This document shows, one piece after another, positions 1 to 64,000 of a DNA stretch of 64,000 nt (within the stretch, counting starts at the first letter, position 1; each line of letters opens with the position of its first letter). The translations under genes and the position numbers were made by a program. The stretch covers positions 19,777-83,776 of the forward strand of contig CAYZYT010000006.1 of assembly GCA_964482725.1 (NCBI GenBank), given 5' to 3'. The notes below the pieces were generated by a model that was given only the letters and a program-made list of their open reading frames with translations, was not told where the DNA came from and ran no database searches. Origin of the DNA: an uncultured bacterium. GTDB lineage: Bacteria > Omnitrophota > Omnitrophia > Omnitrophales > Aquincolibacteriaceae.

Positions 1-277
1 CTATAAGCTTGGCCAACGCTTCCATGGCCGCCGGGGCGTCCTTACCGACCGCACGCACCGTAATCGAGGAACCCATTTCAGCCGCAAGCATCATGATGCC
101 CATGATCGATTTACCGTCGATCTTGAGATCCTCTTTTTGGACTTCAATCGAAGCCTCAAACCGATTCGCCGTCTGAACAAAGACAGCCGCGGGCCGGGCG
201 TGCAGGCCCAGCTTATTGCCGATCACAAAAATGCGCTCAACCGGTTCATGCCCGGCTTTGGGGGATCGCTTTGTCAT
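1..277 (-). CDS. Phosphocarrier protein HPr/NPr. The 3' end is cut by the window edge and the start is near 277.
   Basis: My own translation of the reverse strand gives MTKRSPKAGHEPVERIFVIGNKLGLHARPAAVFVQTANRFEASIEVQKEDLKIDGKSIMGIMMLAAEMGSSITVRAVGKDAPAAMEALAKLI... This includes the HPr His15 motif GLHARPA. No stop codon occurs before position 1. The gene is not in the ORF track. Confidence 0.7.
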   Translation of the reverse strand, partial: MTKRSPKAGHEPVERIFVIGNKLGLHARPAAVFVQTANRFEASIEVQKEDLKIDGKSIMGIMMLAAEMGSSITVRAVGKDAPAAMEALAKLI

Positions 278-367
278 GATGCTCCCCAGCCGAAAACAAA
301 ACGGGAATCACGACGGCCCAAGTCGCCCGCACTCAAAAAAAATAAAGACTGGGTTTTCATCATCGAA

Positions 368-1627
368 TCATTCTTCCGTTCGCTCAACATGTTCCCTGTA
401 ATGCTCCAAAACAAGCTTCATCAAAAGCTCGGCATCATGACGAACCTGCTCGCCTGCCTGGAGCACATCCCCCTGGATGACCCGATAGCCTTTTTCCCGG
501 ATCTTCTCGAGATCGAGCTTGACCGGCACGGCACCTTGTTTTGCATAACGTTGGAGCATCGCCTCGGGGATGGTCGCCGTATTCACGAAACAGGCATCCA
601 CGATCCTCGGGTCCGTATGATCCAGGATCACGTTCAAATGGTCCCACGCGCTCATCCCCGTGGTCTCACCGGGTTGCGTCATCGCATTCATGATATAAAC
701 CTTGTAGGCATCGGACCGAAGCACTGCGTCGCGAATATCTTTGATCAAAAGATTCGGCAGAATGCTGGTGTAAAGGCTCCCCGGTCCCATGAGGACGAGG
801 TCCGCGATCTCGATCGCGTCCAGGGCTTCCTGACACGCCTTGCAATCATCCGGACGAAGACGGATCCGACGAAGCGGCTTTTTCAAATCCGTGATATTCG
901 TCTCCCCTTCGACCAAAGTCCCGTCCATGAATTCACCCACGAGCGTCACTTTTTCAAGCGTCGAGGGAAGCACCCGTCCCCGAATGGCCAAAACCTTGCT
1001 GGATTCCGCGATCGCCTTTTCAAAATCCCCTGTAACCTTCGAAAGCGCGGTAATAAAAAGATTCCCGAAGCTGTGTCCCTTGAGCCCTTCTCCAAGCTCG
1101 AACCGGTATTGAAAAAGATCGCGGATGAGCGGCCCGGCATCGGCCAGCGCTACCAGGCAATTGCGGATGTCGCCCGGCGGCAGCATGTCCATTTCATCGC
1201 GCAAACGCCCGGAACTTCCCCCCGTGTCTGTCACCGTCACGATCGCGGTGATATTGCTCGTAAATGTCTTGATCCCTGAAAGCATGGTGCTGAGACCCGT
1301 CCCGCCGCCGATCGCCACAACGCGAGGACCATGCAACAAGGACTCCACCCGGCGCTTCTGGTAAACGATATCCACCAGCGAATCGTTCCCATTCAAAGGC
1401 ATCAGCGCGCGCACAAAGATCCGGACCATGTTTTTGATCGAGGTATAGATAAGAAAGATCCCGAGGATCAAAAGCGCTGTCGCGAACGAAGCGAGAAGCA
1501 CGCTCGTCTTGGACATGGTCTGCACGGTCAAAAGGGCGACTAACACGATAAATCCAAGACCCAGCGAGCAGAGAAAGATCCACCGCTTGATTCCAATGCC
1601 AGGATATAGCCACTTAAAGAATTTCAT
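368..1627 (-). CDS. YvcK-like gluconeogenesis factor (UPF0052/CofD-like family) with two N-terminal transmembrane helices
   Basis: The protein has a VVAIGGGTGLSTMLSGIK glycine loop and family-typical blocks. The N-terminus is hydrophobic. It lies where RapZ sits in the E. coli rpoN operon. Confidence 0.75.
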   Translation of the reverse strand: MKFFKWLYPGIGIKRWIFLCSLGLGFIVLVALLTVQTMSKTSVLLASFATALLILGIFLIYTSIKNMVRIFVRALMPLNGNDSLVDIVYQKRRVESLLHGPRVVAIGGGTGLSTMLSGIKTFTSNITAIVTVTDTGGSSGRLRDEMDMLPPGDIRNCLVALADAGPLIRDLFQYRFELGEGLKGHSFGNLFITALSKVTGDFEKAIAESSKVLAIRGRVLPSTLEKVTLVGEFMDGTLVEGETNITDLKKPLRRIRLRPDDCKACQEALDAIEIADLVLMGPGSLYTSILPNLLIKDIRDAVLRSDAYKVYIMNAMTQPGETTGMSAWDHLNVILDHTDPRIVDACFVNTATIPEAMLQRYAKQGAVPVKLDLEKIREKGYRVIQGDVLQAGEQVRHDAELLMKLVLEHYREHVERTEE

Positions 1628-1665
1628 AGAAGATCGCCGAGGAGTCGGCCTGGGTCAGGCCCAGG

Positions 1666-2130
1666 TCAGACCTTGCGATTCTCTTCTTTTGCGATCAGAT
1701 CGAAGATATCCTTCGGAGTTTTGCACTTTCGGATAAGCTCGCAAAAATAAGTGTCCCGGAGAAGTCTTGAGATCTGCGCCAGCGCTTTAAGATGTGGCCC
1801 CGCGGTATCTTTGGGCGCGACCAACAGGAACAGGATATAGACCGGTTCGCCATCCAAGGCTTCAAAGTTCACTCCCTTGCGGCTGACGCCGAGGACCGCC
1901 ACAAGGCCATCGACTTTGTCGGTCTTCCCGTGCGGGATCGCGATCCCCTGCCCGATCCCCGTTGAGCCAAGATTTTCACGCTCGATCAAAGCGCGCAGGA
2001 TATTTTTTTTATCTCCCACGTCTTTGACCTCAGCCAAAAGATCGACCATTTCCTTCAGAATGCCTTCTTTGTCGGTCGCTTCCAGATCGACCTTAATGCC
2101 TTTGATGTTCAAAAAATCGGTGATCTTCAT
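1666..2130 (-). CDS. ptsN: PTS IIA-like nitrogen-regulatory protein (EIIA-Ntr)
   Basis: 154 aa. It has the GIAIPHGK active-site histidine motif. It sits downstream of hpf, as in the rpoN operon. Confidence 0.8.
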   Translation of the reverse strand: MKITDFLNIKGIKVDLEATDKEGILKEMVDLLAEVKDVGDKKNILRALIERENLGSTGIGQGIAIPHGKTDKVDGLVAVLGVSRKGVNFEALDGEPVYILFLLVAPKDTAGPHLKALAQISRLLRDTYFCELIRKCKTPKDIFDLIAKEENRKV

Positions 2131-2165
2131 AGATGAACTCCTCCGGATTGAAAAAGGTTAGAAAG

Positions 2166-2723
2166 TTAAAATCCGGGCTCAATAAGCCCATGACTTCCGT
2201 CTTTGCGTTTATGGATCACATTCACAATATTGGTATCTTGGTTCATAAAAACAAGAAAGGCTTCCGGAGAGATCTCCAGCTGAAGGCTGGCTTCTTCGAC
2301 CGACATCGGCTTGGACGCGAAGGCGGAGGAACGAACGATCTTGGGATGATCTTCGGGCAGGATGCTTTCCGTATCGATCATTCCGAGCGCCCGGGCGATC
2401 TTCGAGGAAACCTTGGCGCTTTTGTTGTGATGCCCCTTTGATTTCGAACGGAATTTTTTCAACTGTTTCTCGACGCGCTCATAGGCCTCGTCCATCGCCG
2501 CAAAAACATTATCTTTGGCTTCCCCCATCCCAAAAGCGTGAAAATCTTTGGCGGCAAGCGTGATCTCCACTTTAAAAATATATTTTTCTTTTTTAAGGAA
2601 CACGTGGGCTTCCACGATCCGGGGCGCATACTTCTCGAACTTGGGAAGACGTTCCTCCAAGTGCTCTTTCATCCCTGCAGTGATCTTAAGATTCTGTCCT
2701 GAAAAACGAATTTCCACGGTCAT
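2166..2723 (-). CDS. hpf: Ribosome hibernation promoting factor (long form)
   Basis: 185 aa with RaiA/HPF N-domain blocks (VEITLAAKDFHA) plus a C-terminal dimerisation extension. Confidence 0.85.
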   Translation of the reverse strand: MTVEIRFSGQNLKITAGMKEHLEERLPKFEKYAPRIVEAHVFLKKEKYIFKVEITLAAKDFHAFGMGEAKDNVFAAMDEAYERVEKQLKKFRSKSKGHHNKSAKVSSKIARALGMIDTESILPEDHPKIVRSSAFASKPMSVEEASLQLEISPEAFLVFMNQDTNIVNVIHKRKDGSHGLIEPGF

Positions 2724-2772
2724 GTCCTCCTTGAGGGTCTTTGTTGGATCGCTTCAAAACGCGGGTATCGGG

Positions 2773-3498
2773 TTACGCTAAAGTAAACCTCTCCCCAAGA
2801 TAGATCTCTCTGGCCTTGGGATCCGAGGCAAGAAATTCCGAGGTCCCGGAAACCTCGACCTTGCCTTCGAAAAGAAGATACGAACGGTCGGTGATGGAAA
2901 GCGTTTCGCGAACGCTATGATCTGTCAGCAAAATACTCAACCCTTGAGCCTTCAGCCGCTGAAGGATCTTCTGCACCTCAAAGACTGCAATAGGGTCCAC
3001 CCCGCTGAAGGGTTCATCTAAAAGGATAAGAGAAGGATTCGTCACCAGCGCGCGCGTGATCTCAAGCCGCCGCCGTTCGCCACCGGAAAGAGTGTAAGCC
3101 TTATTTTTTGCGAGATAGGCGATATCGAGATCGTTCAGGAGCCGCTTGAGGCGACGGTCGCGCTCTTCCTGGGGGATCTCCAGAGTTTCCAAAATCGCCA
3201 TGATGTTTTCTTCCACGGTCAGCTTGCGGAAAATGGAAGGTTCCTGAGAGAGATAGCCGATCCCCAACCGCGCCCTTTCAAACATCGGAAGGTTGGTGAT
3301 ATCCTCGCCGCGGAAAAGGATCTTCCCGGTTTCCGGGCGAATGACCCCCACCACCATATAGAACGACGTGGTCTTCCCCGCGCCGTTCGGTCCGAGAAGT
3401 CCCACGATCTCTCCCCGCGAGATCTGGATACTCACGCCGTTGACCACAGTGCGTCCTTTATAGCTTTTTACCAATTGTTTCGTCTCAAGCAAATTCAT
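2773..3498 (-). CDS. lptB: LPS export ABC transporter ATP-binding protein
   Basis: It has Walker A GPNGAGKTT, an ABC signature LSGGERRRLE and a Walker B ILLLDEP. It is adjacent to an lptC/A-like gene. Confidence 0.9.
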   Translation of the reverse strand: MNLLETKQLVKSYKGRTVVNGVSIQISRGEIVGLLGPNGAGKTTSFYMVVGVIRPETGKILFRGEDITNLPMFERARLGIGYLSQEPSIFRKLTVEENIMAILETLEIPQEERDRRLKRLLNDLDIAYLAKNKAYTLSGGERRRLEITRALVTNPSLILLDEPFSGVDPIAVFEVQKILQRLKAQGLSILLTDHSVRETLSITDRSYLLFEGKVEVSGTSEFLASDPKAREIYLGERFTLA

Positions 3499-3500
3499 GA

Positions 3501-4385
3501 TCAGAGCACTCCCTTCCCGAGAGCTGCATTGCCATCCCCTTTGAAATAAAGGGCTTCGGTATCTCCCCCCAAGATGATCCGTCCTTCGTCCGCCAGATAG
3601 ATCACGCTATCGGAATAGGTCTTGTTCCCGTCGGGATTCTCGATCACCACATCCCCCGCGGATACGATCTTTGAAACACGACGGCTTACGCGATTGTAAT
3701 AAACATCCATGGTGTCGGCCGTAAGTTTCCCTCGGGAATCCTGCGCGACAACATTATCCCTGAAATGCGCGATATTCTTTTCGTAGTCAACGACAAGGGT
3801 CCCATCACAGGTGATGGTCGTCGGTCCCGTCTCTTTATCCTCGGTATTTTGCACCACCACCGTCACATTCTTTTGAAATTTTACCTTTTTAAGGTTGGTC
3901 TCCGCCCGGGCCCCCGTGCCCTCCACGTTAATATTATCCTTCTTCACCTGGGTGGGCAGATCGGTCTCCACAATGTGCTCCGAGGGGCTCATATCCAGAG
4001 CCTCGGTCACAAGTCTCGTCCCATCATCGGTCGTGGCCACCACATTTTTTTCGAGATGGATCTTGTTCTTTTTCTTGTCGTATTGACCGCGATCCGCGGT
4101 CACCGTGACGGGAACTTCCTCAGCATACGCCTTGGCCATGACGTTCATGAGCTGCACGGTATTGGAAAGGATATTCGCGGAATCACCTTCGATCTCGATC
4201 TCGCGCTGCCCCTCGGGCGTATACTTGGTAAACGAAAAAGTGAAGATTTTTTGCGGTTTCTGTTCGGAAGGTTTCTCGACCCCCTGCTCGGCCCTTTGCT
4301 TGCGGGTGATGACCACCTGCACCTGCACAAAAAACACATAGAACACCACAAGCGTAACAAAGATAAAAACAAGACGTTTGATCAT
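3501..4385 (-). CDS. Membrane-anchored LptC/LptA-family (OstA-like) LPS export protein, possibly an LptC-LptA fusion
   Basis: It has an N-terminal TM helix. The C-terminal half carries OstA/LptA-type beta-jellyroll repeats (ITCDGTLVVDYEKNIAHFRDNVV...GDVVIENPDG). It lies immediately upstream of lptB. Confidence 0.55.
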   Translation of the reverse strand: MIKRLVFIFVTLVVFYVFFVQVQVVITRKQRAEQGVEKPSEQKPQKIFTFSFTKYTPEGQREIEIEGDSANILSNTVQLMNVMAKAYAEEVPVTVTADRGQYDKKKNKIHLEKNVVATTDDGTRLVTEALDMSPSEHIVETDLPTQVKKDNINVEGTGARAETNLKKVKFQKNVTVVVQNTEDKETGPTTITCDGTLVVDYEKNIAHFRDNVVAQDSRGKLTADTMDVYYNRVSRRVSKIVSAGDVVIENPDGNKTYSDSVIYLADEGRIILGGDTEALYFKGDGNAALGKGVL

Positions 4386-5326
4386 GGGCGTTTCACTTTC
4401 TCCTTTAATTCCGCCACAGCCCCCTCGTCGGGCTTTGTTTTCCAGCGGTCATGCATCCACCCCCATTGTTCCGGGTAACGACGGATCACTTCTTCGAAAT
4501 CCTTCATCCAAGCTTCGGTATATTTCCGGATCGAGGCCGTCCGGTCACCCGCTTCGATCTTCGGCCGAAGCAAATTCCCCAAAAGCAGCTTATATCGACC
4601 CCCGGGCATTCGCACCATAAACGCGGGCAAGATCGGCGCTCCCGAGGCCATGGCAAATTTCACCGGGGCCACGGACGTATAAGCCGGTCTCCCAAAAAAA
4701 TCAACAAAAATGCTCCGGACACTGTCTCGATCCTGGTCCGGCAGGATCCCTACGATCTCACCCGCCTTCAGCGCCGCATAGATCTGCCTGACGGCCTGAT
4801 CCTGGTAGATAGTACGAACCTTCACAGCACTCCGCAAGCCTACGATCCACTGATTGTACGGCTCATAATAGATCCGCCGGCCCACCACGGCGCCTGGAAA
4901 CCCCCGCAGGCAAAAGATCCCGGCCAAAAGCTCCCAGTTGCCCAGGTGCGCCGTCATTATAATGAGCCCTCTCCCTTCTTGCAAAATATCTTTGCAGAAA
5001 GAATAGGCCTCGCCGACCTCCACAATCGAGGTCGCTTGGTCCCGGGACAGTCTTGAAAAGCGCAAGAAATCCACGGCCGTCTGGAGCATGTGCCCCATCG
5101 CCCCCCGGCCGATCGCCTCCATTTCTTTGGGACTTTTTGTGTCACCGTACGCCAGCTTCAGATTTTCAAGGATCTTCGTTCTTTGGCGCGAAACAAACCT
5201 GTACCCCAAATGCCCGACCTTATTGGCAAGTCCCAGAGCCCAACTTCGTGGCAGGATCAGCAAAAGTCCCGCGGCAAGCCTTGTTAAAAGATAAACCGGA
5301 TAGCGATAGAATCTGTGTTTGGCCAT
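4382..5326 (-). CDS. lpxL: Lipid A biosynthesis (Kdo2-lipid IVA) acyltransferase, LpxL/HtrB family
   Basis: 314 aa with an HLGNWE acyltransferase motif. It lies between lptC/A and kdsD. Confidence 0.8.
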   Translation of the reverse strand: MAKHRFYRYPVYLLTRLAAGLLLILPRSWALGLANKVGHLGYRFVSRQRTKILENLKLAYGDTKSPKEMEAIGRGAMGHMLQTAVDFLRFSRLSRDQATSIVEVGEAYSFCKDILQEGRGLIIMTAHLGNWELLAGIFCLRGFPGAVVGRRIYYEPYNQWIVGLRSAVKVRTIYQDQAVRQIYAALKAGEIVGILPDQDRDSVRSIFVDFFGRPAYTSVAPVKFAMASGAPILPAFMVRMPGGRYKLLLGNLLRPKIEAGDRTASIRKYTEAWMKDFEEVIRRYPEQWGWMHDRWKTKPDEGAVAELKEKVKRP

Positions 5327-5333
5327 ATGCGGA

Positions 5334-6305
5334 TTAGACTCGTCCCGCCCTCATAAGGTCCTGAACATCCAGAAGACCTACCACGCGTCGGGCTTTGTCC
5401 ACCACCGGCAATTCATCGATGCGAAGAGATTCCATAATGTGGAAAGCCTCTTCCGCGAGCTTTTCTTTCTGAATATAGCGGGGTTTGAGCGTGGCCCATT
5501 GAACCACAGGCCGGCTCAAGAGATTCTCGCCCTGGGATTTAAGATGACGCCGGAGATCTCCGTCTGTGAACACGCCCACCAATTTCCCGCGCCCATCAAC
5601 GATCGTACAACTGCCGGCCCGTGAAGCCGTGATCTTAAGAAGCGCCTGCCGCACCGTGGTCTTCACCCCCACGAGAGGATTGGCCTTTCCCGTGCGCATG
5701 ATCTCCCCGACCTTCAGCAAACGTCTCCCGAGACTTCCCGCCGGATGAAGTTGGGCAAAATCTTCCGAACGAAAACCTTTCTTCATAAGGAGCGAAAGCG
5801 CGAGAGCGTCTCCCATCGCAAGCGAAGCGGTCGTCGAGGCAGAAGGCGCCAGGTTGAGCGGACACGCTTCACGCCTCACGCCAAGATCCAGCACCTTGTC
5901 CGCATTCTTTCCGAGGGAAGATCCTGGGACGCTCGTTAGCGCGACCAGTTTTACGCCTTTTTTCTTCAAAAGAGGAAGAAGCCTCACGATCTCTTCACTT
6001 TCCCCGCTTTGCGAGATCGCGATCACAAGATCTTTGGAAGTCACCATGCCAAAATCACCATGGACCGCTTCGGCCGGATGAAGAAAAAAAGTGGGCGTCC
6101 CCGTGGAGGCCATGGTCGCGGCGATCTTCCGGGCAATAAAACCGGGTTTTCCCATCCCGGTCAATATCACGCGCCCTTTGCAGTCCGCCAGCCATTGAAC
6201 CACCGTCTCAAAATCCTTCCCGATCCGGGAACGAAGCCGCGAGATGGCGAGCGCCTCCATCCGGAGAACTTCTTTGGCAAGCCGTATCACCTTGGATTTT
6301 TTCAT
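5334..6305 (-). CDS. kdsD: Arabinose-5-phosphate isomerase (SIS and tandem CBS domains)
   Basis: It shows KpsF/GutQ family blocks (GMGKPGFIARKIAATMASTGTPTFFLHPAEAVHGDFG) and a CBS pair at the C-terminus. Confidence 0.85.
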   Translation of the reverse strand: MKKSKVIRLAKEVLRMEALAISRLRSRIGKDFETVVQWLADCKGRVILTGMGKPGFIARKIAATMASTGTPTFFLHPAEAVHGDFGMVTSKDLVIAISQSGESEEIVRLLPLLKKKGVKLVALTSVPGSSLGKNADKVLDLGVRREACPLNLAPSASTTASLAMGDALALSLLMKKGFRSEDFAQLHPAGSLGRRLLKVGEIMRTGKANPLVGVKTTVRQALLKITASRAGSCTIVDGRGKLVGVFTDGDLRRHLKSQGENLLSRPVVQWATLKPRYIQKEKLAEEAFHIMESLRIDELPVVDKARRVVGLLDVQDLMRAGRV

Positions 6306-6309
6306 GATC

Positions 6310-8912
<2,603 letters not shown>

Positions 8913-9686
8913 TTAAAAGAAAATTGGGACTGCAAGCGCTTTTCAACTTCCTGCAGGTCCTCTTCCGTGTCCACGCTGATGAAATCATACGCCGTTTCGA
9001 TCACGCGAATGGAACGGCCCCTTTCAAGGACCCTGAGCTGCTCTAATTTCTCGGTATTTTCTAGGATTCCCGGCTCCCAAGCAACGAATTTCAAAAGAAA
9101 ATCGCGACGGTAGCCGTAAACGCCCAGATGTTTTAAAAAACTGAACGCGCCGGCCTGTTCCCCTTGGAAGAAAGGGATCGCCGCGCGGGAAAAATAAAGC
9201 GCGTTACCTTCCGCATCACAAACAACTTTAACGACATTGGGGTTCTCGAAACTTGCCCGGTCCGTCATGCGCACAGCCAAGGTCAGCATTTCTACAGCCT
9301 TCGACTTTTCAAAAAGGCTCACCATCTCGTCAAGCGCCTTCGGATCCACAAGCGGCTGATCCCCCTGGATATTGATCACGAGATCCTGTTTGAAATGCCC
9401 CATGACCTCCGCGATACGCGAGGTACCATTCGGATGGTCCTTGCGCGTCATGATCGCTTTGCCGCCGAACCCCTCGACGCACTTCTGGATGCGCGTGTCA
9501 TCGGTCGCAACAACCACAGCCTCAAGATTTTCCGCCTGCCGCGCACGCTCCCAAACATGCTGGATCATAGACTTACCGCCGATGGAGCGCAGGATCTTTT
9601 CAGCCAAACGTGTGGAACCTAAACGCGCGGGAATAACGCCCAAGGCCTTCATAAGAAATTTGAGATCTCGAATTTGAAATTGAACA

Positions 9687-10697
9687 TCATGACTTCCGGA
9701 TCGCTTCTTCAAGCTCTCCGGGAACGACCGTCGCGGTACCGAGTTTTCCCACCACGATCCCGGCGGCCAGATTCGAGATCTTCGCGGCTTCCTGCATTTT
9801 CGCGCCCGCGGCCAAGGCAAGCGCCAGGGTCGCGATCACCGTGTCCCCCGCGCCGGACACATCATAGACTTCGCGCGCGGCGGTCGGAACCCGGGTCAGC
9901 TTTTTATTTTTTTCAAAAAGGGCCATGCCGTCCTCACCCAACGTGATCAGCACGGAATCCAGTTTCAATTTTTTCATCAATCCCCAACCCACCGTTTCAA
10001 GTTCCGGGGCCTTGTAGCAAGATCCGTGCGTCCGCTCGTAGCCGACATAGGCCTCACTGCGGTTGGGAGTAATGCAGGTCACTCCCTGGTAATACACAAA
10101 GTTTTTTTCTTTGGGATCCACGAGTACGGGTTTTTTGAACTTCTTGGCAAGGCGAACGATCTCTTTTAAAAGAAAAGGCTGCATCACGCCTTTGCCGTAG
10201 TCCTCGAGAACCACAACATCCATGCGCTTGATATTCTCACGGACAAATTTCAGGATCTTCAGAAGATCCGCCTTGGAGACATCGTCCGTATTTTCACGGT
10301 CAAAACGGACCACTTGTTGGGAATGCGCGATCACGCGGGTTTTAAGGGATGTCGGACGCGTCGGATCATAAACGATCCCCCCCGTCTCGATCCCCTGCTT
10401 GCGCATCGCCCGGAGCAACATGCGCCCATAAAGATCGCGCCCCACCACCCCGCAGGGACACACCTGGCCCCGGAGAGAGCGGATATTGTTGGCCACATTC
10501 AGCGACCCTCCCGGCATGAAGGATTCCCGCTCGACCTTGACCACCGGCACCGGAGCCTCGGGGGAAATGCGCTTAACGCTCCCCCAGACAAATTGGTCCA
10601 GAATGAAGTCCCCGATCACAAGGATATGGGTTTCTCTGAACCCACCCACAAGTTCCAAAAAGCGTTTTTTCTCTACCGCTGTAAGGGTGTTTTTCAT
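9687..10697 (-). CDS. hldE: D-glycero-beta-D-manno-heptose 7-phosphate kinase (RfaE/HldE domain I only)
   Basis: It is a PfkB-family sugar kinase with GAGDT and NxxE motifs and RfaE domain I blocks. No adenylyltransferase domain is fused. Confidence 0.8.
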   Translation of the reverse strand: MKNTLTAVEKKRFLELVGGFRETHILVIGDFILDQFVWGSVKRISPEAPVPVVKVERESFMPGGSLNVANNIRSLRGQVCPCGVVGRDLYGRMLLRAMRKQGIETGGIVYDPTRPTSLKTRVIAHSQQVVRFDRENTDDVSKADLLKILKFVRENIKRMDVVVLEDYGKGVMQPFLLKEIVRLAKKFKKPVLVDPKEKNFVYYQGVTCITPNRSEAYVGYERTHGSCYKAPELETVGWGLMKKLKLDSVLITLGEDGMALFEKNKKLTRVPTAAREVYDVSGAGDTVIATLALALAAGAKMQEAAKISNLAAGIVVGKLGTATVVPGELEEAIRKS

Positions 10698-10750
10698 TTT
10701 TAATCCTTAGCACCGTTCTTTGTTTATTTTTATGGGTTAACGGTACAGCC

Positions 10751-10787
10751 CTGCGAACCCGTAAAATCAAAAGTAACGCAGTCTTAG
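10751..10787 (-). repeat. Conserved ~37-nt element (copy 1) within the hldE 5' leader
   Basis: ctgcgaacccgtaaaatcaaaagtaacgcagtcttag matches the copy at 28731-28768. Confidence 0.5.
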
Positions 10788-10830
10788 AAGGAAACAGGCC
10801 ATCCCCTTTGGGACGATCAAGGAAGGCCGT

Positions 10831-10860
10831 ATGATAACACCCCTTCCCAAGGGTGTCAAT
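10831..10860 (-). promoter_or_regulatory. Near-consensus sigma70-type promoter (TTGACA-N17-TATCAT) about 135 nt upstream of hldE
   Basis: On the minus strand the sequence reads TTGACAcccttgggaaggggtgtTATCAT. I counted a spacer of exactly 17 nt. Confidence 0.55.
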
Positions 10861-10923
10861 GAAAGGAAAATGCTATAAGCCCTTTAAGCATAACGAGTTA
10901 GAAATGGTTTTGGACTTGAAAAA

Positions 10924-11196
10924 CTATTTCTTCTTTGTATCACAAGAGGCACAATCCCCGGAGCAGGAAGAAGCCGCCGGCTTATCCTTTTTCGCGGCCT
11001 CCTGGTAGCCCTTGGAACGGTAATCGGTCTGGTAGAAGCCGCTTCCTTTGAAAAGAACCCCGGCCCCGCCTGAGATAATGCGCTCAGCCTTGGCCTTCCC
11101 GCACTCGGGACATTTCTTAATGGCCTTTTCGATCATGGACTGGTATTTCTCGAACCGGTGGCCACACGCCCCGCATTCATATTCATAAGTCGGCAT
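10924..11196 (-). CDS. FmdB-family zinc-ribbon protein
   Basis: It has the MPTYEYECGACGHRFE...CPECG pattern, which is a CxxC...CxxC signature. Confidence 0.7.
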   Translation of the reverse strand: MPTYEYECGACGHRFEKYQSMIEKAIKKCPECGKAKAERIISGGAGVLFKGSGFYQTDYRSKGYQEAAKKDKPAASSCSGDCASCDTKKK

Positions 11197-11221
11197 AAAT
11201 CATTTTCCTCCTGTTGAAATC

Positions 11222-12736
11222 TTAAGCGTCAAAAAGGCTGACGGTGGAAAAGTCGGTGTCACTGGTGACATTGATCCCGAGCCGCTTCAGCCCCTTGTCA
11301 TCCCCCGAAGTCGGGATATGGGTCATATGGGCTTCGCAACCGCTCAACTCCTTGAGTTTTGCCATAGCGGCCTCAGCTGAGGGATTGGTGGCAGCACTAA
11401 TGCTCAGGGCCACCAAGATCTCATCCAGGTTCAGACTGACGGCGTGAAATCCCATGATATCCTGTTTGAGACGTCCGATAGATTCAATCACCCCGAGCGA
11501 CAAAAGATGGATACTGTCGGGAATGCCGGCAAGTTTCTTGACGGCATTCAGCACAAGGCTCGAGGCCGCGTGCATGAGCGGCGTATTTTTCCCGGTCACG
11601 ATCGATCCATCATGAAGTTCGATCGCCGCACCGCAACAAATCCCTTTATTGCCCTCACCGAGACGGAGCGATTCCCGGGACATTTCCCGCGCAGGGAGCA
11701 CCACGCGCCGGTCATCGCTTTTCGCGTCCAGCTCCTTCATCAAAAGTTCTGTCCTTTGCGCTGCTTCTTTTTCCACGTAGCCCATGACGTATTCGCAGGA
11801 ATAACGGAAATACCGCGAGATCACTTCCTGGACGGCAGCCTTGCGAACGATCTCGTCATCCACGATCCCAAAACCGGCACAGTTAACGCCCATGTCCGTC
11901 GGCGATTTATAGACCGAGCGATTCCCCATGATCTTCTTGAGGATCCTCTGAACCACCGGAAAGATCTCAAGATCGCGATTGTAGTTTACCGTGGTCTTGT
12001 GATGGGCCTCCAGGTGGAACGAATCGATCATGTTGACGTCCCCCAGATCCGCAGTCGCCGCTTCGTAGGCAATGTTCACGGGATGCTTGAGCGGCAGGTT
12101 CCAGATCGGAAAGGTCTCGAACTTCGAATAACCGCTTTCAAGGCCTTTCACATGATCATGATAAATCTGGGAAAGACAGGTCCCCAGTTTGCCGCTGCCG
12201 GGCCCAGGTCCCGTCACGATCACGATCGGATTTTTTGTCTCGATATGCTCGTTAGCGCCATACCCCTCCGGGCTCACGATCATTTCCACATCGGTAGGAT
12301 ACCCTTTGGTAAACCGGTGCGTATAGACACGAACACCGCGCCGCTCCAGTTTATTCTTAAAAATCTTGGCCGCAGGCTGCTCGGTAAATCGCGTGATCAC
12401 CACCGCCGTGACCCTCAACCCCCATGTCTTCAGATCATCGATCAGCTTGAAAGCATCCGCATCATAGGTAATCCCGAAATCCGCGCGAAGCTTCCGCCGC
12501 TCAATGGCCCCGGCATGGATGCAAAGGATGATGTCGATCTTGTCCTTCAGTTTTTGGAGGAGCCGCATCTTGACGTTGGGATCATATCCGGGCAGGACGC
12601 GCGCGGCATGATGATCGAAAAGCAATTTTCCGCCGAACTCGATATAAAGTTTGTTGCTGTATTTTTTGACCCGCTTGAGAATGGCTTCCGACTGTTCCTT
12701 CAGATATTTGTCGTTATCAAAACCTGTTTTTTTCAT
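11222..12736 (-). CDS. DUF1846/UPF0371 family protein
   Basis: It is 504 aa. It is collinear with the UPF0371 family as I recall it (LYIEFGGKLL.DHHAARVLPGYDP, TGPGPGSGKL, KFETFPIWNLPLKHPVNIAYEAATADL). Confidence 0.65.
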   Translation of the reverse strand: MKKTGFDNDKYLKEQSEAILKRVKKYSNKLYIEFGGKLLFDHHAARVLPGYDPNVKMRLLQKLKDKIDIILCIHAGAIERRKLRADFGITYDADAFKLIDDLKTWGLRVTAVVITRFTEQPAAKIFKNKLERRGVRVYTHRFTKGYPTDVEMIVSPEGYGANEHIETKNPIVIVTGPGPGSGKLGTCLSQIYHDHVKGLESGYSKFETFPIWNLPLKHPVNIAYEAATADLGDVNMIDSFHLEAHHKTTVNYNRDLEIFPVVQRILKKIMGNRSVYKSPTDMGVNCAGFGIVDDEIVRKAAVQEVISRYFRYSCEYVMGYVEKEAAQRTELLMKELDAKSDDRRVVLPAREMSRESLRLGEGNKGICCGAAIELHDGSIVTGKNTPLMHAASSLVLNAVKKLAGIPDSIHLLSLGVIESIGRLKQDIMGFHAVSLNLDEILVALSISAATNPSAEAAMAKLKELSGCEAHMTHIPTSGDDKGLKRLGINVTSDTDFSTVSLFDA

Positions 12737-12827
12737 AAATCAAACCCCTCCCCTTGCGCGGCATCATTGCCTTGTGATTTCTTGCGGGATCGATATTTGG
12801 GACGGGCCCTGATCTCGTTTAAAATTT

Positions 12828-12886
12828 AAAGGTTATCAGGACCCGCCCTGCCCAACCTTTCAATCTTTATCGAGGACAGGACGGGC
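12828..12886 (+). repeat. Third copy of a conserved intergenic element, in opposite orientation to the copies at 8845-8912 and 36161-36225
   Basis: aaaggttatcaggacccgccctgcccaacc matches the reverse complement of ggttgccaggacgggtcccattaacctttg. Confidence 0.5.
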
Positions 12887-12956
12887 TGAATTCTAACACG
12901 CGGGACAAAAAGAAAGAACGGGTTAATTGACCCCCTCAGGGGTTTTCTCCAAGGGA

Positions 12957-13022
12957 GTCATCCTGAGCCCTGCGAAGGATCTGAGCTTGAGATTTTTCAC
13001 CGCTTCGAGGTTCAGAATGACG
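12957..13022. repeat. Hairpin repeat with GTCATCC...GAATGAC termini (VILSPAKDL type)
   Basis: The sequence is gtcatcctgagccctgcgaaggatctgagc...gttcagaatgacg. The plus-strand ORF 12927..13340 is its translation artefact. Confidence 0.6.
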
Positions 13023-13046
13023 CGACCGGGGTTTTCCAGCGACCTG

Positions 13047-13823
13047 TTAAGCGCCGATGCCGGGCTCGTAGCCGGAAAGCATAGCGACCACTTCCCCGAG
13101 AACGGGGACCTTGACCTTCATCACGAGCGGAATGCGACGCTCGTCCAGGCTCATCCAGCCACGGACTTTTCCGCGACGGACAAAAAAACCTTCGAACAAA
13201 ATGATCGGCTCGACTTCGACCGCCTGAAAAACACCCACATCCTCGATCTTCATTTCCTTAATGCCATGCGTAACAACTTCAAGGTCCCAGTTCTTTTCAT
13301 CCGCATTGACCGGGATCAGGGTCTTGGAATCGGGTTTTAGATCCTGCATCCGGAGCCAATAGCAGCAAGAGATCTGGTCCTGGACGTTCTGCGGGACGAA
13401 CATTTCCTTCCGGCTGTTGTCCTTGCGGGAATAAAATCGGCCGACATGCTCGTCCTGGTTATATTCCATCGACTCGTCCGTCCAGTAACTTCCCTCTTTG
13501 ATCTTTTTTTCGTAACGAAGAGAATGAAAATGCTCAGCATCGATATAGGTGTGATGCGTGTCCCGAACCTTGTAGATCCAGTCGAGGATCGCGCGAGACC
13601 GGACGTTGATCTCGATATGATAAGCATCGCGCCCGTTCACTTTCACAAGTCCTTTGACTTCGGCCTCCGCCTCCCCCACCGTGATCCCGAGATAACTGAC
13701 TTCAAACTTTATTTTCTCTCCGAGAAAGATCTTCGCCGCGGGTTTTTCAGAGGCTGGGAAAATTTTTTCCGGCTCGGGGGCGGAAAACCCCATGGGGATC
13801 AAGACCAGCATAAACATTGTCAT
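13047..13823 (-). CDS. DUF3108-like secreted protein
   Basis: It has a signal peptide MTMFMLVLIPMGFSAP and then beta-rich blocks (IKFEVSYLGITVGEAEAEV...). The track ORF continues to 13943 only by reading through the hairpin repeat. Confidence 0.45.
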   Translation of the reverse strand: MTMFMLVLIPMGFSAPEPEKIFPASEKPAAKIFLGEKIKFEVSYLGITVGEAEAEVKGLVKVNGRDAYHIEINVRSRAILDWIYKVRDTHHTYIDAEHFHSLRYEKKIKEGSYWTDESMEYNQDEHVGRFYSRKDNSRKEMFVPQNVQDQISCCYWLRMQDLKPDSKTLIPVNADEKNWDLEVVTHGIKEMKIEDVGVFQAVEVEPIILFEGFFVRRGKVRGWMSLDERRIPLVMKVKVPVLGEVVAMLSGYEPGIGA

Positions 13824-13880
13824 TCCCGCGAAAGCGGGGATCCAGAATCTGGATCCCCGATAGAAGATTTCGGGGATGAC
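13819..13880. repeat. Nested palindromic hairpin-repeat element (complete, gene-less copy A)
   Basis: The sequence is gtcattcccgc-gaaa-gcggg GATCCAGAATCTGGATC cccga-tagaagatt-tcggggatgac. It consists of two terminal hairpins and a central 9+9 palindrome. It translates as ...RFWIPAFAGMT. Confidence 0.8.
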
Positions 13881-13914
13881 GCATTTTCGGCAAAGACAAA
13901 ACTTTCGCATATTT

Positions 13915-14664
13915 TTAATTCCGGATAGTTCCGTCAAGACCAACCACGACCCTCTTAACGGGAAGATGGGTTCCGGAAAGCTCGACCGCTTCCTGGACCA
14001 TACGAAAGAGGCCGGTGCAGCACGGCACTTCCATGATCACCACGGTCAGCGAATAAACTGTGTTGTTCTTGAGAAGTTCCGCGATCTTCTCGACATAACC
14101 CCCGGTCTCATCGAGCTTGGGACACGCGATCGCGAGTCTCTTGCCCTTGAGCATATCCTGATGAAAACTTCCGAGCGCAAAGGCGGTGCAGTCCGCGGCG
14201 ATCAAAAGATCACATTCCTTAAAATAGGGCGCAACCGGTGAGATCAAATGCAGCTGGATCGGCCACTGGCTGAGCTCCGAGGGGGCGGGACCCGAAAAGC
14301 CTTCCTTTTTTCCGGAGACTTCAGATTTTATCTCACGAGCCATGGACCCCGGACACCCGCCGAAATGCGGCATGCCGTCAGAAGCTCCGTGGACTTTTTT
14401 AGCAGCCTCGAATCCCTGGGTCTTCATGACATGGTGAAAAGCCGCCTTGGCATCATACTCGTCGCTATCCCTTTCGATGATCTTAAGAGCATCGACAGGA
14501 CAAACATTGAGACACGCTCCCATTCCGTCACAAAAAATTTCTTTAACGAGCATGGCTTTTTTTTGTTCATCCAACACCAAAGCGCCTTCTGCACAGGCCT
14601 GGGTACAAAGTCCGCACCCGTTGCATTTTTCCCGGTCGATCTCGATGATCTTACGCTTGGCCAT
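13915..14664 (-). CDS. 4Fe-4S dicluster domain protein
   Basis: It has two CxxCxxCxxxCP motifs near the N-terminus (CNGCGLCTQAC, CDGMGACLNVCP) and further Cys clusters at the C-terminus. Confidence 0.6.
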   Translation of the reverse strand: MAKRKIIEIDREKCNGCGLCTQACAEGALVLDEQKKAMLVKEIFCDGMGACLNVCPVDALKIIERDSDEYDAKAAFHHVMKTQGFEAAKKVHGASDGMPHFGGCPGSMAREIKSEVSGKKEGFSGPAPSELSQWPIQLHLISPVAPYFKECDLLIAADCTAFALGSFHQDMLKGKRLAIACPKLDETGGYVEKIAELLKNNTVYSLTVVIMEVPCCTGLFRMVQEAVELSGTHLPVKRVVVGLDGTIRN

Positions 14665-14671
14665 AGCTCTC

Positions 14672-15763
14672 TCAGAGGGACTTTTTCTTTATCATTTCCA
14701 TCGCTTCATCGGGCGTCAGGTCTTTCAAACACGCGATCGTCGGACACTGCTTATTGTAACGGAATTTGTAATAACAGGGACGGCATTCGAGGTCCCGTTT
14801 AAAAATGGCGATCGCGTCATGCGAAGGCGGGAACGGTCCGTAGACCTCGGGCGACACGGGACCATAAAACGCAATGAGCGGCACATGGAGCGCGCGCGCC
14901 AAATGCACCAGACCTCCGTCATTCCCGATAAAAAGCGAGGATTTCGTCAGTACCATGGCCGTTTGCGCAAGCCGAGTCTCCCCCGCTAATACAACCGAGG
15001 GCGGCTTGAGCATCGCCTGTAATTCTTCACAAAGCGCCCGCTCGGAGCGGCTGCCCAGGATAGCAACGCCATGAAAGCCCCGCTCCGCCTGAAGCTTTGC
15101 GATCAACTCCGCGAAATATTTCACGGGCCAACGTTTGAAAGCAGCCTCTTTCCCCCAAGAGTCTCCCCCGCCGGGGGCGACCGCGAGAAAACGCTCCGGC
15201 AGAAGCCTGATCTTGTCGGCGACCTCGACTTCGATCAACGACGTGGGCCTGGGGAAATAATATTCCAGAAAACGGTCTTCCACGGGGATTCCGGCCGCTT
15301 CAGCAAGATCACAATAAAAGTCCACGGCATGCCGCTTCCAGAACGCCTCCGGAAGCGGGAAGCGGATATTATGAAACGTTGCGCGTTTTTTGTACGCGAA
15401 TCCCGCGCAGCGCGGAATCCCCAGAAAGAACCGGCCGAAAAAAGCATGCTCGCGCCGGAGCGAATAATCCAGGATCAGGTCATAATGCTTCGCCCGGAGC
15501 TTCCGGCCCAAATCCCAACTGTCGCGAAGATTTTCCAGCCAACTCTGACGATGGGCGCGATCCTTATCCACGACAAAAATATCATCGATGTGAGGATTAT
15601 TTTCCACAACCTCGCGTGTCCGGGACCCCAAAAGCAGATCGACGGTCTCGACCGTCGGGATGAGGCGCAACGCGCGCATCACCGGCGTCACAAAAAGAAG
15701 ATCCCCGATCCCATACGGATGCACGATCAAAATGCGTCTTAAGGTTCTCATACCTCGCTTCAC
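14672..15763 (-). CDS. Glycosyltransferase family 9 (ADP-heptose:LPS heptosyltransferase-like)
   Basis: It has the N-terminus RILIVHPYGIGDLLFVTPVMRAL and a C-terminal GNDGGLVHLA(R)ALHVPLIA block. Confidence 0.8.
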   Translation of the reverse strand: MKRGMRTLRRILIVHPYGIGDLLFVTPVMRALRLIPTVETVDLLLGSRTREVVENNPHIDDIFVVDKDRAHRQSWLENLRDSWDLGRKLRAKHYDLILDYSLRREHAFFGRFFLGIPRCAGFAYKKRATFHNIRFPLPEAFWKRHAVDFYCDLAEAAGIPVEDRFLEYYFPRPTSLIEVEVADKIRLLPERFLAVAPGGGDSWGKEAAFKRWPVKYFAELIAKLQAERGFHGVAILGSRSERALCEELQAMLKPPSVVLAGETRLAQTAMVLTKSSLFIGNDGGLVHLARALHVPLIAFYGPVSPEVYGPFPPSHDAIAIFKRDLECRPCYYKFRYNKQCPTIACLKDLTPDEAMEMIKKKSL

Positions 15764-16812
15764 TCCTTCTCTTTTTTAGAGAGGATAAGATCTTTTGCCG
15801 CACGATACACATCCTCCACCGCGATCTCATCGATATAGGTGAACTTCCGCTCGGCTGCGGGAACATGGGAAACATCTTTCGCGACTACGCGCGAGTTCTT
15901 CCCCAACGGTTGCCACCGTTGGGGCCCGAGGCCCGCTTCATACCTCCCAAAAATGGAAACCACCGGCGTGCCGACCGCCGTCGCGATATGGACAGGCCCG
16001 GAGTCATTGGAAACCAGCAAGGCCGATCTCTTCAAAAGCGCGCCCAGTTGCCCCAGCGAAAGCTTTCCACTCAGGTCAAAGATCGGAACGGGGGTGTGTT
16101 TTATCAGCTTTTGAATGATGGGTCGATCTTTGGCAGTTCCGATCGCGAGAAAGACGCTGGGATGATCTTTTTGGATCCGCGTCACAAGCTCGGCAAAGCG
16201 CTCCGAAGGCCACATTTTGGTCCCATCGCTCGCTGAAGGATTCAAAACGATCCACGGAAGATCGCAAGGGATTTTATGGAAGAGGCGCAAGGACTCGAAA
16301 GACCGAACGGATCGATCCGGGACAGGGAAAAAGGTCGCGATCTCTTGCGGCGGATTCACCCCCAGAAGACCCAGGAGTTCGAAAAGATATTCGGCCTCCT
16401 GTTTTTTTCCTTCTTTTTTATTGTAAGCGTACGCATGCGTCAGCGCCCAAGGCGCGCGGCGATCATAGCCGATACGCACGGGGATCCCCGCGAGCCACGC
16501 CGCCAAGTGCATCCGGTTCGTGCCGTGGGCGTGGACCACCGCATCGAATTTTTTGCTCCGGAGTTTTTGGCTGAAACAGCCTTGTCCCCAAAGCCCTCGT
16601 TCCTTCCCTTTTTTGTCATAGAGGATCACTTCATCAAGAAAGGGATTCCCCTGAACGATCTCGCGATGTTCGAGGAACACCCCCATTGCGATCCAGGCCT
16701 TCGGGAATTTTTCGCGTAAGGCTTTTAAAAGCGGTGTGGTGAGGACCAGATCCCCGATGCGATCTGTCCGCGTTATGAGAAAACGTGGGGCGTCAGGCAG
16801 CTTGAGCGGCAT
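15760..16812 (-). CDS. Glycosyltransferase family 9 heptosyltransferase-like paralogue
   Basis: It has RFLITRTDRIGDLVLTTPLLKAL and SNDSGPVHIATAVGTPVVSIFG. It overlaps its neighbour by 4 nt. Confidence 0.8.
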   Translation of the reverse strand: MPLKLPDAPRFLITRTDRIGDLVLTTPLLKALREKFPKAWIAMGVFLEHREIVQGNPFLDEVILYDKKGKERGLWGQGCFSQKLRSKKFDAVVHAHGTNRMHLAAWLAGIPVRIGYDRRAPWALTHAYAYNKKEGKKQEAEYLFELLGLLGVNPPQEIATFFPVPDRSVRSFESLRLFHKIPCDLPWIVLNPSASDGTKMWPSERFAELVTRIQKDHPSVFLAIGTAKDRPIIQKLIKHTPVPIFDLSGKLSLGQLGALLKRSALLVSNDSGPVHIATAVGTPVVSIFGRYEAGLGPQRWQPLGKNSRVVAKDVSHVPAAERKFTYIDEIAVEDVYRAAKDLILSKKEKE

Positions 16813-17755
16813 TCAGAAGCTCCAGAGAAAGCTCGACCACTTTTTCCGGTTTGAGTCCATGGAAGCAACTCCGCTCGGAAGGGATCAGTTTTTCGGATCC
16901 GCAGGCACAGGTTTGAGCCTCTCCCCGCGCGATGCGGAATTTCGGACCCGCGTGGCCGTACTTCTCATGGTCCGTGGGGCCAAAGATCCCGACGGTCGGC
17001 GTGCCCAATTCGAACCCAAGATGCATGATCGCGCTATCGTTGGCGAGTACAAGCGACGCGTTCGCGATAAGCGCCACCGTCTCGGGCAAAACCAGATCCC
17101 CGCAAAGCACTCCGACGATCCCGGAAAGTTCCGCCCGGATGCTGTCGGCCACCGGCCTTTCCTCCAGAGTTCCCACCAAAAGGATCTTCTTCCCGGTCTT
17201 CTCGTGAAGCGCCCGGATCACTTCTTTAAAATCCCGAACCGGCCATCGCTTCCGCTCGCTAGCGGCCCCGGCCGCCACGAGGATCCATCCGCTCTTTTCC
17301 TGGATCCCTGCCACTTCCAGAGCGCGCATTGCAAACACCTCATCCGCTTTGTTGAAGAAATGAAAAAGAGAGGGGGCCGGGATATCCGGTTCCACGGTCG
17401 CAAGCATTTCGAAATGGCGGTCCCGCATATTGACCTTGGAGAATTTCCTGAAGAGAGGCGTCCGCTTCTTGCAGGAGACCAGGAACGGGATCATGGTATT
17501 CCGGAGATCTACTACAAGGTCATATTTTGCCTTGCGAAGTTCCAAAATGAATTTCACCTTTTGCCAAAAGGTAGCTTTCTTGTCATAGATCACGATCTTG
17601 TGGATGTCGGGACTTCGCTGGAGCACACTCCGCGCACGCGGCCCCACCACCACCGTGAGGCGCGCCTCAGGGTATTTCTGGACAAGCGCCATGATGACCG
17701 GCGTCGTGAGAATGACATCGCCGAAATTACTAAGCGTCACCACAAGGATATTCAT
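16793..17755 (-). CDS. Glycosyltransferase family 9 heptosyltransferase-like paralogue
   Basis: It has MNILVVTLSNFGDVILTTPVIMAL and ANDSAIMHLGFELGTPTVGIFGPTD. Confidence 0.8.
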   Translation of the reverse strand: MNILVVTLSNFGDVILTTPVIMALVQKYPEARLTVVVGPRARSVLQRSPDIHKIVIYDKKATFWQKVKFILELRKAKYDLVVDLRNTMIPFLVSCKKRTPLFRKFSKVNMRDRHFEMLATVEPDIPAPSLFHFFNKADEVFAMRALEVAGIQEKSGWILVAAGAASERKRWPVRDFKEVIRALHEKTGKKILLVGTLEERPVADSIRAELSGIVGVLCGDLVLPETVALIANASLVLANDSAIMHLGFELGTPTVGIFGPTDHEKYGHAGPKFRIARGEAQTCACGSEKLIPSERSCFHGLKPEKVVELSLELLNAAQAA

Positions 17756-18894
17756 GCTTTTCTCAAGATCCTTTCGACCGCATCCAAAACCTCTTCCGGA
17801 GCGATCCGGGAGAGCCAGCCTTCGTCGGGAATGTCTTTACCGAAAAACGGGACTGAATAACCCGGCGGGACATATTGTAACACGATGCTTTCGCCGATCC
17901 CACGGGGTCCGGTGAGCTTCGGATCGGTCGGGCCAAAAAGGGCGATGACCGGAGCGCCGACGCCGGAGGCGATATGCATGGGCCCGGAATCCCCCGTCAC
18001 GAGGCACGCCGCCTGCTGGTAGATCGCGGCGGAGACACGGAGTCCCGTCTTCCCGACCAAGGAAATGATCTTCGCAAGACGAACCTTTGAGATAAATTCC
18101 TCGAAGAGAACCTGATCGTTCCGAGAACCCGTCACCACGATGGGGCATTTCCATTTCTCCTGGATCTTCTCCGCGAGCGCCGCAAAATGCCCGGCCGGCC
18201 AGCGCTTTGGCTCCCAGTTCGCTCCCAGATGAAAACAAATGTATTTGTCATTATTTTGGATGCCGTGTGCCCCGAGGATCTCACGCGCCGCTTGCGCGTC
18301 CTCTTCCTTATAAAAGAAACGGTACTCCTTTTCCGCCGGAAGTTCGAACCCGGCCTCCTTCATCAGATTGAAAAAATAATCCAGCTGGTGCATCGGCCGC
18401 GCGGGCTCTTCGATCGCCTGCGTCAAAAACAATTTCCGCCCTTTTCCGTAACCGGTGCGTTCCTTGACCCCGGCAAGCGCGAGGAAGATCGCGCGGGATC
18501 GGGAACGGTGAAAAAGATAACCCCGGTCCCAGGGCCCGCGCCTCCTCAGCTCCAGAAGGAATCGCATTCTCGCAAGCCAGGTGCGGTGTGTGCTTTTCTC
18601 GTCAAAGCTCAAAAAATCCGAAACCGCAGGATGCGCTTCCAGGATCTCCCGGCACCGCTCGGGTGCGATGCAAGTGATCGACGCCCCAGGATATTTTTGT
18701 TTGATCCGATCAAGCGCGGGCATCTGGAAAAGCAGGTCCCCGAGCCAGTTTTTCATCACGACAACGATCTTAGGGGACACGCCTTGAGGGAGGACCTGCC
18801 CTCCGCGAAGGGATCCGTTTTTAGCGGAGTTCATAAGCTGAGCACCCTTTGGCAATGTTCGAACACTTCTTCCACGGAAATATGCGAGAGACAA
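17752..18894 (-). CDS. Glycosyltransferase family 9 heptosyltransferase-like paralogue. The start is probably internal, near 18834 or later.
   Basis: It has KIVVVMKNWLGDLLFQMPAL and TGDSGPMHIASGVGAPVIALFGPTD. The 5' end of the ORF overlaps the upstream gene by 64 nt. Confidence 0.75.
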   Translation of the reverse strand: MSLAYFRGRSVRTLPKGAQLMNSAKNGSLRGGQVLPQGVSPKIVVVMKNWLGDLLFQMPALDRIKQKYPGASITCIAPERCREILEAHPAVSDFLSFDEKSTHRTWLARMRFLLELRRRGPWDRGYLFHRSRSRAIFLALAGVKERTGYGKGRKLFLTQAIEEPARPMHQLDYFFNLMKEAGFELPAEKEYRFFYKEEDAQAAREILGAHGIQNNDKYICFHLGANWEPKRWPAGHFAALAEKIQEKWKCPIVVTGSRNDQVLFEEFISKVRLAKIISLVGKTGLRVSAAIYQQAACLVTGDSGPMHIASGVGAPVIALFGPTDPKLTGPRGIGESIVLQYVPPGYSVPFFGKDIPDEGWLSRIAPEEVLDAVERILRKA

Positions 18895-20927
18895 GCCTTC
18901 GGTTCTTTCGCTTTACAGGTCCCCTCGTAGCAGGGCTGGCAGGAAAGGTGATGCGAAAGCACGTCGATCTTTTTCCCCGGAGGGACATGACGCTTGGCGT
19001 CCGTCGGTCCGAACAAGGCCACGATTGGAACATTCATCGCCGCGGCCATATGAAGCGGCGCGGTATCCCCGGTCACGACTAAATGGAATTGTTTGAAAAA
19101 AGCCGGCAATTCCTCCAACTCGGTTTTGCCGATAAGGTCGAGGATCTTACCGGCCCCGAAGGAGTAAAAAGGTTGCCCGAGATCCGCTTCGTCAGGAGAA
19201 CCGATCAGGACGATCCGTGCGTCATATTTCTCGAGCAGCCGCTTGGCCAGAGCGACAAAATGCTCCGCGGGCCAGCGCTTGCTCGGCCAGTTCGGGCTGG
19301 ACCCCATGACAAACCCGATGATCCGTGTGGATTCTCCGGGTTCGAGGGTCTGCATCCTCTGTTGCGCTTTTTCAAGACTCTCGGGTTTCGGCCATAGCTC
19401 CAGCGTATCGTCGAATTTGATGACCCCGGCCTTGGACAGCACGCGAAATTGATGGCGAAGAGGCGAATCGCCGACCTCGAAAGTCCTGTCGGGCCGGTTC
19501 AGAAGCCATCCCCATCTCCCGCGCGCAAAACCGAAACGCTGGACCGCCCCGCCCAGATACGCCAGAAGATGCGTCCATTTGTTATTGTGAAGATCGACCG
19601 ACATATCGAAACCTTCCCGGCGGACGCGTCGCGCGGTCTTTAAAAGATAAAAAATGTTCGAAAGCTTTTTCCGTTCCACCAGGATCATGTCATCCAGGTA
19701 CGGACAGGCGGAAACGATCGGGGCGAGCTTGCGATCGACCAGGAGCGTGATCGCGGCGTCGGGAAAACGTTCCTTGAGCATTCGAAGACTCGGCACGACC
19801 AGGATGAGATCCCCCATCGCCCCCAGTTTGATCACGAGGATCCTTCGCCGCTTACGGACTTCCTGGTAGACCTCGAGCGTTTTCCGGACCATCTGTTCCA
19901 GGTTGAATTTCTCCTCCACTTTTTTCCGCAGTTTCACCGCAAATGCCTTCGCCTTATCCCGGTCCGTCAAAAGCTCGTACATCGCCTCGGCCATCGCGGG
20001 GATATTCCTCGGGGGGAAAAGCAATCCATTCTCATTGTGATCCAGGATGTCCGGCACGCCACCCAGCCAGGTCGCAGCCACAGGGGTCCCCACAGCGCCC
20101 GCCTCAATGATCACACGCCCGAAAGGTTCCGGGATGAGCGAGGAAAGCACCAAAAGATCGGACTCGGCCAAAAGCCCCGCGACATCACGCGTCGGCGGCA
20201 GGATCTTGACGCAGGATTCGAGTCCAAACTGATGGACCGTTTTTTTCATCAGGTCCGTGTAGCGGTGTTTGCCGCGGCCTTCGGAGCCAACGATCCACAC
20301 TTCAAAATGGGAGAGCCGGCTGCGCAATAAATGAATGGCTTTGAGAAATTCCACCTGGCCTTTGGCCGGGGAGAACCGTCCGATATGGATGATCCGCATC
20401 GGTCCTTTGTGTTTTTCGAATTTCGCAAAAGAGAAAGTGAATTGTGAAAGATCGACGCCGCGAGGGATCAATCGAATGCGGTCCGGAGGAACATTGAACT
20501 CGTCGATCATCCTCCGGCCGATCGCATGTGACGCCACGATCACGCGCTTCCCCCACCCCATAACATAGCTCATCGGATGAACGGAATAATGCCCGTGACA
20601 GGTGGTGATAAAGGGAATACCGGTCTTGCGCGCCGCGAGCCATCCGAGCCAGGCTGGGACGCGGCTGCGGGCGTGAATAATATCCACGCGTTCCCGCTGG
20701 ATGATCTTCACAAGCTCTTCCACCAGGAATAATCCGGCAAGCGATTTCTGGTGAACAGGCAGGCCGTAATGCGGGATCCCGATCTTCTGAAGCTCGGCCA
20801 CAAGCGATCCGCCGGAGGAAACGACCAGCGTTGCGTGTCCTTCTTTTTTCATGGCACGGGCCAGGTCCACCACCCCGCGTTCGGTCCCTCCGAGCTCAAG
20901 CGCCGGCAAAAGCTGCATTACTTTCAT
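18831..20927 (-). CDS. Bifunctional glycosyltransferase with an N-terminal GT4 (GT-B, EX7E) domain fused to a C-terminal GT9 heptosyltransferase-like domain
   Basis: Residues 1-350 have GT4 hallmarks (MKVMQLLPALELGGTERGV..., EPFGRVIIEAGAVGTPVAA). Residues 360-698 carry the GT9 pattern (ILVIKLGAMGDLILVVPSL..., TGDTAPLHMAAAMNVPIVALFGPTD). Confidence 0.75.
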   Translation of the reverse strand: MKVMQLLPALELGGTERGVVDLARAMKKEGHATLVVSSGGSLVAELQKIGIPHYGLPVHQKSLAGLFLVEELVKIIQRERVDIIHARSRVPAWLGWLAARKTGIPFITTCHGHYSVHPMSYVMGWGKRVIVASHAIGRRMIDEFNVPPDRIRLIPRGVDLSQFTFSFAKFEKHKGPMRIIHIGRFSPAKGQVEFLKAIHLLRSRLSHFEVWIVGSEGRGKHRYTDLMKKTVHQFGLESCVKILPPTRDVAGLLAESDLLVLSSLIPEPFGRVIIEAGAVGTPVAATWLGGVPDILDHNENGLLFPPRNIPAMAEAMYELLTDRDKAKAFAVKLRKKVEEKFNLEQMVRKTLEVYQEVRKRRRILVIKLGAMGDLILVVPSLRMLKERFPDAAITLLVDRKLAPIVSACPYLDDMILVERKKLSNIFYLLKTARRVRREGFDMSVDLHNNKWTHLLAYLGGAVQRFGFARGRWGWLLNRPDRTFEVGDSPLRHQFRVLSKAGVIKFDDTLELWPKPESLEKAQQRMQTLEPGESTRIIGFVMGSSPNWPSKRWPAEHFVALAKRLLEKYDARIVLIGSPDEADLGQPFYSFGAGKILDLIGKTELEELPAFFKQFHLVVTGDTAPLHMAAAMNVPIVALFGPTDAKRHVPPGKKIDVLSHHLSCQPCYEGTCKAKEPKACLSHISVEEVFEHCQRVLSL

Positions 20928-20938
20928 AGAATCGTTGG

Positions 20939-20966
20939 GTGACTGCCACTTGGGGTGACTGTCACT
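20939..20966. promoter_or_regulatory. Tandem GTGAC-N-GTCAC-type palindromes immediately upstream of the GT4-GT9 gene start
   Basis: gtgactgccac and gtgactgtcac lie 6 nt apart and end about 10 nt before the ATG at 20927. No Shine-Dalgarno sequence is visible. Confidence 0.45.
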
Positions 20967-20985
20967 CTCCTGTCTCTAACGGGAT

Positions 20986-22935
20986 TCATATCAAACCTCC
21001 CAGCCGCTCGATCAAGGCATCTTTTTCGCGTTGAAGAACCGGTGTTGCGGGTTGCTTCAGGAGTCCTGTCATATGCTTTTCCAGGTCCGCCAGACTGCTC
21101 AAGGTCACGAGCCCGCGCTGGGCAAGGATCTGATGAAAACGGTAATGTTTACCGGGAAGCTCTCCTCCCCCGAGGCTCAGCACGATCACACGCTTGCCCG
21201 TTCCCACGGCTTCCGAGATCATGGCAAGACTGTCCTCCGTCACGATCAAAAGGTCCGCGAGCCCCATCATCCCGCCCGACGCGTAAGGCGGATTCTCTTC
21301 ATTGGCGATCACGAGAAACCGGCAAAAGGGATGCTGCAAAAGCGCCTCCTTAAGAAAACGTTCCACCGGGGCCGACGTTCGCCGGGACGTGGTGATCATA
21401 CAGTCTCCGGTGCACGGACTTGTGCTTTTCAAGATCGAAAAAAGTTTCTCCATGTCATCGACCCTCAAGTCATAGCCCCGCGTGGCACCTCCGAGAAACA
21501 CCGCCACTCTCGGCCGGACCCCGTCTCCCAGTTTCGCTCGCAGCTGGCTCACATCCGCCTCGCGATCCAAAGTTTTGTACCCGCTCGGCATGACCCCACA
21601 ACGGATCGTCCGCTTGGGGACTAGACCGCTATCATGGGCCGGCACGATCGCCAGGTCATAATGCGTCGCGGAATAGGGAAAGGGCGGATTCATGATCACG
21701 ATCTTTTTTGCCCCGGTCTCCTGCGCCAGAAGCATCTGGAGCGGAGCAAGCCCGGAACCTGCCGCGATAATATAATCGGCGTTCGCCTGCTCGATCGCTT
21801 TTTGTGTTTCCGCGGTAAAAAAGGGTGCGAGCCCATGGAGCCTTCCCTGGATCCAGGGTTTCATCAGAAAGGCCAGACAGAACAAAGCCGTCCTGTGGAA
21901 CGCCGAGCGGTATTCCACAAGGATCTTTTCTGTTTCAAATTTAAGGCCGGGACGACCGTGGAATTCCTTGAAATCCGAGAGCATCTCCGCCACCCCCTCG
22001 GATTGTTTTAAATGCCCCGCTTTCCCGTCCGAAAGGATCACGATCTTCCGATCCCAACAATACTTCCAGCGCTTATTCTCCCAAAGCCATTGGTTCGGGA
22101 ATTTCCGGATAAAACCTTCGAGCACGTCCAGGTATTGCCGGACCTGGAACTCCACGCGCGCCTGCGGCGCAAGCGAGGGATCATCTTTCAGAACCTCTTC
22201 AGCATAGACCTCGTGTTCGCGCCCACCGGTTCTCACGATAAAGAAGGGCATAATAAACGCGTCCGTGCGATGCGCCAACTGGAAAGCCCCTGTCGGGACC
22301 GTAGTCCTTCGACCAAAGAACGGCAGAAGGATCCCGTCGGTCTTGCCCGCCGATTGATCGCCCAGGACCCCGATCATTTTTTTCTCGCGAAGTGCGCGGA
22401 TCAGACCCCGGATGCCCGCGCCACGAGGGATGGAAACCGAACCGTGGCTTTCCCGAAGTTCGTTGATCAATCCGTTGATCCTCGGATATTTCTGCTCCCG
22501 CGTCAGCACGTGGATCGGCGTACCGCGAAGCCCGGACCAAACCTGCAAAAGCTCCCAGTTCCCAAAATGCGCGGTGATCAGAACCCCGCCATGCCCCGAG
22601 CGAAGAAGCGCTTCGTAACGGTCCAGGTGGTGGATCTTGACATCAAGATCGTGATGCTTGCGTTTCATCTGTTTAAAAGACATCACTTCCACGGCGGTCT
22701 GCCCCATAAAACCAAAATGATCCCGCACGGCTTTCCATCGCTCCCCGGGGGTCAGCTGCCCCCCCAGCACGGCCTTCAGATTGATGTAAGCCACGCGCCG
22801 TTTGGAGGAGACATAAAACACCCCGCGTCCCACGAGATCACCGGCCCGGAGGCTGATCGCGAACGGGATACGCTCAAAAATAAAAATGAGAGCGCGCGCT
22901 GCCAGGCAAGCGACGCGATCCAGCAGGGCTTCCAT
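20986..22935 (-). CDS. Lipid A biosynthesis acyltransferase (LpxL/LpxM-like) fused to a C-terminal ELM1/DUF1022-like domain
   Basis: The N-terminal roughly 300 aa have an HFGNWE acyltransferase motif and family blocks. The C-terminal roughly 350 aa form a Rossmann-like domain (KIVILSDGKAGHLKQSEGVAEML...) resembling the ELM1-type domain. Confidence 0.65.
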   Translation of the reverse strand: MEALLDRVACLAARALIFIFERIPFAISLRAGDLVGRGVFYVSSKRRVAYINLKAVLGGQLTPGERWKAVRDHFGFMGQTAVEVMSFKQMKRKHHDLDVKIHHLDRYEALLRSGHGGVLITAHFGNWELLQVWSGLRGTPIHVLTREQKYPRINGLINELRESHGSVSIPRGAGIRGLIRALREKKMIGVLGDQSAGKTDGILLPFFGRRTTVPTGAFQLAHRTDAFIMPFFIVRTGGREHEVYAEEVLKDDPSLAPQARVEFQVRQYLDVLEGFIRKFPNQWLWENKRWKYCWDRKIVILSDGKAGHLKQSEGVAEMLSDFKEFHGRPGLKFETEKILVEYRSAFHRTALFCLAFLMKPWIQGRLHGLAPFFTAETQKAIEQANADYIIAAGSGLAPLQMLLAQETGAKKIVIMNPPFPYSATHYDLAIVPAHDSGLVPKRTIRCGVMPSGYKTLDREADVSQLRAKLGDGVRPRVAVFLGGATRGYDLRVDDMEKLFSILKSTSPCTGDCMITTSRRTSAPVERFLKEALLQHPFCRFLVIANEENPPYASGGMMGLADLLIVTEDSLAMISEAVGTGKRVIVLSLGGGELPGKHYRFHQILAQRGLVTLSSLADLEKHMTGLLKQPATPVLQREKDALIERLGGLI

Positions 22936-22938
22936 GAA

Positions 22939-23988
22939 TTAATTCCTTACTCCGAGCAAACGGAATAGCCGGTCGGTGAGGATCTCTTCTCCCGATACCA
23001 CGCGAAGCCGCGCGGCAAGGACCAGCGGGTTGAGCGTTTCTGTGATCAGCTCACGGGAACGGTAAAAATCTTTTTCCGTCGTGATGATCTCTTCGGCCCC
23101 GGCGGATTGCGCAACTTCCTTGATCTTCAAAAGCTCTTCCCGGGTGTATTCATGGTGATCCAGAAATTCAAAGTTCCGGACGGTCTTGAGCTGAAAACGC
23201 TGCAAGACGAGCTGAAAGGACCTCGGCGTCCCTACCGCCGCGAAAGTTGCGACGCGCCGGCCGGCCATCTTTTCGATCACGGTCCGGACTTTGGTCTTGG
23301 CACGATAAAGGAAGAGCACTTCCATCATCGTCTCGACGATTTGCGCCTGCGGCGCCAGGGCCGCGATCTTTTCCCTGAGTTTTTTGAGCTCTTCGGGACT
23401 CACAAGATTTACGTGGGTGAGCACGAGGATGGCGGCACGCTTCAGGACCTCGAGCGGTTCGCGCAAAATACCCCGGGGGATGAGTTTCCCATTGCCGAAG
23501 GGGTTCAACGAATTGACGACCACGATGTCGACATCCCGGTGAAGGACTTGATGCTGAAGCCCATCGTCGAGAATGGCAATATCCACATGCCGCTTTTCGT
23601 CTTTCACGCGCTGCGCGACCTTCGCACGATCCTTACCGACACCAATGACGGCCGTCGGAAGATGATTCTGAAGTTCCAGGGCCTCATCATGGCTGTAACC
23701 GCGCATGAGGACCAGGGGCACGCGCCGGTGCATCCCGATCTTGCGCGCGAGATATTCCACGAAAGGCGTTTTACCTGTGCCGCCCCAGGTCAGATTCCCG
23801 ACGCTGATCACCGGATACGGAAGCCGCTTGCGTGCCAGGACCTTGCGTTCATAAAGCCCGCGGAACACCCGAACCCCGTGACCGTACCCCCAGGCTGCGA
23901 GAGAAAGAAGCCCGGTGAGCACTCCGTTCGTCGGGTCATTTTGTTTGTCCTCCGCCAGGAGACGAAAGTAATTCTTCATGCTGTCCAT
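22939..23988 (-). CDS. lpxK: Tetraacyldisaccharide 4'-kinase
   Basis: It has the P-loop VISVGNLTWGGTGKTP typical of LpxK. It overlaps waaA. Confidence 0.85.
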   Translation of the reverse strand: MDSMKNYFRLLAEDKQNDPTNGVLTGLLSLAAWGYGHGVRVFRGLYERKVLARKRLPYPVISVGNLTWGGTGKTPFVEYLARKIGMHRRVPLVLMRGYSHDEALELQNHLPTAVIGVGKDRAKVAQRVKDEKRHVDIAILDDGLQHQVLHRDVDIVVVNSLNPFGNGKLIPRGILREPLEVLKRAAILVLTHVNLVSPEELKKLREKIAALAPQAQIVETMMEVLFLYRAKTKVRTVIEKMAGRRVATFAAVGTPRSFQLVLQRFQLKTVRNFEFLDHHEYTREELLKIKEVAQSAGAEEIITTEKDFYRSRELITETLNPLVLAARLRVVSGEEILTDRLFRLLGVRN

Positions 23989-25306
23989 TGATTGTGATCC
24001 TTTCTTGAGGGCGCCGGCTTCTAAGGAACGTCAGGATCCACCCGGCCTGACGTTTGCTGGCACCCCGTAAACGGTTGACGATCTGAAAAGCCTTTTGTCC
24101 CATCTCATGACGCCTGCCCTCATTCGCGAGGAGCTCCGCCGCCGCGGACGACAGTTCGTCCGGAGCCGAGATCCTGAGAGCACCACCGTCATGATCGAGC
24201 TGGTGGTAGATCTTGTGAAAGTTAAAAACATGCACTCCATGGAGTATTGCTTTGCTAAAACGCGCGGGCTCGATCGGGTTCTGACCTCCGTGAGGGATCA
24301 GGCTCCCGCCCATGAACACAAGGTCCGCGATTCCGTACAGATTCTTGAGAACGCCTAACTGGTCCAGCACTAGCACTGCCGGCTCCGGACCTTCTTTTTT
24401 CTTCATCGATGACGCCACGCTAAAACCGTATTTCCCTAATAACTTTAAAAGCCCCTCGGACCGCTCGATATGGCGTGGCGCGAGGATCAACTTCAGTCCC
24501 GGGAACCGTTCGCGCAACGCCTTAAAAGCGACCATGATCATTGCTTCTTCCCCCGGATGCGTGCTGCCCGCGATCCACACAAGATCCCCGGAGTGATACC
24601 CCCAGGCTTCCCGAAGACCCGCCGTATCGTCGGCCCTGTCCGCAGACCATTCTGCCTGGTCAAACTTCAGGTTCCCCATATCCCGCACCGCTTCTTCCGC
24701 AATGCCCAGTCCTCTGAAACGGACGGCATCTTCTTCGGACTGTGCGAGCACAAAATCGAGCTTTCCCCACAAAGGCTTGAAAAGCCAGGGAACGCTCTTG
24801 TACCTTTTAAACGAACGCTTCGACAGCCGGGCGTTGACCACCCCCACCGGGATATCCCGACGCTTAGCTTCGGTCAAAAGATTCGGCCAGATCTCCGTCT
24901 CCACAAGCAACAAACAAACCGGTTTAAAAAGATCGAGAAAACGCTTCACGACGGGAGTCAAGTCGAATGGAAAATAACAGACATGCACTCGTTCGCCCGA
25001 AAATTTTTTGGCGATCCTCTGTCCGGTCGGCGTCACGGTCGTCAGCAAAAGTTCATATTCCGTGGCGGTGGCTAGCCATTCCTCGATGAACTTTTCGACG
25101 GCCATCACTTCCCCCACGCTTACCGCATGAAGCCAGACCACCTTCTTCCCGGCGAATTTTCCGGCCCAGTCCTCCGGAAATATCCCCCGGCGTTCCCGCC
25201 AAAGCGCCTTCGAGTCTTCGGCTTGGCGAAGTTTGGCCCAAAAAATCGGGGCATAAAAGATCGCGAACGCTATGAATGCCAGGTTGTATAAAAAGGTTCT
25301 TAACAT
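23936..25306 (-). CDS. waaA: 3-deoxy-D-manno-octulosonic acid (Kdo) transferase
   Basis: It has VWLHAVSVGEVMAVEKFIEEW and the other KdtA family blocks. It is 456 aa. Confidence 0.9.
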   Translation of the reverse strand: MLRTFLYNLAFIAFAIFYAPIFWAKLRQAEDSKALWRERRGIFPEDWAGKFAGKKVVWLHAVSVGEVMAVEKFIEEWLATATEYELLLTTVTPTGQRIAKKFSGERVHVCYFPFDLTPVVKRFLDLFKPVCLLLVETEIWPNLLTEAKRRDIPVGVVNARLSKRSFKRYKSVPWLFKPLWGKLDFVLAQSEEDAVRFRGLGIAEEAVRDMGNLKFDQAEWSADRADDTAGLREAWGYHSGDLVWIAGSTHPGEEAMIMVAFKALRERFPGLKLILAPRHIERSEGLLKLLGKYGFSVASSMKKKEGPEPAVLVLDQLGVLKNLYGIADLVFMGGSLIPHGGQNPIEPARFSKAILHGVHVFNFHKIYHQLDHDGGALRISAPDELSSAAAELLANEGRRHEMGQKAFQIVNRLRGASKRQAGWILTFLRSRRPQERITINGQHEELLSSPGGGQTK

Positions 25307-25338
25307 ATCGATGTCCCTGCCGCTATCGCGGTTTTTTT

Positions 25339-25416
25339 GTCATTCCCGCATGCTTTAAGCGGGAATCCATTTTTATTTCTCGCTCTGGATCCCCGACAAC
25401 AACATTCGGGGATGAC
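25339..25416. repeat. Hairpin-repeat element (gene-less copy B) between waaA and xerC
   Basis: The sequence is gtcattcccgc-atgctttaa-gcgggaatcca [16-nt spacer] tggatccccga-caacaacat-tcggggatgac. Confidence 0.8.
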
Positions 25417-25436
25417 TCTTCGCAAAAAGCGCTCGG

Positions 25437-26315
25437 TCACGCCCTCGGATGCGCCGACGCGTAAGCCTCTTTAAGGCGCTGGGTCGTCACATGCGTGTAG
25501 ATCTGCGTGGTCGAAAGGTTCGCGTGCCCCAAAAGTTCCTGAACGCTCCTGAGGTCCGCCCCGCGATCGAGCATATGGGTCGCGAAAGAATGGCGGAACG
25601 TGTGAGGCGAGATCTCTTTCCCGAGCCCCGTCCTCTTCACATATTTCAAGACCATGCGCCGGACACTCCGGTCCGTCAGTCGACTCCCGATCCGGCTGAT
25701 AAAAAGAGGTTTTTTTATTGCGCTCGCATTTTCTCGCGGCGCCTTCATATCCCAATAAGCCCGCAGGCTGTTCAAGGCGGCCTGTCCCACGGGCACGATG
25801 CGCTCTTTTTTCCCTTTGCCTCGCACGCGGACCAGACCCCCAAAAAAATCCAGATCGTCATGATTGAGCCCCGCGAGTTCGCTCACCCGGAGCCCGGAGC
25901 TGTAAAGCATCTCCAAGATCGACTTATCGCGCTTTTCCTCCCAAGAGTTTTTGGCCGGAGCGTCGAGAAGTTTGGCGATCTCATCGGGATTCATGAAAGA
26001 AGGAAGCCTTTTTTCTTTTTTGGGGGTCGCGATCCCCGCCGCAGGATTTTGCGTCAGGATATTCTCGCGCACCAGATATTTGAAGAACGAACGAAGGCAG
26101 GCGAGCTTTCTGGAAATCGAGCTTTTACTGTATTCGCGGGTCTTAAGAAAGGCTAAAAAAGAGCGGATATCAAGATAAGTCAGACCCGGAAGCTCTTTCT
26201 CTGCAATGAATTTTGCGAATTCCCGGAGATCGATCCCGTAATTTTTAGTCGTATGTTCCGAGGCGCCCTTTTCGGTCGCGAGAAAACTCAAAAAATCTTC
26301 TGCCTGCTTATTCAT
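25437..26315 (-). CDS. Tyrosine site-specific recombinase XerC/XerD
   Basis: It has an N-terminal SAM-like domain. The C-terminal catalytic residues lie in ...HTFRHSFATHMLDRGADLRSVQELLGHANLSTTQIYTHV. The start is taken at the internal ATG (MNKQAEDFL...). Confidence 0.85.
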   Translation of the reverse strand: MNKQAEDFLSFLATEKGASEHTTKNYGIDLREFAKFIAEKELPGLTYLDIRSFLAFLKTREYSKSSISRKLACLRSFFKYLVRENILTQNPAAGIATPKKEKRLPSFMNPDEIAKLLDAPAKNSWEEKRDKSILEMLYSSGLRVSELAGLNHDDLDFFGGLVRVRGKGKKERIVPVGQAALNSLRAYWDMKAPRENASAIKKPLFISRIGSRLTDRSVRRMVLKYVKRTGLGKEISPHTFRHSFATHMLDRGADLRSVQELLGHANLSTTQIYTHVTTQRLKEAYASAHPRA

Positions 26316-26325
26316 GCTCGGGAAC

Positions 26326-28455
26326 TCACGGGGCTTCGGAGGAAGCTTCGGCGGCATCTTCTTTTTTCGGCAGCTCATTGACCGCATATTTACAGGTCGG
26401 ATAATGGGAACAACCGTAAAATGCCGCACGCCCTTTGGCCCGTCGCTTCAGAAGTTCTCCTCCGCAACCCGGCTCCGGACAAAAGAAACCGGTCGGCAGG
26501 GAACGCGTGTATTTGCATTCGGGGAACCCAGAGCAGGCCATGAATTTGCCGAACCGTCCGAACTTAATGAAGACCTGCTTGCCGCACAGATCGCATTTGT
26601 AATCCGTGGGGATGGGCGCTTGCTTGACGCTTTTCATTTCGGTCTGTGCGCGCTCCAAAAATTCTCCGAAGGGCTCATAAAAATCCTTCAGGACTTTCAC
26701 CCACTCCATTTTCCCTTCCTCGATCTCATCGAGCTCCGCTTCCATAAGCGCCGTAAACTTCGCATCCAGGATCGTCGGGAAATGCTTGACCAAAATATCC
26801 ACGACCGTTTCGCCCAGTTCGGTCGGCATGAGGGCGCCCCCCTTTCGTTCCGCGTAAACCCGCCCCAGGATCGTTGAGATCGTCGGGGCATAAGTGCTGG
26901 GGCGGCCGATGCCTTCTTCTTCCAGCAGCTTGATCAAACTCGCGTCGTTGAATCGGGGCGGTGCTTTTGTAAAATGCTGTTCGCCCAAAAGCTCCAGCAG
27001 CGACAGATTCTGACCGACCTTCAGATCGGGCAGTTCGACCACTTCCGGCGTTTCTTCTTCGCTCTCCTTGGAAGAGTCCTTTTCAACCTTGATCTCACCA
27101 AACGCAGCCGTAAAGCCTAAAAAAAGACTCCGCTTACCGGTCGTGCGAAATTCGTAGGCCCCTCCGGCCTGGATCGAAATCGTGGTGTGCTCATCGATCG
27201 AAGGCACCATCTGGGACGACAAGAATTTCCTCCAGATCATTTCGTAGAGTTTTAGCTCATCGCTTTCAAGGAAATCTTTCACCGAATCCGGAATGCGAAA
27301 GGCCGAGGTCGGACGAACGGCCTCGTGAGCTTCTTGCGCGCCCTTGCGGGATTTGTAAATCGTTGGTTTTTCGGGGAGATAATCTTTTCCGAATTTCTCG
27401 CAGATGTACCGCGCGGCTTCCTCTTGGGCAGAAACAGCAACATTCACAGAATCCGTTCTCATGTACGTAATGAGACCGACGCTCCCTTCTTCTCCGAGCT
27501 CCACACCTTCATAAAGTTTCTGAGCAATGCGCATCGTATTGGCCGCCGAGAACCCGAGCCGGCTGTAGGCTTCCTGCTGGAGCTTGCTTGTGGTATAGGG
27601 GGCCTGCGGTTTGCGACGCTTTTCGGTCTTTTCAATGTTTGAGACCTGGAAAGGAAGCTGCTGAAGCTCCTGCTTGATCCGGTCGATCTCGCCCTGGTTC
27701 TTAAGCTCGGGTTTTACCTTATCAATCCGCGTGAGGCGAGAAAGAAAAAATTTCGAATGCTCGGGACCTTCGGAAGCGGCAAGCTTCGCATCCAGCGTCC
27801 AGTATTCTTGCGAAACGAATTTCCGGATCTCACGCTCGCGATCCACGATAAACCGAAGTGCCACGGACTGCACCCGCCCCGCGCTGAGTCCCCGCCCGAC
27901 ATTACGCCAAAGGAGCGGGCTCAATTGATACCCGACCACACGATCCAGAATACGACGCGCCTGTTGGGCATTCACAAGATTCATGTCGATCGCGCGAGGA
28001 TGGTCAAAAGCCTTGAGGACAGCTTCTTTGGTGATCTCATTAAATTCCACCCGGAGGATCTTCGGACCATGGCCTTCTTCCGAAAAGATATGGGCCAGGT
28101 GCCAGCTGATGGCTTCGCCTTCCCGGTCCGGATCGGGCGCGACGTAAATAGTTTCTTTATCCCGGGCGTCTTTCTTGAGCTGCTTGACCGTTTTGAGAGC
28201 ACGGCGAATGATGATGTATTCCGGGGCGAAATCATGCTCGATATCCACGGCCATCCGGCTTTTCGGAAGGTCCCGAACATGGCCCATGGACGCTACGACC
28301 TGGAAATCCTTGCCAAGGAACTTATTGATGGTTTTAGCCTTGGCCGGCGATTCCACGATCACCAGATGCTTGGGCCCATTTGAAGACTTGACGGACTTAG
28401 CCGCTTTGGGTTTCTTAACGGCTTTGACTCCCTTTTTTGCTTTTACTTTCGCCAC
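26326..28455 (-). CDS. topA: DNA topoisomerase I
   Basis: It has a Toprim and topoisomerase IA core (HLVIVESPAKAKTI...) and C-terminal zinc ribbons. It starts at GTG with an AAGGAG ribosome-binding site, which I checked by translation. Confidence 0.95.
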   Translation of the reverse strand: MAKVKAKKGVKAVKKPKAAKSVKSSNGPKHLVIVESPAKAKTINKFLGKDFQVVASMGHVRDLPKSRMAVDIEHDFAPEYIIIRRALKTVKQLKKDARDKETIYVAPDPDREGEAISWHLAHIFSEEGHGPKILRVEFNEITKEAVLKAFDHPRAIDMNLVNAQQARRILDRVVGYQLSPLLWRNVGRGLSAGRVQSVALRFIVDREREIRKFVSQEYWTLDAKLAASEGPEHSKFFLSRLTRIDKVKPELKNQGEIDRIKQELQQLPFQVSNIEKTEKRRKPQAPYTTSKLQQEAYSRLGFSAANTMRIAQKLYEGVELGEEGSVGLITYMRTDSVNVAVSAQEEAARYICEKFGKDYLPEKPTIYKSRKGAQEAHEAVRPTSAFRIPDSVKDFLESDELKLYEMIWRKFLSSQMVPSIDEHTTISIQAGGAYEFRTTGKRSLFLGFTAAFGEIKVEKDSSKESEEETPEVVELPDLKVGQNLSLLELLGEQHFTKAPPRFNDASLIKLLEEEGIGRPSTYAPTISTILGRVYAERKGGALMPTELGETVVDILVKHFPTILDAKFTALMEAELDEIEEGKMEWVKVLKDFYEPFGEFLERAQTEMKSVKQAPIPTDYKCDLCGKQVFIKFGRFGKFMACSGFPECKYTRSLPTGFFCPEPGCGGELLKRRAKGRAAFYGCSHYPTCKYAVNELPKKEDAAEASSEAP

Positions 28456-28730
28456 AAGAACTCCTTGGTAAGTTATAAGTCATAAGAAAGCGTTAAGCAT
28501 TAAGCGGTAAGCGCTAAGTTAAGCCTGTTCCCTCCCGCTTAGCGCTTACAGCTTATCGCCTGCTTTCAAGAGATGGGATTCTAAACAAAATGCGGGAGAT
28601 TGTAAACCGCAAGTTTATCGGACGCTTGTAACCCGTTTAACAAAAAAGGGTTAAGAGAATTGATGCGCCGCCAGGCTTCACCCCATCCCCACACCTTTAA
28701 ACACCGGAAAACTCCCTGCAAAGGACAGGG

Positions 28731-28768
28731 CCACGAACCTGTAAAATCGAAAGTCCTTTAGCGCTAAG
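28731..28768 (-). repeat. Conserved ~37-nt element (copy 2), also found in the hldE leader
   Basis: ccacgaacctgtaaaatcgaaagtcctttagcgctaag at this site matches ctgcgaacccgtaaaatcaaaagtaacgcagtcttag at 10751-10787. Confidence 0.5.
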
Positions 28769-28793
28769 AATACCCTTCAAAAAATCTCCTCCG

Positions 28794-29210
28794 CTAAGAA
28801 ATTTGCTCCCAGGGATCGTCTTTGGGTTTGACATTGGCCGGAGGCGCCTTTTTGAAATTACCGTGGGAAAGCTTATAAAGAGACTCGAGTTCCATGATCT
28901 GAGAATCCCGTACCGCTTCTTTTTCAACACGGCGAACCAAACGTTTCAACGCCCCGAGACGAATACCAAGATTCTCGATACAAAGCGTGGTCAGAAGCCG
29001 CGCCAGGATGTTCACATGAACTTCAATGCCTGTCAGGCGATCCTCTGCCCGTTCCCCGCCCTCAGCCACCTTGCCCATTTCCTTTTTGAGATCCGCGAGC
29101 TTCGTATAAAGGGAAAGGACCTCTTTGAGAGTCCCCCCGGCCCTTTTGCTGGCAAGCTTTCTCTTCTTCGAATGTTTTCGTTTGGCCATAGCCTTTATCT
29201 CGTTAAACAA
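28794..29210 (-). CDS. Hypothetical protein. It is basic with a predicted coiled-coil.
   Basis: This ORF appears only in the track, and I recognise no family. Confidence 0.35.
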   Translation of the reverse strand: MFNEIKAMAKRKHSKKRKLASKRAGGTLKEVLSLYTKLADLKKEMGKVAEGGERAEDRLTGIEVHVNILARLLTTLCIENLGIRLGALKRLVRRVEKEAVRDSQIMELESLYKLSHGNFKKAPPANVKPKDDPWEQIS

Positions 29211-29301
29211 AGTTTAGCACATCGGTCTTGTTCGTGTGCCCCGAAGCATGAGCGCAATGGTTAACGCACAGCATAAAAGTGTTGAACCCATCGTTGCGCA
29301 C

Positions 29302-29340
29302 AAAAAAATCCTCCTCCGCGGTCGCCCACAGAGGAGGATC
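29302..29340 (-). terminator. Rho-independent terminator downstream of the RDD gene
   Basis: A perfect 9-bp stem AUCCUCCUC/GAGGAGGAU with a 14-nt loop is followed by U7 on the minus strand. Confidence 0.65.
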
Positions 29341-29368
29341 TTCAAAAATCAATAAATCTTAACAGTGT

Positions 29369-29758
29369 TTAGACTTCAACGACCTGTGTCTTGGCCCAAT
29401 TGTCCGCAAGGCGATGCCCCTTGATGATCAGCATCACAATCTCGACAAGATACCCGACCACAAGCACGAACGGAATGATCAGAAGAATGTTCCGGATCAA
29501 AGCCTGGAGCCACGTAACTTTCTGCCCCGCAAGGCTGACAATCTTGATCTTGACCATCGCCCGTCCCGGAGAATAAACCGCATCGCGGAACACCAACCAG
29601 ATGATGTTAACGATCACGAGCACGATGCTGCGCACCATGTCCGGAGCCGCCAAAAGAACCAAACCGATTACAACCCCAAGAACGATGGGAATAACGACCA
29701 GGTCGATCAGACCCGCCGCAAACCTCTTCCCCTTACTTGCCGGCACCAATCCTTCCAT
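29369..29758 (-). CDS. RDD-family membrane protein
   Basis: It has three TM segments and an RLAD motif (KGHRLADNWAKT). Confidence 0.7.
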   Translation of the reverse strand: MEGLVPASKGKRFAAGLIDLVVIPIVLGVVIGLVLLAAPDMVRSIVLVIVNIIWLVFRDAVYSPGRAMVKIKIVSLAGQKVTWLQALIRNILLIIPFVLVVGYLVEIVMLIIKGHRLADNWAKTQVVEV

Positions 29759-30020
29759 CTTTGACTCCTTTCGTTGAAAGAACTTTTTCCTTTAACAAGA
29801 CATGGTTTCATATGAAACTCTATAGAGGAAACACCCGTCTGTCAAAACCTTTTCTGCTGAATCGCCCTACTAATAACGGCCTCCCTGCGCCGGAGCTTAA
29901 CGGACGAAAACAGCAAAAGTCACAAGGTCTCCCAGTCACCATGAGCACAAGGCACAAAGCTCAAAGCGAAGCGGAGCAGGATTATCTCTCCCTTGTCCCG
30001 CGGAGACCGCATAAAACGCT

Positions 30021-30053
30021 GTCATCCCCGAATGCTTTTGTCGGGGATCCAGG
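30021..30053. repeat. Half of a hairpin-repeat element (terminal hairpin, copy C), 3 nt from the GIY-YIG stop codon
   Basis: gtcatccccga-atgcttttg-tcggggatccagg is the reverse-complement orientation of the right arm of copy A. Confidence 0.8.
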
Positions 30054-30056
30054 ACA

Positions 30057-30347
30057 TCAGACGATCCTTTCAAAAAGGTCAGCCCACTCGGGATTAAAAC
30101 TTTCAATCAGCCTAAGTTTCCACTTCCGGTTCCATTTCTTGATTTGTTTCTCACGGACGATCGCATCTTCTATGCGTCGCGTTGCTTCACAGTAAACCAG
30201 CAACTTCATCCCATACGCTTTCGCAAAACCTTCTACCAAACCGTTCCGGTGTTCATAAGCCCGTCTTGCGAGATCATTGGTTACGCCGACATACAGAGTC
30301 CCATTCCTCCTGCTCGCCATGATATAGACATAATACGCCTCAAGCAT
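30057..30347 (-). CDS. GIY-YIG nuclease superfamily protein (UPF0213/YhbQ-like)
   Basis: YYVYIMASRRNGTLYVGVTNDLARRAYEHRNG gives GIY...YVG, the conserved R and E-H-N. It is 96 aa. Confidence 0.85.
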   Translation of the reverse strand: MLEAYYVYIMASRRNGTLYVGVTNDLARRAYEHRNGLVEGFAKAYGMKLLVYCEATRRIEDAIVREKQIKKWNRKWKLRLIESFNPEWADLFERIV

Positions 30348-30356
30348 TTTTCTTTA

Positions 30357-30383
30357 CTGGATTCCCGCCTCCGCGGGAATGAC
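30357..30383. repeat. Other half of the hairpin-repeat element (copy D), 9 nt upstream of the GIY-YIG start
   Basis: ctggattcccgc-ctcc-gcgggaatgac is the reverse-complement orientation of the left arm of copy A. It translates as ...RLRGNDK in the plus-strand shadow ORF. Confidence 0.8.
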
Positions 30384-30514
30384 AAGCATTGAAAACATCC
30401 TTTCTTTTCTCAGTTTGGTGACTTTGTGTCAAGGTGACCTTTTGCCTTGGTGTCTTGGTGCCTTTGTGACATTGTGTCTTGGCGACCTTTTTCGTTTACA
30501 TTTTTCTCTTCGCG

Positions 30515-31786
30515 CTATCGGAGCGAATATTTTCCGTCTCCTGCTCTCTTGATCTTACCTGCCAATTCAAGCCTAAGAAGCTGCACCGGCAACTTCGCGG
30601 GTTCAAGCCCCGTAAACTCAAGTATTTCACTTAAACCCAGAGAACCTTCCTCCTTGAGAAGCTCCGGGATGATCGATTCTTCTTCCGGGATGTCCCGATC
30701 GTCTCCCCCAAAGCACCCTTCCATTTTTTCATGCTTTACCTCCTGCTCGCCTGCCGGTTGTCCGTTGACCACCTTCTTTTCGCCTTGTGTCTTGTGACTT
30801 TGTGACAAGTGACTCGATGTCTGTCGTTGACCGTCGTCCGTTGACCGTTGATCATTACTTCCCGTGCCTTCCCCATCGGACGTCGAGAACGCCGGTTCAA
30901 ATTTATTTTCCCATTTCAGCCGGTCGGCAAGCGCAAGAAGGATATCCTCAGGGGTTTCCACAAGGCATGCGCCTTCCTTGATGAGTTGATGGCATCCGCG
31001 CGAAGTCAATTGATCGACGGGACCCGGGAGGGCGAAAATTTCCCGCCCCTGCTCAACTGCCTGATGCGCTGTAATGAGAGACCCGCTCCGGGAGTGAGCC
31101 TCCACGACAAAGGTAGCATACGAAAGCCCCGAAAGAATCCGGTTCCTGCGTGGAAAATTCTCCGGAAGCGGCGGCGTCCCCAAGGGATATTCACTCAAAA
31201 TGGCGCCCCGCTCCGCGATCTTCTTAAAGAGCCCTTCGTGCTCCTTCGGATAGATCACATCAAGCCCGCAACCCATGACCGCGATCGTTCGACCGTAAGA
31301 GACATGGAGTGCACCGTCGTGCGCCACCTGGTCGATCCCGCGCGCGAGGCCTGAAACGATCGTCAAGCCTCGCGCAGCGAGCTCCTGCGCGAAGCGCTTG
31401 GCCTGCGTCCGTCCATAAAAACTCGGATGCCGCGTCCCGACGATCGCAATCGCGTTCCGGTCATTCTCGAGCAAGGCTCCTTTTTTATAAAGAACGAGCG
31501 GCGGGTCCGAGACCTCTTTAAGGAGCGCCGGATACTCGCCGTCCGAGTAGAGTAAAAAATCGATCCCTTTTTGCGCACAAAGCTCGATCTCTTTTTCCGG
31601 ATTAAAAGAAAGCGCATTTTCCGCGGCTGGAAGCTCCTTCAAAAGATCTTCCACTTCCATCCTTACGGCGATTTCCCCCGCATTTTTCCCTTCCGAAAGA
31701 AGCGTGATGACCCTGCGCCTTCCTTCGATCCTGAGCCGGTTCAGCATCAGGAACGCCCGGACTTCCGCCGCTTCGCCTGATGTCAT
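30515..31786 (-). CDS. dprA: DNA processing protein DprA (Smf) with a low-complexity linker and a C-terminal winged-helix domain
   Basis: It has a Rossmann-like DprA core (IVSGLARGIDQVAHDGAL...GSLITAHQAVEQGREIFALPG) and a C-terminal wHTH (EILEFTGLEPAKLPVQLLRLELAGKI). Confidence 0.85.
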   Translation of the reverse strand: MTSGEAAEVRAFLMLNRLRIEGRRRVITLLSEGKNAGEIAVRMEVEDLLKELPAAENALSFNPEKEIELCAQKGIDFLLYSDGEYPALLKEVSDPPLVLYKKGALLENDRNAIAIVGTRHPSFYGRTQAKRFAQELAARGLTIVSGLARGIDQVAHDGALHVSYGRTIAVMGCGLDVIYPKEHEGLFKKIAERGAILSEYPLGTPPLPENFPRRNRILSGLSYATFVVEAHSRSGSLITAHQAVEQGREIFALPGPVDQLTSRGCHQLIKEGACLVETPEDILLALADRLKWENKFEPAFSTSDGEGTGSNDQRSTDDGQRQTSSHLSQSHKTQGEKKVVNGQPAGEQEVKHEKMEGCFGGDDRDIPEEESIIPELLKEEGSLGLSEILEFTGLEPAKLPVQLLRLELAGKIKRAGDGKYSLR

Positions 31787-32295
31787 GGGTGAAACCCGAT
31801 CAGCCTTTTTTTTCGGACGGGCGGGTTGGAAAGTCTGCGAACCGCGTTGAAGAGAGCTCGGAAATTCGCATCGTACTGCATTTCCATTTCTTCGATCTTC
31901 CTGGCCAGATCCTTGTGGGACGCAAGAATCTCTCGCAGCCGGACAAAAGCCCTCACGACCTGGAGGCTCATCCGGACCGCCAAGCGGGTATTAAGCACGG
32001 TTGCAAGCATGATCGCCCCATATTCGGTAAATGCGTTTGGAAGCGCCGATGAAAATTTGAGCTTCCTGAGGTGGTCGCAATTTGCGACCACCTCCTTTTT
32101 CTCTTCCAGAGTTAATCGAAACATGAAATCTGACGGAAAACGGTCCACATTTCTCCGCACCTGCTCATTAAGCCTCTTGGTGCTGACCCCGTAAAGCCCC
32201 GCAAGATCGGCATCCATCATCACCTTTTGCCCTCGCAGGAAGAGAATAGTCTTGAAGATCCTTTCATGAGGAACAAGACAGGTTCGCTTTTTCAT
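31783..32295 (-). CDS. ORF6N-domain protein (KilA-N-related, phage antirepressor-like N-domain)
   Basis: RGQKVMMDADLAGLYGVSTKRLNEQVRRNVDRFPSDFMFRLT is the ORF6N signature. It overlaps the dprA start by 4 nt. An AT-rich 96-nt region lies upstream. Confidence 0.7.
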   Translation of the reverse strand: MKKRTCLVPHERIFKTILFLRGQKVMMDADLAGLYGVSTKRLNEQVRRNVDRFPSDFMFRLTLEEKKEVVANCDHLRKLKFSSALPNAFTEYGAIMLATVLNTRLAVRMSLQVVRAFVRLREILASHKDLARKIEEMEMQYDANFRALFNAVRRLSNPPVRKKRLIGFHP

Positions 32296-32391
32296 GGTAA
32301 TAGCATAACAAAATATTAATTATTCATCAATATTTATTTCGCTTTTAGCGATTTTTGAGACCCCCCCCTAAAATCCTAGCGAGGAAAAAGA

Positions 32392-33489
32392 TTACTTCGC
32401 GCCGGCGAGACGGAGGATCTTGCGGATGCTTTCGAGGGAAATGTTTTTTTCGAGGGTGACTTGGCCGATGCGCCGGGGCAGGACAAAGCGAAGCATCCCT
32501 TTGCGCTTCTTCTTATCGGTCATCATGGCTTTCAAGATCACGGACATTTTCAGATTGAATTTATTGATTGAAACAGGCAATTTCATAGCAACGAGAAGCT
32601 TCATCTGGCGCCAGGGAAGTTCTTCGGAGCAAAGCCCAAGATCCGCTGCGAGTTGCGCGGCCATCATCATTCCGATCGCGACCGCTTCCCCATGCACCAG
32701 CCCCTTATAGCCCAGCGCTCCTTCGATCCCATGCGCAAAAGTATGCCCATAGTTGAGGATCGCACGCTCCCCTTTTGTCTCGAACTCATCGCGGCTTACG
32801 ACCCCCGCCTTGATCTTGGCGCAAGCGCGAACGACCTTCTCGATCGCCCCTAGGTCTCTTCTCAGCATCTTTTTGCAGTTTTTCTCCAGAAAATTAAAAA
32901 GAGAGGGATCGCGGATCACACCGTATTTCACGATCTCCCCGAAGGAAGCGCAAAGCTCGCGCTGAGGAAGTGAGCGAAGCGTGCTCACATCCGAGATCAC
33001 AAGCGACGGAGGCCAGAAAGCCCCCATGAGGTTCTTTCCCTCTTTGAGGTCGATCGCCGTCTTTCCCCCGATCGCACTGTCCACCTGGGCCAGCAAGGTC
33101 GTCGCGATATTCACATAACGGATCCCTCGAAGATAGACCGATGCCGCAAACCCCGCGAGGTCGCTCACCACGCCCCCACCCACAGCAACAATCCCGTCCC
33201 TGCGCTCAAATCCCTTGGCGAGAAGATCGTAGGAGAGCCGAAAAAGCTCTGCCCCGGATTTTGCGATCTCCCCATTGGGCAGCGTATGGGAATGAACCTC
33301 AAAACCTTTTTTGGAAAGCGATGCCGCGATGACTTTCAGATAAGGCGCAAGATTCTTCTGGGAAACGATCATCAGCTTCGCCCCGGGCGAAAAAATACCG
33401 GACACCCGTGCGCCGGCCTGCGACAACAAGCCTTGGCCGACACAGATCTTATAATTTCCCTTCACGCTTTTTACTTGTATGGTTTTCAC
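32392..33489 (-). CDS. aroB: 3-dehydroquinate synthase
   Basis: It has family blocks (VAVGGGVVSDLAGFAASVYLRGIRYVNIATTLLAQVDSAIGGKTAIDL) and a GTG start that I checked. Confidence 0.9.
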   Translation of the reverse strand: MKTIQVKSVKGNYKICVGQGLLSQAGARVSGIFSPGAKLMIVSQKNLAPYLKVIAASLSKKGFEVHSHTLPNGEIAKSGAELFRLSYDLLAKGFERRDGIVAVGGGVVSDLAGFAASVYLRGIRYVNIATTLLAQVDSAIGGKTAIDLKEGKNLMGAFWPPSLVISDVSTLRSLPQRELCASFGEIVKYGVIRDPSLFNFLEKNCKKMLRRDLGAIEKVVRACAKIKAGVVSRDEFETKGERAILNYGHTFAHGIEGALGYKGLVHGEAVAIGMMMAAQLAADLGLCSEELPWRQMKLLVAMKLPVSINKFNLKMSVILKAMMTDKKKRKGMLRFVLPRRIGQVTLEKNISLESIRKILRLAGAK

Positions 33490-34004
33490 GTTCTTGACCT
33501 CATCATTTCCCGGATGTCATGCGCAACATCTTCAGGGATCTCGCCATCCGTCAGCACGGAAAAGTGGCAGGCGTTCTCATAAAGAATCTCACGGTCACTT
33601 AGGATCTGCCGAAGCGCACCGAGCGGGTCGGGCTTGTTTAGAAGCGGCCGGTCCTTGGAGTACTGAACCCTCTGCCACAAGGATTCCGCGGACGCTTTAA
33701 GCAGTACGACCTTTCCTGTCTTTTTCATGCGCCGAACATTCTCTTCACGCAGGACAATACCTCCGCCCGTCGCGATCACCTGCCCGTGCTGCTTTGAAAA
33801 ATGCTCCAGGACCGAAGACTCCAGATTGCGAAAATAGGGCTCGCCGGACCCCTCAAAGATCTCGGAGATCGAACGCCCTTCTCGGGCCTGGATCTCGGCA
33901 TCCAGATCCACAAATGCGTCGTCGAGCAGATCCGCCAAGACTCTCCCGGTCGCGGTCTTCCCGGAGCCCATCATCCCAATAAGATAAACGTTATCGTTGC
34001 TCAT
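33486..34004 (-). CDS. aroK: Shikimate kinase
   Basis: It has the P-loop YLIGMMGSGKTATG and is 172 aa. Confidence 0.9.
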   Translation of the reverse strand: MSNDNVYLIGMMGSGKTATGRVLADLLDDAFVDLDAEIQAREGRSISEIFEGSGEPYFRNLESSVLEHFSKQHGQVIATGGGIVLREENVRRMKKTGKVVLLKASAESLWQRVQYSKDRPLLNKPDPLGALRQILSDREILYENACHFSVLTDGEIPEDVAHDIREMMRSRT

Positions 34005-34096
34005 TTGTCTGGCCGTTCAGGGTTCCGGAGGATGGAGGGCGGATGGCGACAGACTTGGTTTTCCGCCATCCTCCCTCCGCCTCCCACCATCCTGCT

Positions 34097-35215
34097 TTAT
34101 TGTCGGCTATGCTTTAAATAACCATCGTAATTACGGCGGATCTCACGGATAGAATCACCGCCAAATTTTTCGAGAAAAGCGTCCGCAAGCGTATACGCCA
34201 CGAGTGCTTCCCCGATCACGCTCCCGGCCGGCACCGCGCAGACATCGCTGCGCTCAAAATCCGCCTTTTCCACTTTTTTCGTTTTCATGTTCACCGAAGC
34301 AAGCGGTCGCGCGAGCGTCGAGATCGGCTTCATCGTAAGACGGACCACGAGATCCGCCCCGTTCGTCATCCCGCCTTCAAAACCCCCGGCATGATTCGTC
34401 TTATGGAAATAGCCTCGGGTCTTCCCGTAAAATATTTCGTCATGCGCTTGGGAACCTGGAACGCCCGCGAGCGCCACGCCTTCTCCGATCTCAACCGCTT
34501 TCGCGGATTGCTGGCTCATCAGGATCATAGCGATCCGCGCATCAAGCTTTCTTTCAAAATGAACATAAGAGCCCAAGCCGATCGGCAGACCCGTGGCACG
34601 GACCTCATATTTCCCGCCGAGTGAATCTCCGCACTTGATGGCTTTCGTGATCGCCTGCATCATGGCCTTTTCGGTCTTGCGACAGACGCAGCGAACGGAC
34701 GAATCCTTGGCACCTTTTCGAATCTCTTCAACCGTCCTATCTCGCTCCGGGAGCACCGCATTCCCGATCTGGACCACGTGAGCGGCGATCTCGATCCCAA
34801 ACGCCTTGAGTAAAAGCTTGCAAGCCGCGCCCACCGCAACGCGCATGGAAGTCTCGCGCGCACTCGAACGTTCGAGCACCGCCCGGATACCCTGATCGTA
34901 CTTCAGAGATCCCGCAAGGTCCGCATGGCCAGGCCGAGGGCGGAAAAGCTCCGGCATTTCTTCGATCTTAAAGTCCTTGTTCGTGAGAAGGAATCCCAAC
35001 GGCGCGCCGGTCGTGACCTTCTTGATCACGCCCCCCAGGATCTCCACACCGTCTGTTTCGATCTTCTGTCTGTCCCCGCGTCCGTACCCTGCCTGCCGGC
35101 GACGCATCTCTCCATTGATAAAATCACGGTCAACCGTAAGGCCGCTTGGGAAACCTTCAAGAATAGCGGCCATGTAATGACCGTGCGACTCTCCTGCAGT
35201 GATATATTTGAGCAT
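34097..35215 (-). CDS. aroC: Chorismate synthase
   Basis: It has MLKYITAGESHG... and family blocks. The track ORF starts 5 codons earlier, at 35230. Confidence 0.9.
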   Translation of the reverse strand: MLKYITAGESHGHYMAAILEGFPSGLTVDRDFINGEMRRRQAGYGRGDRQKIETDGVEILGGVIKKVTTGAPLGFLLTNKDFKIEEMPELFRPRPGHADLAGSLKYDQGIRAVLERSSARETSMRVAVGAACKLLLKAFGIEIAAHVVQIGNAVLPERDRTVEEIRKGAKDSSVRCVCRKTEKAMMQAITKAIKCGDSLGGKYEVRATGLPIGLGSYVHFERKLDARIAMILMSQQSAKAVEIGEGVALAGVPGSQAHDEIFYGKTRGYFHKTNHAGGFEGGMTNGADLVVRLTMKPISTLARPLASVNMKTKKVEKADFERSDVCAVPAGSVIGEALVAYTLADAFLEKFGGDSIREIRRNYDGYLKHSRQ

Positions 35216-35216
35216 A

Positions 35217-36017
35217 TTAAAAAACTCCATAGGTTTTTGCTAAAAAGTTCAGGACCCGGTCCCCTTCCATAAAGATGAACGCGCTCGCAAGCGCCAAAAA
35301 CGGCCCGAAAGGGATCGTCTCTTCTTTTTTTACAAACCGCTGCCAGAGCGCGAACGGCAAGGCCGGAAAAGGCGCGATAAGAAAAATAAGGCCCACCTTG
35401 GTCACTCCCACAAAGGCGCCGACCATGGCCAGAAGCTTCACATCGCCGCCGCCCATAGCATCCTTACGAAAAACCAGTTTCCCAAGCCATCCGACAAGAA
35501 GCAGGATCCCGCCTCCTGCCAAAAGCCCGGCGCCAGAAGCAAGAAGCTTTTCATACCAAAGAGTTTGAGCAAAATGCCCGTGGCCGGTGACACTCAGCGC
35601 CAGCCCCGCGATCATCCCCGTGATCGTGATCTCGTCGGGAATCAGCCCGGTTTCAAAATCCGTCATGGTGACCACGATGATCGTTGCAAAAAAAATCGTG
35701 CTCGCCGCAAATTCGGCCGACAAACCGTACCGCTGCCATAAAAACCATGCGATCCCTGCCGTAGTCAGCTCGACGAGAAAATAGCGAAAGGCGATCGGCG
35801 CCCGGCAACGGAAGCATTTCCCGCGGAGCAGGAGATAGCTCACAAGCGGTATGTTCTCATACCAAGGGATCATCGCCTTGCAATGAGGGCAAAAAGACCG
35901 CGGCAACACGATCGAAAGATCGCGCGGCATCCTGTAAATGCAAACGTTCAGAAAACTTCCCACGATCGCACCGGCAGCAAAAACGAACCACGCCACTGTT
36001 ATGGCATCCATACTCAC
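35217..36017 (-). CDS. Type IV prepilin peptidase (A24 family)
   Basis: It has an N-terminal Cys-rich box (CPHCKAMIPWYENIPLVSYLLLRGKCFRC) and multiple TM segments with catalytic Asp blocks. Confidence 0.8.
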   Translation of the reverse strand: MSMDAITVAWFVFAAGAIVGSFLNVCIYRMPRDLSIVLPRSFCPHCKAMIPWYENIPLVSYLLLRGKCFRCRAPIAFRYFLVELTTAGIAWFLWQRYGLSAEFAASTIFFATIIVVTMTDFETGLIPDEITITGMIAGLALSVTGHGHFAQTLWYEKLLASGAGLLAGGGILLLVGWLGKLVFRKDAMGGGDVKLLAMVGAFVGVTKVGLIFLIAPFPALPFALWQRFVKKEETIPFGPFLALASAFIFMEGDRVLNFLAKTYGVF

Positions 36018-36160
36018 CCCGTTAGAGAGAGGAAGCGCTAAAAGCGCTTTCCTTTATTTCAGAAAAACCGTTTCTTAAAATCGAGCGCGCGTTTGACTCT
36101 GATTTTTTAAAACCCTACCCATGGATCGCTAACGGGACAAGCGTCCTTTTCCTTTGAGCG

Positions 36161-36225
36161 CCTGTCCTGGCATCTGTCTTTTTCTGACTGAAGGTTGCCA
36201 GGACTGGTCCAATTAACCTTTGAAT
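36161..36225 (-). repeat. Conserved ~65-bp intergenic element (copy 2). It overlaps the aroE stop and lies about 190 nt upstream of the prepilin peptidase start.
   Basis: cctgtcctggcatctgtctttttctgactgaaggttgccaggactggtccaattaacctttgaat matches the copy at 8845-8912. Confidence 0.7.
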
Positions 36226-37148
36226 TTTTTGATTGAGCATTGGGCCTGAAGTAGCGACTGCCGCATCACGCCCACCGGCGCCTTCCGCCCCGTCCAATGT
36301 TCCAACGCCCGAGCGCCCTGATAAAGCAGCATCCCGAGCCCATTTAAAGTCCTGTGCCCTTTCTTTTTCGCATCCTTCAAAAAAGGCGTCATGGCCGGAT
36401 TATAAATAAGATCCATAAAAAGCATCGAGCCGCAGCTTGCTTTTTGCGAGACTCGCCCCCGTGGAGCTACATGAGTCTTTCCAACCCGGGGGATCCATCC
36501 TTCCGGAACCACTCTCGGGTCCTGCGGCTTCAACCCAAGGGGCGTTGCATTAATGATAACATCGGCCTTTTGAAGGGCGTCCTTGACCTCCGGAGTTCCG
36601 GCCGGGACAGCCTGATAACTCACCCGTTTGAAAAGCTTCCGCATGTCGTTTGCTATCTTCTGGGCTTTCCCAGGAAAACAGTCGGCGATCAGAATTTCCC
36701 GGACACCCTCCCGTGAAAGGCCATACACAACCGCGCGGGCCGCACCTCCGGCGCCAAGAATCACCGCCTTTTTCCCGGACGGACGAAAACCGCCGTCTTT
36801 CGTCAGCGCCAGGAGAAAGCCTTCCATGTCCGTATTCGTACCGACCCATCGCTTCCCCTGTCTAAAAACCGTATTGACGGCTCCGATCGCACGCGCTTCC
36901 GGCCGGACGCTGTCGAGATAGCTCATGACGGTTTCTTTGTAGGGAACCGTGACATTAAAGCCCGAGAGAGAAAGTTGGGAGAATCGCCTCATAAGCTTTT
37001 TGAAAGCAGCGGGAGCGAGTTCTAACACGATATAGTTCGCATCAATCCCAAGTTTGCGAAACGCAGCCTCGTGCATGGCCGGAGAAAGAGTGTGCGACAA
37101 GGGGTGCCCGAAGATCCCGTAAAGCTTGAAAGTTTTTTTCTTTTTCAC
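36213..37148 (-). CDS. aroE: Shikimate dehydrogenase
   Basis: It has LYGIFGHPLSHTLSPAMHEAAF and an NADP-binding GAGGAARAV motif. Confidence 0.85.
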   Translation of the reverse strand: MKKKKTFKLYGIFGHPLSHTLSPAMHEAAFRKLGIDANYIVLELAPAAFKKLMRRFSQLSLSGFNVTVPYKETVMSYLDSVRPEARAIGAVNTVFRQGKRWVGTNTDMEGFLLALTKDGGFRPSGKKAVILGAGGAARAVVYGLSREGVREILIADCFPGKAQKIANDMRKLFKRVSYQAVPAGTPEVKDALQKADVIINATPLGLKPQDPRVVPEGWIPRVGKTHVAPRGRVSQKASCGSMLFMDLIYNPAMTPFLKDAKKKGHRTLNGLGMLLYQGARALEHWTGRKAPVGVMRQSLLQAQCSIKKFKG

Positions 37149-38692
37149 ACTGGGGAAGGCTGGCTGGGAGCCCGCTGAGCGTTCGCCGAGACCTTGTTAA
37201 GAGCGAAAAGATAGGCACGGACACTGGCTTCAATAATATCCGTACTTGTGCCGCGACCGGTGACTTCCTTGCCATCGATCTCAAGTTTGACCAGCACTTC
37301 GCCCAAAGCGTCTTTGCCGCTGGTGACCGATTGCAAACCATAATGAATGAGTTTTGCCCTGGAATTCACGATCTTCTCAATGGCTTTGTAGCAGGCATCC
37401 ACAGGACCATCCCCGGTCGAGGCGGCTTCTTGAATCTTGCCTTCATAGGAAAGCTTGATCTGAGCGTGAGGCTTCGCGCGAGTCTCCGAAACCACCTTCA
37501 TGGAAACCAACTTCCAGGTCTCCGGAATCTTGGCGATCTCATTTTGTAGGATGGCCTCGAGATCTTCATCGAAAATATACTTCTTCTTGTCCGCAAGCGC
37601 CTTAAATTGAACGAAAGCCTGATCCAGTTCTTTGGGTGCCAATTGAAACCCGAGCTTTTTCACGCGAACCTCGAAGGCATGCTTGCCCGACAGCTTCCCG
37701 AGCATCAGCTGGCTTCCGGAAAGCCCGATCTTTTTGGGGTCCATGATCTCATAGGTCTGGCGTTTCTTGAGAATCCCATCCTGATGGATGCCCGAGGCAT
37801 GCCAGAAGGCATTGCGCCCGACGATCGCCTTGTTAGGCTGAACGACCATCCCCGTCAAATGCGATACCAACCGCGAGGCTTTGGTGATCTCCGAGAGCTT
37901 GATATCCGTATAACAATCCATGAAATCCGCGCGCGTATCGATCGTCATGGCGATCTCCTCGAGCGAAGCGTTCCCCGCACGTTCTCCGATCCCATTCACC
38001 GTACATTCCACCTGATTTGCGCCCGCAAGAACGGCTGCCAGAGAATTGGCCGTTGCAAGACCGAGATCGTTGTGACAATGGACCGAAAGAACCACCTTCT
38101 TCCCAAGCCCGGGGTTTTTCCTGATCAAGAAACGGATGAGCTCCGTGAATTCCTGCGGGACGGTGTAACCGACCGTATCGGGGATATTGATCGAAGTTGC
38201 CCCCGCATGGATCGCGGCCCGCACGGTTTCCGCCAAGAAATCCCGTTCGGTACGTGATGCATCCTCCGGAGAAAATTCGATCTGCTTGAAATCTTTGGCC
38301 GCAGACGTGATCTGCTGGGCCACCATCGCGAGGATCTCCTTTTTATTCTTTTTGAGCTTGAACTCGCGATGGATCTGGGAGGTCGCGAGAAAAACATGCA
38401 GGCGCTTTTTCGCGGCCCGCTCAAGCGCCCTCCGGCAGGCGTCAATATCCCTCGGGATCATGCGCGAAAGTCCGCAGATCACGGGTTTACGCACATTTTC
38501 CGCGATCATCGCAACCGCCTTCATTTCCCCCAGCGACGACGCCGGGAAACCGGCCTCGATCACATCGACATTCAATCGCTCCAGCTGACGCGCGATCTTC
38601 AGCTTCTCGTCCGGCGTGAGCGATGCCCCGGGCGATTGCTCGCCGTCCCGGAGCGTGGTGTCAAATATATGGATTTTGCGTTTCGTTGTCAT
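37145..38692 (-). CDS. leuA: 2-isopropylmalate synthase (LeuA/CimA family)
   Basis: It has an HMGL-like domain (IFDTTLRDGEQSPGA...HCHNDLGLATANSL) and a LeuA dimerisation domain. Confidence 0.85.
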   Translation of the reverse strand: MTTKRKIHIFDTTLRDGEQSPGASLTPDEKLKIARQLERLNVDVIEAGFPASSLGEMKAVAMIAENVRKPVICGLSRMIPRDIDACRRALERAAKKRLHVFLATSQIHREFKLKKNKKEILAMVAQQITSAAKDFKQIEFSPEDASRTERDFLAETVRAAIHAGATSINIPDTVGYTVPQEFTELIRFLIRKNPGLGKKVVLSVHCHNDLGLATANSLAAVLAGANQVECTVNGIGERAGNASLEEIAMTIDTRADFMDCYTDIKLSEITKASRLVSHLTGMVVQPNKAIVGRNAFWHASGIHQDGILKKRQTYEIMDPKKIGLSGSQLMLGKLSGKHAFEVRVKKLGFQLAPKELDQAFVQFKALADKKKYIFDEDLEAILQNEIAKIPETWKLVSMKVVSETRAKPHAQIKLSYEGKIQEAASTGDGPVDACYKAIEKIVNSRAKLIHYGLQSVTSGKDALGEVLVKLEIDGKEVTGRGTSTDIIEASVRAYLFALNKVSANAQRAPSQPSPV

Positions 38693-38700
38693 AACATCCT

Positions 38701-38759
38701 AAAAAAGGGACAACGGTCAACGAACAACGAATTTACAAAACGTTGCCCGTTGACCGTTG
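38701..38759 (-). terminator. Hairpin plus U-tract between ilvC and leuA (candidate internal terminator or attenuator)
   Basis: On the minus strand, CAACGGUCAACGGGCAACG pairs with CGUUGUUCGUUGACCGUUG. The stem has 19 pairs, including two G-U wobble pairs. It is followed by UCCCUUUUUU and then the leuA start codon. Confidence 0.55.
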
Positions 38760-38765
38760 AACGAT

Positions 38766-39764
38766 TCATTTCTTGTTAATGAATTCCATCATCCCGCGCA
38801 ACTGCGCGCCGACTTTTTCGATCCCGTGTTTTTCGCAATTTTCGCGCTGCTTCTTGAAATTCGGACGGCCCTTCTTGTTCTCCTCCATCCATTCCTTCGC
38901 GAATTTTCCGGACACGATCTCATCGAGCATCTTCTTCATTTCCTTGCGGGTGTCCTTCGTGATCACGCGCGGTCCGCGGCTATAACCACCGTACTCCGCG
39001 GTATCGGAAACGCGGCGATACATGCCGCTGATCCCGTGCACGAACATGGCATCCACAATGAGTTTCACTTCATGGAGACATTCGAAATAGGCCATCTCCG
39101 GCTGGTAACCAGCCTCAACCAAGGTATCAAAACCCGCCGTGATCAGATCGCTCAAGCCACCGCAAAGCACCGCCTGCTCGCCGAAAAGATCGGTTTCGGT
39201 CTCTTCTTTAAAAGTGGTTTCGATCACGCCCGCGCGCGCGCCACCGATCGCCTTCGCATACGCGAGGCCAATCTGGAGCGCTTTGCCGCTGGGATTCTGC
39301 TTTACCGCCACGAGGCAGGGTACGCCGCCGCCTTCTACGAACTGGGAACGCACGAGGGAACCCGGCCCTTTGGGTGCGACCATGAAGACATCGATGTCCT
39401 GTGAGGGCTTGATGTAACCAAAGTGAATGTTAAAGCCGTGGGAAAAACAAAGTGATTTTCCGGCTTTCATGTACGGCGCGATATACTTTTCATAGATCTC
39501 GGCCTGGAGATGATCCTGCGTCAGGATCTGGATAATATCCGCTTGCTGGGCCGCTTCACTCGCACCCATGGGCTTAAAACCATCCTTCACCGCCTGTTCA
39601 TAGTTCGGCGTCCCGGGGATCTCAGAGACGATCACATCCACGCCCGAATCACGGAGGTTCAGTCCCTGACCGCGGCCCTGGATCCCGTAACCGATGATCG
39701 CGACTTTCTTGCCCTTCAGAAGGTTCAAATCCGCATCTTTGTCGTAATAAATTTTGACTGCCAT
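38766..39764 (-). CDS. ilvC: Ketol-acid reductoisomerase
   Basis: It has MAVKIYYDKDADLNLLKGKKVAIIGYGIQG. The start at the internal ATG is checked. Confidence 0.95.
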   Translation of the reverse strand: MAVKIYYDKDADLNLLKGKKVAIIGYGIQGRGQGLNLRDSGVDVIVSEIPGTPNYEQAVKDGFKPMGASEAAQQADIIQILTQDHLQAEIYEKYIAPYMKAGKSLCFSHGFNIHFGYIKPSQDIDVFMVAPKGPGSLVRSQFVEGGGVPCLVAVKQNPSGKALQIGLAYAKAIGGARAGVIETTFKEETETDLFGEQAVLCGGLSDLITAGFDTLVEAGYQPEMAYFECLHEVKLIVDAMFVHGISGMYRRVSDTAEYGGYSRGPRVITKDTRKEMKKMLDEIVSGKFAKEWMEENKKGRPNFKKQRENCEKHGIEKVGAQLRGMMEFINKK

Positions 39765-39847
39765 TTTATTTTCCTTTCTTATGAGCTCAAAGTTCAAGGC
39801 TCAAAAAATTTTGAGCTTTGCGCCTTGCGCTCTGTGCTTTTTTTGAA

Positions 39848-40396
39848 TTATTTCTTTTTCGTTACTTTCTTCACTGCCGATTTTACTGTTTTTCCGCTAC
39901 TCTTCGAGGGTGCTTGGAGTTCGCCCCGGCGCGCCATCGCGATCTGCCCCGTCCGGACGACTTCTTTAAGATCGAACGGCCTCAAAAGCTCGAGCATGGC
40001 GTCGATCTTGCCTTCGCTTCCCGTCACCTCGATCGTCAGGGATTCCTGGCTTACATCCACGATCTTCGCGCGGAACGTATTCACGACATGCATGATGTCG
40101 TTGCGGCTCGTCGCATTCACTCCGATCTTGATCAGCACAAGCTCACGGGCGATCATGTCCTTCGCCGTAAGATCTTCCACACGGATCACATCCACAAGCT
40201 TATTCAGCTGCTTCATGATCTGCTCAACCACACGGTCATCTCCATTCGCGATCACGGTCATGCGCGACACTTCGGGGTCCTGGGTTTCCCCGACCGCCAG
40301 ACTATCGATATTGAACCCTCGCGCTGAAAAAAGTCCCGCCACGCGCGCCAAAACGCCAAAATGATTCTCCACCAAGACCGAGACTGTATGTTGCAT
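39848..40396 (-). CDS. ilvN: Acetolactate synthase small (regulatory) subunit
   Basis: It has an ACT domain (VSVLVENHFGVLARVAGLFSARGFNIDSL). Confidence 0.9.
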   Translation of the reverse strand: MQHTVSVLVENHFGVLARVAGLFSARGFNIDSLAVGETQDPEVSRMTVIANGDDRVVEQIMKQLNKLVDVIRVEDLTAKDMIARELVLIKIGVNATSRNDIMHVVNTFRAKIVDVSQESLTIEVTGSEGKIDAMLELLRPFDLKEVVRTGQIAMARRGELQAPSKSSGKTVKSAVKKVTKKK

Positions 40397-40490
40397 AAGA
40401 ACTCCTTTTCACTAGCGTTTAGGGTTTAGCGTATAGGGTTTAGAAAATCGAGGCTCTTCCTATCCCCTAACCCCTACACCCTACTATTTT

Positions 40491-42176
40491 TTAAGCCATA
40501 TCCATGATCTGGTCCAGGGCATTCCCGGCCGGAACCATCGGATACACATTTGCTTCTTTGGAAACAAGACACTGCACGACCACAGGACCTTTATGAGCCA
40601 GCGCCCTTTTGATCGCCGGGACCAATTCTTTTTTCTGCCGGACTTTAATCGCCAGGATCCCGTAAGCTTGCACTAATTTCACAAAATCAGGGTTGGTCGG
40701 ACCGATCACAGAACCCGAATAACGCCGCTTATAGAAAAGCTCCTGCCATTGGCGGACCATACCATAATAACCATTATCCAGAATGAACGTCTTGACCGGT
40801 ACTTTGTTATAGGCCGCGGTCGCAAGTTCGGTCATAGTCATCTGGAAAGATCCATCACCTTCAATGCACACCACGGTATCCTTCGGCCTTCCGAGCTGAG
40901 CCCCGATCGCCGCGGGAAAGCCATACCCCATGGTCCCCAGTCCACCGGAAGTGAGCATCGTGCGGGGCCGATTGAATCGATACCATTGCGCCGTCCACAT
41001 CTGATGCTGTCCAACCCCCGTGACCACGATCGCCTGGTGCTTCGTCAGCTCCCCGATCTTTTCGATCACATACGCAGGGTGGATCTTCTGACCCCCCTTC
41101 TCATATTTCATCGGATGCTTTTGTTTCCAAACTGCGATCTGGGCGAGCCATTCCTTCATGTCCGAACGTTTGTCCGAAACAAGCCCGCTCAGTTTTTCGA
41201 TCGCCCCCTTTACATCGCTCACCACGGGCACATGCACCCGAACGGTCTTCGAGATCGAAGAAGGATCGATATCGATATGAATGATCTTGGCGTGCGGGGC
41301 GAACTTCGCCACGTTACCGGTCACGCGATCGTCAAAACGCGCTCCAACCCCGATCAAAACATCGGAATTTTGTACTGCATAATTCGCGAAATGGGTGCCA
41401 TGCATCCCAAGCATCCTCAGAGATGACTCGTGTGTTTCCGGAAAGATCCCAAGTCCCAAAATCGTGGTCGTGATGGGGATCCCTGTTTTCTCCACAAACG
41501 CACGAAGCTCTTTTTCGGCTCCGGAAATAATAGCCCCGCCGCCCACATACAACACAGGCCGCTTGCTCCCCCGTATCAGTTCGGCGGCCTTCTGCAGCTG
41601 CTCATCCACTCCTTGGCATTCCACCTGGGGCTGGTAGCTTCGGATAAAAACATCCTTGGGCCACACAAACTCTGTCTTAGCGCGGCTGATATCCACAGGA
41701 AAATCGATCAGCACAGGCCCCGGCTTTCCCGTCGTAGCGATGTAGAAAGCTTCACGCACGATCCGCGCAATATCCCGAACATCTTTGATCAAGAAATTGT
41801 GTTTCGTGACGGGACGCGTGATCCCGACGATATCCACTTCCTGGAACGCGTCACTCCCGATCGCGTTCGTCGTCACTTGTCCGGTAATGCAAACCAACGG
41901 CACGGAATCCATATAAGCGGTCGCAAGACCGGTCACGGTGTTCGTGGCCGCAGGCCCTGAAGTCACCAAACAAACTCCGGGACGCCCCGTCGCTCGGGCA
42001 TACCCATCCGCCATATGAGTTGCGCCTTGCTCATGCTTGGTCAAGATCAGTTTGATCTTAGAATCATAGAGCACGTCGTAGGTGGGAAGAATAACCCCGC
42101 CCGGAAGCCCAAAGATATGCTCCACGCCTTCTTTTTCAAGACACTTGATCAGGATCTGAGCCCCGGTAAGTTTCAT
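40491..42176 (-). CDS. ilvB: Acetolactate synthase large subunit
   Basis: It is a ThDP enzyme of 561 aa with family blocks. Confidence 0.9.
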   Translation of the reverse strand: MKLTGAQILIKCLEKEGVEHIFGLPGGVILPTYDVLYDSKIKLILTKHEQGATHMADGYARATGRPGVCLVTSGPAATNTVTGLATAYMDSVPLVCITGQVTTNAIGSDAFQEVDIVGITRPVTKHNFLIKDVRDIARIVREAFYIATTGKPGPVLIDFPVDISRAKTEFVWPKDVFIRSYQPQVECQGVDEQLQKAAELIRGSKRPVLYVGGGAIISGAEKELRAFVEKTGIPITTTILGLGIFPETHESSLRMLGMHGTHFANYAVQNSDVLIGVGARFDDRVTGNVAKFAPHAKIIHIDIDPSSISKTVRVHVPVVSDVKGAIEKLSGLVSDKRSDMKEWLAQIAVWKQKHPMKYEKGGQKIHPAYVIEKIGELTKHQAIVVTGVGQHQMWTAQWYRFNRPRTMLTSGGLGTMGYGFPAAIGAQLGRPKDTVVCIEGDGSFQMTMTELATAAYNKVPVKTFILDNGYYGMVRQWQELFYKRRYSGSVIGPTNPDFVKLVQAYGILAIKVRQKKELVPAIKRALAHKGPVVVQCLVSKEANVYPMVPAGNALDQIMDMA

Positions 42177-42237
42177 GATCTTTTTTCCCTTTTTAGCCCT
42201 GCCGATTCGTTCGTTTGAACAAAAATCACGAGGAAGA

Positions 42238-43269
42238 TTAAACCGCGAAGAAATCCTTCACGCCTTTTTTGAATTTCCCCTTCCAATCCTTTGGCCCCTG
42301 GGCCACGGACGCTTCCCAACTTTGTCCCATCGTTTCCATCCAATCAAAAACAGATTTTTTAAACTCCAAGTCGTTCAGCTCCTCATCGTTTTTGTAATCC
42401 ACAAGGTGAAGCGGATAGCCTTTTTGCTGGAACTTTTCGAACCAAACCTGGTTCCGAGATCGAACCTCCCCGTCCGCTTTCAACGCGATATAAAAGGGCA
42501 CCTGATCGGCCGCATCGGAACGCGGATCGACCAATTGAGAAAAAGGTCCGTCCCATGCCTGGCCCAGTAAAGCAACGGCCGCGAATTCTTTGGGGTATTT
42601 GACCGCCAGGTAAGCGGCATAATGAGCCCCCAGATCTTTCCCGAGGAGATAAACGCGTTTTTTACTGATCGGAAATCGCTCCATCACATCTTTTTTTACG
42701 GAGAGGAGCCACGCGTCCAAGGTATAAGGCGTATCCCCGGCTTTCGGCCAGAGAACATAAGGCGCCAGGATAAAAACACTCTTTCTTTGAGCAAGCCCCG
42801 TCAAATATTCGATCTGTTGCTCTGCTTTTGCGGATTCTGCCGGCGCGATCATGATCATCGCATAGGTCCTGTCCGTCTTATAATCCTTGGGGGCAAAAAG
42901 AAAAACAGGATATTTGTAACCACTGACCTCCACCAAACCGGAAGGGTTCGAAGCGGCAAAGACTTGGTCTGCCGGCATATCTTGGGGAGCAACTTTTGGA
43001 GTTTCCAAAGCGGGTTGCCCTTCAGAAACTACGGCCGGAGCTCCTTGAGTCGGCGGAATAATCGCTTGAACGGGTTGCACGTCCGCGGGAACCTGCGGCG
43101 TCGCAGGAGACTCCGCGACAGCCTGAGTATCTTCGGGAGCCGGTAAAGTCTCATCATAGTTCGCTGCCGCTTTTTTTTCTTCAACCGTTTCGGCGCGCGC
43201 AGACACACTTAACGCGATTAAAAAAACGCTGAGAAAAAGGCACGAAACACTCTTGCGACAGTTATCCAT
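42238..43269 (-). CDS. Putative secreted alpha/beta-hydrolase or esterase with a Pro/Ala-rich N-terminal region
   Basis: It has a signal peptide, a low-complexity linker and then a fold typical of esterases (YLLGKDLGAHYAAYLAVKYP). My family assignment is weak. Confidence 0.4.
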   Translation of the reverse strand: MDNCRKSVSCLFLSVFLIALSVSARAETVEEKKAAANYDETLPAPEDTQAVAESPATPQVPADVQPVQAIIPPTQGAPAVVSEGQPALETPKVAPQDMPADQVFAASNPSGLVEVSGYKYPVFLFAPKDYKTDRTYAMIMIAPAESAKAEQQIEYLTGLAQRKSVFILAPYVLWPKAGDTPYTLDAWLLSVKKDVMERFPISKKRVYLLGKDLGAHYAAYLAVKYPKEFAAVALLGQAWDGPFSQLVDPRSDAADQVPFYIALKADGEVRSRNQVWFEKFQQKGYPLHLVDYKNDEELNDLEFKKSVFDWMETMGQSWEASVAQGPKDWKGKFKKGVKDFFAV

Positions 43270-43424
43270 TGGACCCTCGATCCCGTGGGGACTTAAATTG
43301 ACGTAACTCGCTGAAACAAAAGAGGTTGTTATTATATGGATAACCCTTGGCTTGTCAACGCGGCTAAAAAGCGCCCAAAAAGCACTCTTTCCTCTAGAAA
43401 TCGGGCCATTTCCGGAAGGTCAAG

Positions 43425-45217
<1,793 letters not shown>

Positions 45218-45222
45218 TCAAA

Positions 45223-45249
45223 GTGACGGTCACCGTGAGTGACTGTCAC
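45223..45249. promoter_or_regulatory. Tandem GTGAC-N-GTCAC palindromes in the eno leader
   Basis: gtgacggtcac and gtgactgtcac lie 5 nt apart. They sit between a TATAAT-like box (about 45298-45303, minus strand) and the AAGGAG ribosome-binding site. Confidence 0.5.
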
Positions 45250-45438
45250 CAAAGATTCGAGAGAAAATGCGTAAAAATTCCAGTAATTCGAGCCGTGATT
45301 ATAGCAAATCCTCGGAGGGTGTCCATCCTTGTCACCATTGGGCCAGATGCCCGCCACGGAGGGCTCCATCCCACCTTCGTGTCAGCGGGATGAAAAGAGT
45401 TGGGGCCATCCCCGCCGCAGCGGCAGTGCCACGCTATT

Positions 45439-45852
45439 CTATTCTTCCTCGGGTCGCCCCCGAAGTTTTTTAAGAGCGCCATGTCGCTGCTTGAGGGTAA
45501 GCATTTTGTCTTTCGCTCGTTTGGAACGTTTTCGCTTCTGCCTCCGGATCTTGGCGATCCTTTGGTCCTCCTCACTCTTCCGACCGAGGATCTGCCTTTC
45601 CAATTTTTCAGTCAACATCCGCCGCGCCCAGTACCGGTTCATGGCCTGCGTTCGTTCTTGCTGACATTTGAGGAAAAGGCCTGTGGGCCTGTGCTTCAGA
45701 ACCACGCACGTGGCTACTTTGTTGACGTTCTGCCCCCCCGGCCCTCCGGAGCACACGAACGATTCCTCAAAATCCTGCTCACGGATCCCCAGCCGCGCCA
45801 TTTTGAGCACAAGATCCTGTCGCTTTTTTTCTGATACTGGATAAATATTCAT
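45439..45852 (-). CDS. arfB: Alternative ribosome-rescue factor ArfB-like peptidyl-tRNA hydrolase (GGQ domain)
   Basis: It has SGGPGGQNVNKVAT and a basic C-terminal tail. The start is taken at MNIYP. Confidence 0.75.
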   Translation of the reverse strand: MNIYPVSEKKRQDLVLKMARLGIREQDFEESFVCSGGPGGQNVNKVATCVVLKHRPTGLFLKCQQERTQAMNRYWARRMLTEKLERQILGRKSEEDQRIAKIRRQKRKRSKRAKDKMLTLKQRHGALKKLRGRPEEE

Positions 45853-45984
45853 CGACCCTTTATGGACGGGACACGGCCCCCACCGCTCCTTCATTTCAAG
45901 GGCTGGCTGGGACTGCATCAAACTTCCTTAAAGCTTAATGAGCTGTTCCGTGCTTCCGGTTCACAGTTGCCAACGTGTGCGTTG

Positions 45985-46854
45985 CTAGAGTCCCCTTGCG
46001 AAATCAGGTCGTAGCGTGATGTCCCCGTCGATCGCCGCCTTGAGGGCCTTTAATAACATTGGTTTATCTTTCGGCAACGTTCCTTCGAGCGCTAAATAAT
46101 TCGAGGCATGGTCCGAACGGAAAAGGGTACGTTCGAGCTCAAGGCCCTGGATCATGTCGTAAGCCTCCTTCAACAATGCTTCCGAATCGAGCGCTAAAAA
46201 GTCTCCCTGCCGCTGCTCTTCCGAAAGAGGCGTGCCGGGAATAACCATCAGCGTAAGGAACGAGAGATAGCGCGGCTGCATCCGATTCAAGGCCTCGATC
46301 GTTCCCCGCACGTGTTCCGCGGAAAACTTCTTGCCCCCCAAGCCAAGAAGCACGATCACCGAAGACCGGATCCCCGCGCCTTCCGCCCTTTGCACCGCCT
46401 CGATCATTTCTTCCGCGCTTGAAGTTTTCCCGCACCGATCGAGCACGATCTGACTGCCGCTCTCAAGCCCCATGTAGATGAGGCTCAATTTGTGAGCGGA
46501 AAGCTCCTCTAATTCCCCGTCGCTTTTCCGGGCAATGTTCGATCCGTTCGCATAGCTGGAGACACGGGAAAGACGGGGGAAAGACTGCTCCAGCTTTTCC
46601 AATACAGGGACTAGCTTGCTATTGCTGAGAACGAGCGCGTCGCCATCCATCAAAAAAACACGCCTCGTTCCAGGAAAACTTCGAGCATAACGATCCACGT
46701 CCGAAAAAACCTCCCCGGGATCTTTGATGCGAAAGGGCTTTCTCTTGTACGCACCACAGAAACTGCACTGATCCGAAGAACATCCCAGAGTCACTTGCAG
46801 AAGAAAACTGTCGGCTTCGGCCGGGGGCCGTATCACAGGCTCAATGATCGTCAT
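45985..46854 (-). CDS. Radical SAM domain protein with a non-canonical cysteine spacing
   Basis: It has GCSSDQCSFCG (CX4CX2C) followed by a glycine-rich SAM-binding region (LMDGDAL), and is 289 aa. Confidence 0.65.
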   Translation of the reverse strand: MTIIEPVIRPPAEADSFLLQVTLGCSSDQCSFCGAYKRKPFRIKDPGEVFSDVDRYARSFPGTRRVFLMDGDALVLSNSKLVPVLEKLEQSFPRLSRVSSYANGSNIARKSDGELEELSAHKLSLIYMGLESGSQIVLDRCGKTSSAEEMIEAVQRAEGAGIRSSVIVLLGLGGKKFSAEHVRGTIEALNRMQPRYLSFLTLMVIPGTPLSEEQRQGDFLALDSEALLKEAYDMIQGLELERTLFRSDHASNYLALEGTLPKDKPMLLKALKAAIDGDITLRPDFARGL

Positions 46855-46986
46855 CTAGCTCCCGCCCCACTGTTTATGGATCTCGTTCCCGCAAGACCGT
46901 CAGGTTCTCCCCAAGACCCACCGCCCGCGCGGCGTTCCTCGCCGCCAAGACGCCCTTGTACGGATCCCACGATACACGATACCGCT

Positions 46987-47616
46987 TCACACCTTCTTCT
47001 TTTTTCTTTTAAACAGAGATTCGGAAAACACCAGGAGGGGAATGATCCAAAAAATGTCCGCGGACATCACGGGATGGGCCTGTGACAAAAAAATCGAGAT
47101 CGATGCAACGAAAATAAAAAAGAGGCACTTGTTCCTTCCGAAGGCTATATCCAGATCACTCATCCCGGCGTCCACCAGATGCCGCTTTCTCGTCGCATAG
47201 ATCCAATTCGTTAAAAAAAGCACCCCCACGATGAACAAATTTGTCCCAAAGACGATCTCTGCGAGATTTTGGTCCGGAAATTCGGTCACAAGCGAAGTCG
47301 AAAAAGGGAAAAGAGCCACAAAGAACAACGTCACAATATTAATCCAGATATGCAAGGAGTCCGTCCGCCTGATGAAATGGGCCTGCTCGTGATGCTGGAT
47401 CCAGAAAATCGCCAACAAGGCAAAGCTGAGCGCGTAATTGATAATATCGTGGATCTTCAAATACAGCATCCCCATAAAGCCGGAATCATGCAGCACGGTC
47501 TCCCTCTGAGGGACAACAACCGTCATCACCAAAAGCGTCATCACGATCGCGAAGATCCCGTCCACGAGCGTTTCCAACCTGTTTTTCTCCATAAAATATT
47601 TATCGAATTGATTCAT
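46987..47616 (-). CDS. TMEM175/DUF1211-family putative potassium channel
   Basis: It has RLETLVDGIFAIVMTLLV, the DUF1211 signature, and six TM segments. Confidence 0.7.
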   Translation of the reverse strand: MNQFDKYFMEKNRLETLVDGIFAIVMTLLVMTVVVPQRETVLHDSGFMGMLYLKIHDIINYALSFALLAIFWIQHHEQAHFIRRTDSLHIWINIVTLFFVALFPFSTSLVTEFPDQNLAEIVFGTNLFIVGVLFLTNWIYATRKRHLVDAGMSDLDIAFGRNKCLFFIFVASISIFLSQAHPVMSADIFWIIPLLVFSESLFKRKKKKV

Positions 47617-47716
47617 TAAAAAACCTCCGTTTTAAACCGGTCGGATCGGTCCGACAGGTCATAGGGCCACGATCCAACGGCTTGTGGCGAGCATGATTGA
47701 GGCCGACCTAAGCCGT

Positions 47717-48286
47717 TCATTTCTTGGACAGTACAAGATTCAGAGCTTGGGGATAGATCTCGTATTCGAGGCTGTGGATACGCGCTTCAAGGGTTTCGAG
47801 CGTGTCATGGGAAAGCACGGGGACAGTACGCTGCAGAATGACGGGACCGGTGTCGACGCCGGTATCCACGAAGTGAACCGTCACACCGGTTTCTTTCACC
47901 TTCGCATCCCAAGCATCCTTGATCGCGTGAGCCCCCGGGAATGCCGGAAGAAGCGCGGGATGGATATTGATAAGCCGCCCACTGTGTTTTTTGACGAATC
48001 CTTCAGTCAGCACACGCATGAAGCCGGCAAGGACGATGAGGTCCACCTTATGCTTTTCAAGACATTCGCTTAGAGCCTGATCAAAAAGCTCCCGCGTCGC
48101 GTAATCTTTATGGGAGATCACGGCTGAAGGAACGCCAAGTTCCCTCGCTCGATCAAGCGCCTTCACTCCGGGCTTGTTGGAGATCACGATCGTCGCCTCC
48201 GCATGGATCTCGCCGGACCTGATCTTCTTGATCAGGTTTTCAGCGTTAGTTCCGCTACCTGAGACTAGAAATGCAATGCGTTTCAT
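47717..48286 (-). CDS. purN: Phosphoribosylglycinamide formyltransferase
   Basis: It has MKRIAFLVSGSGTNAENL and the formyl-transferase core. Confidence 0.9.
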   Translation of the reverse strand: MKRIAFLVSGSGTNAENLIKKIRSGEIHAEATIVISNKPGVKALDRARELGVPSAVISHKDYATRELFDQALSECLEKHKVDLIVLAGFMRVLTEGFVKKHSGRLINIHPALLPAFPGAHAIKDAWDAKVKETGVTVHFVDTGVDTGPVILQRTVPVLSHDTLETLEARIHSLEYEIYPQALNLVLSKK

Positions 48287-48981
48287 TCTGGTTCCCTCTT
48301 AGGCAATACACTTTTACGATCTTTCCCTGAAACTAAAACCACCATCTCCCCTTTGCGAGGTTTTTGCGTCATATCCCGAATAAGCTCGGACAGATTTCCG
48401 CGCAAGACTTCTTCAAATTTTTTTGAGATCTCGCGAGCGACGGCAGCCTCACGATCCCCAAAAACCTCCAGAGCATCCTGAAGCATTTTCACGATCCGAA
48501 AGGGCGACTCAAAAAAAATGAGCGTTTCTTCCCGCTCCGCGAGCGACTGAAGCTCATGTCTCCGCCGCTCGCCTTTATTCGAAAGAAAGCCGAGAAAGCT
48601 GAAACTGTCGGTCGGAAGACCGCTTAAAACGAGCGCGGTCGTAACCGCTGACGGCCCAGGCAATACTTCCAGAGACAGCCCCTCTGCGAGTACCGCATGA
48701 ACGATCTGGAACCCCGGATCCGAAACAAGCGGCATACCGCCATCGGAAACAAGCGCCAGATGCTTTCCTTCCTTCAGGAGCGCCACAAGCCCCGCCGTTT
48801 TTTGCGCCGAATTGTGGTCATGATAGCTCAGAAGCTGTTTGGCGATCCCGTAATGCTGGAGAAGCTTCAATGTCTGGCGCGTATCCTCACAAACAATGAT
48901 GTCCGCCTGCTTTAAAACTTCCAGAGCTCTTAACGTAATGTCCCCGAGATTGCCAATGGGGGTTGGGACAATGCTTAACAT
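48283..48981 (-). CDS. rsmI: 16S rRNA (cytidine1402-2'-O)-methyltransferase
   Basis: It has the tetrapyrrole-methylase-fold N-terminus (LSIVPTPIGNLGDITLRALEVLKQADIIVCEDTR). Confidence 0.85.
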   Translation of the reverse strand: MLSIVPTPIGNLGDITLRALEVLKQADIIVCEDTRQTLKLLQHYGIAKQLLSYHDHNSAQKTAGLVALLKEGKHLALVSDGGMPLVSDPGFQIVHAVLAEGLSLEVLPGPSAVTTALVLSGLPTDSFSFLGFLSNKGERRRHELQSLAEREETLIFFESPFRIVKMLQDALEVFGDREAAVAREISKKFEEVLRGNLSELIRDMTQKPRKGEMVVLVSGKDRKSVLPKREPE

Positions 48982-49146
48982 GTTCTGGTTTTTCTTTCTT
49001 CGTTATTTCCATCCACCCTGTTTTTCAACCGATCTGTTGTAAGGCTACAGTAACGATGCCCGTTTCGTTTACCGGTTACGGTTGTCGTATTTTTATAATT
49101 AACGTTACCGTTGCCATAACCGATACGGGCTTCTTTCCCCTTACCG

Positions 49147-50154
49147 TTACCGATTTCGTTCCAGCACATAATCGGCAAGCTGCTCAAGGCTTGTCCTGAA
49201 AACAGACGGCGGAAAAACCTCAAGTTCGTGTTTCGCCATCGCCATAAACGCTTGGGCCTTCACAAGCGCGTAATCCAAAGCCCCACACTTTTCAAGGGTC
49301 TCCCGGAGCATCGAAAAACGGCGCTTCTGACTACGAGAATAAAGAATGCGAACAACTTTGTCCCGCTCCCCCGACGCAAGACAATGGATCACGGGAAGCG
49401 TATAGACGCCTTCCTCCAAGTCGGAGCCTAGGGTCTTGCCGAATTCGCTTTCTTTACCGGAGAAATCCAGAGTGTCATCCGTGATCTGAAACGCCATCCC
49501 GAAGAATTTCCCAAACCGTCCAAGCGCTTCTGCTTTTTCGGGTGCGATCCCCCAAATGAGCGCTCCGGTCTGGAGCGCGCACGCCAGAAGCGACGCCGTT
49601 TTCTTACCGATGATCTCAAGATGGATCTCTTCGGTCACATTGATGTTCTTTTTTTCACTGATCTCCTGAACCTCCCCTTCACAGATCTCCCCGGCGGTCC
49701 TCAGGAAAAGCGGGATGATTTGATCATTGCCATAGCGAAAGATCGTCACGATAGCGCGATCATGAAAGTAATCCCCCGCGAGCACCGCCGCCTGCGGGCC
49801 TGATTTAATGTGAAGCGCTGAAACCCCCCGTCGCAACGGAGCCGAATCGATAATGTCATCATGAATGAGCGTCGCCGCGTGGAAGATCTCGGTCGCCGCC
49901 GCAAGATAAAGTTCCGCCGTTTCATTGCGCTCCGAGGGGACCCCGTGCTCTGGCCGCAGGGATCGGGCCAGGCCGGCCCCCAGGAGGATCAGAGCAGGTC
50001 GCAAAAGCTTCCCATGCTTCGAAAAAAAATGGTCGACCATTTCGCGCATCTTGAGGATGGGAGTGTCGAGCGTCTCCCGGATGAGCGCCGGAACACGCCT
50101 GAGACCGGTTTGGACAGGAACGTAAATATCTTCTAGAGTGAGAGTGTTTTTCAT
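49147..50154 (-). CDS. Polyprenyl diphosphate synthase (IspB-like)
   Basis: It has DDxxD motifs (LIHDDIIDSAPLRRG and DD further along). The start is at the internal ATG (MKNTLTLEDIY). Confidence 0.8.
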   Translation of the reverse strand: MKNTLTLEDIYVPVQTGLRRVPALIRETLDTPILKMREMVDHFFSKHGKLLRPALILLGAGLARSLRPEHGVPSERNETAELYLAAATEIFHAATLIHDDIIDSAPLRRGVSALHIKSGPQAAVLAGDYFHDRAIVTIFRYGNDQIIPLFLRTAGEICEGEVQEISEKKNINVTEEIHLEIIGKKTASLLACALQTGALIWGIAPEKAEALGRFGKFFGMAFQITDDTLDFSGKESEFGKTLGSDLEEGVYTLPVIHCLASGERDKVVRILYSRSQKRRFSMLRETLEKCGALDYALVKAQAFMAMAKHELEVFPPSVFRTSLEQLADYVLERNR

Positions 50155-50232
50155 AAGCGAACGCATTATACAACAAATAAACAACAGCGGGAAACGTGGA
50201 ACGGGGAACGTAAAAACTTTTTTCGTTAAGCG

Positions 50233-51126
50233 TTACCCGTTCACCGTTCCCCGGGCCGCTTTCAAGGCCTCAGCCAGACTCACGAACTGCTCCAGAGAAA
50301 GGGTTTCGCCGCGAACTTTGGCAGAGAAGCCAAGCTTTTCGAACATGCGTTCGAGATCTTCGCGCCCCTGTTTCGGCTTAAGGTGATGCAACAGTAAGGA
50401 TAAAAGAGTTTTGCGCCGCTGGCTGAACGCGATCTTGATGACCTCGAGCAGAAATTTCTCGTGACCTGTCCGTGGGATATCACGAAAAACATACCGGACC
50501 ACGCGCGAGGTTACTTCCGGCGGCGGAAGAAAACACTTGGGCGAAACATCAAAAAGGAACTCGGTTCTTCCGTAGAAGCTGCTCGTAACGCTCAAGCGTC
50601 CGTAATCATCATCCCCCGCTTGCGCGGTAAGCCGCGCGGCGACTTCTTTTTGGAGCATCATCACCGCGCTTGAAAAGACTTCGGCGTGTTCGACGAGATG
50701 GAACAGAATGGGCGTCGAGATGTAGTAAGGAAGGTTCCCGATCACTTTGAAGGGGCCAGGCACTTTTCCATGCCCTTCTGAAAAAGGTGACTGACCCCCT
50801 CCGCTGATCAATTTCGTCAGGTCACACTTCAAGATGTCCGCGTGGACCAGCTTGAAAGTGTCGAGGTATTCCGGCGCAAGCTCCTGCGTCAAGATCTCGA
50901 CGAACTTCTTGTCTGTTTCCACCGCAAGTAAAGGAAAGCCGCGTTGCAAGATTTCTTGCGTCACGGCTCCGAGTCCCGGTCCGATCTCAAAGACGCGATC
51001 GCCCGGTTGAAGTTCTAAGGCATCGACGATTTTGCGGATCGTGTTCGGATCCATCAGGAGATGCTGGCCCAGGTGGCCGCGGATCCGAAGCCCGTATTTT
51101 TTGAGTAGCTCTATCTGCGTGAGCAT
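50233..51126 (-). CDS. rsmA: 16S rRNA (adenine1518/1519-N6)-dimethyltransferase
   Basis: It has a SAM-binding motif (VFEIGPGLGAVT) and sits at the ksgA position after pdxA. Confidence 0.9.
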   Translation of the reverse strand: MLTQIELLKKYGLRIRGHLGQHLLMDPNTIRKIVDALELQPGDRVFEIGPGLGAVTQEILQRGFPLLAVETDKKFVEILTQELAPEYLDTFKLVHADILKCDLTKLISGGGQSPFSEGHGKVPGPFKVIGNLPYYISTPILFHLVEHAEVFSSAVMMLQKEVAARLTAQAGDDDYGRLSVTSSFYGRTEFLFDVSPKCFLPPPEVTSRVVRYVFRDIPRTGHEKFLLEVIKIAFSQRRKTLLSLLLHHLKPKQGREDLERMFEKLGFSAKVRGETLSLEQFVSLAEALKAARGTVNG

Positions 51127-52133
51127 TTCGCGAGAACAGCTTTCTTGGCAAGGCGAAGGGCCGCAACCATGGAGGAAGCATCGGCTTTCCCTTGATACGC
51201 AATATCAAAGGCCGTACCGTGGTCCGGTGAAGTACGGATATAGGGAAGCCCGAGCGTCACGTTCACGCCGTCATGAAAAGCGACCAGCTTGAACGGTGCG
51301 AGCGCCTGATCATGGTACATCGCGATCACGGCGTCATATTTCCCGTGATAGGCGGCGTGAAAGAGAAGATCCGCCGAAAGCGGCCCGGAGACGTCGATCC
51401 CTTTGCGACATGCCGCGCGTACCGCGGGAGCGATCACCTTTTCTTCCTCAGCTCCGGATTCCTTGCCGTGGGGATTCAAGGCGCAAACCGCGATCCTTGG
51501 TTTCTTGCTCCCGAGACCACGCTTGAGCATCTCCTCCGTCAAAAGGATCTTTTCAAGGATGGACTTCGCGCTCAGCAGGCCACTCACTTTTTTTAGCGGT
51601 ACATGGATGGTCGCGAGCGTCACATTAAGACGCGGGCTTACGAACATCATGGCAAATTTCCGGACCTTGGCTTTCCCGGCGAGAAATTCCGTATGCCCGA
51701 TAAATTTTTTATCCACAAGACGGATCGCGGTTTTGTTCACCGGCGCCGTCACGATCGCGTCCACGATCCCCCGTTTTGCTAAGGAGGCCGCTTCTTCGAT
51801 CGTCCGAAGCGCTAGCCGCCCGTTCTCGAGGCAGGTCTTTCCTATTTTAAAGGCCCCTCCTCCAGGAAGTCCCCGGGAGATGTCGAGAAAATAAACATGG
51901 CCGGGGCGAAGAGACCCGGGGAGAATCTCCTGTATAGTTTTAAAAGGAAGCCAAAGGCCTGTCTTTTGGCAAAGCGTTTTCAACACCGGCCGGGTCCCGA
52001 TCAAAAGATAGGTGAGATGCTTGGAGGGTTTTTCTTTCTGAAGAGCCTTCACCAGGATCTCGGGGCCGATGCCGCCGGGATCGCCCATCGTGAGAGCGAC
52101 GACGCATGGATTTTTTTGCTCATGTTTTTTCAT
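51111..52133 (-). CDS. pdxA: 4-hydroxythreonine-4-phosphate dehydrogenase
   Basis: It has VALTMGDPGGIGPEI and follows the surA-pdxA-ksgA synteny. Confidence 0.9.
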   Translation of the reverse strand: MKKHEQKNPCVVALTMGDPGGIGPEILVKALQKEKPSKHLTYLLIGTRPVLKTLCQKTGLWLPFKTIQEILPGSLRPGHVYFLDISRGLPGGGAFKIGKTCLENGRLALRTIEEAASLAKRGIVDAIVTAPVNKTAIRLVDKKFIGHTEFLAGKAKVRKFAMMFVSPRLNVTLATIHVPLKKVSGLLSAKSILEKILLTEEMLKRGLGSKKPRIAVCALNPHGKESGAEEEKVIAPAVRAACRKGIDVSGPLSADLLFHAAYHGKYDAVIAMYHDQALAPFKLVAFHDGVNVTLGLPYIRTSPDHGTAFDIAYQGKADASSMVAALRLAKKAVLAKCSRR

Positions 52134-52158
52134 AACTTAGATGTCCCTTGCCCATACG

Positions 52159-53340
52159 CACAGGACCAGAGACCACAGACTACAGACCGCAGAAAAAAAT
52201 TACCTCACACCTGATCTCTCTCCGCAGGGGTGACGGTTGGGCGAGGGAGTCTCCAGTCTCTAGTCTGAAGTCTACTTTATGGAAATGTATGCCGCCTTCT
52301 TAACCTCTTCCATCCAATCGCGGAATCTCGCGTTGCTTTTCTGCTGAAAGAGATATCCGGCGATCTGGTCTTTCACTTCTTCAAAATAGCGAACCTTCTC
52401 GGGCTCTCTCGCCTCAATGCGAAAAATGTGATACCCGATCGGCGTCTCCACGACCCCCGTGATCTCCCCCGGGGAAGCCTTGAAGATCACCTCATCGACG
52501 GATTCGATCATGGCCCCTCGCTCGATCCATTCCCCAAGGCCATCCTGCTTGGCATGACTGTCCTCTGAAAAATCCTTCACGATCTTGTCAAAATTCCTGT
52601 AGATCCGGATCTTTTGCGCCAAAAGCTCGGTCCGCTGTTTTGCTTTTTCGTCCGTCAACCCCTTCGTCCGAGCTTCTTCGCTTTTCTTGATCGTAAGCGA
52701 CTTGACCCGAACGCGTTCTTTGATCTTGAACTGATCAGGATTTTTCTTGAAGAAATCTTCTATCTCGGTCGGAGACACGATCACCTTGGAACGGATCTCA
52801 CGGTCTTGAAGCTGGCGGACCATGGCCTGCTTCTTGAGCCGCTCGCGGAGAGCTTTCATTGTGAGGCCTTCTCGCTCGAGCATCGCGTCCAAATCCTCAG
52901 GATTGTCCATCTTAGCTTTGAACGCCTGAAACTCCTTCTCCGCATCTTCGTCTTTAACCTCGATCCCCATCAAAATCGCTTCCTGATATACCAGCTTGTC
53001 CTCGATCATTTGGCTCAGGACTTTTTGGCGGACCTCGTTGATCGCTTTCACAAGCTCTTGGCCGCTGTATTCTTTGCTGTATTGCTCGTAAATCGGCCGG
53101 AGAAAGGTGTCCAGTTCAGCCTGGGTGATGACCTCGTCATTGACCACCGCCACCACACGGTCGAGCAGTTCTTCCTGCGCGGCGTGGACAAGTGGCATGG
53201 CCAAAAAGAGGGACACGATGAGTATCAATAAATGTCGTTTCATAGAGGAGGCATTATACAACATTTCAGACTTCAGACTACAGACTTCAGAACACAAAAA
53301 AACGCATGCTTTAGTCTGCCGTCTGTGGTCTGTGATCTAC
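52159..53340. repeat. Four copies of a CAGACT/AGTCTG word-built imperfect inverted repeat bracketing the surA-like gene
   Basis: The four copies are 52159-52192 cacaggaccagagaccacagactacagaccgcag, 52247-52275 gagtctccagtctctagtctgaagtctac, 53266-53290 cagacttcagactacagacttcag and 53314-53340 gtctgccgtctgtggtctgtgatctac. Confidence 0.7.
52272..53243 (-). CDS. SurA-like periplasmic chaperone / parvulin-type peptidyl-prolyl isomerase
   Basis: It has a signal peptide (MKRHLLILIVSLFLAMPLVHA), a SurA N-domain and one parvulin domain (GYHIFRIE). The track's TTG start at 53297 lies inside a repeat. Confidence 0.75.
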   Translation of the reverse strand: MKRHLLILIVSLFLAMPLVHAAQEELLDRVVAVVNDEVITQAELDTFLRPIYEQYSKEYSGQELVKAINEVRQKVLSQMIEDKLVYQEAILMGIEVKDEDAEKEFQAFKAKMDNPEDLDAMLEREGLTMKALRERLKKQAMVRQLQDREIRSKVIVSPTEIEDFFKKNPDQFKIKERVRVKSLTIKKSEEARTKGLTDEKAKQRTELLAQKIRIYRNFDKIVKDFSEDSHAKQDGLGEWIERGAMIESVDEVIFKASPGEITGVVETPIGYHIFRIEAREPEKVRYFEEVKDQIAGYLFQQKSNARFRDWMEEVKKAAYISIK

Positions 53341-55287
53341 GGTTCGCTTTTGCTCCTCAACGGCTTTCTTGAGCATCCGGCAATAAAGATCAAAACCCAC
53401 GGCTTGGATGAAGCCGCTTTGTTCGTGGCCGAGAAGGTTCCCCGCGCCGCGGATCTCGAGATCTTCCATCGCGATCTTGAATCCCGACCCAAGCTGGGTG
53501 AATTTTTCAATAGCCTGGAGACGCTTTTCCGCATCCTGTGTCATCACCCAGTTCTTCGGAATCAGGAAATACGCGTACGCCTGACGTTTTTCCTTAAAAC
53601 GCCCCACACGCCCCCGCAGCTGGTAAAGATCCGCGAGTCCAAAACAGTCGGCGCGATCTACGATCAGCGTATTCACATTCGGGATATCGATCCCGGACTC
53701 AACAATACAAGTCGAGAGCAGACAATCAATCTCGCCTTTCAAAAATGCTTTCATCGCAATTTCGAGACTCTCGACCGGCATCTGCCCATGCATGACGCCG
53801 AATCGAACGCCGGGCATAAGCTTTGTCATCCGTTCATGGACCCGTTCGATCGATTGCACACGATTGTGCACAAAATAGACCTGTCCCTTGCGTGCCAATT
53901 CCCGCTCGATCGCCTGTTTAATGATGTTCTCGTGATATTCCATGACAAACGTCTCGACCGGCATGCGGTTCTTGGGCGGCGTATCGATCACGGACATATC
54001 GCGGACACCGAGAAGCGCCATATGAAGCGTCCTCGGGATCGGCGTGGCGGTAAGCGTCAACACGTCTACTTGGGTGCGCATCTGCTTCAGCTTTTCTTTG
54101 TGCCGGACACCGAAACGCTGTTCTTCATCAATGATGACAAGCCCCAGGTCTTTGAACCGGATATCCTTGGAAAGCAGACGATGCGTGCCGATCACCACGT
54201 CCGTCGCGCCCTCTTGAAGAGACTTGGCGATCACCTTTTGTTCTTTCGGAGATTGGAACCGGGAGAGGAGCTCGACGGTCACTGGAAAATTTTTGGCGCG
54301 CTCTTTAAGCAAAATATAATGCTGTTCGGCCAGGATCGTGGTTGGCACGAGAAATGCCACCTGCTTGCCTCCCATCACCGCCTTGAACGCCGCACGCATC
54401 GCGACCTCGGTCTTGCCATACCCCACATCGCCGCAAAGAAGCCGGTCCATCGGCCCCGAAGATTCCATATCCCGTTTCACTTCTTCGATCGCGCGCTTTT
54501 GGCCGGGGGTTTCTTCGAATGGAAATTCTCCCTCGAACTCTTTTTGCCATGGCGTGTCCTTGGGAAACGGCAACCCTTGTAAAAGACTTCGCGCGGCCTG
54601 GATCTGGAGAAGGTCCCCCGCGACTTTGTGGAGCGCCGTCCGCGTCCGGTTCTTGATCTTCTCCCATTCCTGGGTATTGAGCTTGGTGAGCTTGGGCCCC
54701 ACGCCGGAGCCGCCGATGTAACGCTCCACGGGCTCTTCAATAGAAAGATAAAGAATTTCATTTCCTGCGTACTCGATCGCCATGCAACGAGTACGAACCT
54801 TCTGCATCTGGATGACTTTGGTTCCGAGGAAACGGCCTATGCCGTATTTGAGGTGCACCACGAGATCTCCTCGTTCGAGGTCTTTGGTGCCAGCCACAGG
54901 TTCGAAGGTCTCAAGCCGTTCCTCCATGCGCCGGAGTTTTTTCCGGAACATATCGGAAACCTGGATGAGGAAGACTTCTTCGAAGGTGGCCGTACTCTCG
55001 CCTGAGGAGAGCGAGAAATCACGAATCTGGGCGGGCGTGTCCCCCTGGAACTGAACGCGGATCGGAAGCCGGTAGGTCACGGGATAAATATCCACCACTC
55101 CACCGCGAACGGCGAATTCCCCGGGAAGCGCGACATATTCTTTTTTCTGGTAGTGGAGCCCGATGAGAAGCTCCTCGAGCTGTTCGATCCCCGACTGCGC
55201 TAAATGCCAATCATTCAGCACGGCTTCGGCAGGAACTCGACGTTCCTGTCCGATCCGAGCGTTGATCTTTAGACGACGGATTTCCAT
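53311..55287 (-). CDS. mfd: Transcription-repair coupling factor (Mfd). This is a short form lacking the N-terminal UvrB-homology module and the C-terminal D7 domain.
   Basis: It has a CarD/TRCF RNA-polymerase-interaction domain ([16 protein letters not shown]) and an SF2 translocase ([24 protein letters not shown] motif LLGHEQSG). It is about 660 aa, whereas I remember roughly 1100-1200 aa for typical Mfd. Confidence 0.75.
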
Positions 55288-55439
55288 AGTCCCAATACCT
55301 TTCAATTTTTACGCAGTAGAAATTGGGGCTATCCCAACGACCCTTAATGTAACAAAATTCAAAGTTGGGATAGGGAGACTATTTTAGCACAAAGCGTGCC
55401 GGGGCATTTTTCAAGAAGACCGGTCCAGCGACGTGGAAA

Positions 55440-56603
55440 CTATTTAAAAAGGGAAGCGATTCTCTGGACGGCGATTTCGATATCTTTTTCGGAGGTGGCG
55501 TAGCTCATGCGGATATGATGGGGACTGCCAAAGGGCTCGCAAGGAATGACCGCGACATGGACTTCGTCCAAGAGTTTCTTCGCAACTTCCAAACCGCTCA
55601 TCCCCGTCCCTTGAATATCTGTAAAAAGATAAAAGGCGCCGTTCGATTTGAAGGGCTTGAAAGACTTCACCGCCTTCAGCTTTTCGATAAAAAGATCACG
55701 GCGTTTCTGGAACACTTCGCACATCTTTTGGGCTTCCGCATCCCCTTGATCCAGGGCAACCACGCCGCCGGGCTGCGTAAAAGAAACCGGATTCGATGTC
55801 GAATGGCTTTGAATGCTCTCGACAGCCTTAGCCAGGGTCTTTTCTGGGAATGCTGCATATCCCAAACGCCAGCCGGTCATGGCATAAGCCTTGCTGTGTC
55901 CGTTCACGATCACCGTCCGCTTGGCGATCTCAGGATCGAGAGATGCGATCGAACAATGTTTTCGGCCGTCAAAAACAAGTTTTTCATAGATCTCATCGCT
56001 TAACACGATCACGTTCGGGAATTTCTTGAGCACCGCGCAAAGCGCCAGAAGTTCTTCCTTGGAATAGATAGCTCCCGTAGGATTGGACGGGGAATTAATG
56101 ATGAGGATCTTGGAACGCGGCGTGAGAGCCTTTTCAAGCACTTCAGGCGTGACCTTGAAATCCGTCTTTTCCGTTGACGGCAGAAAAACGTTCGTACCGC
56201 CGAGCACGGTCACCATTTCGGGATAGCTCAACCAGTAAGGCACGGGGATAAGCACTTCATCGCCGGGATTCAACAGCGCGAAAAGCACGTTAAAAATCAC
56301 GTGCTTGGCGCCGCAACCGACCACAACCTGCTCGGGGGTAAAATCAAGCCCCTGATCGCGTTTGAGCTTCCTACAGATGGCCTGACGGAGCTCGATCATT
56401 CCTGGGACAGGGGTGTATTTGGTATTCCCTTTCTTGAGAGATTCGATCGTGGCTTCCTTGATAAAGGAAGGCGTATCAAAATCCGGCTCGCCGGCGGAAA
56501 GGGAGATCACGTCGATCCCCTGCGCCTTCATGGCTTTCGCCTTCGCAGCGATCTCAAGCGTGACAGAAGGTTTTACCGCAAGAACCCTACTGGAAAGTTC
56601 CAT
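55440..56603 (-). CDS. Pyridoxal-phosphate-dependent aminotransferase class I (aspartate aminotransferase-like)
   Basis: It has LSAGEPDFDTP and a lysine-carrying block (SKAYAMTGWRLGY). Confidence 0.85.
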   Translation of the reverse strand: MELSSRVLAVKPSVTLEIAAKAKAMKAQGIDVISLSAGEPDFDTPSFIKEATIESLKKGNTKYTPVPGMIELRQAICRKLKRDQGLDFTPEQVVVGCGAKHVIFNVLFALLNPGDEVLIPVPYWLSYPEMVTVLGGTNVFLPSTEKTDFKVTPEVLEKALTPRSKILIINSPSNPTGAIYSKEELLALCAVLKKFPNVIVLSDEIYEKLVFDGRKHCSIASLDPEIAKRTVIVNGHSKAYAMTGWRLGYAAFPEKTLAKAVESIQSHSTSNPVSFTQPGGVVALDQGDAEAQKMCEVFQKRRDLFIEKLKAVKSFKPFKSNGAFYLFTDIQGTGMSGLEVAKKLLDEVHVAVIPCEPFGSPHHIRMSYATSEKDIEIAVQRIASLFK

Positions 56604-56608
56604 AAAAA

Positions 56609-57172
56609 CTAGTTCTCGTCGCCTTTGAGGAATTTCCTGAGCTTGCCCAGGAACCCACCCTTTTTCTCCGCATCCTTTTTCTCGGTCGCCTTCGGCTCGT
56701 CGGATTCTTTTTTCGCATCCACCGATTTCGGAGATTCCTTGACCGCAGCTTTTTCTGCCGTCTTATCAGCAGCCTTTACAGCTTTCTTTTTCTTGGTCTT
56801 TTTGGTGGGGGCCTCAAATACGGCCGTCCATTCCAAAAGAGCCATCTGCGCACCGTCTCCGGCACGATACCCCAGACGAAGCACGCGGGTATAACCCCCT
56901 TCGCGACCCTTGAAAAGCGGGGCGATCTGAGTGATGAGAATACGCGCAATTTCCGGGTCACGGACCTTGGTGATCAAAAGGCGGCGGGCGTGAAGCCCCT
57001 CGCGTTTTGCGATCGTGATCATTTTATCGGCAAAGGCACTGGTCTCTTTTGCTTTCGCGTGCGTCGTCTCGATGCGTTTTTTCAAGACAAGCGCCCGCAC
57101 AAGATTCCTGAGCTTCGCCGTGCGGTGAGCGGTCACTACCCCTAATGTCCTTCTGCGGCGTTGATGGCGCAT
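56609..57172 (-). CDS. rplQ: 50S ribosomal protein L17 with a Lys/Ala-rich C-terminal extension
   Basis: It has an L17 core of about 120 aa followed by a KKAVKAADKTAEKAAVKE... tail. Confidence 0.9.
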   Translation of the reverse strand: MRHQRRRRTLGVVTAHRTAKLRNLVRALVLKKRIETTHAKAKETSAFADKMITIAKREGLHARRLLITKVRDPEIARILITQIAPLFKGREGGYTRVLRLGYRAGDGAQMALLEWTAVFEAPTKKTKKKKAVKAADKTAEKAAVKESPKSVDAKKESDEPKATEKKDAEKKGGFLGKLRKFLKGDEN

Positions 57173-57181
57173 GATAGATCC

Positions 57182-58189
57182 TTATGATTCTGTCTGGGCT
57201 GCGAGCGACGCACCCTTGTTCGGCAAAGAATCTTCGATGTTCATTCCGAGATGAAGATTCATCGTGACCAAGATCGCGTTGATCTCGTTAAGGGATTTTT
57301 TCCCAAAGTTTTTGTACTTGAGCATCTGCCCTTCCGACTTCTGGATAAGATCGCCGATCGTTTTGATGTTGGCGGCTTCGAGACAGTTGGCGCTACGAAC
57401 CGAAAGTTCCAACTCGCTGATCGGCTTGTGAACCATATCCAAAAATTCCTTATCCTCTACCTCTTCTTCTTCCTCTTCTTCCGGCAATTCACCGTAGTTG
57501 ACGAAGACATCGAGATGCCGTTGGAGGATGTTGGATGCGTAAAGCAGCGCCTCTTCGGGACCCATCGCGCCGTTCGTCCAGACTTCCAGAACCAAACGGT
57601 CATAATCGGTGGCCTGCCCCACGCGGGTATCTTCCACGAAAAAATTAACCTTGGTCACAGGTGAGAAAGCCGAATCAACCGTCACCACCCCAATGGAGGC
57701 ATCTTCTTGCTTGTTCTTTTCCGCTGAGACATACCCACGGCCCCGACCCACTTCCATCTCCATCTTGAAGGTATGGGACTTGCTCAGGGTGCAGAGTACG
57801 AGCTCCGGGTTAACGATCTCGACCGTCTCATCCGCCTGGATGTCGCCAGCCTTGACCGGACCTTGTTTCTTGATGTCGATATAGATCTTCTTCGGGCCCT
57901 TGCCGTGATAACGAAGCACGAGCTTTTTGACGTTCATGACGATCTGAGCGCCGTCCTCGACCACGCCTTCGACCGCAGAGAATTCATGCAACATCCCGTC
58001 GATCTTGATGCTGGTCACTGCAGCCCCATCGATCGAAGAGATCAACACGCGTCTGAGCGCATTCCCGATCGTGGTCCCGTAGCCGCGTTCGAACGGTTCG
58101 GCAATGAACTTGCCATAGTGAGGCGTCAGCGATCCTTGTTCTGCTTCGAGGCGCTTCGGCATTTCAAACGTTTTCCAACGAATTCCCAT
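57182..58189 (-). CDS. rpoA: DNA-directed RNA polymerase subunit alpha
   Basis: It has the canonical N- and C-terminal alpha domains. Confidence 0.95.
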   Translation of the reverse strand: MGIRWKTFEMPKRLEAEQGSLTPHYGKFIAEPFERGYGTTIGNALRRVLISSIDGAAVTSIKIDGMLHEFSAVEGVVEDGAQIVMNVKKLVLRYHGKGPKKIYIDIKKQGPVKAGDIQADETVEIVNPELVLCTLSKSHTFKMEMEVGRGRGYVSAEKNKQEDASIGVVTVDSAFSPVTKVNFFVEDTRVGQATDYDRLVLEVWTNGAMGPEEALLYASNILQRHLDVFVNYGELPEEEEEEEVEDKEFLDMVHKPISELELSVRSANCLEAANIKTIGDLIQKSEGQMLKYKNFGKKSLNEINAILVTMNLHLGMNIEDSLPNKGASLAAQTES

Positions 58190-58246
58190 GATGTTTCCTC
58201 CTTATGCGAACCAAGATAAAAAACTTTTTAAGAAATAACCCGGTCT

Positions 58247-58870
58247 CTACTTTGAATACAATTCCACGATGAGCGCTTCTTCGACAGGAAGCCCTGCATC
58301 CGCCTTCGTGGGAAGTCTCGTGATCGTTCCGGTCAATTTCTCGCGATCAAGCGCGAGCCATTCCGGGGCATTCAGATCCTTCCACTTTTCGAAACTCGCC
58401 TGCAATCTTTTGATCTGAGGCTCCTTCTGTTTCACACTGATCTTATCCCCCACTTTGCAAATGAAGGAGGCAATGTCGACCTTTTTGCCGTTGACGGTGA
58501 TATGCCCGTGTCCGACCATCTGACGCGCTTCCCTGCGAGAGCCCGAAAAGAGCAGGCGAAACACCACATTGTCCAAACGCCGTTCGTGCAACTGGATCAA
58601 CATCTCGCCTGTCACGCCCTTCATTTGAACTGCACGTGCGAAAAACACACGGAACTGACGCTCGGTCACCCCATAGATCCTCTTCATCTTCTGCTTTTCC
58701 CGCAACTGCACCCCGTAGTCAGATATTTTCTGGCGAGAAAGCCCGTGTTGACCGGGAGGTTTTGCCAAACGCTTATCATGCTTCTCATCGGTCGTACGGC
58801 GACCCTTGAGACCGAGGTTGATGCCCTCGCGACGGTGCAACCGGATAACTGGACCCCGATATCTTCCCAT
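58247..58870 (-). CDS. rpsD: 30S ribosomal protein S4
   Basis: It starts MGRYRGPVIRLHRREGINL. Confidence 0.95.
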   Translation of the reverse strand: MGRYRGPVIRLHRREGINLGLKGRRTTDEKHDKRLAKPPGQHGLSRQKISDYGVQLREKQKMKRIYGVTERQFRVFFARAVQMKGVTGEMLIQLHERRLDNVVFRLLFSGSRREARQMVGHGHITVNGKKVDIASFICKVGDKISVKQKEPQIKRLQASFEKWKDLNAPEWLALDREKLTGTITRLPTKADAGLPVEEALIVELYSK

Positions 58871-58873
58871 AAA

Positions 58874-59242
58874 TTAAACTCTCCTCTTCTTCGGCGGACG
58901 GCAGCCGTTATGCGGCACCGGTGTAATATCATGGATCGCGCTGATCACGAGCCCCGCAGCCTGAAGCGCACGAATGGCTGATTCACGGCCCGCGCCGGGA
59001 CCTTTGATGTAAACTTCAACTTCCTTCATCCCGAATTCCATGGCTTTTTTGGCAGCTTTCTCGGAAGCCATCTGCGCCGCAAAAGGCGTCGACTTCTTCG
59101 AACCCTTAAAACCCGCCGACCCCGAAGATTCCCAGCAAACGCAGTTGCCGCCGGCATCCGTGATCGTGATGATCGTGTTATTGAAACTTGCCGCGATGTG
59201 CGCTACGCCGCGAACGATGTGCTTGATCTTCTTTTTTGCCAT
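58874..59242 (-). CDS. rpsK: 30S ribosomal protein S11
   Basis: The S11 family sequence is clear. Confidence 0.95.
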
Positions 59243-59273
59243 AGAATTCCTTTATCTCAGTGGTAAGCTCAGA

Positions 59274-59660
59274 TTATTTAGGTGCGGGCGCCCCTTTTGC
59301 GAGTCCGCCCACGGTTTTGCGTTTGCCCTTACGCGTACGTGCGTTCGTATGCGTTCTCTGCCCTCGGCATGGAAGCCCTTTCAAATGCCTTGATCCGCGA
59401 TAGCAGCGGATATCCATCAGACGCTTGATATTCATCTGGATCTCACGACGAAGATCCCCTTCCACTTTCGTGGTCCGCTGAATAATTCCCGTCAAAGCGG
59501 AAACTTCGGCCTCGGTCAAATCCTTGGCGCGCTTCGCCGGATCGACCTTAGCTTCCAACAAAACCTTTTTTGAAAGCGTTTTCCCGATCCCATACAAATA
59601 GGTCAACGCTACATCCACTCTTTTGTCTCTCGGGATATCCACCCCAATGATACGCGGCAT
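59274..59660 (-). CDS. rpsM: 30S ribosomal protein S13
   Basis: It starts [15 protein letters not shown]. Confidence 0.95.
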
Positions 59661-59687
59661 ACTCTGGATCCTTTCTTAAAGAATCAA

Positions 59688-59801
59688 TTAACCTTGTCGC
59701 TGCTTGTGCTTCGGATTACTGCAGATCACATACACGTAGCCCTTGCGACGTACGATCTTGCAATTCTCGCAGATTCTTCGGACTGAACTTCGCACTTTCA
59801 T
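59688..59801 (-). CDS. rpmJ: 50S ribosomal protein L36
   Basis: My own translation gives [37 protein letters not shown]. It is not in the ORF track, presumably because it is too short. Confidence 0.85.
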
Positions 59802-59819
59802 TTTTTCACCTCAGATAAC

Positions 59820-60038
59820 TTATTTAACTCGAAAAGTAATTCTTCCCCGCGTCAAATCGTACGGAGAAAGCTCCATCTTCACTTTATCTCCCGGGAGGAT
59901 GCGGATGTAATGCATCCTCATCTTGCCCGAGATATGCGCCAACACCTTATGCCCGCTCTCAAGTTCGACGCGAAACATCGCGTTGGGCAAAGGTTCAATC
60001 ACAGTTCCTTCTACTTCAATTGCATCTTCTTTCGGCAT
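59820..60038 (-). CDS. infA: Translation initiation factor IF-1
   Basis: It starts [30 protein letters not shown]. Confidence 0.95.
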
Positions 60039-60123
60039 CGCCTACCCTTGTCTTAAATTCTTATCTTAATGGGTGACAAGGGTTGCCCCAATTTCAAAAA
60101 TCTGAAATTGATAAGAATTGGGA

Positions 60124-60879
60124 CTAAAGAGCCTCATCGCCTGTTAAATTCATAAATCCATTTTCTATAAAAACGATCGTATCTTCGTAATGACTGGCGT
60201 TCTTGCGATCTTTCGTCACCACCGTCCAGCCATCCTCAAGCGTCTCGACCGCGTAATGCCCTTCCGTCACCATGGGCTCGATCGCGATCACTAATCCCGG
60301 TTCGATCTTGGCGCCCCGTCCGGATTTCCCGTAATTGGGAACCTGCGGGTCCTCGTGAAGTTGCCGGCCGATCCCATGCCCCGCATAGTCCCGCACCAGT
60401 TGAAACCCACGCCCTTCAACGAACCGCTGGATGGCTTCCGAAATATCCCCGATCCGCCAACCCGCTTTGTAAGCCGCAAGCGCTGCGTCCAGGGAATCTT
60501 TGGCCGTATTCATCAACGACTGTTTCTTCGGATCGATCGCACCCACCAACCAGGTCCTCGCTGCATCCGCGTAAAACCCGTTCCACTTGACCCCAATATC
60601 AAAACTGACCAGATCGCCCTCTTTCAAGCGCCTCGCATCCGGGATCCCATGCACCACAGCCTCATTGATGGAAATACAAGCGGTCTTCGGAAATCCCCTA
60701 TACCCTTTGAACGCCGGTTCCCCGCCATTCTCAAGAATCACTTTTTCTGCCGCGCGATCTAAGGCTTCCGTCGTAACACCCTCAACGATCATAGGCTTTA
60801 CGACCGAGAACACCTTCTTCAGGATCTTTCCCGCCTCCAGGATCAGTTGAATTTCGCGTTTCGATTTCAACTCGATCAT
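60124..60879 (-). CDS. map: Methionine aminopeptidase type I
   Basis: It has metal-binding D/D/H/E/E blocks and is 251 aa. Confidence 0.9.
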   Translation of the reverse strand: MIELKSKREIQLILEAGKILKKVFSVVKPMIVEGVTTEALDRAAEKVILENGGEPAFKGYRGFPKTACISINEAVVHGIPDARRLKEGDLVSFDIGVKWNGFYADAARTWLVGAIDPKKQSLMNTAKDSLDAALAAYKAGWRIGDISEAIQRFVEGRGFQLVRDYAGHGIGRQLHEDPQVPNYGKSGRGAKIEPGLVIAIEPMVTEGHYAVETLEDGWTVVTKDRKNASHYEDTIVFIENGFMNLTGDEAL

Positions 60880-60885
60880 GCGTGT

Positions 60886-61536
60886 CTAGCGGATCTTTTC
60901 AAAGAGCTTTTCTAGGACTTTCTGGACCGACGGAGCATCGCCCTCTGCCGGAACGTCATGCAACAGCCCTTTGTTGCGATAGAACTCCACGAGCGGCTTC
61001 GTCGACTCGTGATAAACTTTAAGGCGGTTATGGATCGTCTCGGGTTCATCATCCTTACGGGTCGTCAACTTTTCGCCGTCCACGTCGCAGACCCCCTCTT
61101 TTTTCGGCGGCATGTTGCGAGCATGATAAATCTTCCCGCATTTAGGACAACCCCGCCGACCCGACAACCGGTCGACCAGTACTTTTTCGGACGCCATAAA
61201 ATTAATCACGGCTGCCAAGGAGATCTTTTCTTTCGCGAGAAACTTCTCCAGCGCCTCGGCTTGAACGATCGTCCGAGGATAACCGTCCAGAATAAAACCT
61301 TTGGAGCTTTTTAATCCCCGGATCTCGTCGAACATCATGTTGTTCACAAGTTCGTCAGAGACGAGTTCGCCGCGCTCCATCACGGCCTTTGCCTGCAACC
61401 CAAGCGGCGTACCTTCTTTAACATTCTTTCTTAAAATATCTCCTGCTGCCAACTGAAGAACACCATATTTTTCACAAACAACCTTCGCGTGCGTTCCCTT
61501 CCCAGCTCCGGGAGGCCCCAAAAAGATCAGATTCAT
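60886..61536 (-). CDS. adk: Adenylate kinase (zinc-binding LID)
   Basis: It has GPPGAGKGT and the LID motif CPKCG...CDVDG. Confidence 0.9.
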   Translation of the reverse strand: MNLIFLGPPGAGKGTHAKVVCEKYGVLQLAAGDILRKNVKEGTPLGLQAKAVMERGELVSDELVNNMMFDEIRGLKSSKGFILDGYPRTIVQAEALEKFLAKEKISLAAVINFMASEKVLVDRLSGRRGCPKCGKIYHARNMPPKKEGVCDVDGEKLTTRKDDEPETIHNRLKVYHESTKPLVEFYRNKGLLHDVPAEGDAPSVQKVLEKLFEKIR

Positions 61537-62888
61537 TAACGACGCCCTTTCAAGCGGCCCCGCTTAATAAAACCGTCATAGTGCCGCATCACCAACTGAG
61601 ATTCAACGGATTTCATCACGTCCAGCACCACGCCGACAATGATGAGAAGCCCTGTTCCGCCGAAAAAACTCGCGATCAAAAACGGGATGTTCAGCACATG
61701 CGGCGATGAGACGATCTTCGGGAAAAGTGCGATCAAAGCCAAAATCACGGCTCCCGCCGTCGCGATCCTTGTCATCAAATAGTCCAGGTATTCTGCCGTA
61801 TTCTTTCCCGGCCGGATCCCGGGCACGAAACCCCCGTATTTCTGGAGATTGTCGCTCACTTCAATCGGATTAAACGTAATCGCCGTGTAAAAGAACGTAA
61901 AAAATACGATGAGAAGCGCATCCAAGGCCATATAGCCTCCGCTCCCGTAACTGATCGCCTGGGCGATCCGAGTGAACGCTCCGGCATTCGGGAAAAAACC
62001 CGCGATCGTCGCCGGAAATAAAATCACCGACTGTGCGAAAATGATCGGGATGACACCCGCCTGGTTCACTTTGAGCGGTAAATAGGTGCTTTGCCCGCCA
62101 TAGGTCCTATGCCCCCGGATCTGCTTCGCGTACTGGACCGGGATCTTCCGCTGTCCTTGAATGATCAGGATCAGAAAAATCACCGCGCCCACGAAAAGAC
62201 CGCACATGATCACAAATTTCCACCACGCGAGCTGCTGGCGCGACGGATCAAGCGGTGAAAGCAGGACCCAAGTCTGGCGCAGCGCTTCCGGAAGTGATTC
62301 GATGATACCCGCGGTAATGATAATCGACATACCGTTGCCGATGCCATAATTATCGATCTGCTCGCCGAGCCACATGATGAATGCCGTACCCGTGGTCATC
62401 GTGAGCATACACATCAAACGGAAACTCCATCCCGGGTCCGGCACGATCACCGTCCCACCGAAAGCCGCTGGATTTTCTAGCCAAAGAGCGATAAAGAACG
62501 TCTGCAGAATACTCAGGACAATCGTCCCGTAACGCGTGTATTGAATGATCTTCTTACGGCCTTCCTCGCCTTCTTTTGCGAGTTTTTCCAAAGCCGGGAT
62601 CACCACAGTCAAAAGCTGTAAAATGATCGATGCCGAAATATAAGGCATGATCCCCAAGGCGAAGATGGTTGCTTTCTGGAGCGCGCCGCCGGTGAACATC
62701 CCCATAAAACCCAAAAGGGATCCGCCCGACATATGCTGCTGGAAAAATCTTGCGAGCGCAACGCCGTCGATCCCCGGGGTCGGAATATAAGTCCCCACGC
62801 GATATACTGCGATGATCGCGAGCGTAAAAAGGATCTTCTTACGTAGGTCTGGGATCTTTAGGATGTTTGCGAACGCTTGTAGCACCAA
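61536..62888 (-). CDS. secY: Preprotein translocase subunit SecY
   Basis: It has ten TM segments and the SecY family sequence. Confidence 0.95.
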   Translation of the reverse strand: MVLQAFANILKIPDLRKKILFTLAIIAVYRVGTYIPTPGIDGVALARFFQQHMSGGSLLGFMGMFTGGALQKATIFALGIMPYISASIILQLLTVVIPALEKLAKEGEEGRKKIIQYTRYGTIVLSILQTFFIALWLENPAAFGGTVIVPDPGWSFRLMCMLTMTTGTAFIMWLGEQIDNYGIGNGMSIIITAGIIESLPEALRQTWVLLSPLDPSRQQLAWWKFVIMCGLFVGAVIFLILIIQGQRKIPVQYAKQIRGHRTYGGQSTYLPLKVNQAGVIPIIFAQSVILFPATIAGFFPNAGAFTRIAQAISYGSGGYMALDALLIVFFTFFYTAITFNPIEVSDNLQKYGGFVPGIRPGKNTAEYLDYLMTRIATAGAVILALIALFPKIVSSPHVLNIPFLIASFFGGTGLLIIVGVVLDVMKSVESQLVMRHYDGFIKRGRLKGRR

Positions 62889-62901
62889 AACTCCGTTCTT
62901 T

Positions 62902-63333
62902 TTATTTTTCGAGCAGAACGGCTTGACCGCCCACAGACTCGATCTTAGTCTTCGCGGAAGCGCTGAAAAAATTAGCCTTCACGGTCACAGCCTTTTTCAG
63001 TTCCCCGGAACCGAGGACTTTCAAACCGTCATGAAGCTCCTTAATGACATTCTTCGCCAGTAAAAGCTCCGGCGTGATTTCCTTATCGTCGAGCTTTGCT
63101 AGCGTTTGAAGATTCACGATCGCATAAACCTTCTTGAACGCCTTACGATTGAAACCCCGCTTCGGGAGACGGCGGTAAAGAGGATTCTGTCCGCCTTCAA
63201 ACCCCGGATTCAGCGCAAACCCCGAACGCGCTCTTTGCCCTTTGTGTCCCTTGGTTGAAGTCTTCCCGTGACCGGAACCGATCCCGCAACCCAAACGTTT
63301 CGGACGCTTTTTATAAGGAGTTTTGTGTCTCAT
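62902..63333 (-). CDS. rplO: 50S ribosomal protein L15
   Basis: It has a Gly/Lys-rich N-terminus typical of L15. Confidence 0.9.
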
Positions 63334-63899
63334 GACGCTTTTTCTCTTTCGACGTCGTAACGAACCTTGCGGTCCACAAGCGCGGTCAAACCATCGATCG
63401 TGGCCTTCAGAACGTTAATGGAATTATCGCTGCCAAGACTCTTTGTCAAAATATCCTTGATCCCGCAGGCCTCACACGCCGCACGCACCGAGCCGCCTGC
63501 AATAATCCCCGTACCGGGGGAAGCAGGTTTCAAAAGCACTTTCGCCGCCCCGTAGCGCCCGATCACCTCGTGAGGGATCGTCGTTCCTTTGAGCGTGATC
63601 TTAATGATGTTCTTGCGAGCCGCGACAAGGGCCTTGCGGATCGCATCCGCGACCTCATTGGCCTTGCCCTGCGCATAGCCCAGCTGAGCGATTCCGCTCC
63701 CTACCACCACCAAGGCGCTGAATGAAAACCGTTTTCCTCCTTTGACGACCTTGGCGCAACGATTCACCTGAATAACTTTTTCGTAACTTGTCGAACCGTC
63801 GGCCGACATGGAAGGCGTTCGGGAAGACCGCGAAGGAGCCTGAGGACCCCTCGGACCCGCTTTATGCTGTGTTTTCGGCGCTACGGCTGTTTTTTCCAT
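63330..63899 (-). CDS. rpsE: 30S ribosomal protein S5 (with an N-terminal extension)
   Basis: It has [28 protein letters not shown]. No L30 gene lies between S5 and L15. Confidence 0.9.
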
Positions 63900-63928
63900 G
63901 CTGCGTGGATTTCCTTTCGGTGACTAAT

Positions 63929-64000
63929 TTAAAATTGAATGCCGTTCTTACGAATCGCTTCAGCCAAAGCCTTCACGCGTCCATGGTAAAGATAGCCGCC
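63929..64000 (-). CDS. rplR: 50S ribosomal protein L18 (3' end only; the rest lies outside the window)
   Basis: My own translation gives ...GGYLYHGRVKALAEAIRKNGIQF*. Confidence 0.7.
   Translation of the reverse strand, partial: GGYLYHGRVKALAEAIRKNGIQF

Follow-up and report, generated by a model that had tools for sequence, protein, structure and literature searches.

The window (the whole 64-kb stretch of DNA analysed) includes a complete open reading frame at positions 20986..22935, which starts with ATG and encodes a protein of 649 aa with two Pfam domains, an LpxL-type acyltransferase domain followed by an ELM1 (KdoT-like) domain. This and all other features given here with coordinates are on the minus strand. 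The block of genes to which it belongs begins with waaA (23936..25306), assigned to the Kdo transferase by PF04413 and the NCBIfam WaaA models, and continues with lpxK (22939..23988) for the lipid A 4'-kinase, identified by matches to PF02606 and TIGR00682 above cutoff and by synteny. The lpxK stop codon and the ATG of the fusion gene are separated by 3 nt. The first-pass annotation placed the fusion directly upstream of lpxK and waaA; the neighbours are correct, but the fusion is upstream in plus-strand coordinates only, and the order of transcription is waaA, lpxK, fusion.

Directly downstream lies a gene for a second fusion protein of 698 aa (18831..20927), in which Pfam recognises a GT4 and a GT9 domain. 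A core-oligosaccharide operon is completed by four more genes of the GT9 (heptosyltransferase) family (14672..18894; PF01075 and synteny). The order topA-xerC-waaA-lpxK-[LpxL-ELM1]-[GT4-GT9] followed by three or four GT9 genes is fixed, and its part from waaA to the GT4/GT9 gene is seen in ~70 loci, down to 30% identity. Genes for Kdo synthesis (kdsA and kdsD) and for CTP synthase (pyrG) are located within the same co-directional block, and we infer that pyrG is linked to the supply of CMP-Kdo. The stand-alone LpxL that the first-pass annotation had noted about 16 kb away is present at 4382..5326, between kdsD and an lptC/A-like gene (PF03279, E 3e-44), and is 30% identical to the N-terminal domain of the fusion. 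The locus thus has a second paralogue, as do organisms with LpxL plus LpxM. No lpxA, lpxB, lpxC or lpxD gene was found within the 64-kb window.

Residues 1-295 of the fusion protein (22051..22935) form an LpxL-type late lipid A acyltransferase domain of the LPLAT superfamily. With a score of 147 bits (cutoff 22.3; E 9e-43), aa 15-291 match PF03279 (Lip_A_acyltrans) between positions 21 and 294 of the 295-position profile. The HX4E catalytic motif HFGNWE, which the first-pass annotation had noted in the acyltransferase domain, is found at residues 123-128 (22552..22569) with the dyad H123 and E128 conserved, and H123, G125, N126, W127 and E128 are invariant among 31 homologues. Sequence matches to the solved structures of PatA (5oce) and LpxM (5kn7) were also obtained for this domain. 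Residues 8-27 (VACLAARALIFIFERIPFAI; 22855..22914) correspond to the most hydrophobic 19-residue window of the protein in a simple hydropathy calculation (Kyte-Doolittle 1.65), and the N-terminus is helical (H2-22) in the AF2 model. This N-terminal hydrophobic helix is a probable membrane anchor.

The fusion resembles the LpxL, LpxM and LpxP proteins (PF03279; solved structure A. baumannii LpxM, PDB 5KN7) in its full-domain Pfam match, HFGNWE dyad and hydrophobic N-terminal helix, and in being encoded in a waaA/lpxK operon. It differs from them in an additional predicted catalytic domain of 354 aa at its C-terminus. All 17 NCBIfam matches of LpxL/HtrB type were below their equivalog cut-offs, the best being PRK08419 with 123 bits against 248. 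Therefore, the position acylated, the acyl-chain specificity and the Kdo dependence of the fused LpxL domain are not assignable from these models.

The C-terminal domain (residues 296-649, ~354 aa; 20989..22050) belongs to the ELM1/GtrOC1/KdoT family. Here, aa 306-612 match PF06258 (Mito_fiss_Elm1) from position 1 to position 277 of the 304-position profile, with E 9e-44 and a score of 150 bits (cutoff 27), and close homologues carry the NCBI label 'ELM1/GtrOC1 family putative glycosyltransferase'. GtrOC1 of A. baumannii is likewise given as Mito_fiss_Elm1 (PMC4172580). Lgt6 of Moraxella may be a further member. A sequence search for solved relatives of the domain gave none, and a literature search for DUF1022 found no papers. 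The AF2 model of the domain alone (pLDDT 91.5, pTM 0.83) consists of two halves with alternating β-strands and α-helices, and Foldseek returned 274 PDB matches (E<=1e-3), the best 50 of which are almost all GT-B-fold enzymes. The C-terminal half is thus confidently modelled as a GT-B, two-Rossmann fold, in agreement with the ELM1-like Rossmann domain suggested by the first-pass annotation.

The two domains are joined without a linker. In the junction (PNQWLWENKRWKYCWDRKIVILSDGKAGHLKQ; 22003..22098) the end of the LpxL domain continues directly into the GT-B domain, at its β-strand 1 and glycine loop, and W285, K288, R289, W290, K291, W294, L301, S302, D303, K305, G307, H308, K310 and Q311 are invariant in the alignment of 31 homologues. 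The full-length fusion was modelled by AF2 with pLDDT 88.7 and pTM 0.84, and mean pLDDT across the junction is 78 for residues 281-290 and 90 for residues 291-300. The high full-length pTM and the invariant, linker-less junction suggest that the LpxL and GT-B halves are held in a fixed arrangement.

Genomes of more than 70 Omnitrophota species encode the ~649-aa fusion, at identities down to ~30%, and both domains occur in one protein of about this length in more than 120 protein clusters defined at the 90% identity level. Whether orthologues are split or fused had been raised as a check at the outset. Among the best 150 representatives at the 50% identity level 91 are full-length fusions, and among 274 genome matches to the fusion the best 79 loci are essentially all fused and have the gene order waaA-lpxK-fusion-GT4/GT9-GT9s in common. 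Entries of intermediate length (480-527 aa) were considered as a possible third architecture, which was rejected, as 19 of the 20 entries checked proved to be fusions that have lost their N-terminal part but keep the end of the LpxL domain.

Stand-alone relatives of the ELM1 domain were found in a similar context in Natroniella (Halanaerobiales), where the order is waaA-kinase-ELM1-GT4, and at one further locus, L082, with the order GT9-ELM1-GT4/GT9. The adjacency of ELM1 and a following GT4 is therefore conserved in Omnitrophota, Natroniella and L082. A search of plasmids and chromids also found alphaproteobacterial ELM1 genes, and the one in Methylobacterium adjoins carB and greA, not LPS genes, so that its surroundings are uninformative.

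The sole biochemically characterised member of the family is KdoT (A1S_2903) of A. baumannii, a CMP-Kdo:Kdo2-lipid IVA transferase that adds KdoIII via an α-(2→5) linkage (VanOtterloo, Voss & Trent, JBC 2025, PMC12856342). A1S_2903 is ELM1-like, stands first among the genes of the OC locus and is apparently the gene for GtrOC1. KdoT favours a tetra-acylated substrate, is inactive on lipid IVA without Kdo, and requires R180 of its invariant SRRT motif, as shown by mutagenesis; this second Arg was modelled as contacting the carboxylate of CMP-Kdo (PMC12856342). A kdoT deletion is complemented by a Rickettsia homologue, and the GT4 enzyme GnaT acts after KdoT, both being co-required in vivo (PMC12856342; mBio 2024, PMC10936431).

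The residue correspondence between the fusion and KdoT was drawn from published numbering, motif identity, motif order and D-x4-H spacing, not from a direct alignment. On this basis, D303 and H308 in the loop DGKAGHLKQ (D303, H308, Q311; 22003..22029) match KdoT D8 and H13 in position and spacing, the HD pair H434-D435 (21631..21636) is the putative counterpart of KdoT H109-D110, and R519 of the SRRT motif (S517-R518-R519-T520; 21376..21387), which positions the donor in KdoT, corresponds to R180. In 37 of 37 genomes (28-85% identity) the SRRT motif, the HD pair and the D, G, H and Q of the loop are invariant. S-R-R is also invariant in a cross-phylum alignment of Omnitrophota, Natroniella, Methylobacterium and Sinorhizobium proteins, and the D of the HD pair even among alphaproteobacterial ELM1 proteins. 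The donor-binding half further includes a DSLAMISE motif (21211..21234), of which D568, S569, M572, S574 and E575 are conserved in the alignments of 31 homologues and 37 genomes. D8, H13, H109 and D110 of KdoT are candidate active-site residues, each individually dispensable (PMC12856342); thus, the conservation of D303, H308, H434 and D435 is weak evidence on mechanism.

The ELM1 domain of the fusion shares with KdoT the PF06258 assignment, the GT-B fold, the SRRT motif and, as judged by motif and spacing, the D-x4-H N-terminal loop and the HD pair. The LPS-core context, the expected acceptor (the WaaA product) and a GT4 enzyme next in the pathway or operon are also alike. However, KdoT is a stand-alone peripheral protein of ~35 kDa with no membrane anchor, and its gene is not adjacent to gnaT, whereas in the fusion an LpxL domain is joined without a linker and the GT4-GT9 gene follows directly. 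The D-x4-H loop and the HD pair are also ~30 residues further apart in the fusion domain, and the sequence divergence is large. Plant ELM1 (ELONGATED MITOCHONDRIA 1), the source of the Pfam family name, belongs to the same Pfam family but acts in mitochondrial fission as a recruitment factor and is not known to be an enzyme, whereas the context of the fusion is entirely LPS biosynthesis.

Given these similarities, we favour, with some reserve, a reading in which the fusion is bifunctional, with Kdo2-lipid IVA as the substrate of both acylation and glycosylation and Kdo as the probable donor sugar. It would be a membrane-anchored protein acting in the late steps of lipid A synthesis and in the assembly of the inner core. 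WaaA would make the Kdo-lipid IVA acceptor, and the N-terminal LpxL domain would transfer a secondary acyl chain to this Kdo-substituted lipid IVA. The C-terminal domain, as an inverting GT-B transferase, would most likely take an extra Kdo from CMP-Kdo and add it to this same intermediate, in its Kdo region, corresponding to the KdoIII step of the Acinetobacter 'split Kdo pathway'. The GT4 domain encoded by the downstream gene may then add the next sugar, and the GT4 half of the GT4-GT9 protein is a candidate partner analogous to GnaT/LpsB. The fusion would lend the membrane anchor of LpxL to an otherwise peripheral transferase, would set a 1:1 stoichiometry of the two activities, and would bring two active sites to one acceptor, the WaaA product Kdo2-lipid IVA, in a single rigid protein. 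That both activities use one acceptor, and that acylation is coupled to glycosylation, we infer from the fusion alone. The first-pass annotation had proposed that the uncharacterised C-terminal activity may serve in lipid A or Kdo decoration. Such decoration fits the chemistry of KdoT and the presence of SRRT, but the family is no longer uncharacterised, an activity having been described in December 2025 (PMC12856342).

It is possible, though decidedly less probable, that the protein is built and located at the membrane as proposed and the ELM1 domain adds a sugar other than Kdo, such as a hexose, heptose or uronic acid, to Kdo or the inner core. The fusion domain is divergent in PF06258, scoring 150 bits as compared with 314 bits for a canonical homologue from Methylobacterium, and is 22-27% identical to alphaproteobacterial members; hence, its donor specificity could differ. 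Among the GT-B families encoded nearby, GT9 (ADP-heptose-type) aligns best with the donor half. In hhalign, the ELM1 domain and the neighbouring GT9 families gave probabilities of 31-71%, over the C-terminal donor half alone; WaaA (11%), GT4 (2.6%) and the controls LpxK (7%) and LpxL (0.3%) gave lower values. GT9 heptosyltransferases (WaaC/WaaF) share the GT-B fold and the operon with the ELM1 domain, and the paired donor-half motifs are FLGG/HLGANW, TTSRR/VTGS and VTEDSxSMISEA/VTGDSGPMHIA, the last pair including the alignment of DSLAMISE with the GT9 motif (T)GDSGPMH(I/L)A. The N-terminal acceptor halves are unrelated in sequence, and PF01075 is absent from the Pfam matches of the fusion. 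This weak resemblance of the donor half to GT9 would fit a non-Kdo donor equally well. The OC loci of A. baumannii include the ELM1-family proteins GtrOC1, GtrOC14, GtrOC19 and GtrOC22, for which the expected linkages all differ (PMC4172580), and the family is therefore not mono-specific. However, the strict invariance of SRRT, whose second Arg is needed in KdoT, argues against a non-Kdo donor, as do the conserved ELM1-GT4 pairing that parallels KdoT and GnaT and the five GT9 domains of the operon already available for heptose-type steps. If the donor is not Kdo, the protein would combine LpxL with a first-core-sugar transferase of new specificity.

The location of the fusion gene directly after lpxK and the lack of lpxA, lpxB, lpxC and lpxD in the 64-kb window could instead point to the lipid A backbone, with the ELM1 domain adding a sugar to the 1- or 4'-phosphate or standing in for the disaccharide synthase LpxB (GT19), likewise a GT-B enzyme. 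That the early lpx genes are missing from a single window carries little weight, since they commonly form a cluster in another part of the genome. No LpxB family was among the Pfam and NCBIfam matches of the fusion at E<=0.01, and LpxL, the fusion partner, acts later than WaaA. In addition, KdoT cannot use Kdo-less lipid IVA (PMC12856342), and in A. baumannii it exists beside a normal Raetz pathway. Action on the backbone is hence very improbable, and replacement of LpxB by the ELM1 domain is unlikely.

We consider it equally improbable that the ELM1 domain has no catalytic role and serves as an adaptor or scaffold, bringing the glycosyltransferases encoded downstream into contact with LpxL at the membrane. 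Plant ELM1 is known just as a recruitment factor (summarised in PMC10936431), the in vivo co-dependence of KdoT and GnaT is without explanation (PMC12856342; PMC10936431), and the high pTM of the full-length model suggests a structural unit. However, the D-G-K-x-G-H-x-x-Q loop and the HD, GG, SRRT and DS..M.SE motifs are strictly conserved across 28-85% identity, and conserved small polar and charged residues fall at the expected donor/acceptor site of a GT-B enzyme, their placement in the cleft being judged from motif positions. Moreover, purified KdoT, a bacterial member of the family, is catalytically active (PMC12856342).

An assembly or frameshift artefact of two neighbouring genes, to which a split pair (295 aa and 370 aa on a 2.3-kb contig) in one cluster beside a 649-aa member and the few genomes with a truly stand-alone ELM1 gene (L075, L082) might point, can be discounted almost entirely: the frame is unbroken over all 649 aa in the ORF list of the window, the AF2 model is confident across the junction with its invariant residues, and the same ~649-aa protein is known from hundreds of independent assemblies of different projects, in line with the more than 120 two-domain clusters, at least 91 full-length fusions and 274 genome matches given above. 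The 649-aa ORF is genuine and conserved throughout Candidatus Omnitrophota.

LpxL-type acyltransferases and KdoT-type ELM1 transferases are both known, and what is new here is that the two are joined in one conserved protein. Automatic annotation names the fusion proteins by one half, either 'lauroyltransferase' or 'ELM1/GtrOC1', so that databases give no sign of their bifunctional nature. More tentatively, the LpxL-KdoT-like and GT4-GT9 proteins may together form a membrane-anchored assembly line that couples acylation, transfer of an extra Kdo or new sugar, and the next two glycosylations; alternatively, a donor other than CMP-Kdo may be used to build an undescribed inner core. If such an assembly line exists in Omnitrophota, it would be a natural, hard-wired form of the unexplained in vivo co-dependence of KdoT and GnaT in Acinetobacter.

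The function of ELM1/GtrOC1 proteins in bacteria was unknown until the KdoT work of 2024-2025, which covered Acinetobacter only, plus complementation by a Rickettsia homologue. The fusion provides independent genomic evidence of the 'Rosetta-stone' type, suggesting that the family works at the Kdo2-lipid IVA stage, beside late acylation. Taken with the stand-alone homologue in Natroniella, it points to the occurrence of KdoT-like genes, in a waaA/GT4 LPS-core context, also in a candidate phylum of the PVC group and in diderm Firmicutes. The adjacency of ELM1 and GT4, together with the double fusions, offers a tractable route to understanding why KdoT needs GnaT in vivo.

The ORF at 20986..22935 (minus strand) is uninterrupted, starts with ATG and encodes 649 amino acids. 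Residues 15-291 match PF03279 (Lip_A_acyltrans; E 9e-43) and residues 306-612 match PF06258 (Mito_fiss_Elm1; E 9e-44), both far over the Pfam gathering thresholds, which bears out the first-pass annotation of one ORF with an LpxL-type and an ELM1-type domain. NCBIfam matches are confined to the N-terminal half, where LpxL/HtrB-type models all score below the equivalog cut-off; this half includes a hydrophobic N-terminal helix (residues 8-27) and an HFGNWE motif (residues 123-128). The stand-alone LpxL also annotated at 4382-5326 (minus strand) is real, with its own Pfam match, and shares 30% identity with the N-domain of the fusion. As waaA (23936-25306), lpxK (22939-23988) and the fusion gene are all on the minus strand, transcription proceeds in the order waaA, lpxK, fusion. 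The fusion gene is thus downstream of lpxK, not upstream as first annotated, and its ATG is 3 nt from the lpxK stop codon.

A search of ~5.8 billion proteins revealed >120 clusters (at 90% identity) with both Pfam domains in a single ~649-aa protein, with identities from 96% down to ~40%, and every cluster bearing an organism name belongs to Candidatus Omnitrophota. An exhaustive HMMER search with the C-domain alone (residues 296-649) gave 2454 representatives at 50% identity; among the best 150 of these, 91 are full-length fusions in which the ELM1 domain starts near residue 295. A class of 400-575 aa was considered as a third architecture and rejected: in 19 of the 20 checked, the N-terminus aligns with the rear portion of LpxL and stops at residue ~291-295, and they are therefore truncated gene calls. 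An alignment of 31 sequences showed a junction without a linker, flanked by invariant W285, K288, R289, W290, K291 and W294 before it and L301, S302, D303, K305, G307, H308, K310 and Q311 after it. That two adjacent genes were joined by a frameshift, an artefact, is refuted by the uninterrupted ORF, the fused clusters and this invariant junction, and can practically be dismissed. AlphaFold2 gave confident models of the C-domain (pLDDT 91.5, pTM 0.83) and the whole protein (pLDDT 88.7, pTM 0.84); the high whole-protein pTM suggests that the two enzymes are held in a fixed arrangement rather than as beads on a string.

No solved structure related to the C-domain was detectable by sequence. Foldseek placed its model among GT-B enzymes, namely UDP-GlcNAc 2-epimerases, glycogen/trehalose-phosphate synthases and GT1 enzymes. 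The TM scores are only 0.4-0.54 at ~12% identity; hence the GT-B class is clear, with no close relative solved. The proposed ELM1 similarity and transferase fold are thus both supported. The PDB match at rank 3, 8b6f_A0 (E 4e-8), is a subunit (503 aa) of mitochondrial complex I from Tetrahymena; this is of possible interest as PF06258 is named after a mitochondrial protein, but the match may equally reflect a generic GT-B-like fold. In profile-profile comparisons with families built from the scanned loci, the donor-binding half of the C-domain aligned best with GT9, with probabilities of 71, 45, 45, 31 and 9% for five GT9 families, 11% for WaaA, 2.6% for GT4, and 7% and 0.3% for the controls LpxK and LpxL. 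The matching motifs line up in the alignment, and the resemblance to GT9 is suggestive but weak.

The outer-core locus of A. baumannii starts with the gene for GtrOC1, whose prediction as a glycosyltransferase rested solely on its membership of Mito_fiss_Elm1 (PMC4172580). From its position and family it is taken here as A1S_2903, the ELM1-like first gene of the predicted core locus, which genetics and mass spectrometry showed in 2024 to be needed with LpsB for addition of KdoIII and GlcNAcA (PMC10936431). In December 2025 A1S_2903 was renamed KdoT, and the purified enzyme was reported to use CMP-Kdo as donor for Kdo transfer onto Kdo2-lipid IVA, favouring the tetra-acylated substrate and having no activity on lipid IVA without Kdo; GlcNAcA is added next by GnaT (LpsB), a GT4 enzyme, and a Rickettsia homologue complemented a kdoT deletion (PMC12856342). 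KdoT requires an invariant SRRT motif, in which R180 is critical, and the individually dispensable residues D8, H13, H109 and D110 lie together in its modelled active site (PMC12856342).

Compared with KdoT by published residue numbers and motifs, the C-domain has D303 and H308 at its positions 8 and 13, with the D-x4-H spacing of KdoT, together with an H434-D435 pair and S517-R518-R519-T520, each of which is invariant in 37/37 genomes at 28-85% identity. Even the Natroniella, Methylobacterium and Sinorhizobium homologues retain S-R-R, the glycine loop, GG, DS..M and the Asp of the HD pair. The H13 position is substituted in alphaproteobacterial ELM1 sequences, and H13 is also replaced in KdoT homologues outside Acinetobacter (PMC12856342). 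The fusion is very probably a truly bifunctional LPS enzyme whose GT-B half is catalytic and acts at the Kdo/inner-core region, and we lean towards CMP-Kdo as the specific donor. Use of another donor sugar is rather unlikely; the ELM1 family does not, however, have a single specificity, as several different ELM1-type Gtr proteins are encoded in A. baumannii OC loci (PMC4172580). A non-catalytic scaffold with the same invariant residues and a GT-B fold is highly improbable.

Scanning GTDB with one genome for each species yielded 274 relatives. Of these, the best 79 loci come from Omnitrophota MAGs and a few Planctomycetia-labelled MAGs at ~30% identity, and tblastn with the window genes showed one order kept over their whole range: topA-xerC-waaA-lpxK-[LpxL-ELM1]-[GT4-GT9]-GT9-GT9-GT9(-GT9)-(Fer4)-DUF3108. 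The gene immediately downstream of LpxL-ELM1 (18831-20927, minus strand; 698 aa) is itself a fusion, of GT4 (aa ~1-358) and GT9 (aa ~360-698), so two bifunctional LPS-core proteins are encoded side by side; almost every Omnitrophota locus keeps it, as does the unrelated locus L082. A tandem array of five GT9 (heptosyltransferase-family) domains occupies 14672-20927 (minus strand), in four genes and the GT4-GT9 protein, unusually many for one core operon. Genes for a 4Fe-4S ferredoxin-like protein (13915-14664) and a DUF3108 protein (13047-13943), both on the minus strand, close the operon and keep this place (13047-14664) across many Omnitrophota genomes (loci L001-L066); the conserved position suggests an unrecognised LPS-linked role.

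The LPS super-locus continues with a PfkB kinase, pyrG, kdsA, kdsD, the second lpxL, an LptC/LptA-like gene and lptB; lpxA, lpxB, lpxC and lpxD were not found within the 64-kb window. That the ELM1 half acts on the lipid A backbone or replaces LpxB is very unlikely. The 294-aa protein preceding lptB (3501-4385, minus strand) has an LptC domain (aa 30-177) and an LptA/LptD_N-type domain (aa 197-275), and looks like an LptC-LptA fusion. A 504-aa protein (11222-12736, minus strand) with both DUF1846 domains (E 5e-164) is encoded between the core operon and the genes for PfkB kinase and pyrG. Co-orientation is extreme, ~56/64 ORFs of a greedy map being on the minus strand, and ribosomal and secY genes are followed by amino-acid biosynthesis genes and then the super-locus. 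A Mfd/TRCF-like protein (53311-55305, minus strand) with UvrB-interaction, CarD/RID and helicase domains has 664 aa, much shorter than the typical ~1150 aa of Mfd.

Orthologues are mostly fused in Omnitrophota, with natural unfused forms as well. Locus L075 has a 369-aa stand-alone ELM1 protein (5558-6667, plus strand) whose gene has a start of its own and comes straight after lpxK, synteny being kept. In L082 an ELM1 gene without an LpxL domain (1023-2078, plus strand) lies in a core operon, GT9 - ELM1 - GT4-GT9 fusion - GT4 - deacetylase - GT9 x3. In Natroniella acetigena, a diderm Firmicute, the order is waaA - Kdo/WaaP-kinase-like - ELM1 - GT4 - kinase x2 - Wzy_C - PIG-L - GT9, a compact LPS-core locus (L080, 7795-17294) in which a KdoT-like gene accompanies waaA, three Kdo/WaaP-kinase-like genes, GT4, a WaaL-like ligase, a PIG-L deacetylase and GT9. 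In a rough NJ tree without bootstrap, L075 and the protein P0122 nest within the fused clade, which suggests secondary fission, with loss of the acyltransferase half in L075; other stand-alone forms make up a clade of their own, which splits off close to the deepest fused lineages. Given the shared context of unfused relatives, the cross-phylum constant is ELM1 followed by GT4 in a waaA/core cluster, a unit that Omnitrophota elaborated with the LpxL fusion.

Operon and pathway run nearly collinear. LpxK would make lipid IVA and WaaA would add Kdo. With KdoT and GnaT chemistry taken from the literature, we infer that the fusion protein uses the WaaA product twice, as a shared acceptor for coupled reactions: its LpxL domain, with an HX4E dyad and the hydrophobic helix (residues 8-27), would add a secondary acyl chain and its ELM1 domain probably Kdo. 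The GnaT-like GT4 half of the next protein would extend this residue, and GT9 domains would continue the core. Whereas KdoT in Acinetobacter is only peripherally membrane-associated, the LpxL half would lend a membrane anchor to an otherwise peripheral transferase, and fusion would impose 1:1 stoichiometry on two active sites for one acceptor within one rigid body.

Both halves are known families, and databases already tag such proteins automatically, each pipeline naming one half only; a description of the LpxL-ELM1 fusion was not found in the literature. The fusion provides independent genomic support for KdoT-type enzymes acting at the Kdo2-lipid IVA stage beside late acylation. It suggests that the range of KdoT-like genes in a waaA/GT4 core cluster extends to a PVC-group candidate phylum and to diderm Firmicutes, and it is a natural system in which to probe the unexplained co-dependence of KdoT and GnaT.

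Follow-up and report, generated by a model that had tools for sequence, protein, structure and literature searches.

The window, that is, the whole 64-kb stretch of DNA that was analysed, contains a small gene for a single-domain GIY-YIG nuclease (ssn) in the gene order aroK-aroB-ORF6N-dprA-(ssn unit)-RDD-orf138-topA-xerC-(doublet B)-kdtA, with all genes on the minus strand. A hairpin is found at either end of ssn (hairpins C and D), and the same two types of hairpin recur as gene-less doublets (A and B). These hairpins are named here after the Ssn-related motifs (SRM) of a published system. The features are:

13819-13880, no strand assigned: gene-less SRM doublet A, a type-1 hairpin (plus strand, 13819-13845) and a type-2 hairpin (minus strand, 13850-13880), tail to tail
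25339-25416, no strand assigned: gene-less SRM doublet B in the spacer between xerC and kdtA, a type-1 hairpin (plus strand, 25339-25370) and a type-2 hairpin (minus strand, 25386-25416)
29901-30514, no strand assigned: lineage-specific insertion of 614 nt, from the dprA stop to a conserved spacer, which holds the Ssn unit and the outer arms
29916-29968, no strand assigned: outer arm on the RDD side, with A/C-rich periodic words of 7-8 nt on the plus strand
30021-30053, plus strand: hairpin C, the 3' SRM, type 2, GTCATCCCCGA-ATGCTTTTG-TCGGGGATCCAGG, inward-facing
30057-30347, minus strand: ssn, whose 96-aa product is a GIY-YIG nuclease with a single domain, assigned to the Ssn family (cd10448-like), with matches to PF01541 and SsnA
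30357-30384, minus strand: hairpin D, the 5' SRM, NTS-like, type 1, GTCATTCCCGC-GGAG-GCGGGAATCCAG on the gene strand
30414-30487, no strand assigned: outer arm on the dprA side, with T/G-rich periodic words of 8 nt on the plus strand, the imperfect inverted partner of 29916-29968

A sequence-only reading of this DNA had described a GIY-YIG gene between two hairpins together with the gene-less copies A and B, and the coordinates of all of them were confirmed. Hairpin C is located 3 nt from the stop codon of ssn (30057-30059) and, on the gene strand (30053-30021), reads CCTGGATCCCCGA-CAAAAGCAT-TCGGGGATGAC. Hairpin D, which on the plus strand reads CTGGATTCCCGC-CTCC-GCGGGAATGAC, is located 9 nt upstream of the ATG (30345-30347). 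Both read GTCAT-stem-loop-stem-ATCCAG toward ssn, one on each strand. Two hairpin types were distinguished, type 1 with a TCCCGC stem and type 2 with a CCCCGA stem and a 9-nt loop, and every unit in the window (3/3) combines one of each. Doublets A and B are built from the same two types as the ssn unit, in the orientation opposite to that of the gene unit; the halves of A are joined by the palindrome GGATCCAG-AAT-CTGGATCC, and the hairpins of B are separated by a spacer of 14-16 nt. The reading frame had been thought to replace this central palindrome. Instead, ssn divides it and leaves both halves in place, ATCCAG on one side of the gene and CTGGAT on the other.

A strict scan of the 64 kb (GTCA[TC], an 8-nt arm with at most one mismatch, a loop of 3-45 nt, the complementary arm and C[CT][AG]) returned the six hairpins of the three units and one chance-like match. 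When folding as ssDNA was compared with 200 shuffles, A, B and D beat all 200 and C beat 195 (z of -5.3 for A, -3.7 for B, -3.25 for D and -2.5 for C), and doublet A formed one single long hairpin. No Rfam family matched anywhere in the 64-kb window.

The 96-aa protein matched Pfam PF01541 (GIY-YIG) over residues 5-78 (E=8e-15), and the Pfam search returned no second domain. The SsnA ortholog of Neisseria gonorrhoeae, a 94-aa ORF, aligned with it without gaps over 90 aa at 56% identity (BLASTP, E=2e-37), and a tblastn search of the protein against N. gonorrhoeae NZ_CP119140.1 gave E=2e-26; the Neisseria genes came from two N. gonorrhoeae chromosomes that are filed as plasmids in PLSDB. The protein falls within E < 1e-10, the homology criterion for Ssn used by Chenal et al. 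(2025, Nat Commun 16:2388; PMC11893778). The gonococcal ssnA ORF has Y6, Y17 and E64 and thereby agrees with the description given in that paper, in which these residues were mutated. They align with Y8, Y19 and E66 of the window protein, which were invariant among 24 aligned homologs. NCBIfam has no model specific to the cd10448 family. A UPF0213-type identity, the label first given to the gene, was rejected, since the PDB members of that family reached E values of only 1.3e-4 (1ZG2) and 8.6e-4 (1YWL), against 56% identity with Neisseria SsnA. Identity was 25% with what we take to be E. coli YhbQ.

[quoted passage not shown] (PMC11893778). The gene of N. meningitidis, ssnA (NMV_0044/NMB0047), encodes 94 aa, and the motif of Neisseria, NTS, is CGTCATTCCCGCGMAVGCGGGAATCYRG, which extends the dRS3 repeat; SRM are the degenerate form. 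An SRM was reported nearby for 71% of the NMV_0044-homologous genes and on both sides for 42%. SsnA and three homologs bind the hairpin as ssDNA only, and a single strand is cut a few nucleotides upstream of the hairpin. Transformation by NTS-bearing DNA was lowered by SsnA. The authors likened the arrangement NTS-ssnA-NTS to an insertion sequence, to IS200/IS605 and to REP/RAYT, and raised the hypothesis of domestication or a mobile element. A literature search found no follow-up paper on the mobility of Ssn/SRM or on doublets.

The hairpins of the window agree with the published motifs to different degrees. Counted with the T before it, hairpin D departs from the NTS consensus at one position only (27 of 28 agree, by eye). 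The degenerate SRM pattern of Chenal et al. is matched by two of the six hairpins, the type-1 arms of A and B (13818-13845 in doublet A), and it is missed on its loop rules by the type-2 hairpins and by hairpin D, the loop of which begins with G. The CCCCGA stem type is present in other phyla too (L048, L051).

To place the locus in a wider context, 80 ssn-homologous loci were drawn from species-representative genomes. Homologs at 60-78% identity occur in Omnitrophota, Zixibacteria, Patescibacteria, Pseudomonadota, Bacteroidota, Ignavibacteria and other phyla. An earlier, looser structural scanner had performed at chance level (33 matches vs 33.7 simulated), and the criteria were then tightened to GTC[AG], an 8-nt arm with at most one mismatch, a loop of 3-45 nt, the complementary arm and C, at most 120 nt from the gene. 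With these settings a hairpin was found upstream (plus) at 57 of the 80 loci and downstream (minus) at 63, and 54 loci had both, facing inward. The chance rate in simulated sequence was ~0.01 matches per 135-nt bin per strand, or ~1% per side, which puts the association at least 50-fold above chance. The preferential association of gene and hairpins proposed earlier was thus borne out. The stems change from taxon to taxon, with GTCAT and ATCCAG remaining constant at the ends, and the similarity of arms is higher within a unit than between units (7.0 vs 6.1 of 8 positions; 8/8 in 37% vs 13%). Indeed, three divergent ssn genes lie within 5 kb on a Parcubacteria contig (L067), and every one of them is flanked by a matched pair of hairpins of its own. 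Gene-less neighbouring pairs were mostly tail to tail (43, vs 18 head to head and 6 + 11 in the direct orientations), and ssn was placed exactly between the ATCCAG and CTGGAT junction halves in 52 of 72 gene-spanning pairs. Given the action of SsnA on transforming ssDNA, a functional link between ssn and dprA was considered; it was rejected as a general feature, as dprA adjoins ssn at only one of the 80 loci (L001), which belongs to the window's own lineage.

These data leave little room for regarding ssn as a housekeeping gene of UPF0213 type, with hairpins that serve as terminators or regulatory stem-loops and resemble A and B through a generic genome-wide repeat. Such a reading would suit the intergenic position of the hairpins, and read-through from dprA into ssn is possible, since a search for a sigma-70-like promoter of the gene found none. 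We nevertheless regard it as extremely improbable: the association holds across many phyla, the ends stay constant while the stems change with the taxon, relatives without the gene are also without the hairpins, the hairpins are not followed by a T-run, and the similarity to UPF0213 is weak. Judged by homology and hairpin form, the 96-aa protein and its hairpins very probably represent the published Ssn/SRM system in Omnitrophota, with gene-less tail-to-tail pairs elsewhere. The pairing of ssn with hairpins is of the kind already published (PMC11893778) and is not a new type of element; the Omnitrophota example is new.

By homology with SsnA of N. meningitidis, the hairpin GTC-AT-stem-loop-stem-AT-C would extrude when the DNA becomes single-stranded, the nuclease would bind it in a strand-specific manner, and the strand would be hydrolysed a few nucleotides 5' of GTCAT, with dsDNA and RNA left untouched. 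Since the two hairpins face inward, the predicted cuts would fall just outside the unit, one per strand, at ~30014-30019 (plus) and ~30386-30391 (minus), if the enzyme behaves as its Neisseria counterpart. Cleavage at the palindrome halves GGATCCAG and CTGGATCC had been suggested before, and this does not fit the published biochemistry of SsnA, which cuts ssDNA only, 5' of the hairpin and outside the unit. The most likely role here, by analogy with Neisseria, would be to restrict or modulate motif-bearing ssDNA, whether incoming or exposed, in addition to a selfish or domesticated spread of hairpin pairs.

The dprA-RDD region was compared among 58 metagenomic relatives gathered via the RDD protein. 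Only one of these, L087 of the L001 lineage, carries ssn. Most relatives have a dprA-RDD spacer of 137-160 nt, TAAGCTCCGGCG...TTGACA-17-TAGAGT...AGGAG, which starts at TAAGCT and the TAA of which is the dprA stop. In the window, the 614-nt insertion is bounded by a new TAG stop of dprA (30515-30517) and by the spacer beginning TTAAGCTCCGG (29890-29900, minus strand), with TTAAGCT as the edge opposite the new TAG. The C-terminus of DprA ends in LxC in the relatives vs L[RQK] with the insertion, and the promoter-like site before RDD (29845-29817 in the window) is conserved in the relatives.

Empty-site alleles were sought and found. In L141-L143, which share 20 kb of synteny with the window and have XerC proteins that are 92-95% identical, there is no ssn, no doublet between xerC and kdtA and no SRM hairpin. 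In related loci from Omnitrophota, ~270 kb in all, no true hairpin was found except where ssn is present. The gene unit and doublet B thus both show presence/absence polymorphism, and, because close relatives are without the gene, doublet B or any such hairpin, the Ssn unit is a lineage-specific insertion that is absent from most relatives. In the Omnitrophota MAG L001, synteny and the type-1 and type-2 hairpins are as in the window, Ssn is 77% identical and the neighbour proteins 78-93%; hairpin C, including its loop, is identical in the syntenic L001 and L087. The preserved synteny in L001 despite 77% Ssn identity indicates a prolonged vertical inheritance of the unit, which extends to two lineages or more.

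The unit is framed by longer outer arms. These had been read as a GGTGAC/TTGTG bracket around the whole unit, and the imperfect inverted repeat itself is real: 41 nt (29917-29957 vs 30440-30480) are 73% complementary, and the dprA-side arm shows periods of 8/16/24 (TRF). The bracket nevertheless proved to belong to a separate module. The proximal part of the RDD-side arm (ctttgagctttgtgcc ... tgttttcgtccgTTAAGCT on the gene strand) has a homologous arm at the same site in L117, L088, L001, L141 and L143. In L088 and L117, where the RDD-side arm is homologous to that of the window, a gene for a PF05635 protein (23S rRNA intervening-sequence protein) is found between heptamer arms that are 89-94% complementary, at the same dprA-RDD site. 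The Ssn-bearing L001 retains the RDD-side arm and has no dprA-side arm, and in L089, L141 and L143 a remnant of an outer arm is all that is present. A place for the bracket within the Ssn element was rejected on account of the missing side in L001 and of the like arms around the PF05635 gene.

Intergenic hairpins with arms of 3-5 tandem heptamers are abundant in the genome, and the heptamer differs from site to site. Given these site-variable heptamers, the PF05635 cargo in L088 and L117 and the single or remnant arms in L001, L089, L141 and L143, the Ssn unit is nested in a separate heptamer/octamer-hairpin module, the cargo of which varies between lineages.

The association and the polymorphism that underlay the earlier suggestion of a mobile, MITE-like element are real, and an active IS-like transposon was considered, in which the GIY-YIG protein would act as transposase and the doublets would be non-autonomous derivatives similar to MITEs or REPINs. 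The terminal hairpins are inverted with predicted cut sites just beyond both ends, the doublets have the same type-1 and type-2 ends as the gene unit, and tail-to-tail pairs dominate the gene-less arrangements across phyla. The gene unit and doublet B are present here and missing from close relatives, and the 60-78% identical homologs in unrelated phyla suggest horizontal spread. We still consider such a transposon unlikely, although it is a reading to be kept in mind. No target-site duplication was seen by eye at A, B or the gene unit, the 64 kb hold a single copy of the gene, and two identical Ssn proteins were each confined to one genomic context in the contigs read (24 for P0026, 13 for P0074). 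The synteny in a lineage with Ssn diverged to 77% points to long vertical inheritance. GIY-YIG enzymes hydrolyse DNA and are not known to perform strand transfer, which argues against a transposase function. Moreover, each unit has one cleavable hairpin per strand, so that one strand cannot be cut out at both ends in the manner of IS200/IS605. Neither a target-site duplication nor a second context for an identical copy was found, and transposition of Ssn/SRM therefore remains at the level of the hypothesis already raised by Chenal et al. (PMC11893778).

The position of ssn exactly between the ATCCAG and CTGGAT halves, here and in most gene-spanning pairs, would also be expected from homing, in which a free-standing nuclease gene entered the centre of an existing doublet, spreads by break repair and converts empty doublets. 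GIY-YIG homing endonucleases are a known class. Yet SsnA as characterised leaves dsDNA uncut and cuts outside the doublet and not at its centre (PMC11893778). The window protein has no separate DNA-binding domain of the kind found in the I-TevI type, and its match to TIGR01453 is weak (18.6 bits vs a cut-off of 56) and limited to 29 residues (7-35). The homology arms would measure only ~30 nt, the gene is present in one of the three window units, and the spacers of A and B hold no remnant of a gene end. Homing is accordingly judged improbable.

A further possibility combines the nested position with the hairpin pairs. The Ssn unit and the doublets could form a mobile REPIN-like system, driven by a hydrolytic GIY-YIG ssDNA nuclease, that favours the single-stranded apices of other intergenic hairpins as insertion sites; the host here would be the heptamer/octamer hairpin that holds the gene for the 23S-rRNA-IVS protein in sister lineages. 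We put this forward as a speculation that is more probably wrong than right by a wide measure.

Irrespective of mobility, membership of the window locus in the Ssn/SRM system means that a partnership between nuclease and repeat, published in 2025, was independently recovered from raw sequence and extended to Candidatus Omnitrophota. The following are modest additions to the main text of that paper: (i) the precise placement of ssn between the halves of a tail-to-tail doublet, with doublets as the dominant gene-less form across phyla and thus an analogue of REPINs; (ii) empty-site alleles in close relatives for the gene unit and one doublet; (iii) a hairpin variant with a CCCCGA stem and a 9-nt loop that escapes the published pattern; and (iv) the "cargo slot" in a heptamer hairpin. 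The doublets, the empty sites and the hairpin variant bear on how SRM repeats multiply, without amounting to proof of a new mechanism. They could also help in selecting further Ssn/hairpin pairs for use as ssDNA tools.

Several known systems share features with the locus. UPF0213/YhbQ proteins (1ZG2, 1YWL) have the same fold class and approximate size, and we know of no repeat association for them. Homing endonucleases of the I-TevI type share the GIY-YIG catalytic domain and the flavour of a selfish element; they are, however, multi-domain, cut dsDNA and are intron-encoded or free-standing in phages, whereas 96 aa leave no room for a second domain. IS200/IS605 elements have subterminal hairpins that are recognised as ssDNA and a cleavage site offset from the hairpin, but they use a Y1 transposase that cuts both ends on the same strand, while the hairpins of the window are on opposite strands and the chemistry is not of the transposase type.

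A closer parallel in organisation is offered by REP/REPIN sequences and their RAYT proteins, with inverted hairpin doublets, a single-copy, repeat-flanked gene that is mostly inherited vertically, and a protein that recognises an ssDNA hairpin. RAYTs differ in their HUH/Y1 covalent strand transfer, as opposed to the hydrolytic GIY-YIG chemistry of Ssn, and the window protein is not a Y1_Tnp protein. The dRS3 repeat of Neisseria and its NIMEs (ATTCCC-N8-GGGAAT) corresponds to the palindromic core of the type-1 hairpin. As defined, dRS3 is no more than a 20-bp palindrome, located beside RS repeats and used by phages for integration, in contrast to the conserved, oriented GTC and CCAG flanks and the tail-to-tail pairs of the window.

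Neisseria Ssn/NTS is the system to which the locus is assigned, and differences exist here as well. The hairpins of the gonococcal ssnA locus face outward and those of the window inward; the hairpin geometry is therefore not uniform across the Ssn family. Omnitrophota are not named as a host phylum in the main text of PMC11893778, and the published search pattern misses the CCCCGA-stem hairpin with its 9-nt loop. Compared with Neisseria, the window has a low copy density (6 hairpins/64 kb), and all of its hairpins belong to tail-to-tail pairs. Common to both are a single-domain GIY-YIG protein of ~95 aa with aligned catalytic Tyr/Tyr/Glu residues, a motif on both sides of the gene, further intergenic copies, and the same hairpin form, GTCAT-TCCCGC-loop-GCGGGA-ATCCAG.

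In two relatives (L088 and L117), a PF05635 "23S rRNA intervening-sequence protein" gene occupies the same position that in the window is taken by the Ssn unit, i.e., the small GIY-YIG nuclease gene ssn between its two hairpins, in the spacer between dprA and the RDD gene:

L088:688-1405, dprA|RDD spacer, PF05635 gene E=4e-36
L117:901-1498, dprA|RDD spacer, PF05635 gene E=7e-35

Inverted heptamer-repeat arms, 89-94% complementary, are present on both sides of the gene in both loci. The dprA|RDD site behaves like a hairpin "slot" taking exchangeable small cargo genes.

Further differences in gene content and repeats were observed around this site. The window features are:

31783-32295, minus strand, ORF6N-domain gene between aroB and dprA
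30784-30851, pair of heptamer tandem repeats within the dprA reading frame

The ORF6N-domain gene is shared by the window and the relative L001 but is missing from L141-L143, in which the aroB-dprA gap is ~155 nt. Conversely, RDD and orf131 are separated in L141 and L143 by a DUF7544 gene, which the window lacks. Within dprA itself (30515-31786, minus strand), the in-frame repeats (CTTGTGA ×4 and CGTTGAC ×4) encode a low-complexity linker joining the DprA core to the winged-helix domain, and this linker varies between lineages, as seen when DprA of the window was compared with that of L001. The entire aroB-topA stretch is a mosaic of small insertions.

Heptamer hairpins are also common in the intergenic spacers of the window, with arms of 3-5 tandem heptamers, a short loop, and the complementary heptamers:

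28488-28518, 38710-38760, 39784-39840, 40413-40481, 50188-50253, 52159-52266, 53265-53291, intergenic heptamer hairpins

One example reads GACAACG GTCAACG AACAACG ... CGTTGCC CGTTGAC CGTTGAA (z=-7.1, ssDNA fold). The heptamer sequence is different at each site, indicating that these hairpins are not copies of one repeat. No 3' T-run was found at the window sites, and no Rfam family matched the window hairpins. Such hairpins also occur in relatives, e.g., in the xerC|kdtA spacer of L141.

The arms of the hairpin at 52159-52266 are separated by a 55-nt insert (52194-52247) that includes ccgcaggggtgac, or GTCACCCCTGCGG on the opposite strand, which looks like half an Ssn-related motif (SRM, the hairpin associated with ssn). 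It may be a decayed hairpin placed in the apex of another hairpin, or the likeness may be due to chance. A single exact GTCATTCCCG at 14918-14927, within a long ORF and without a complementary arm, is probably a chance occurrence.

Outside Omnitrophota, a Parcubacteria contig (L067:461-5330) carries three divergent ssn genes in a stretch of 5 kb, and the hairpin type differs from one gene to the next. The neighbours of ssn in a Taylorbacteria lineage (L145-L149) are type IV secretion genes, TraC-like on one side and TraG-like on the other; a 48-aa GIY-YIG fragment is additionally present upstream in some samples.

The gonococcal ssnA locus was taken from N. gonorrhoeae NZ_CP119140.1 (1880787-1884056); PLSDB files two 2.17-Mb chromosomes of this species as plasmids. 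Here the NTS copies (the Neisseria form of the SRM) point outward, with CTGGAT...ATGAC ~105 nt upstream of ssnA and GTCAT...ATCCGG downstream, beginning 3 nt past the stop codon. This layout is opposite to that found elsewhere, where the hairpins face inward in 52 of the 72 gene-spanning pairs.
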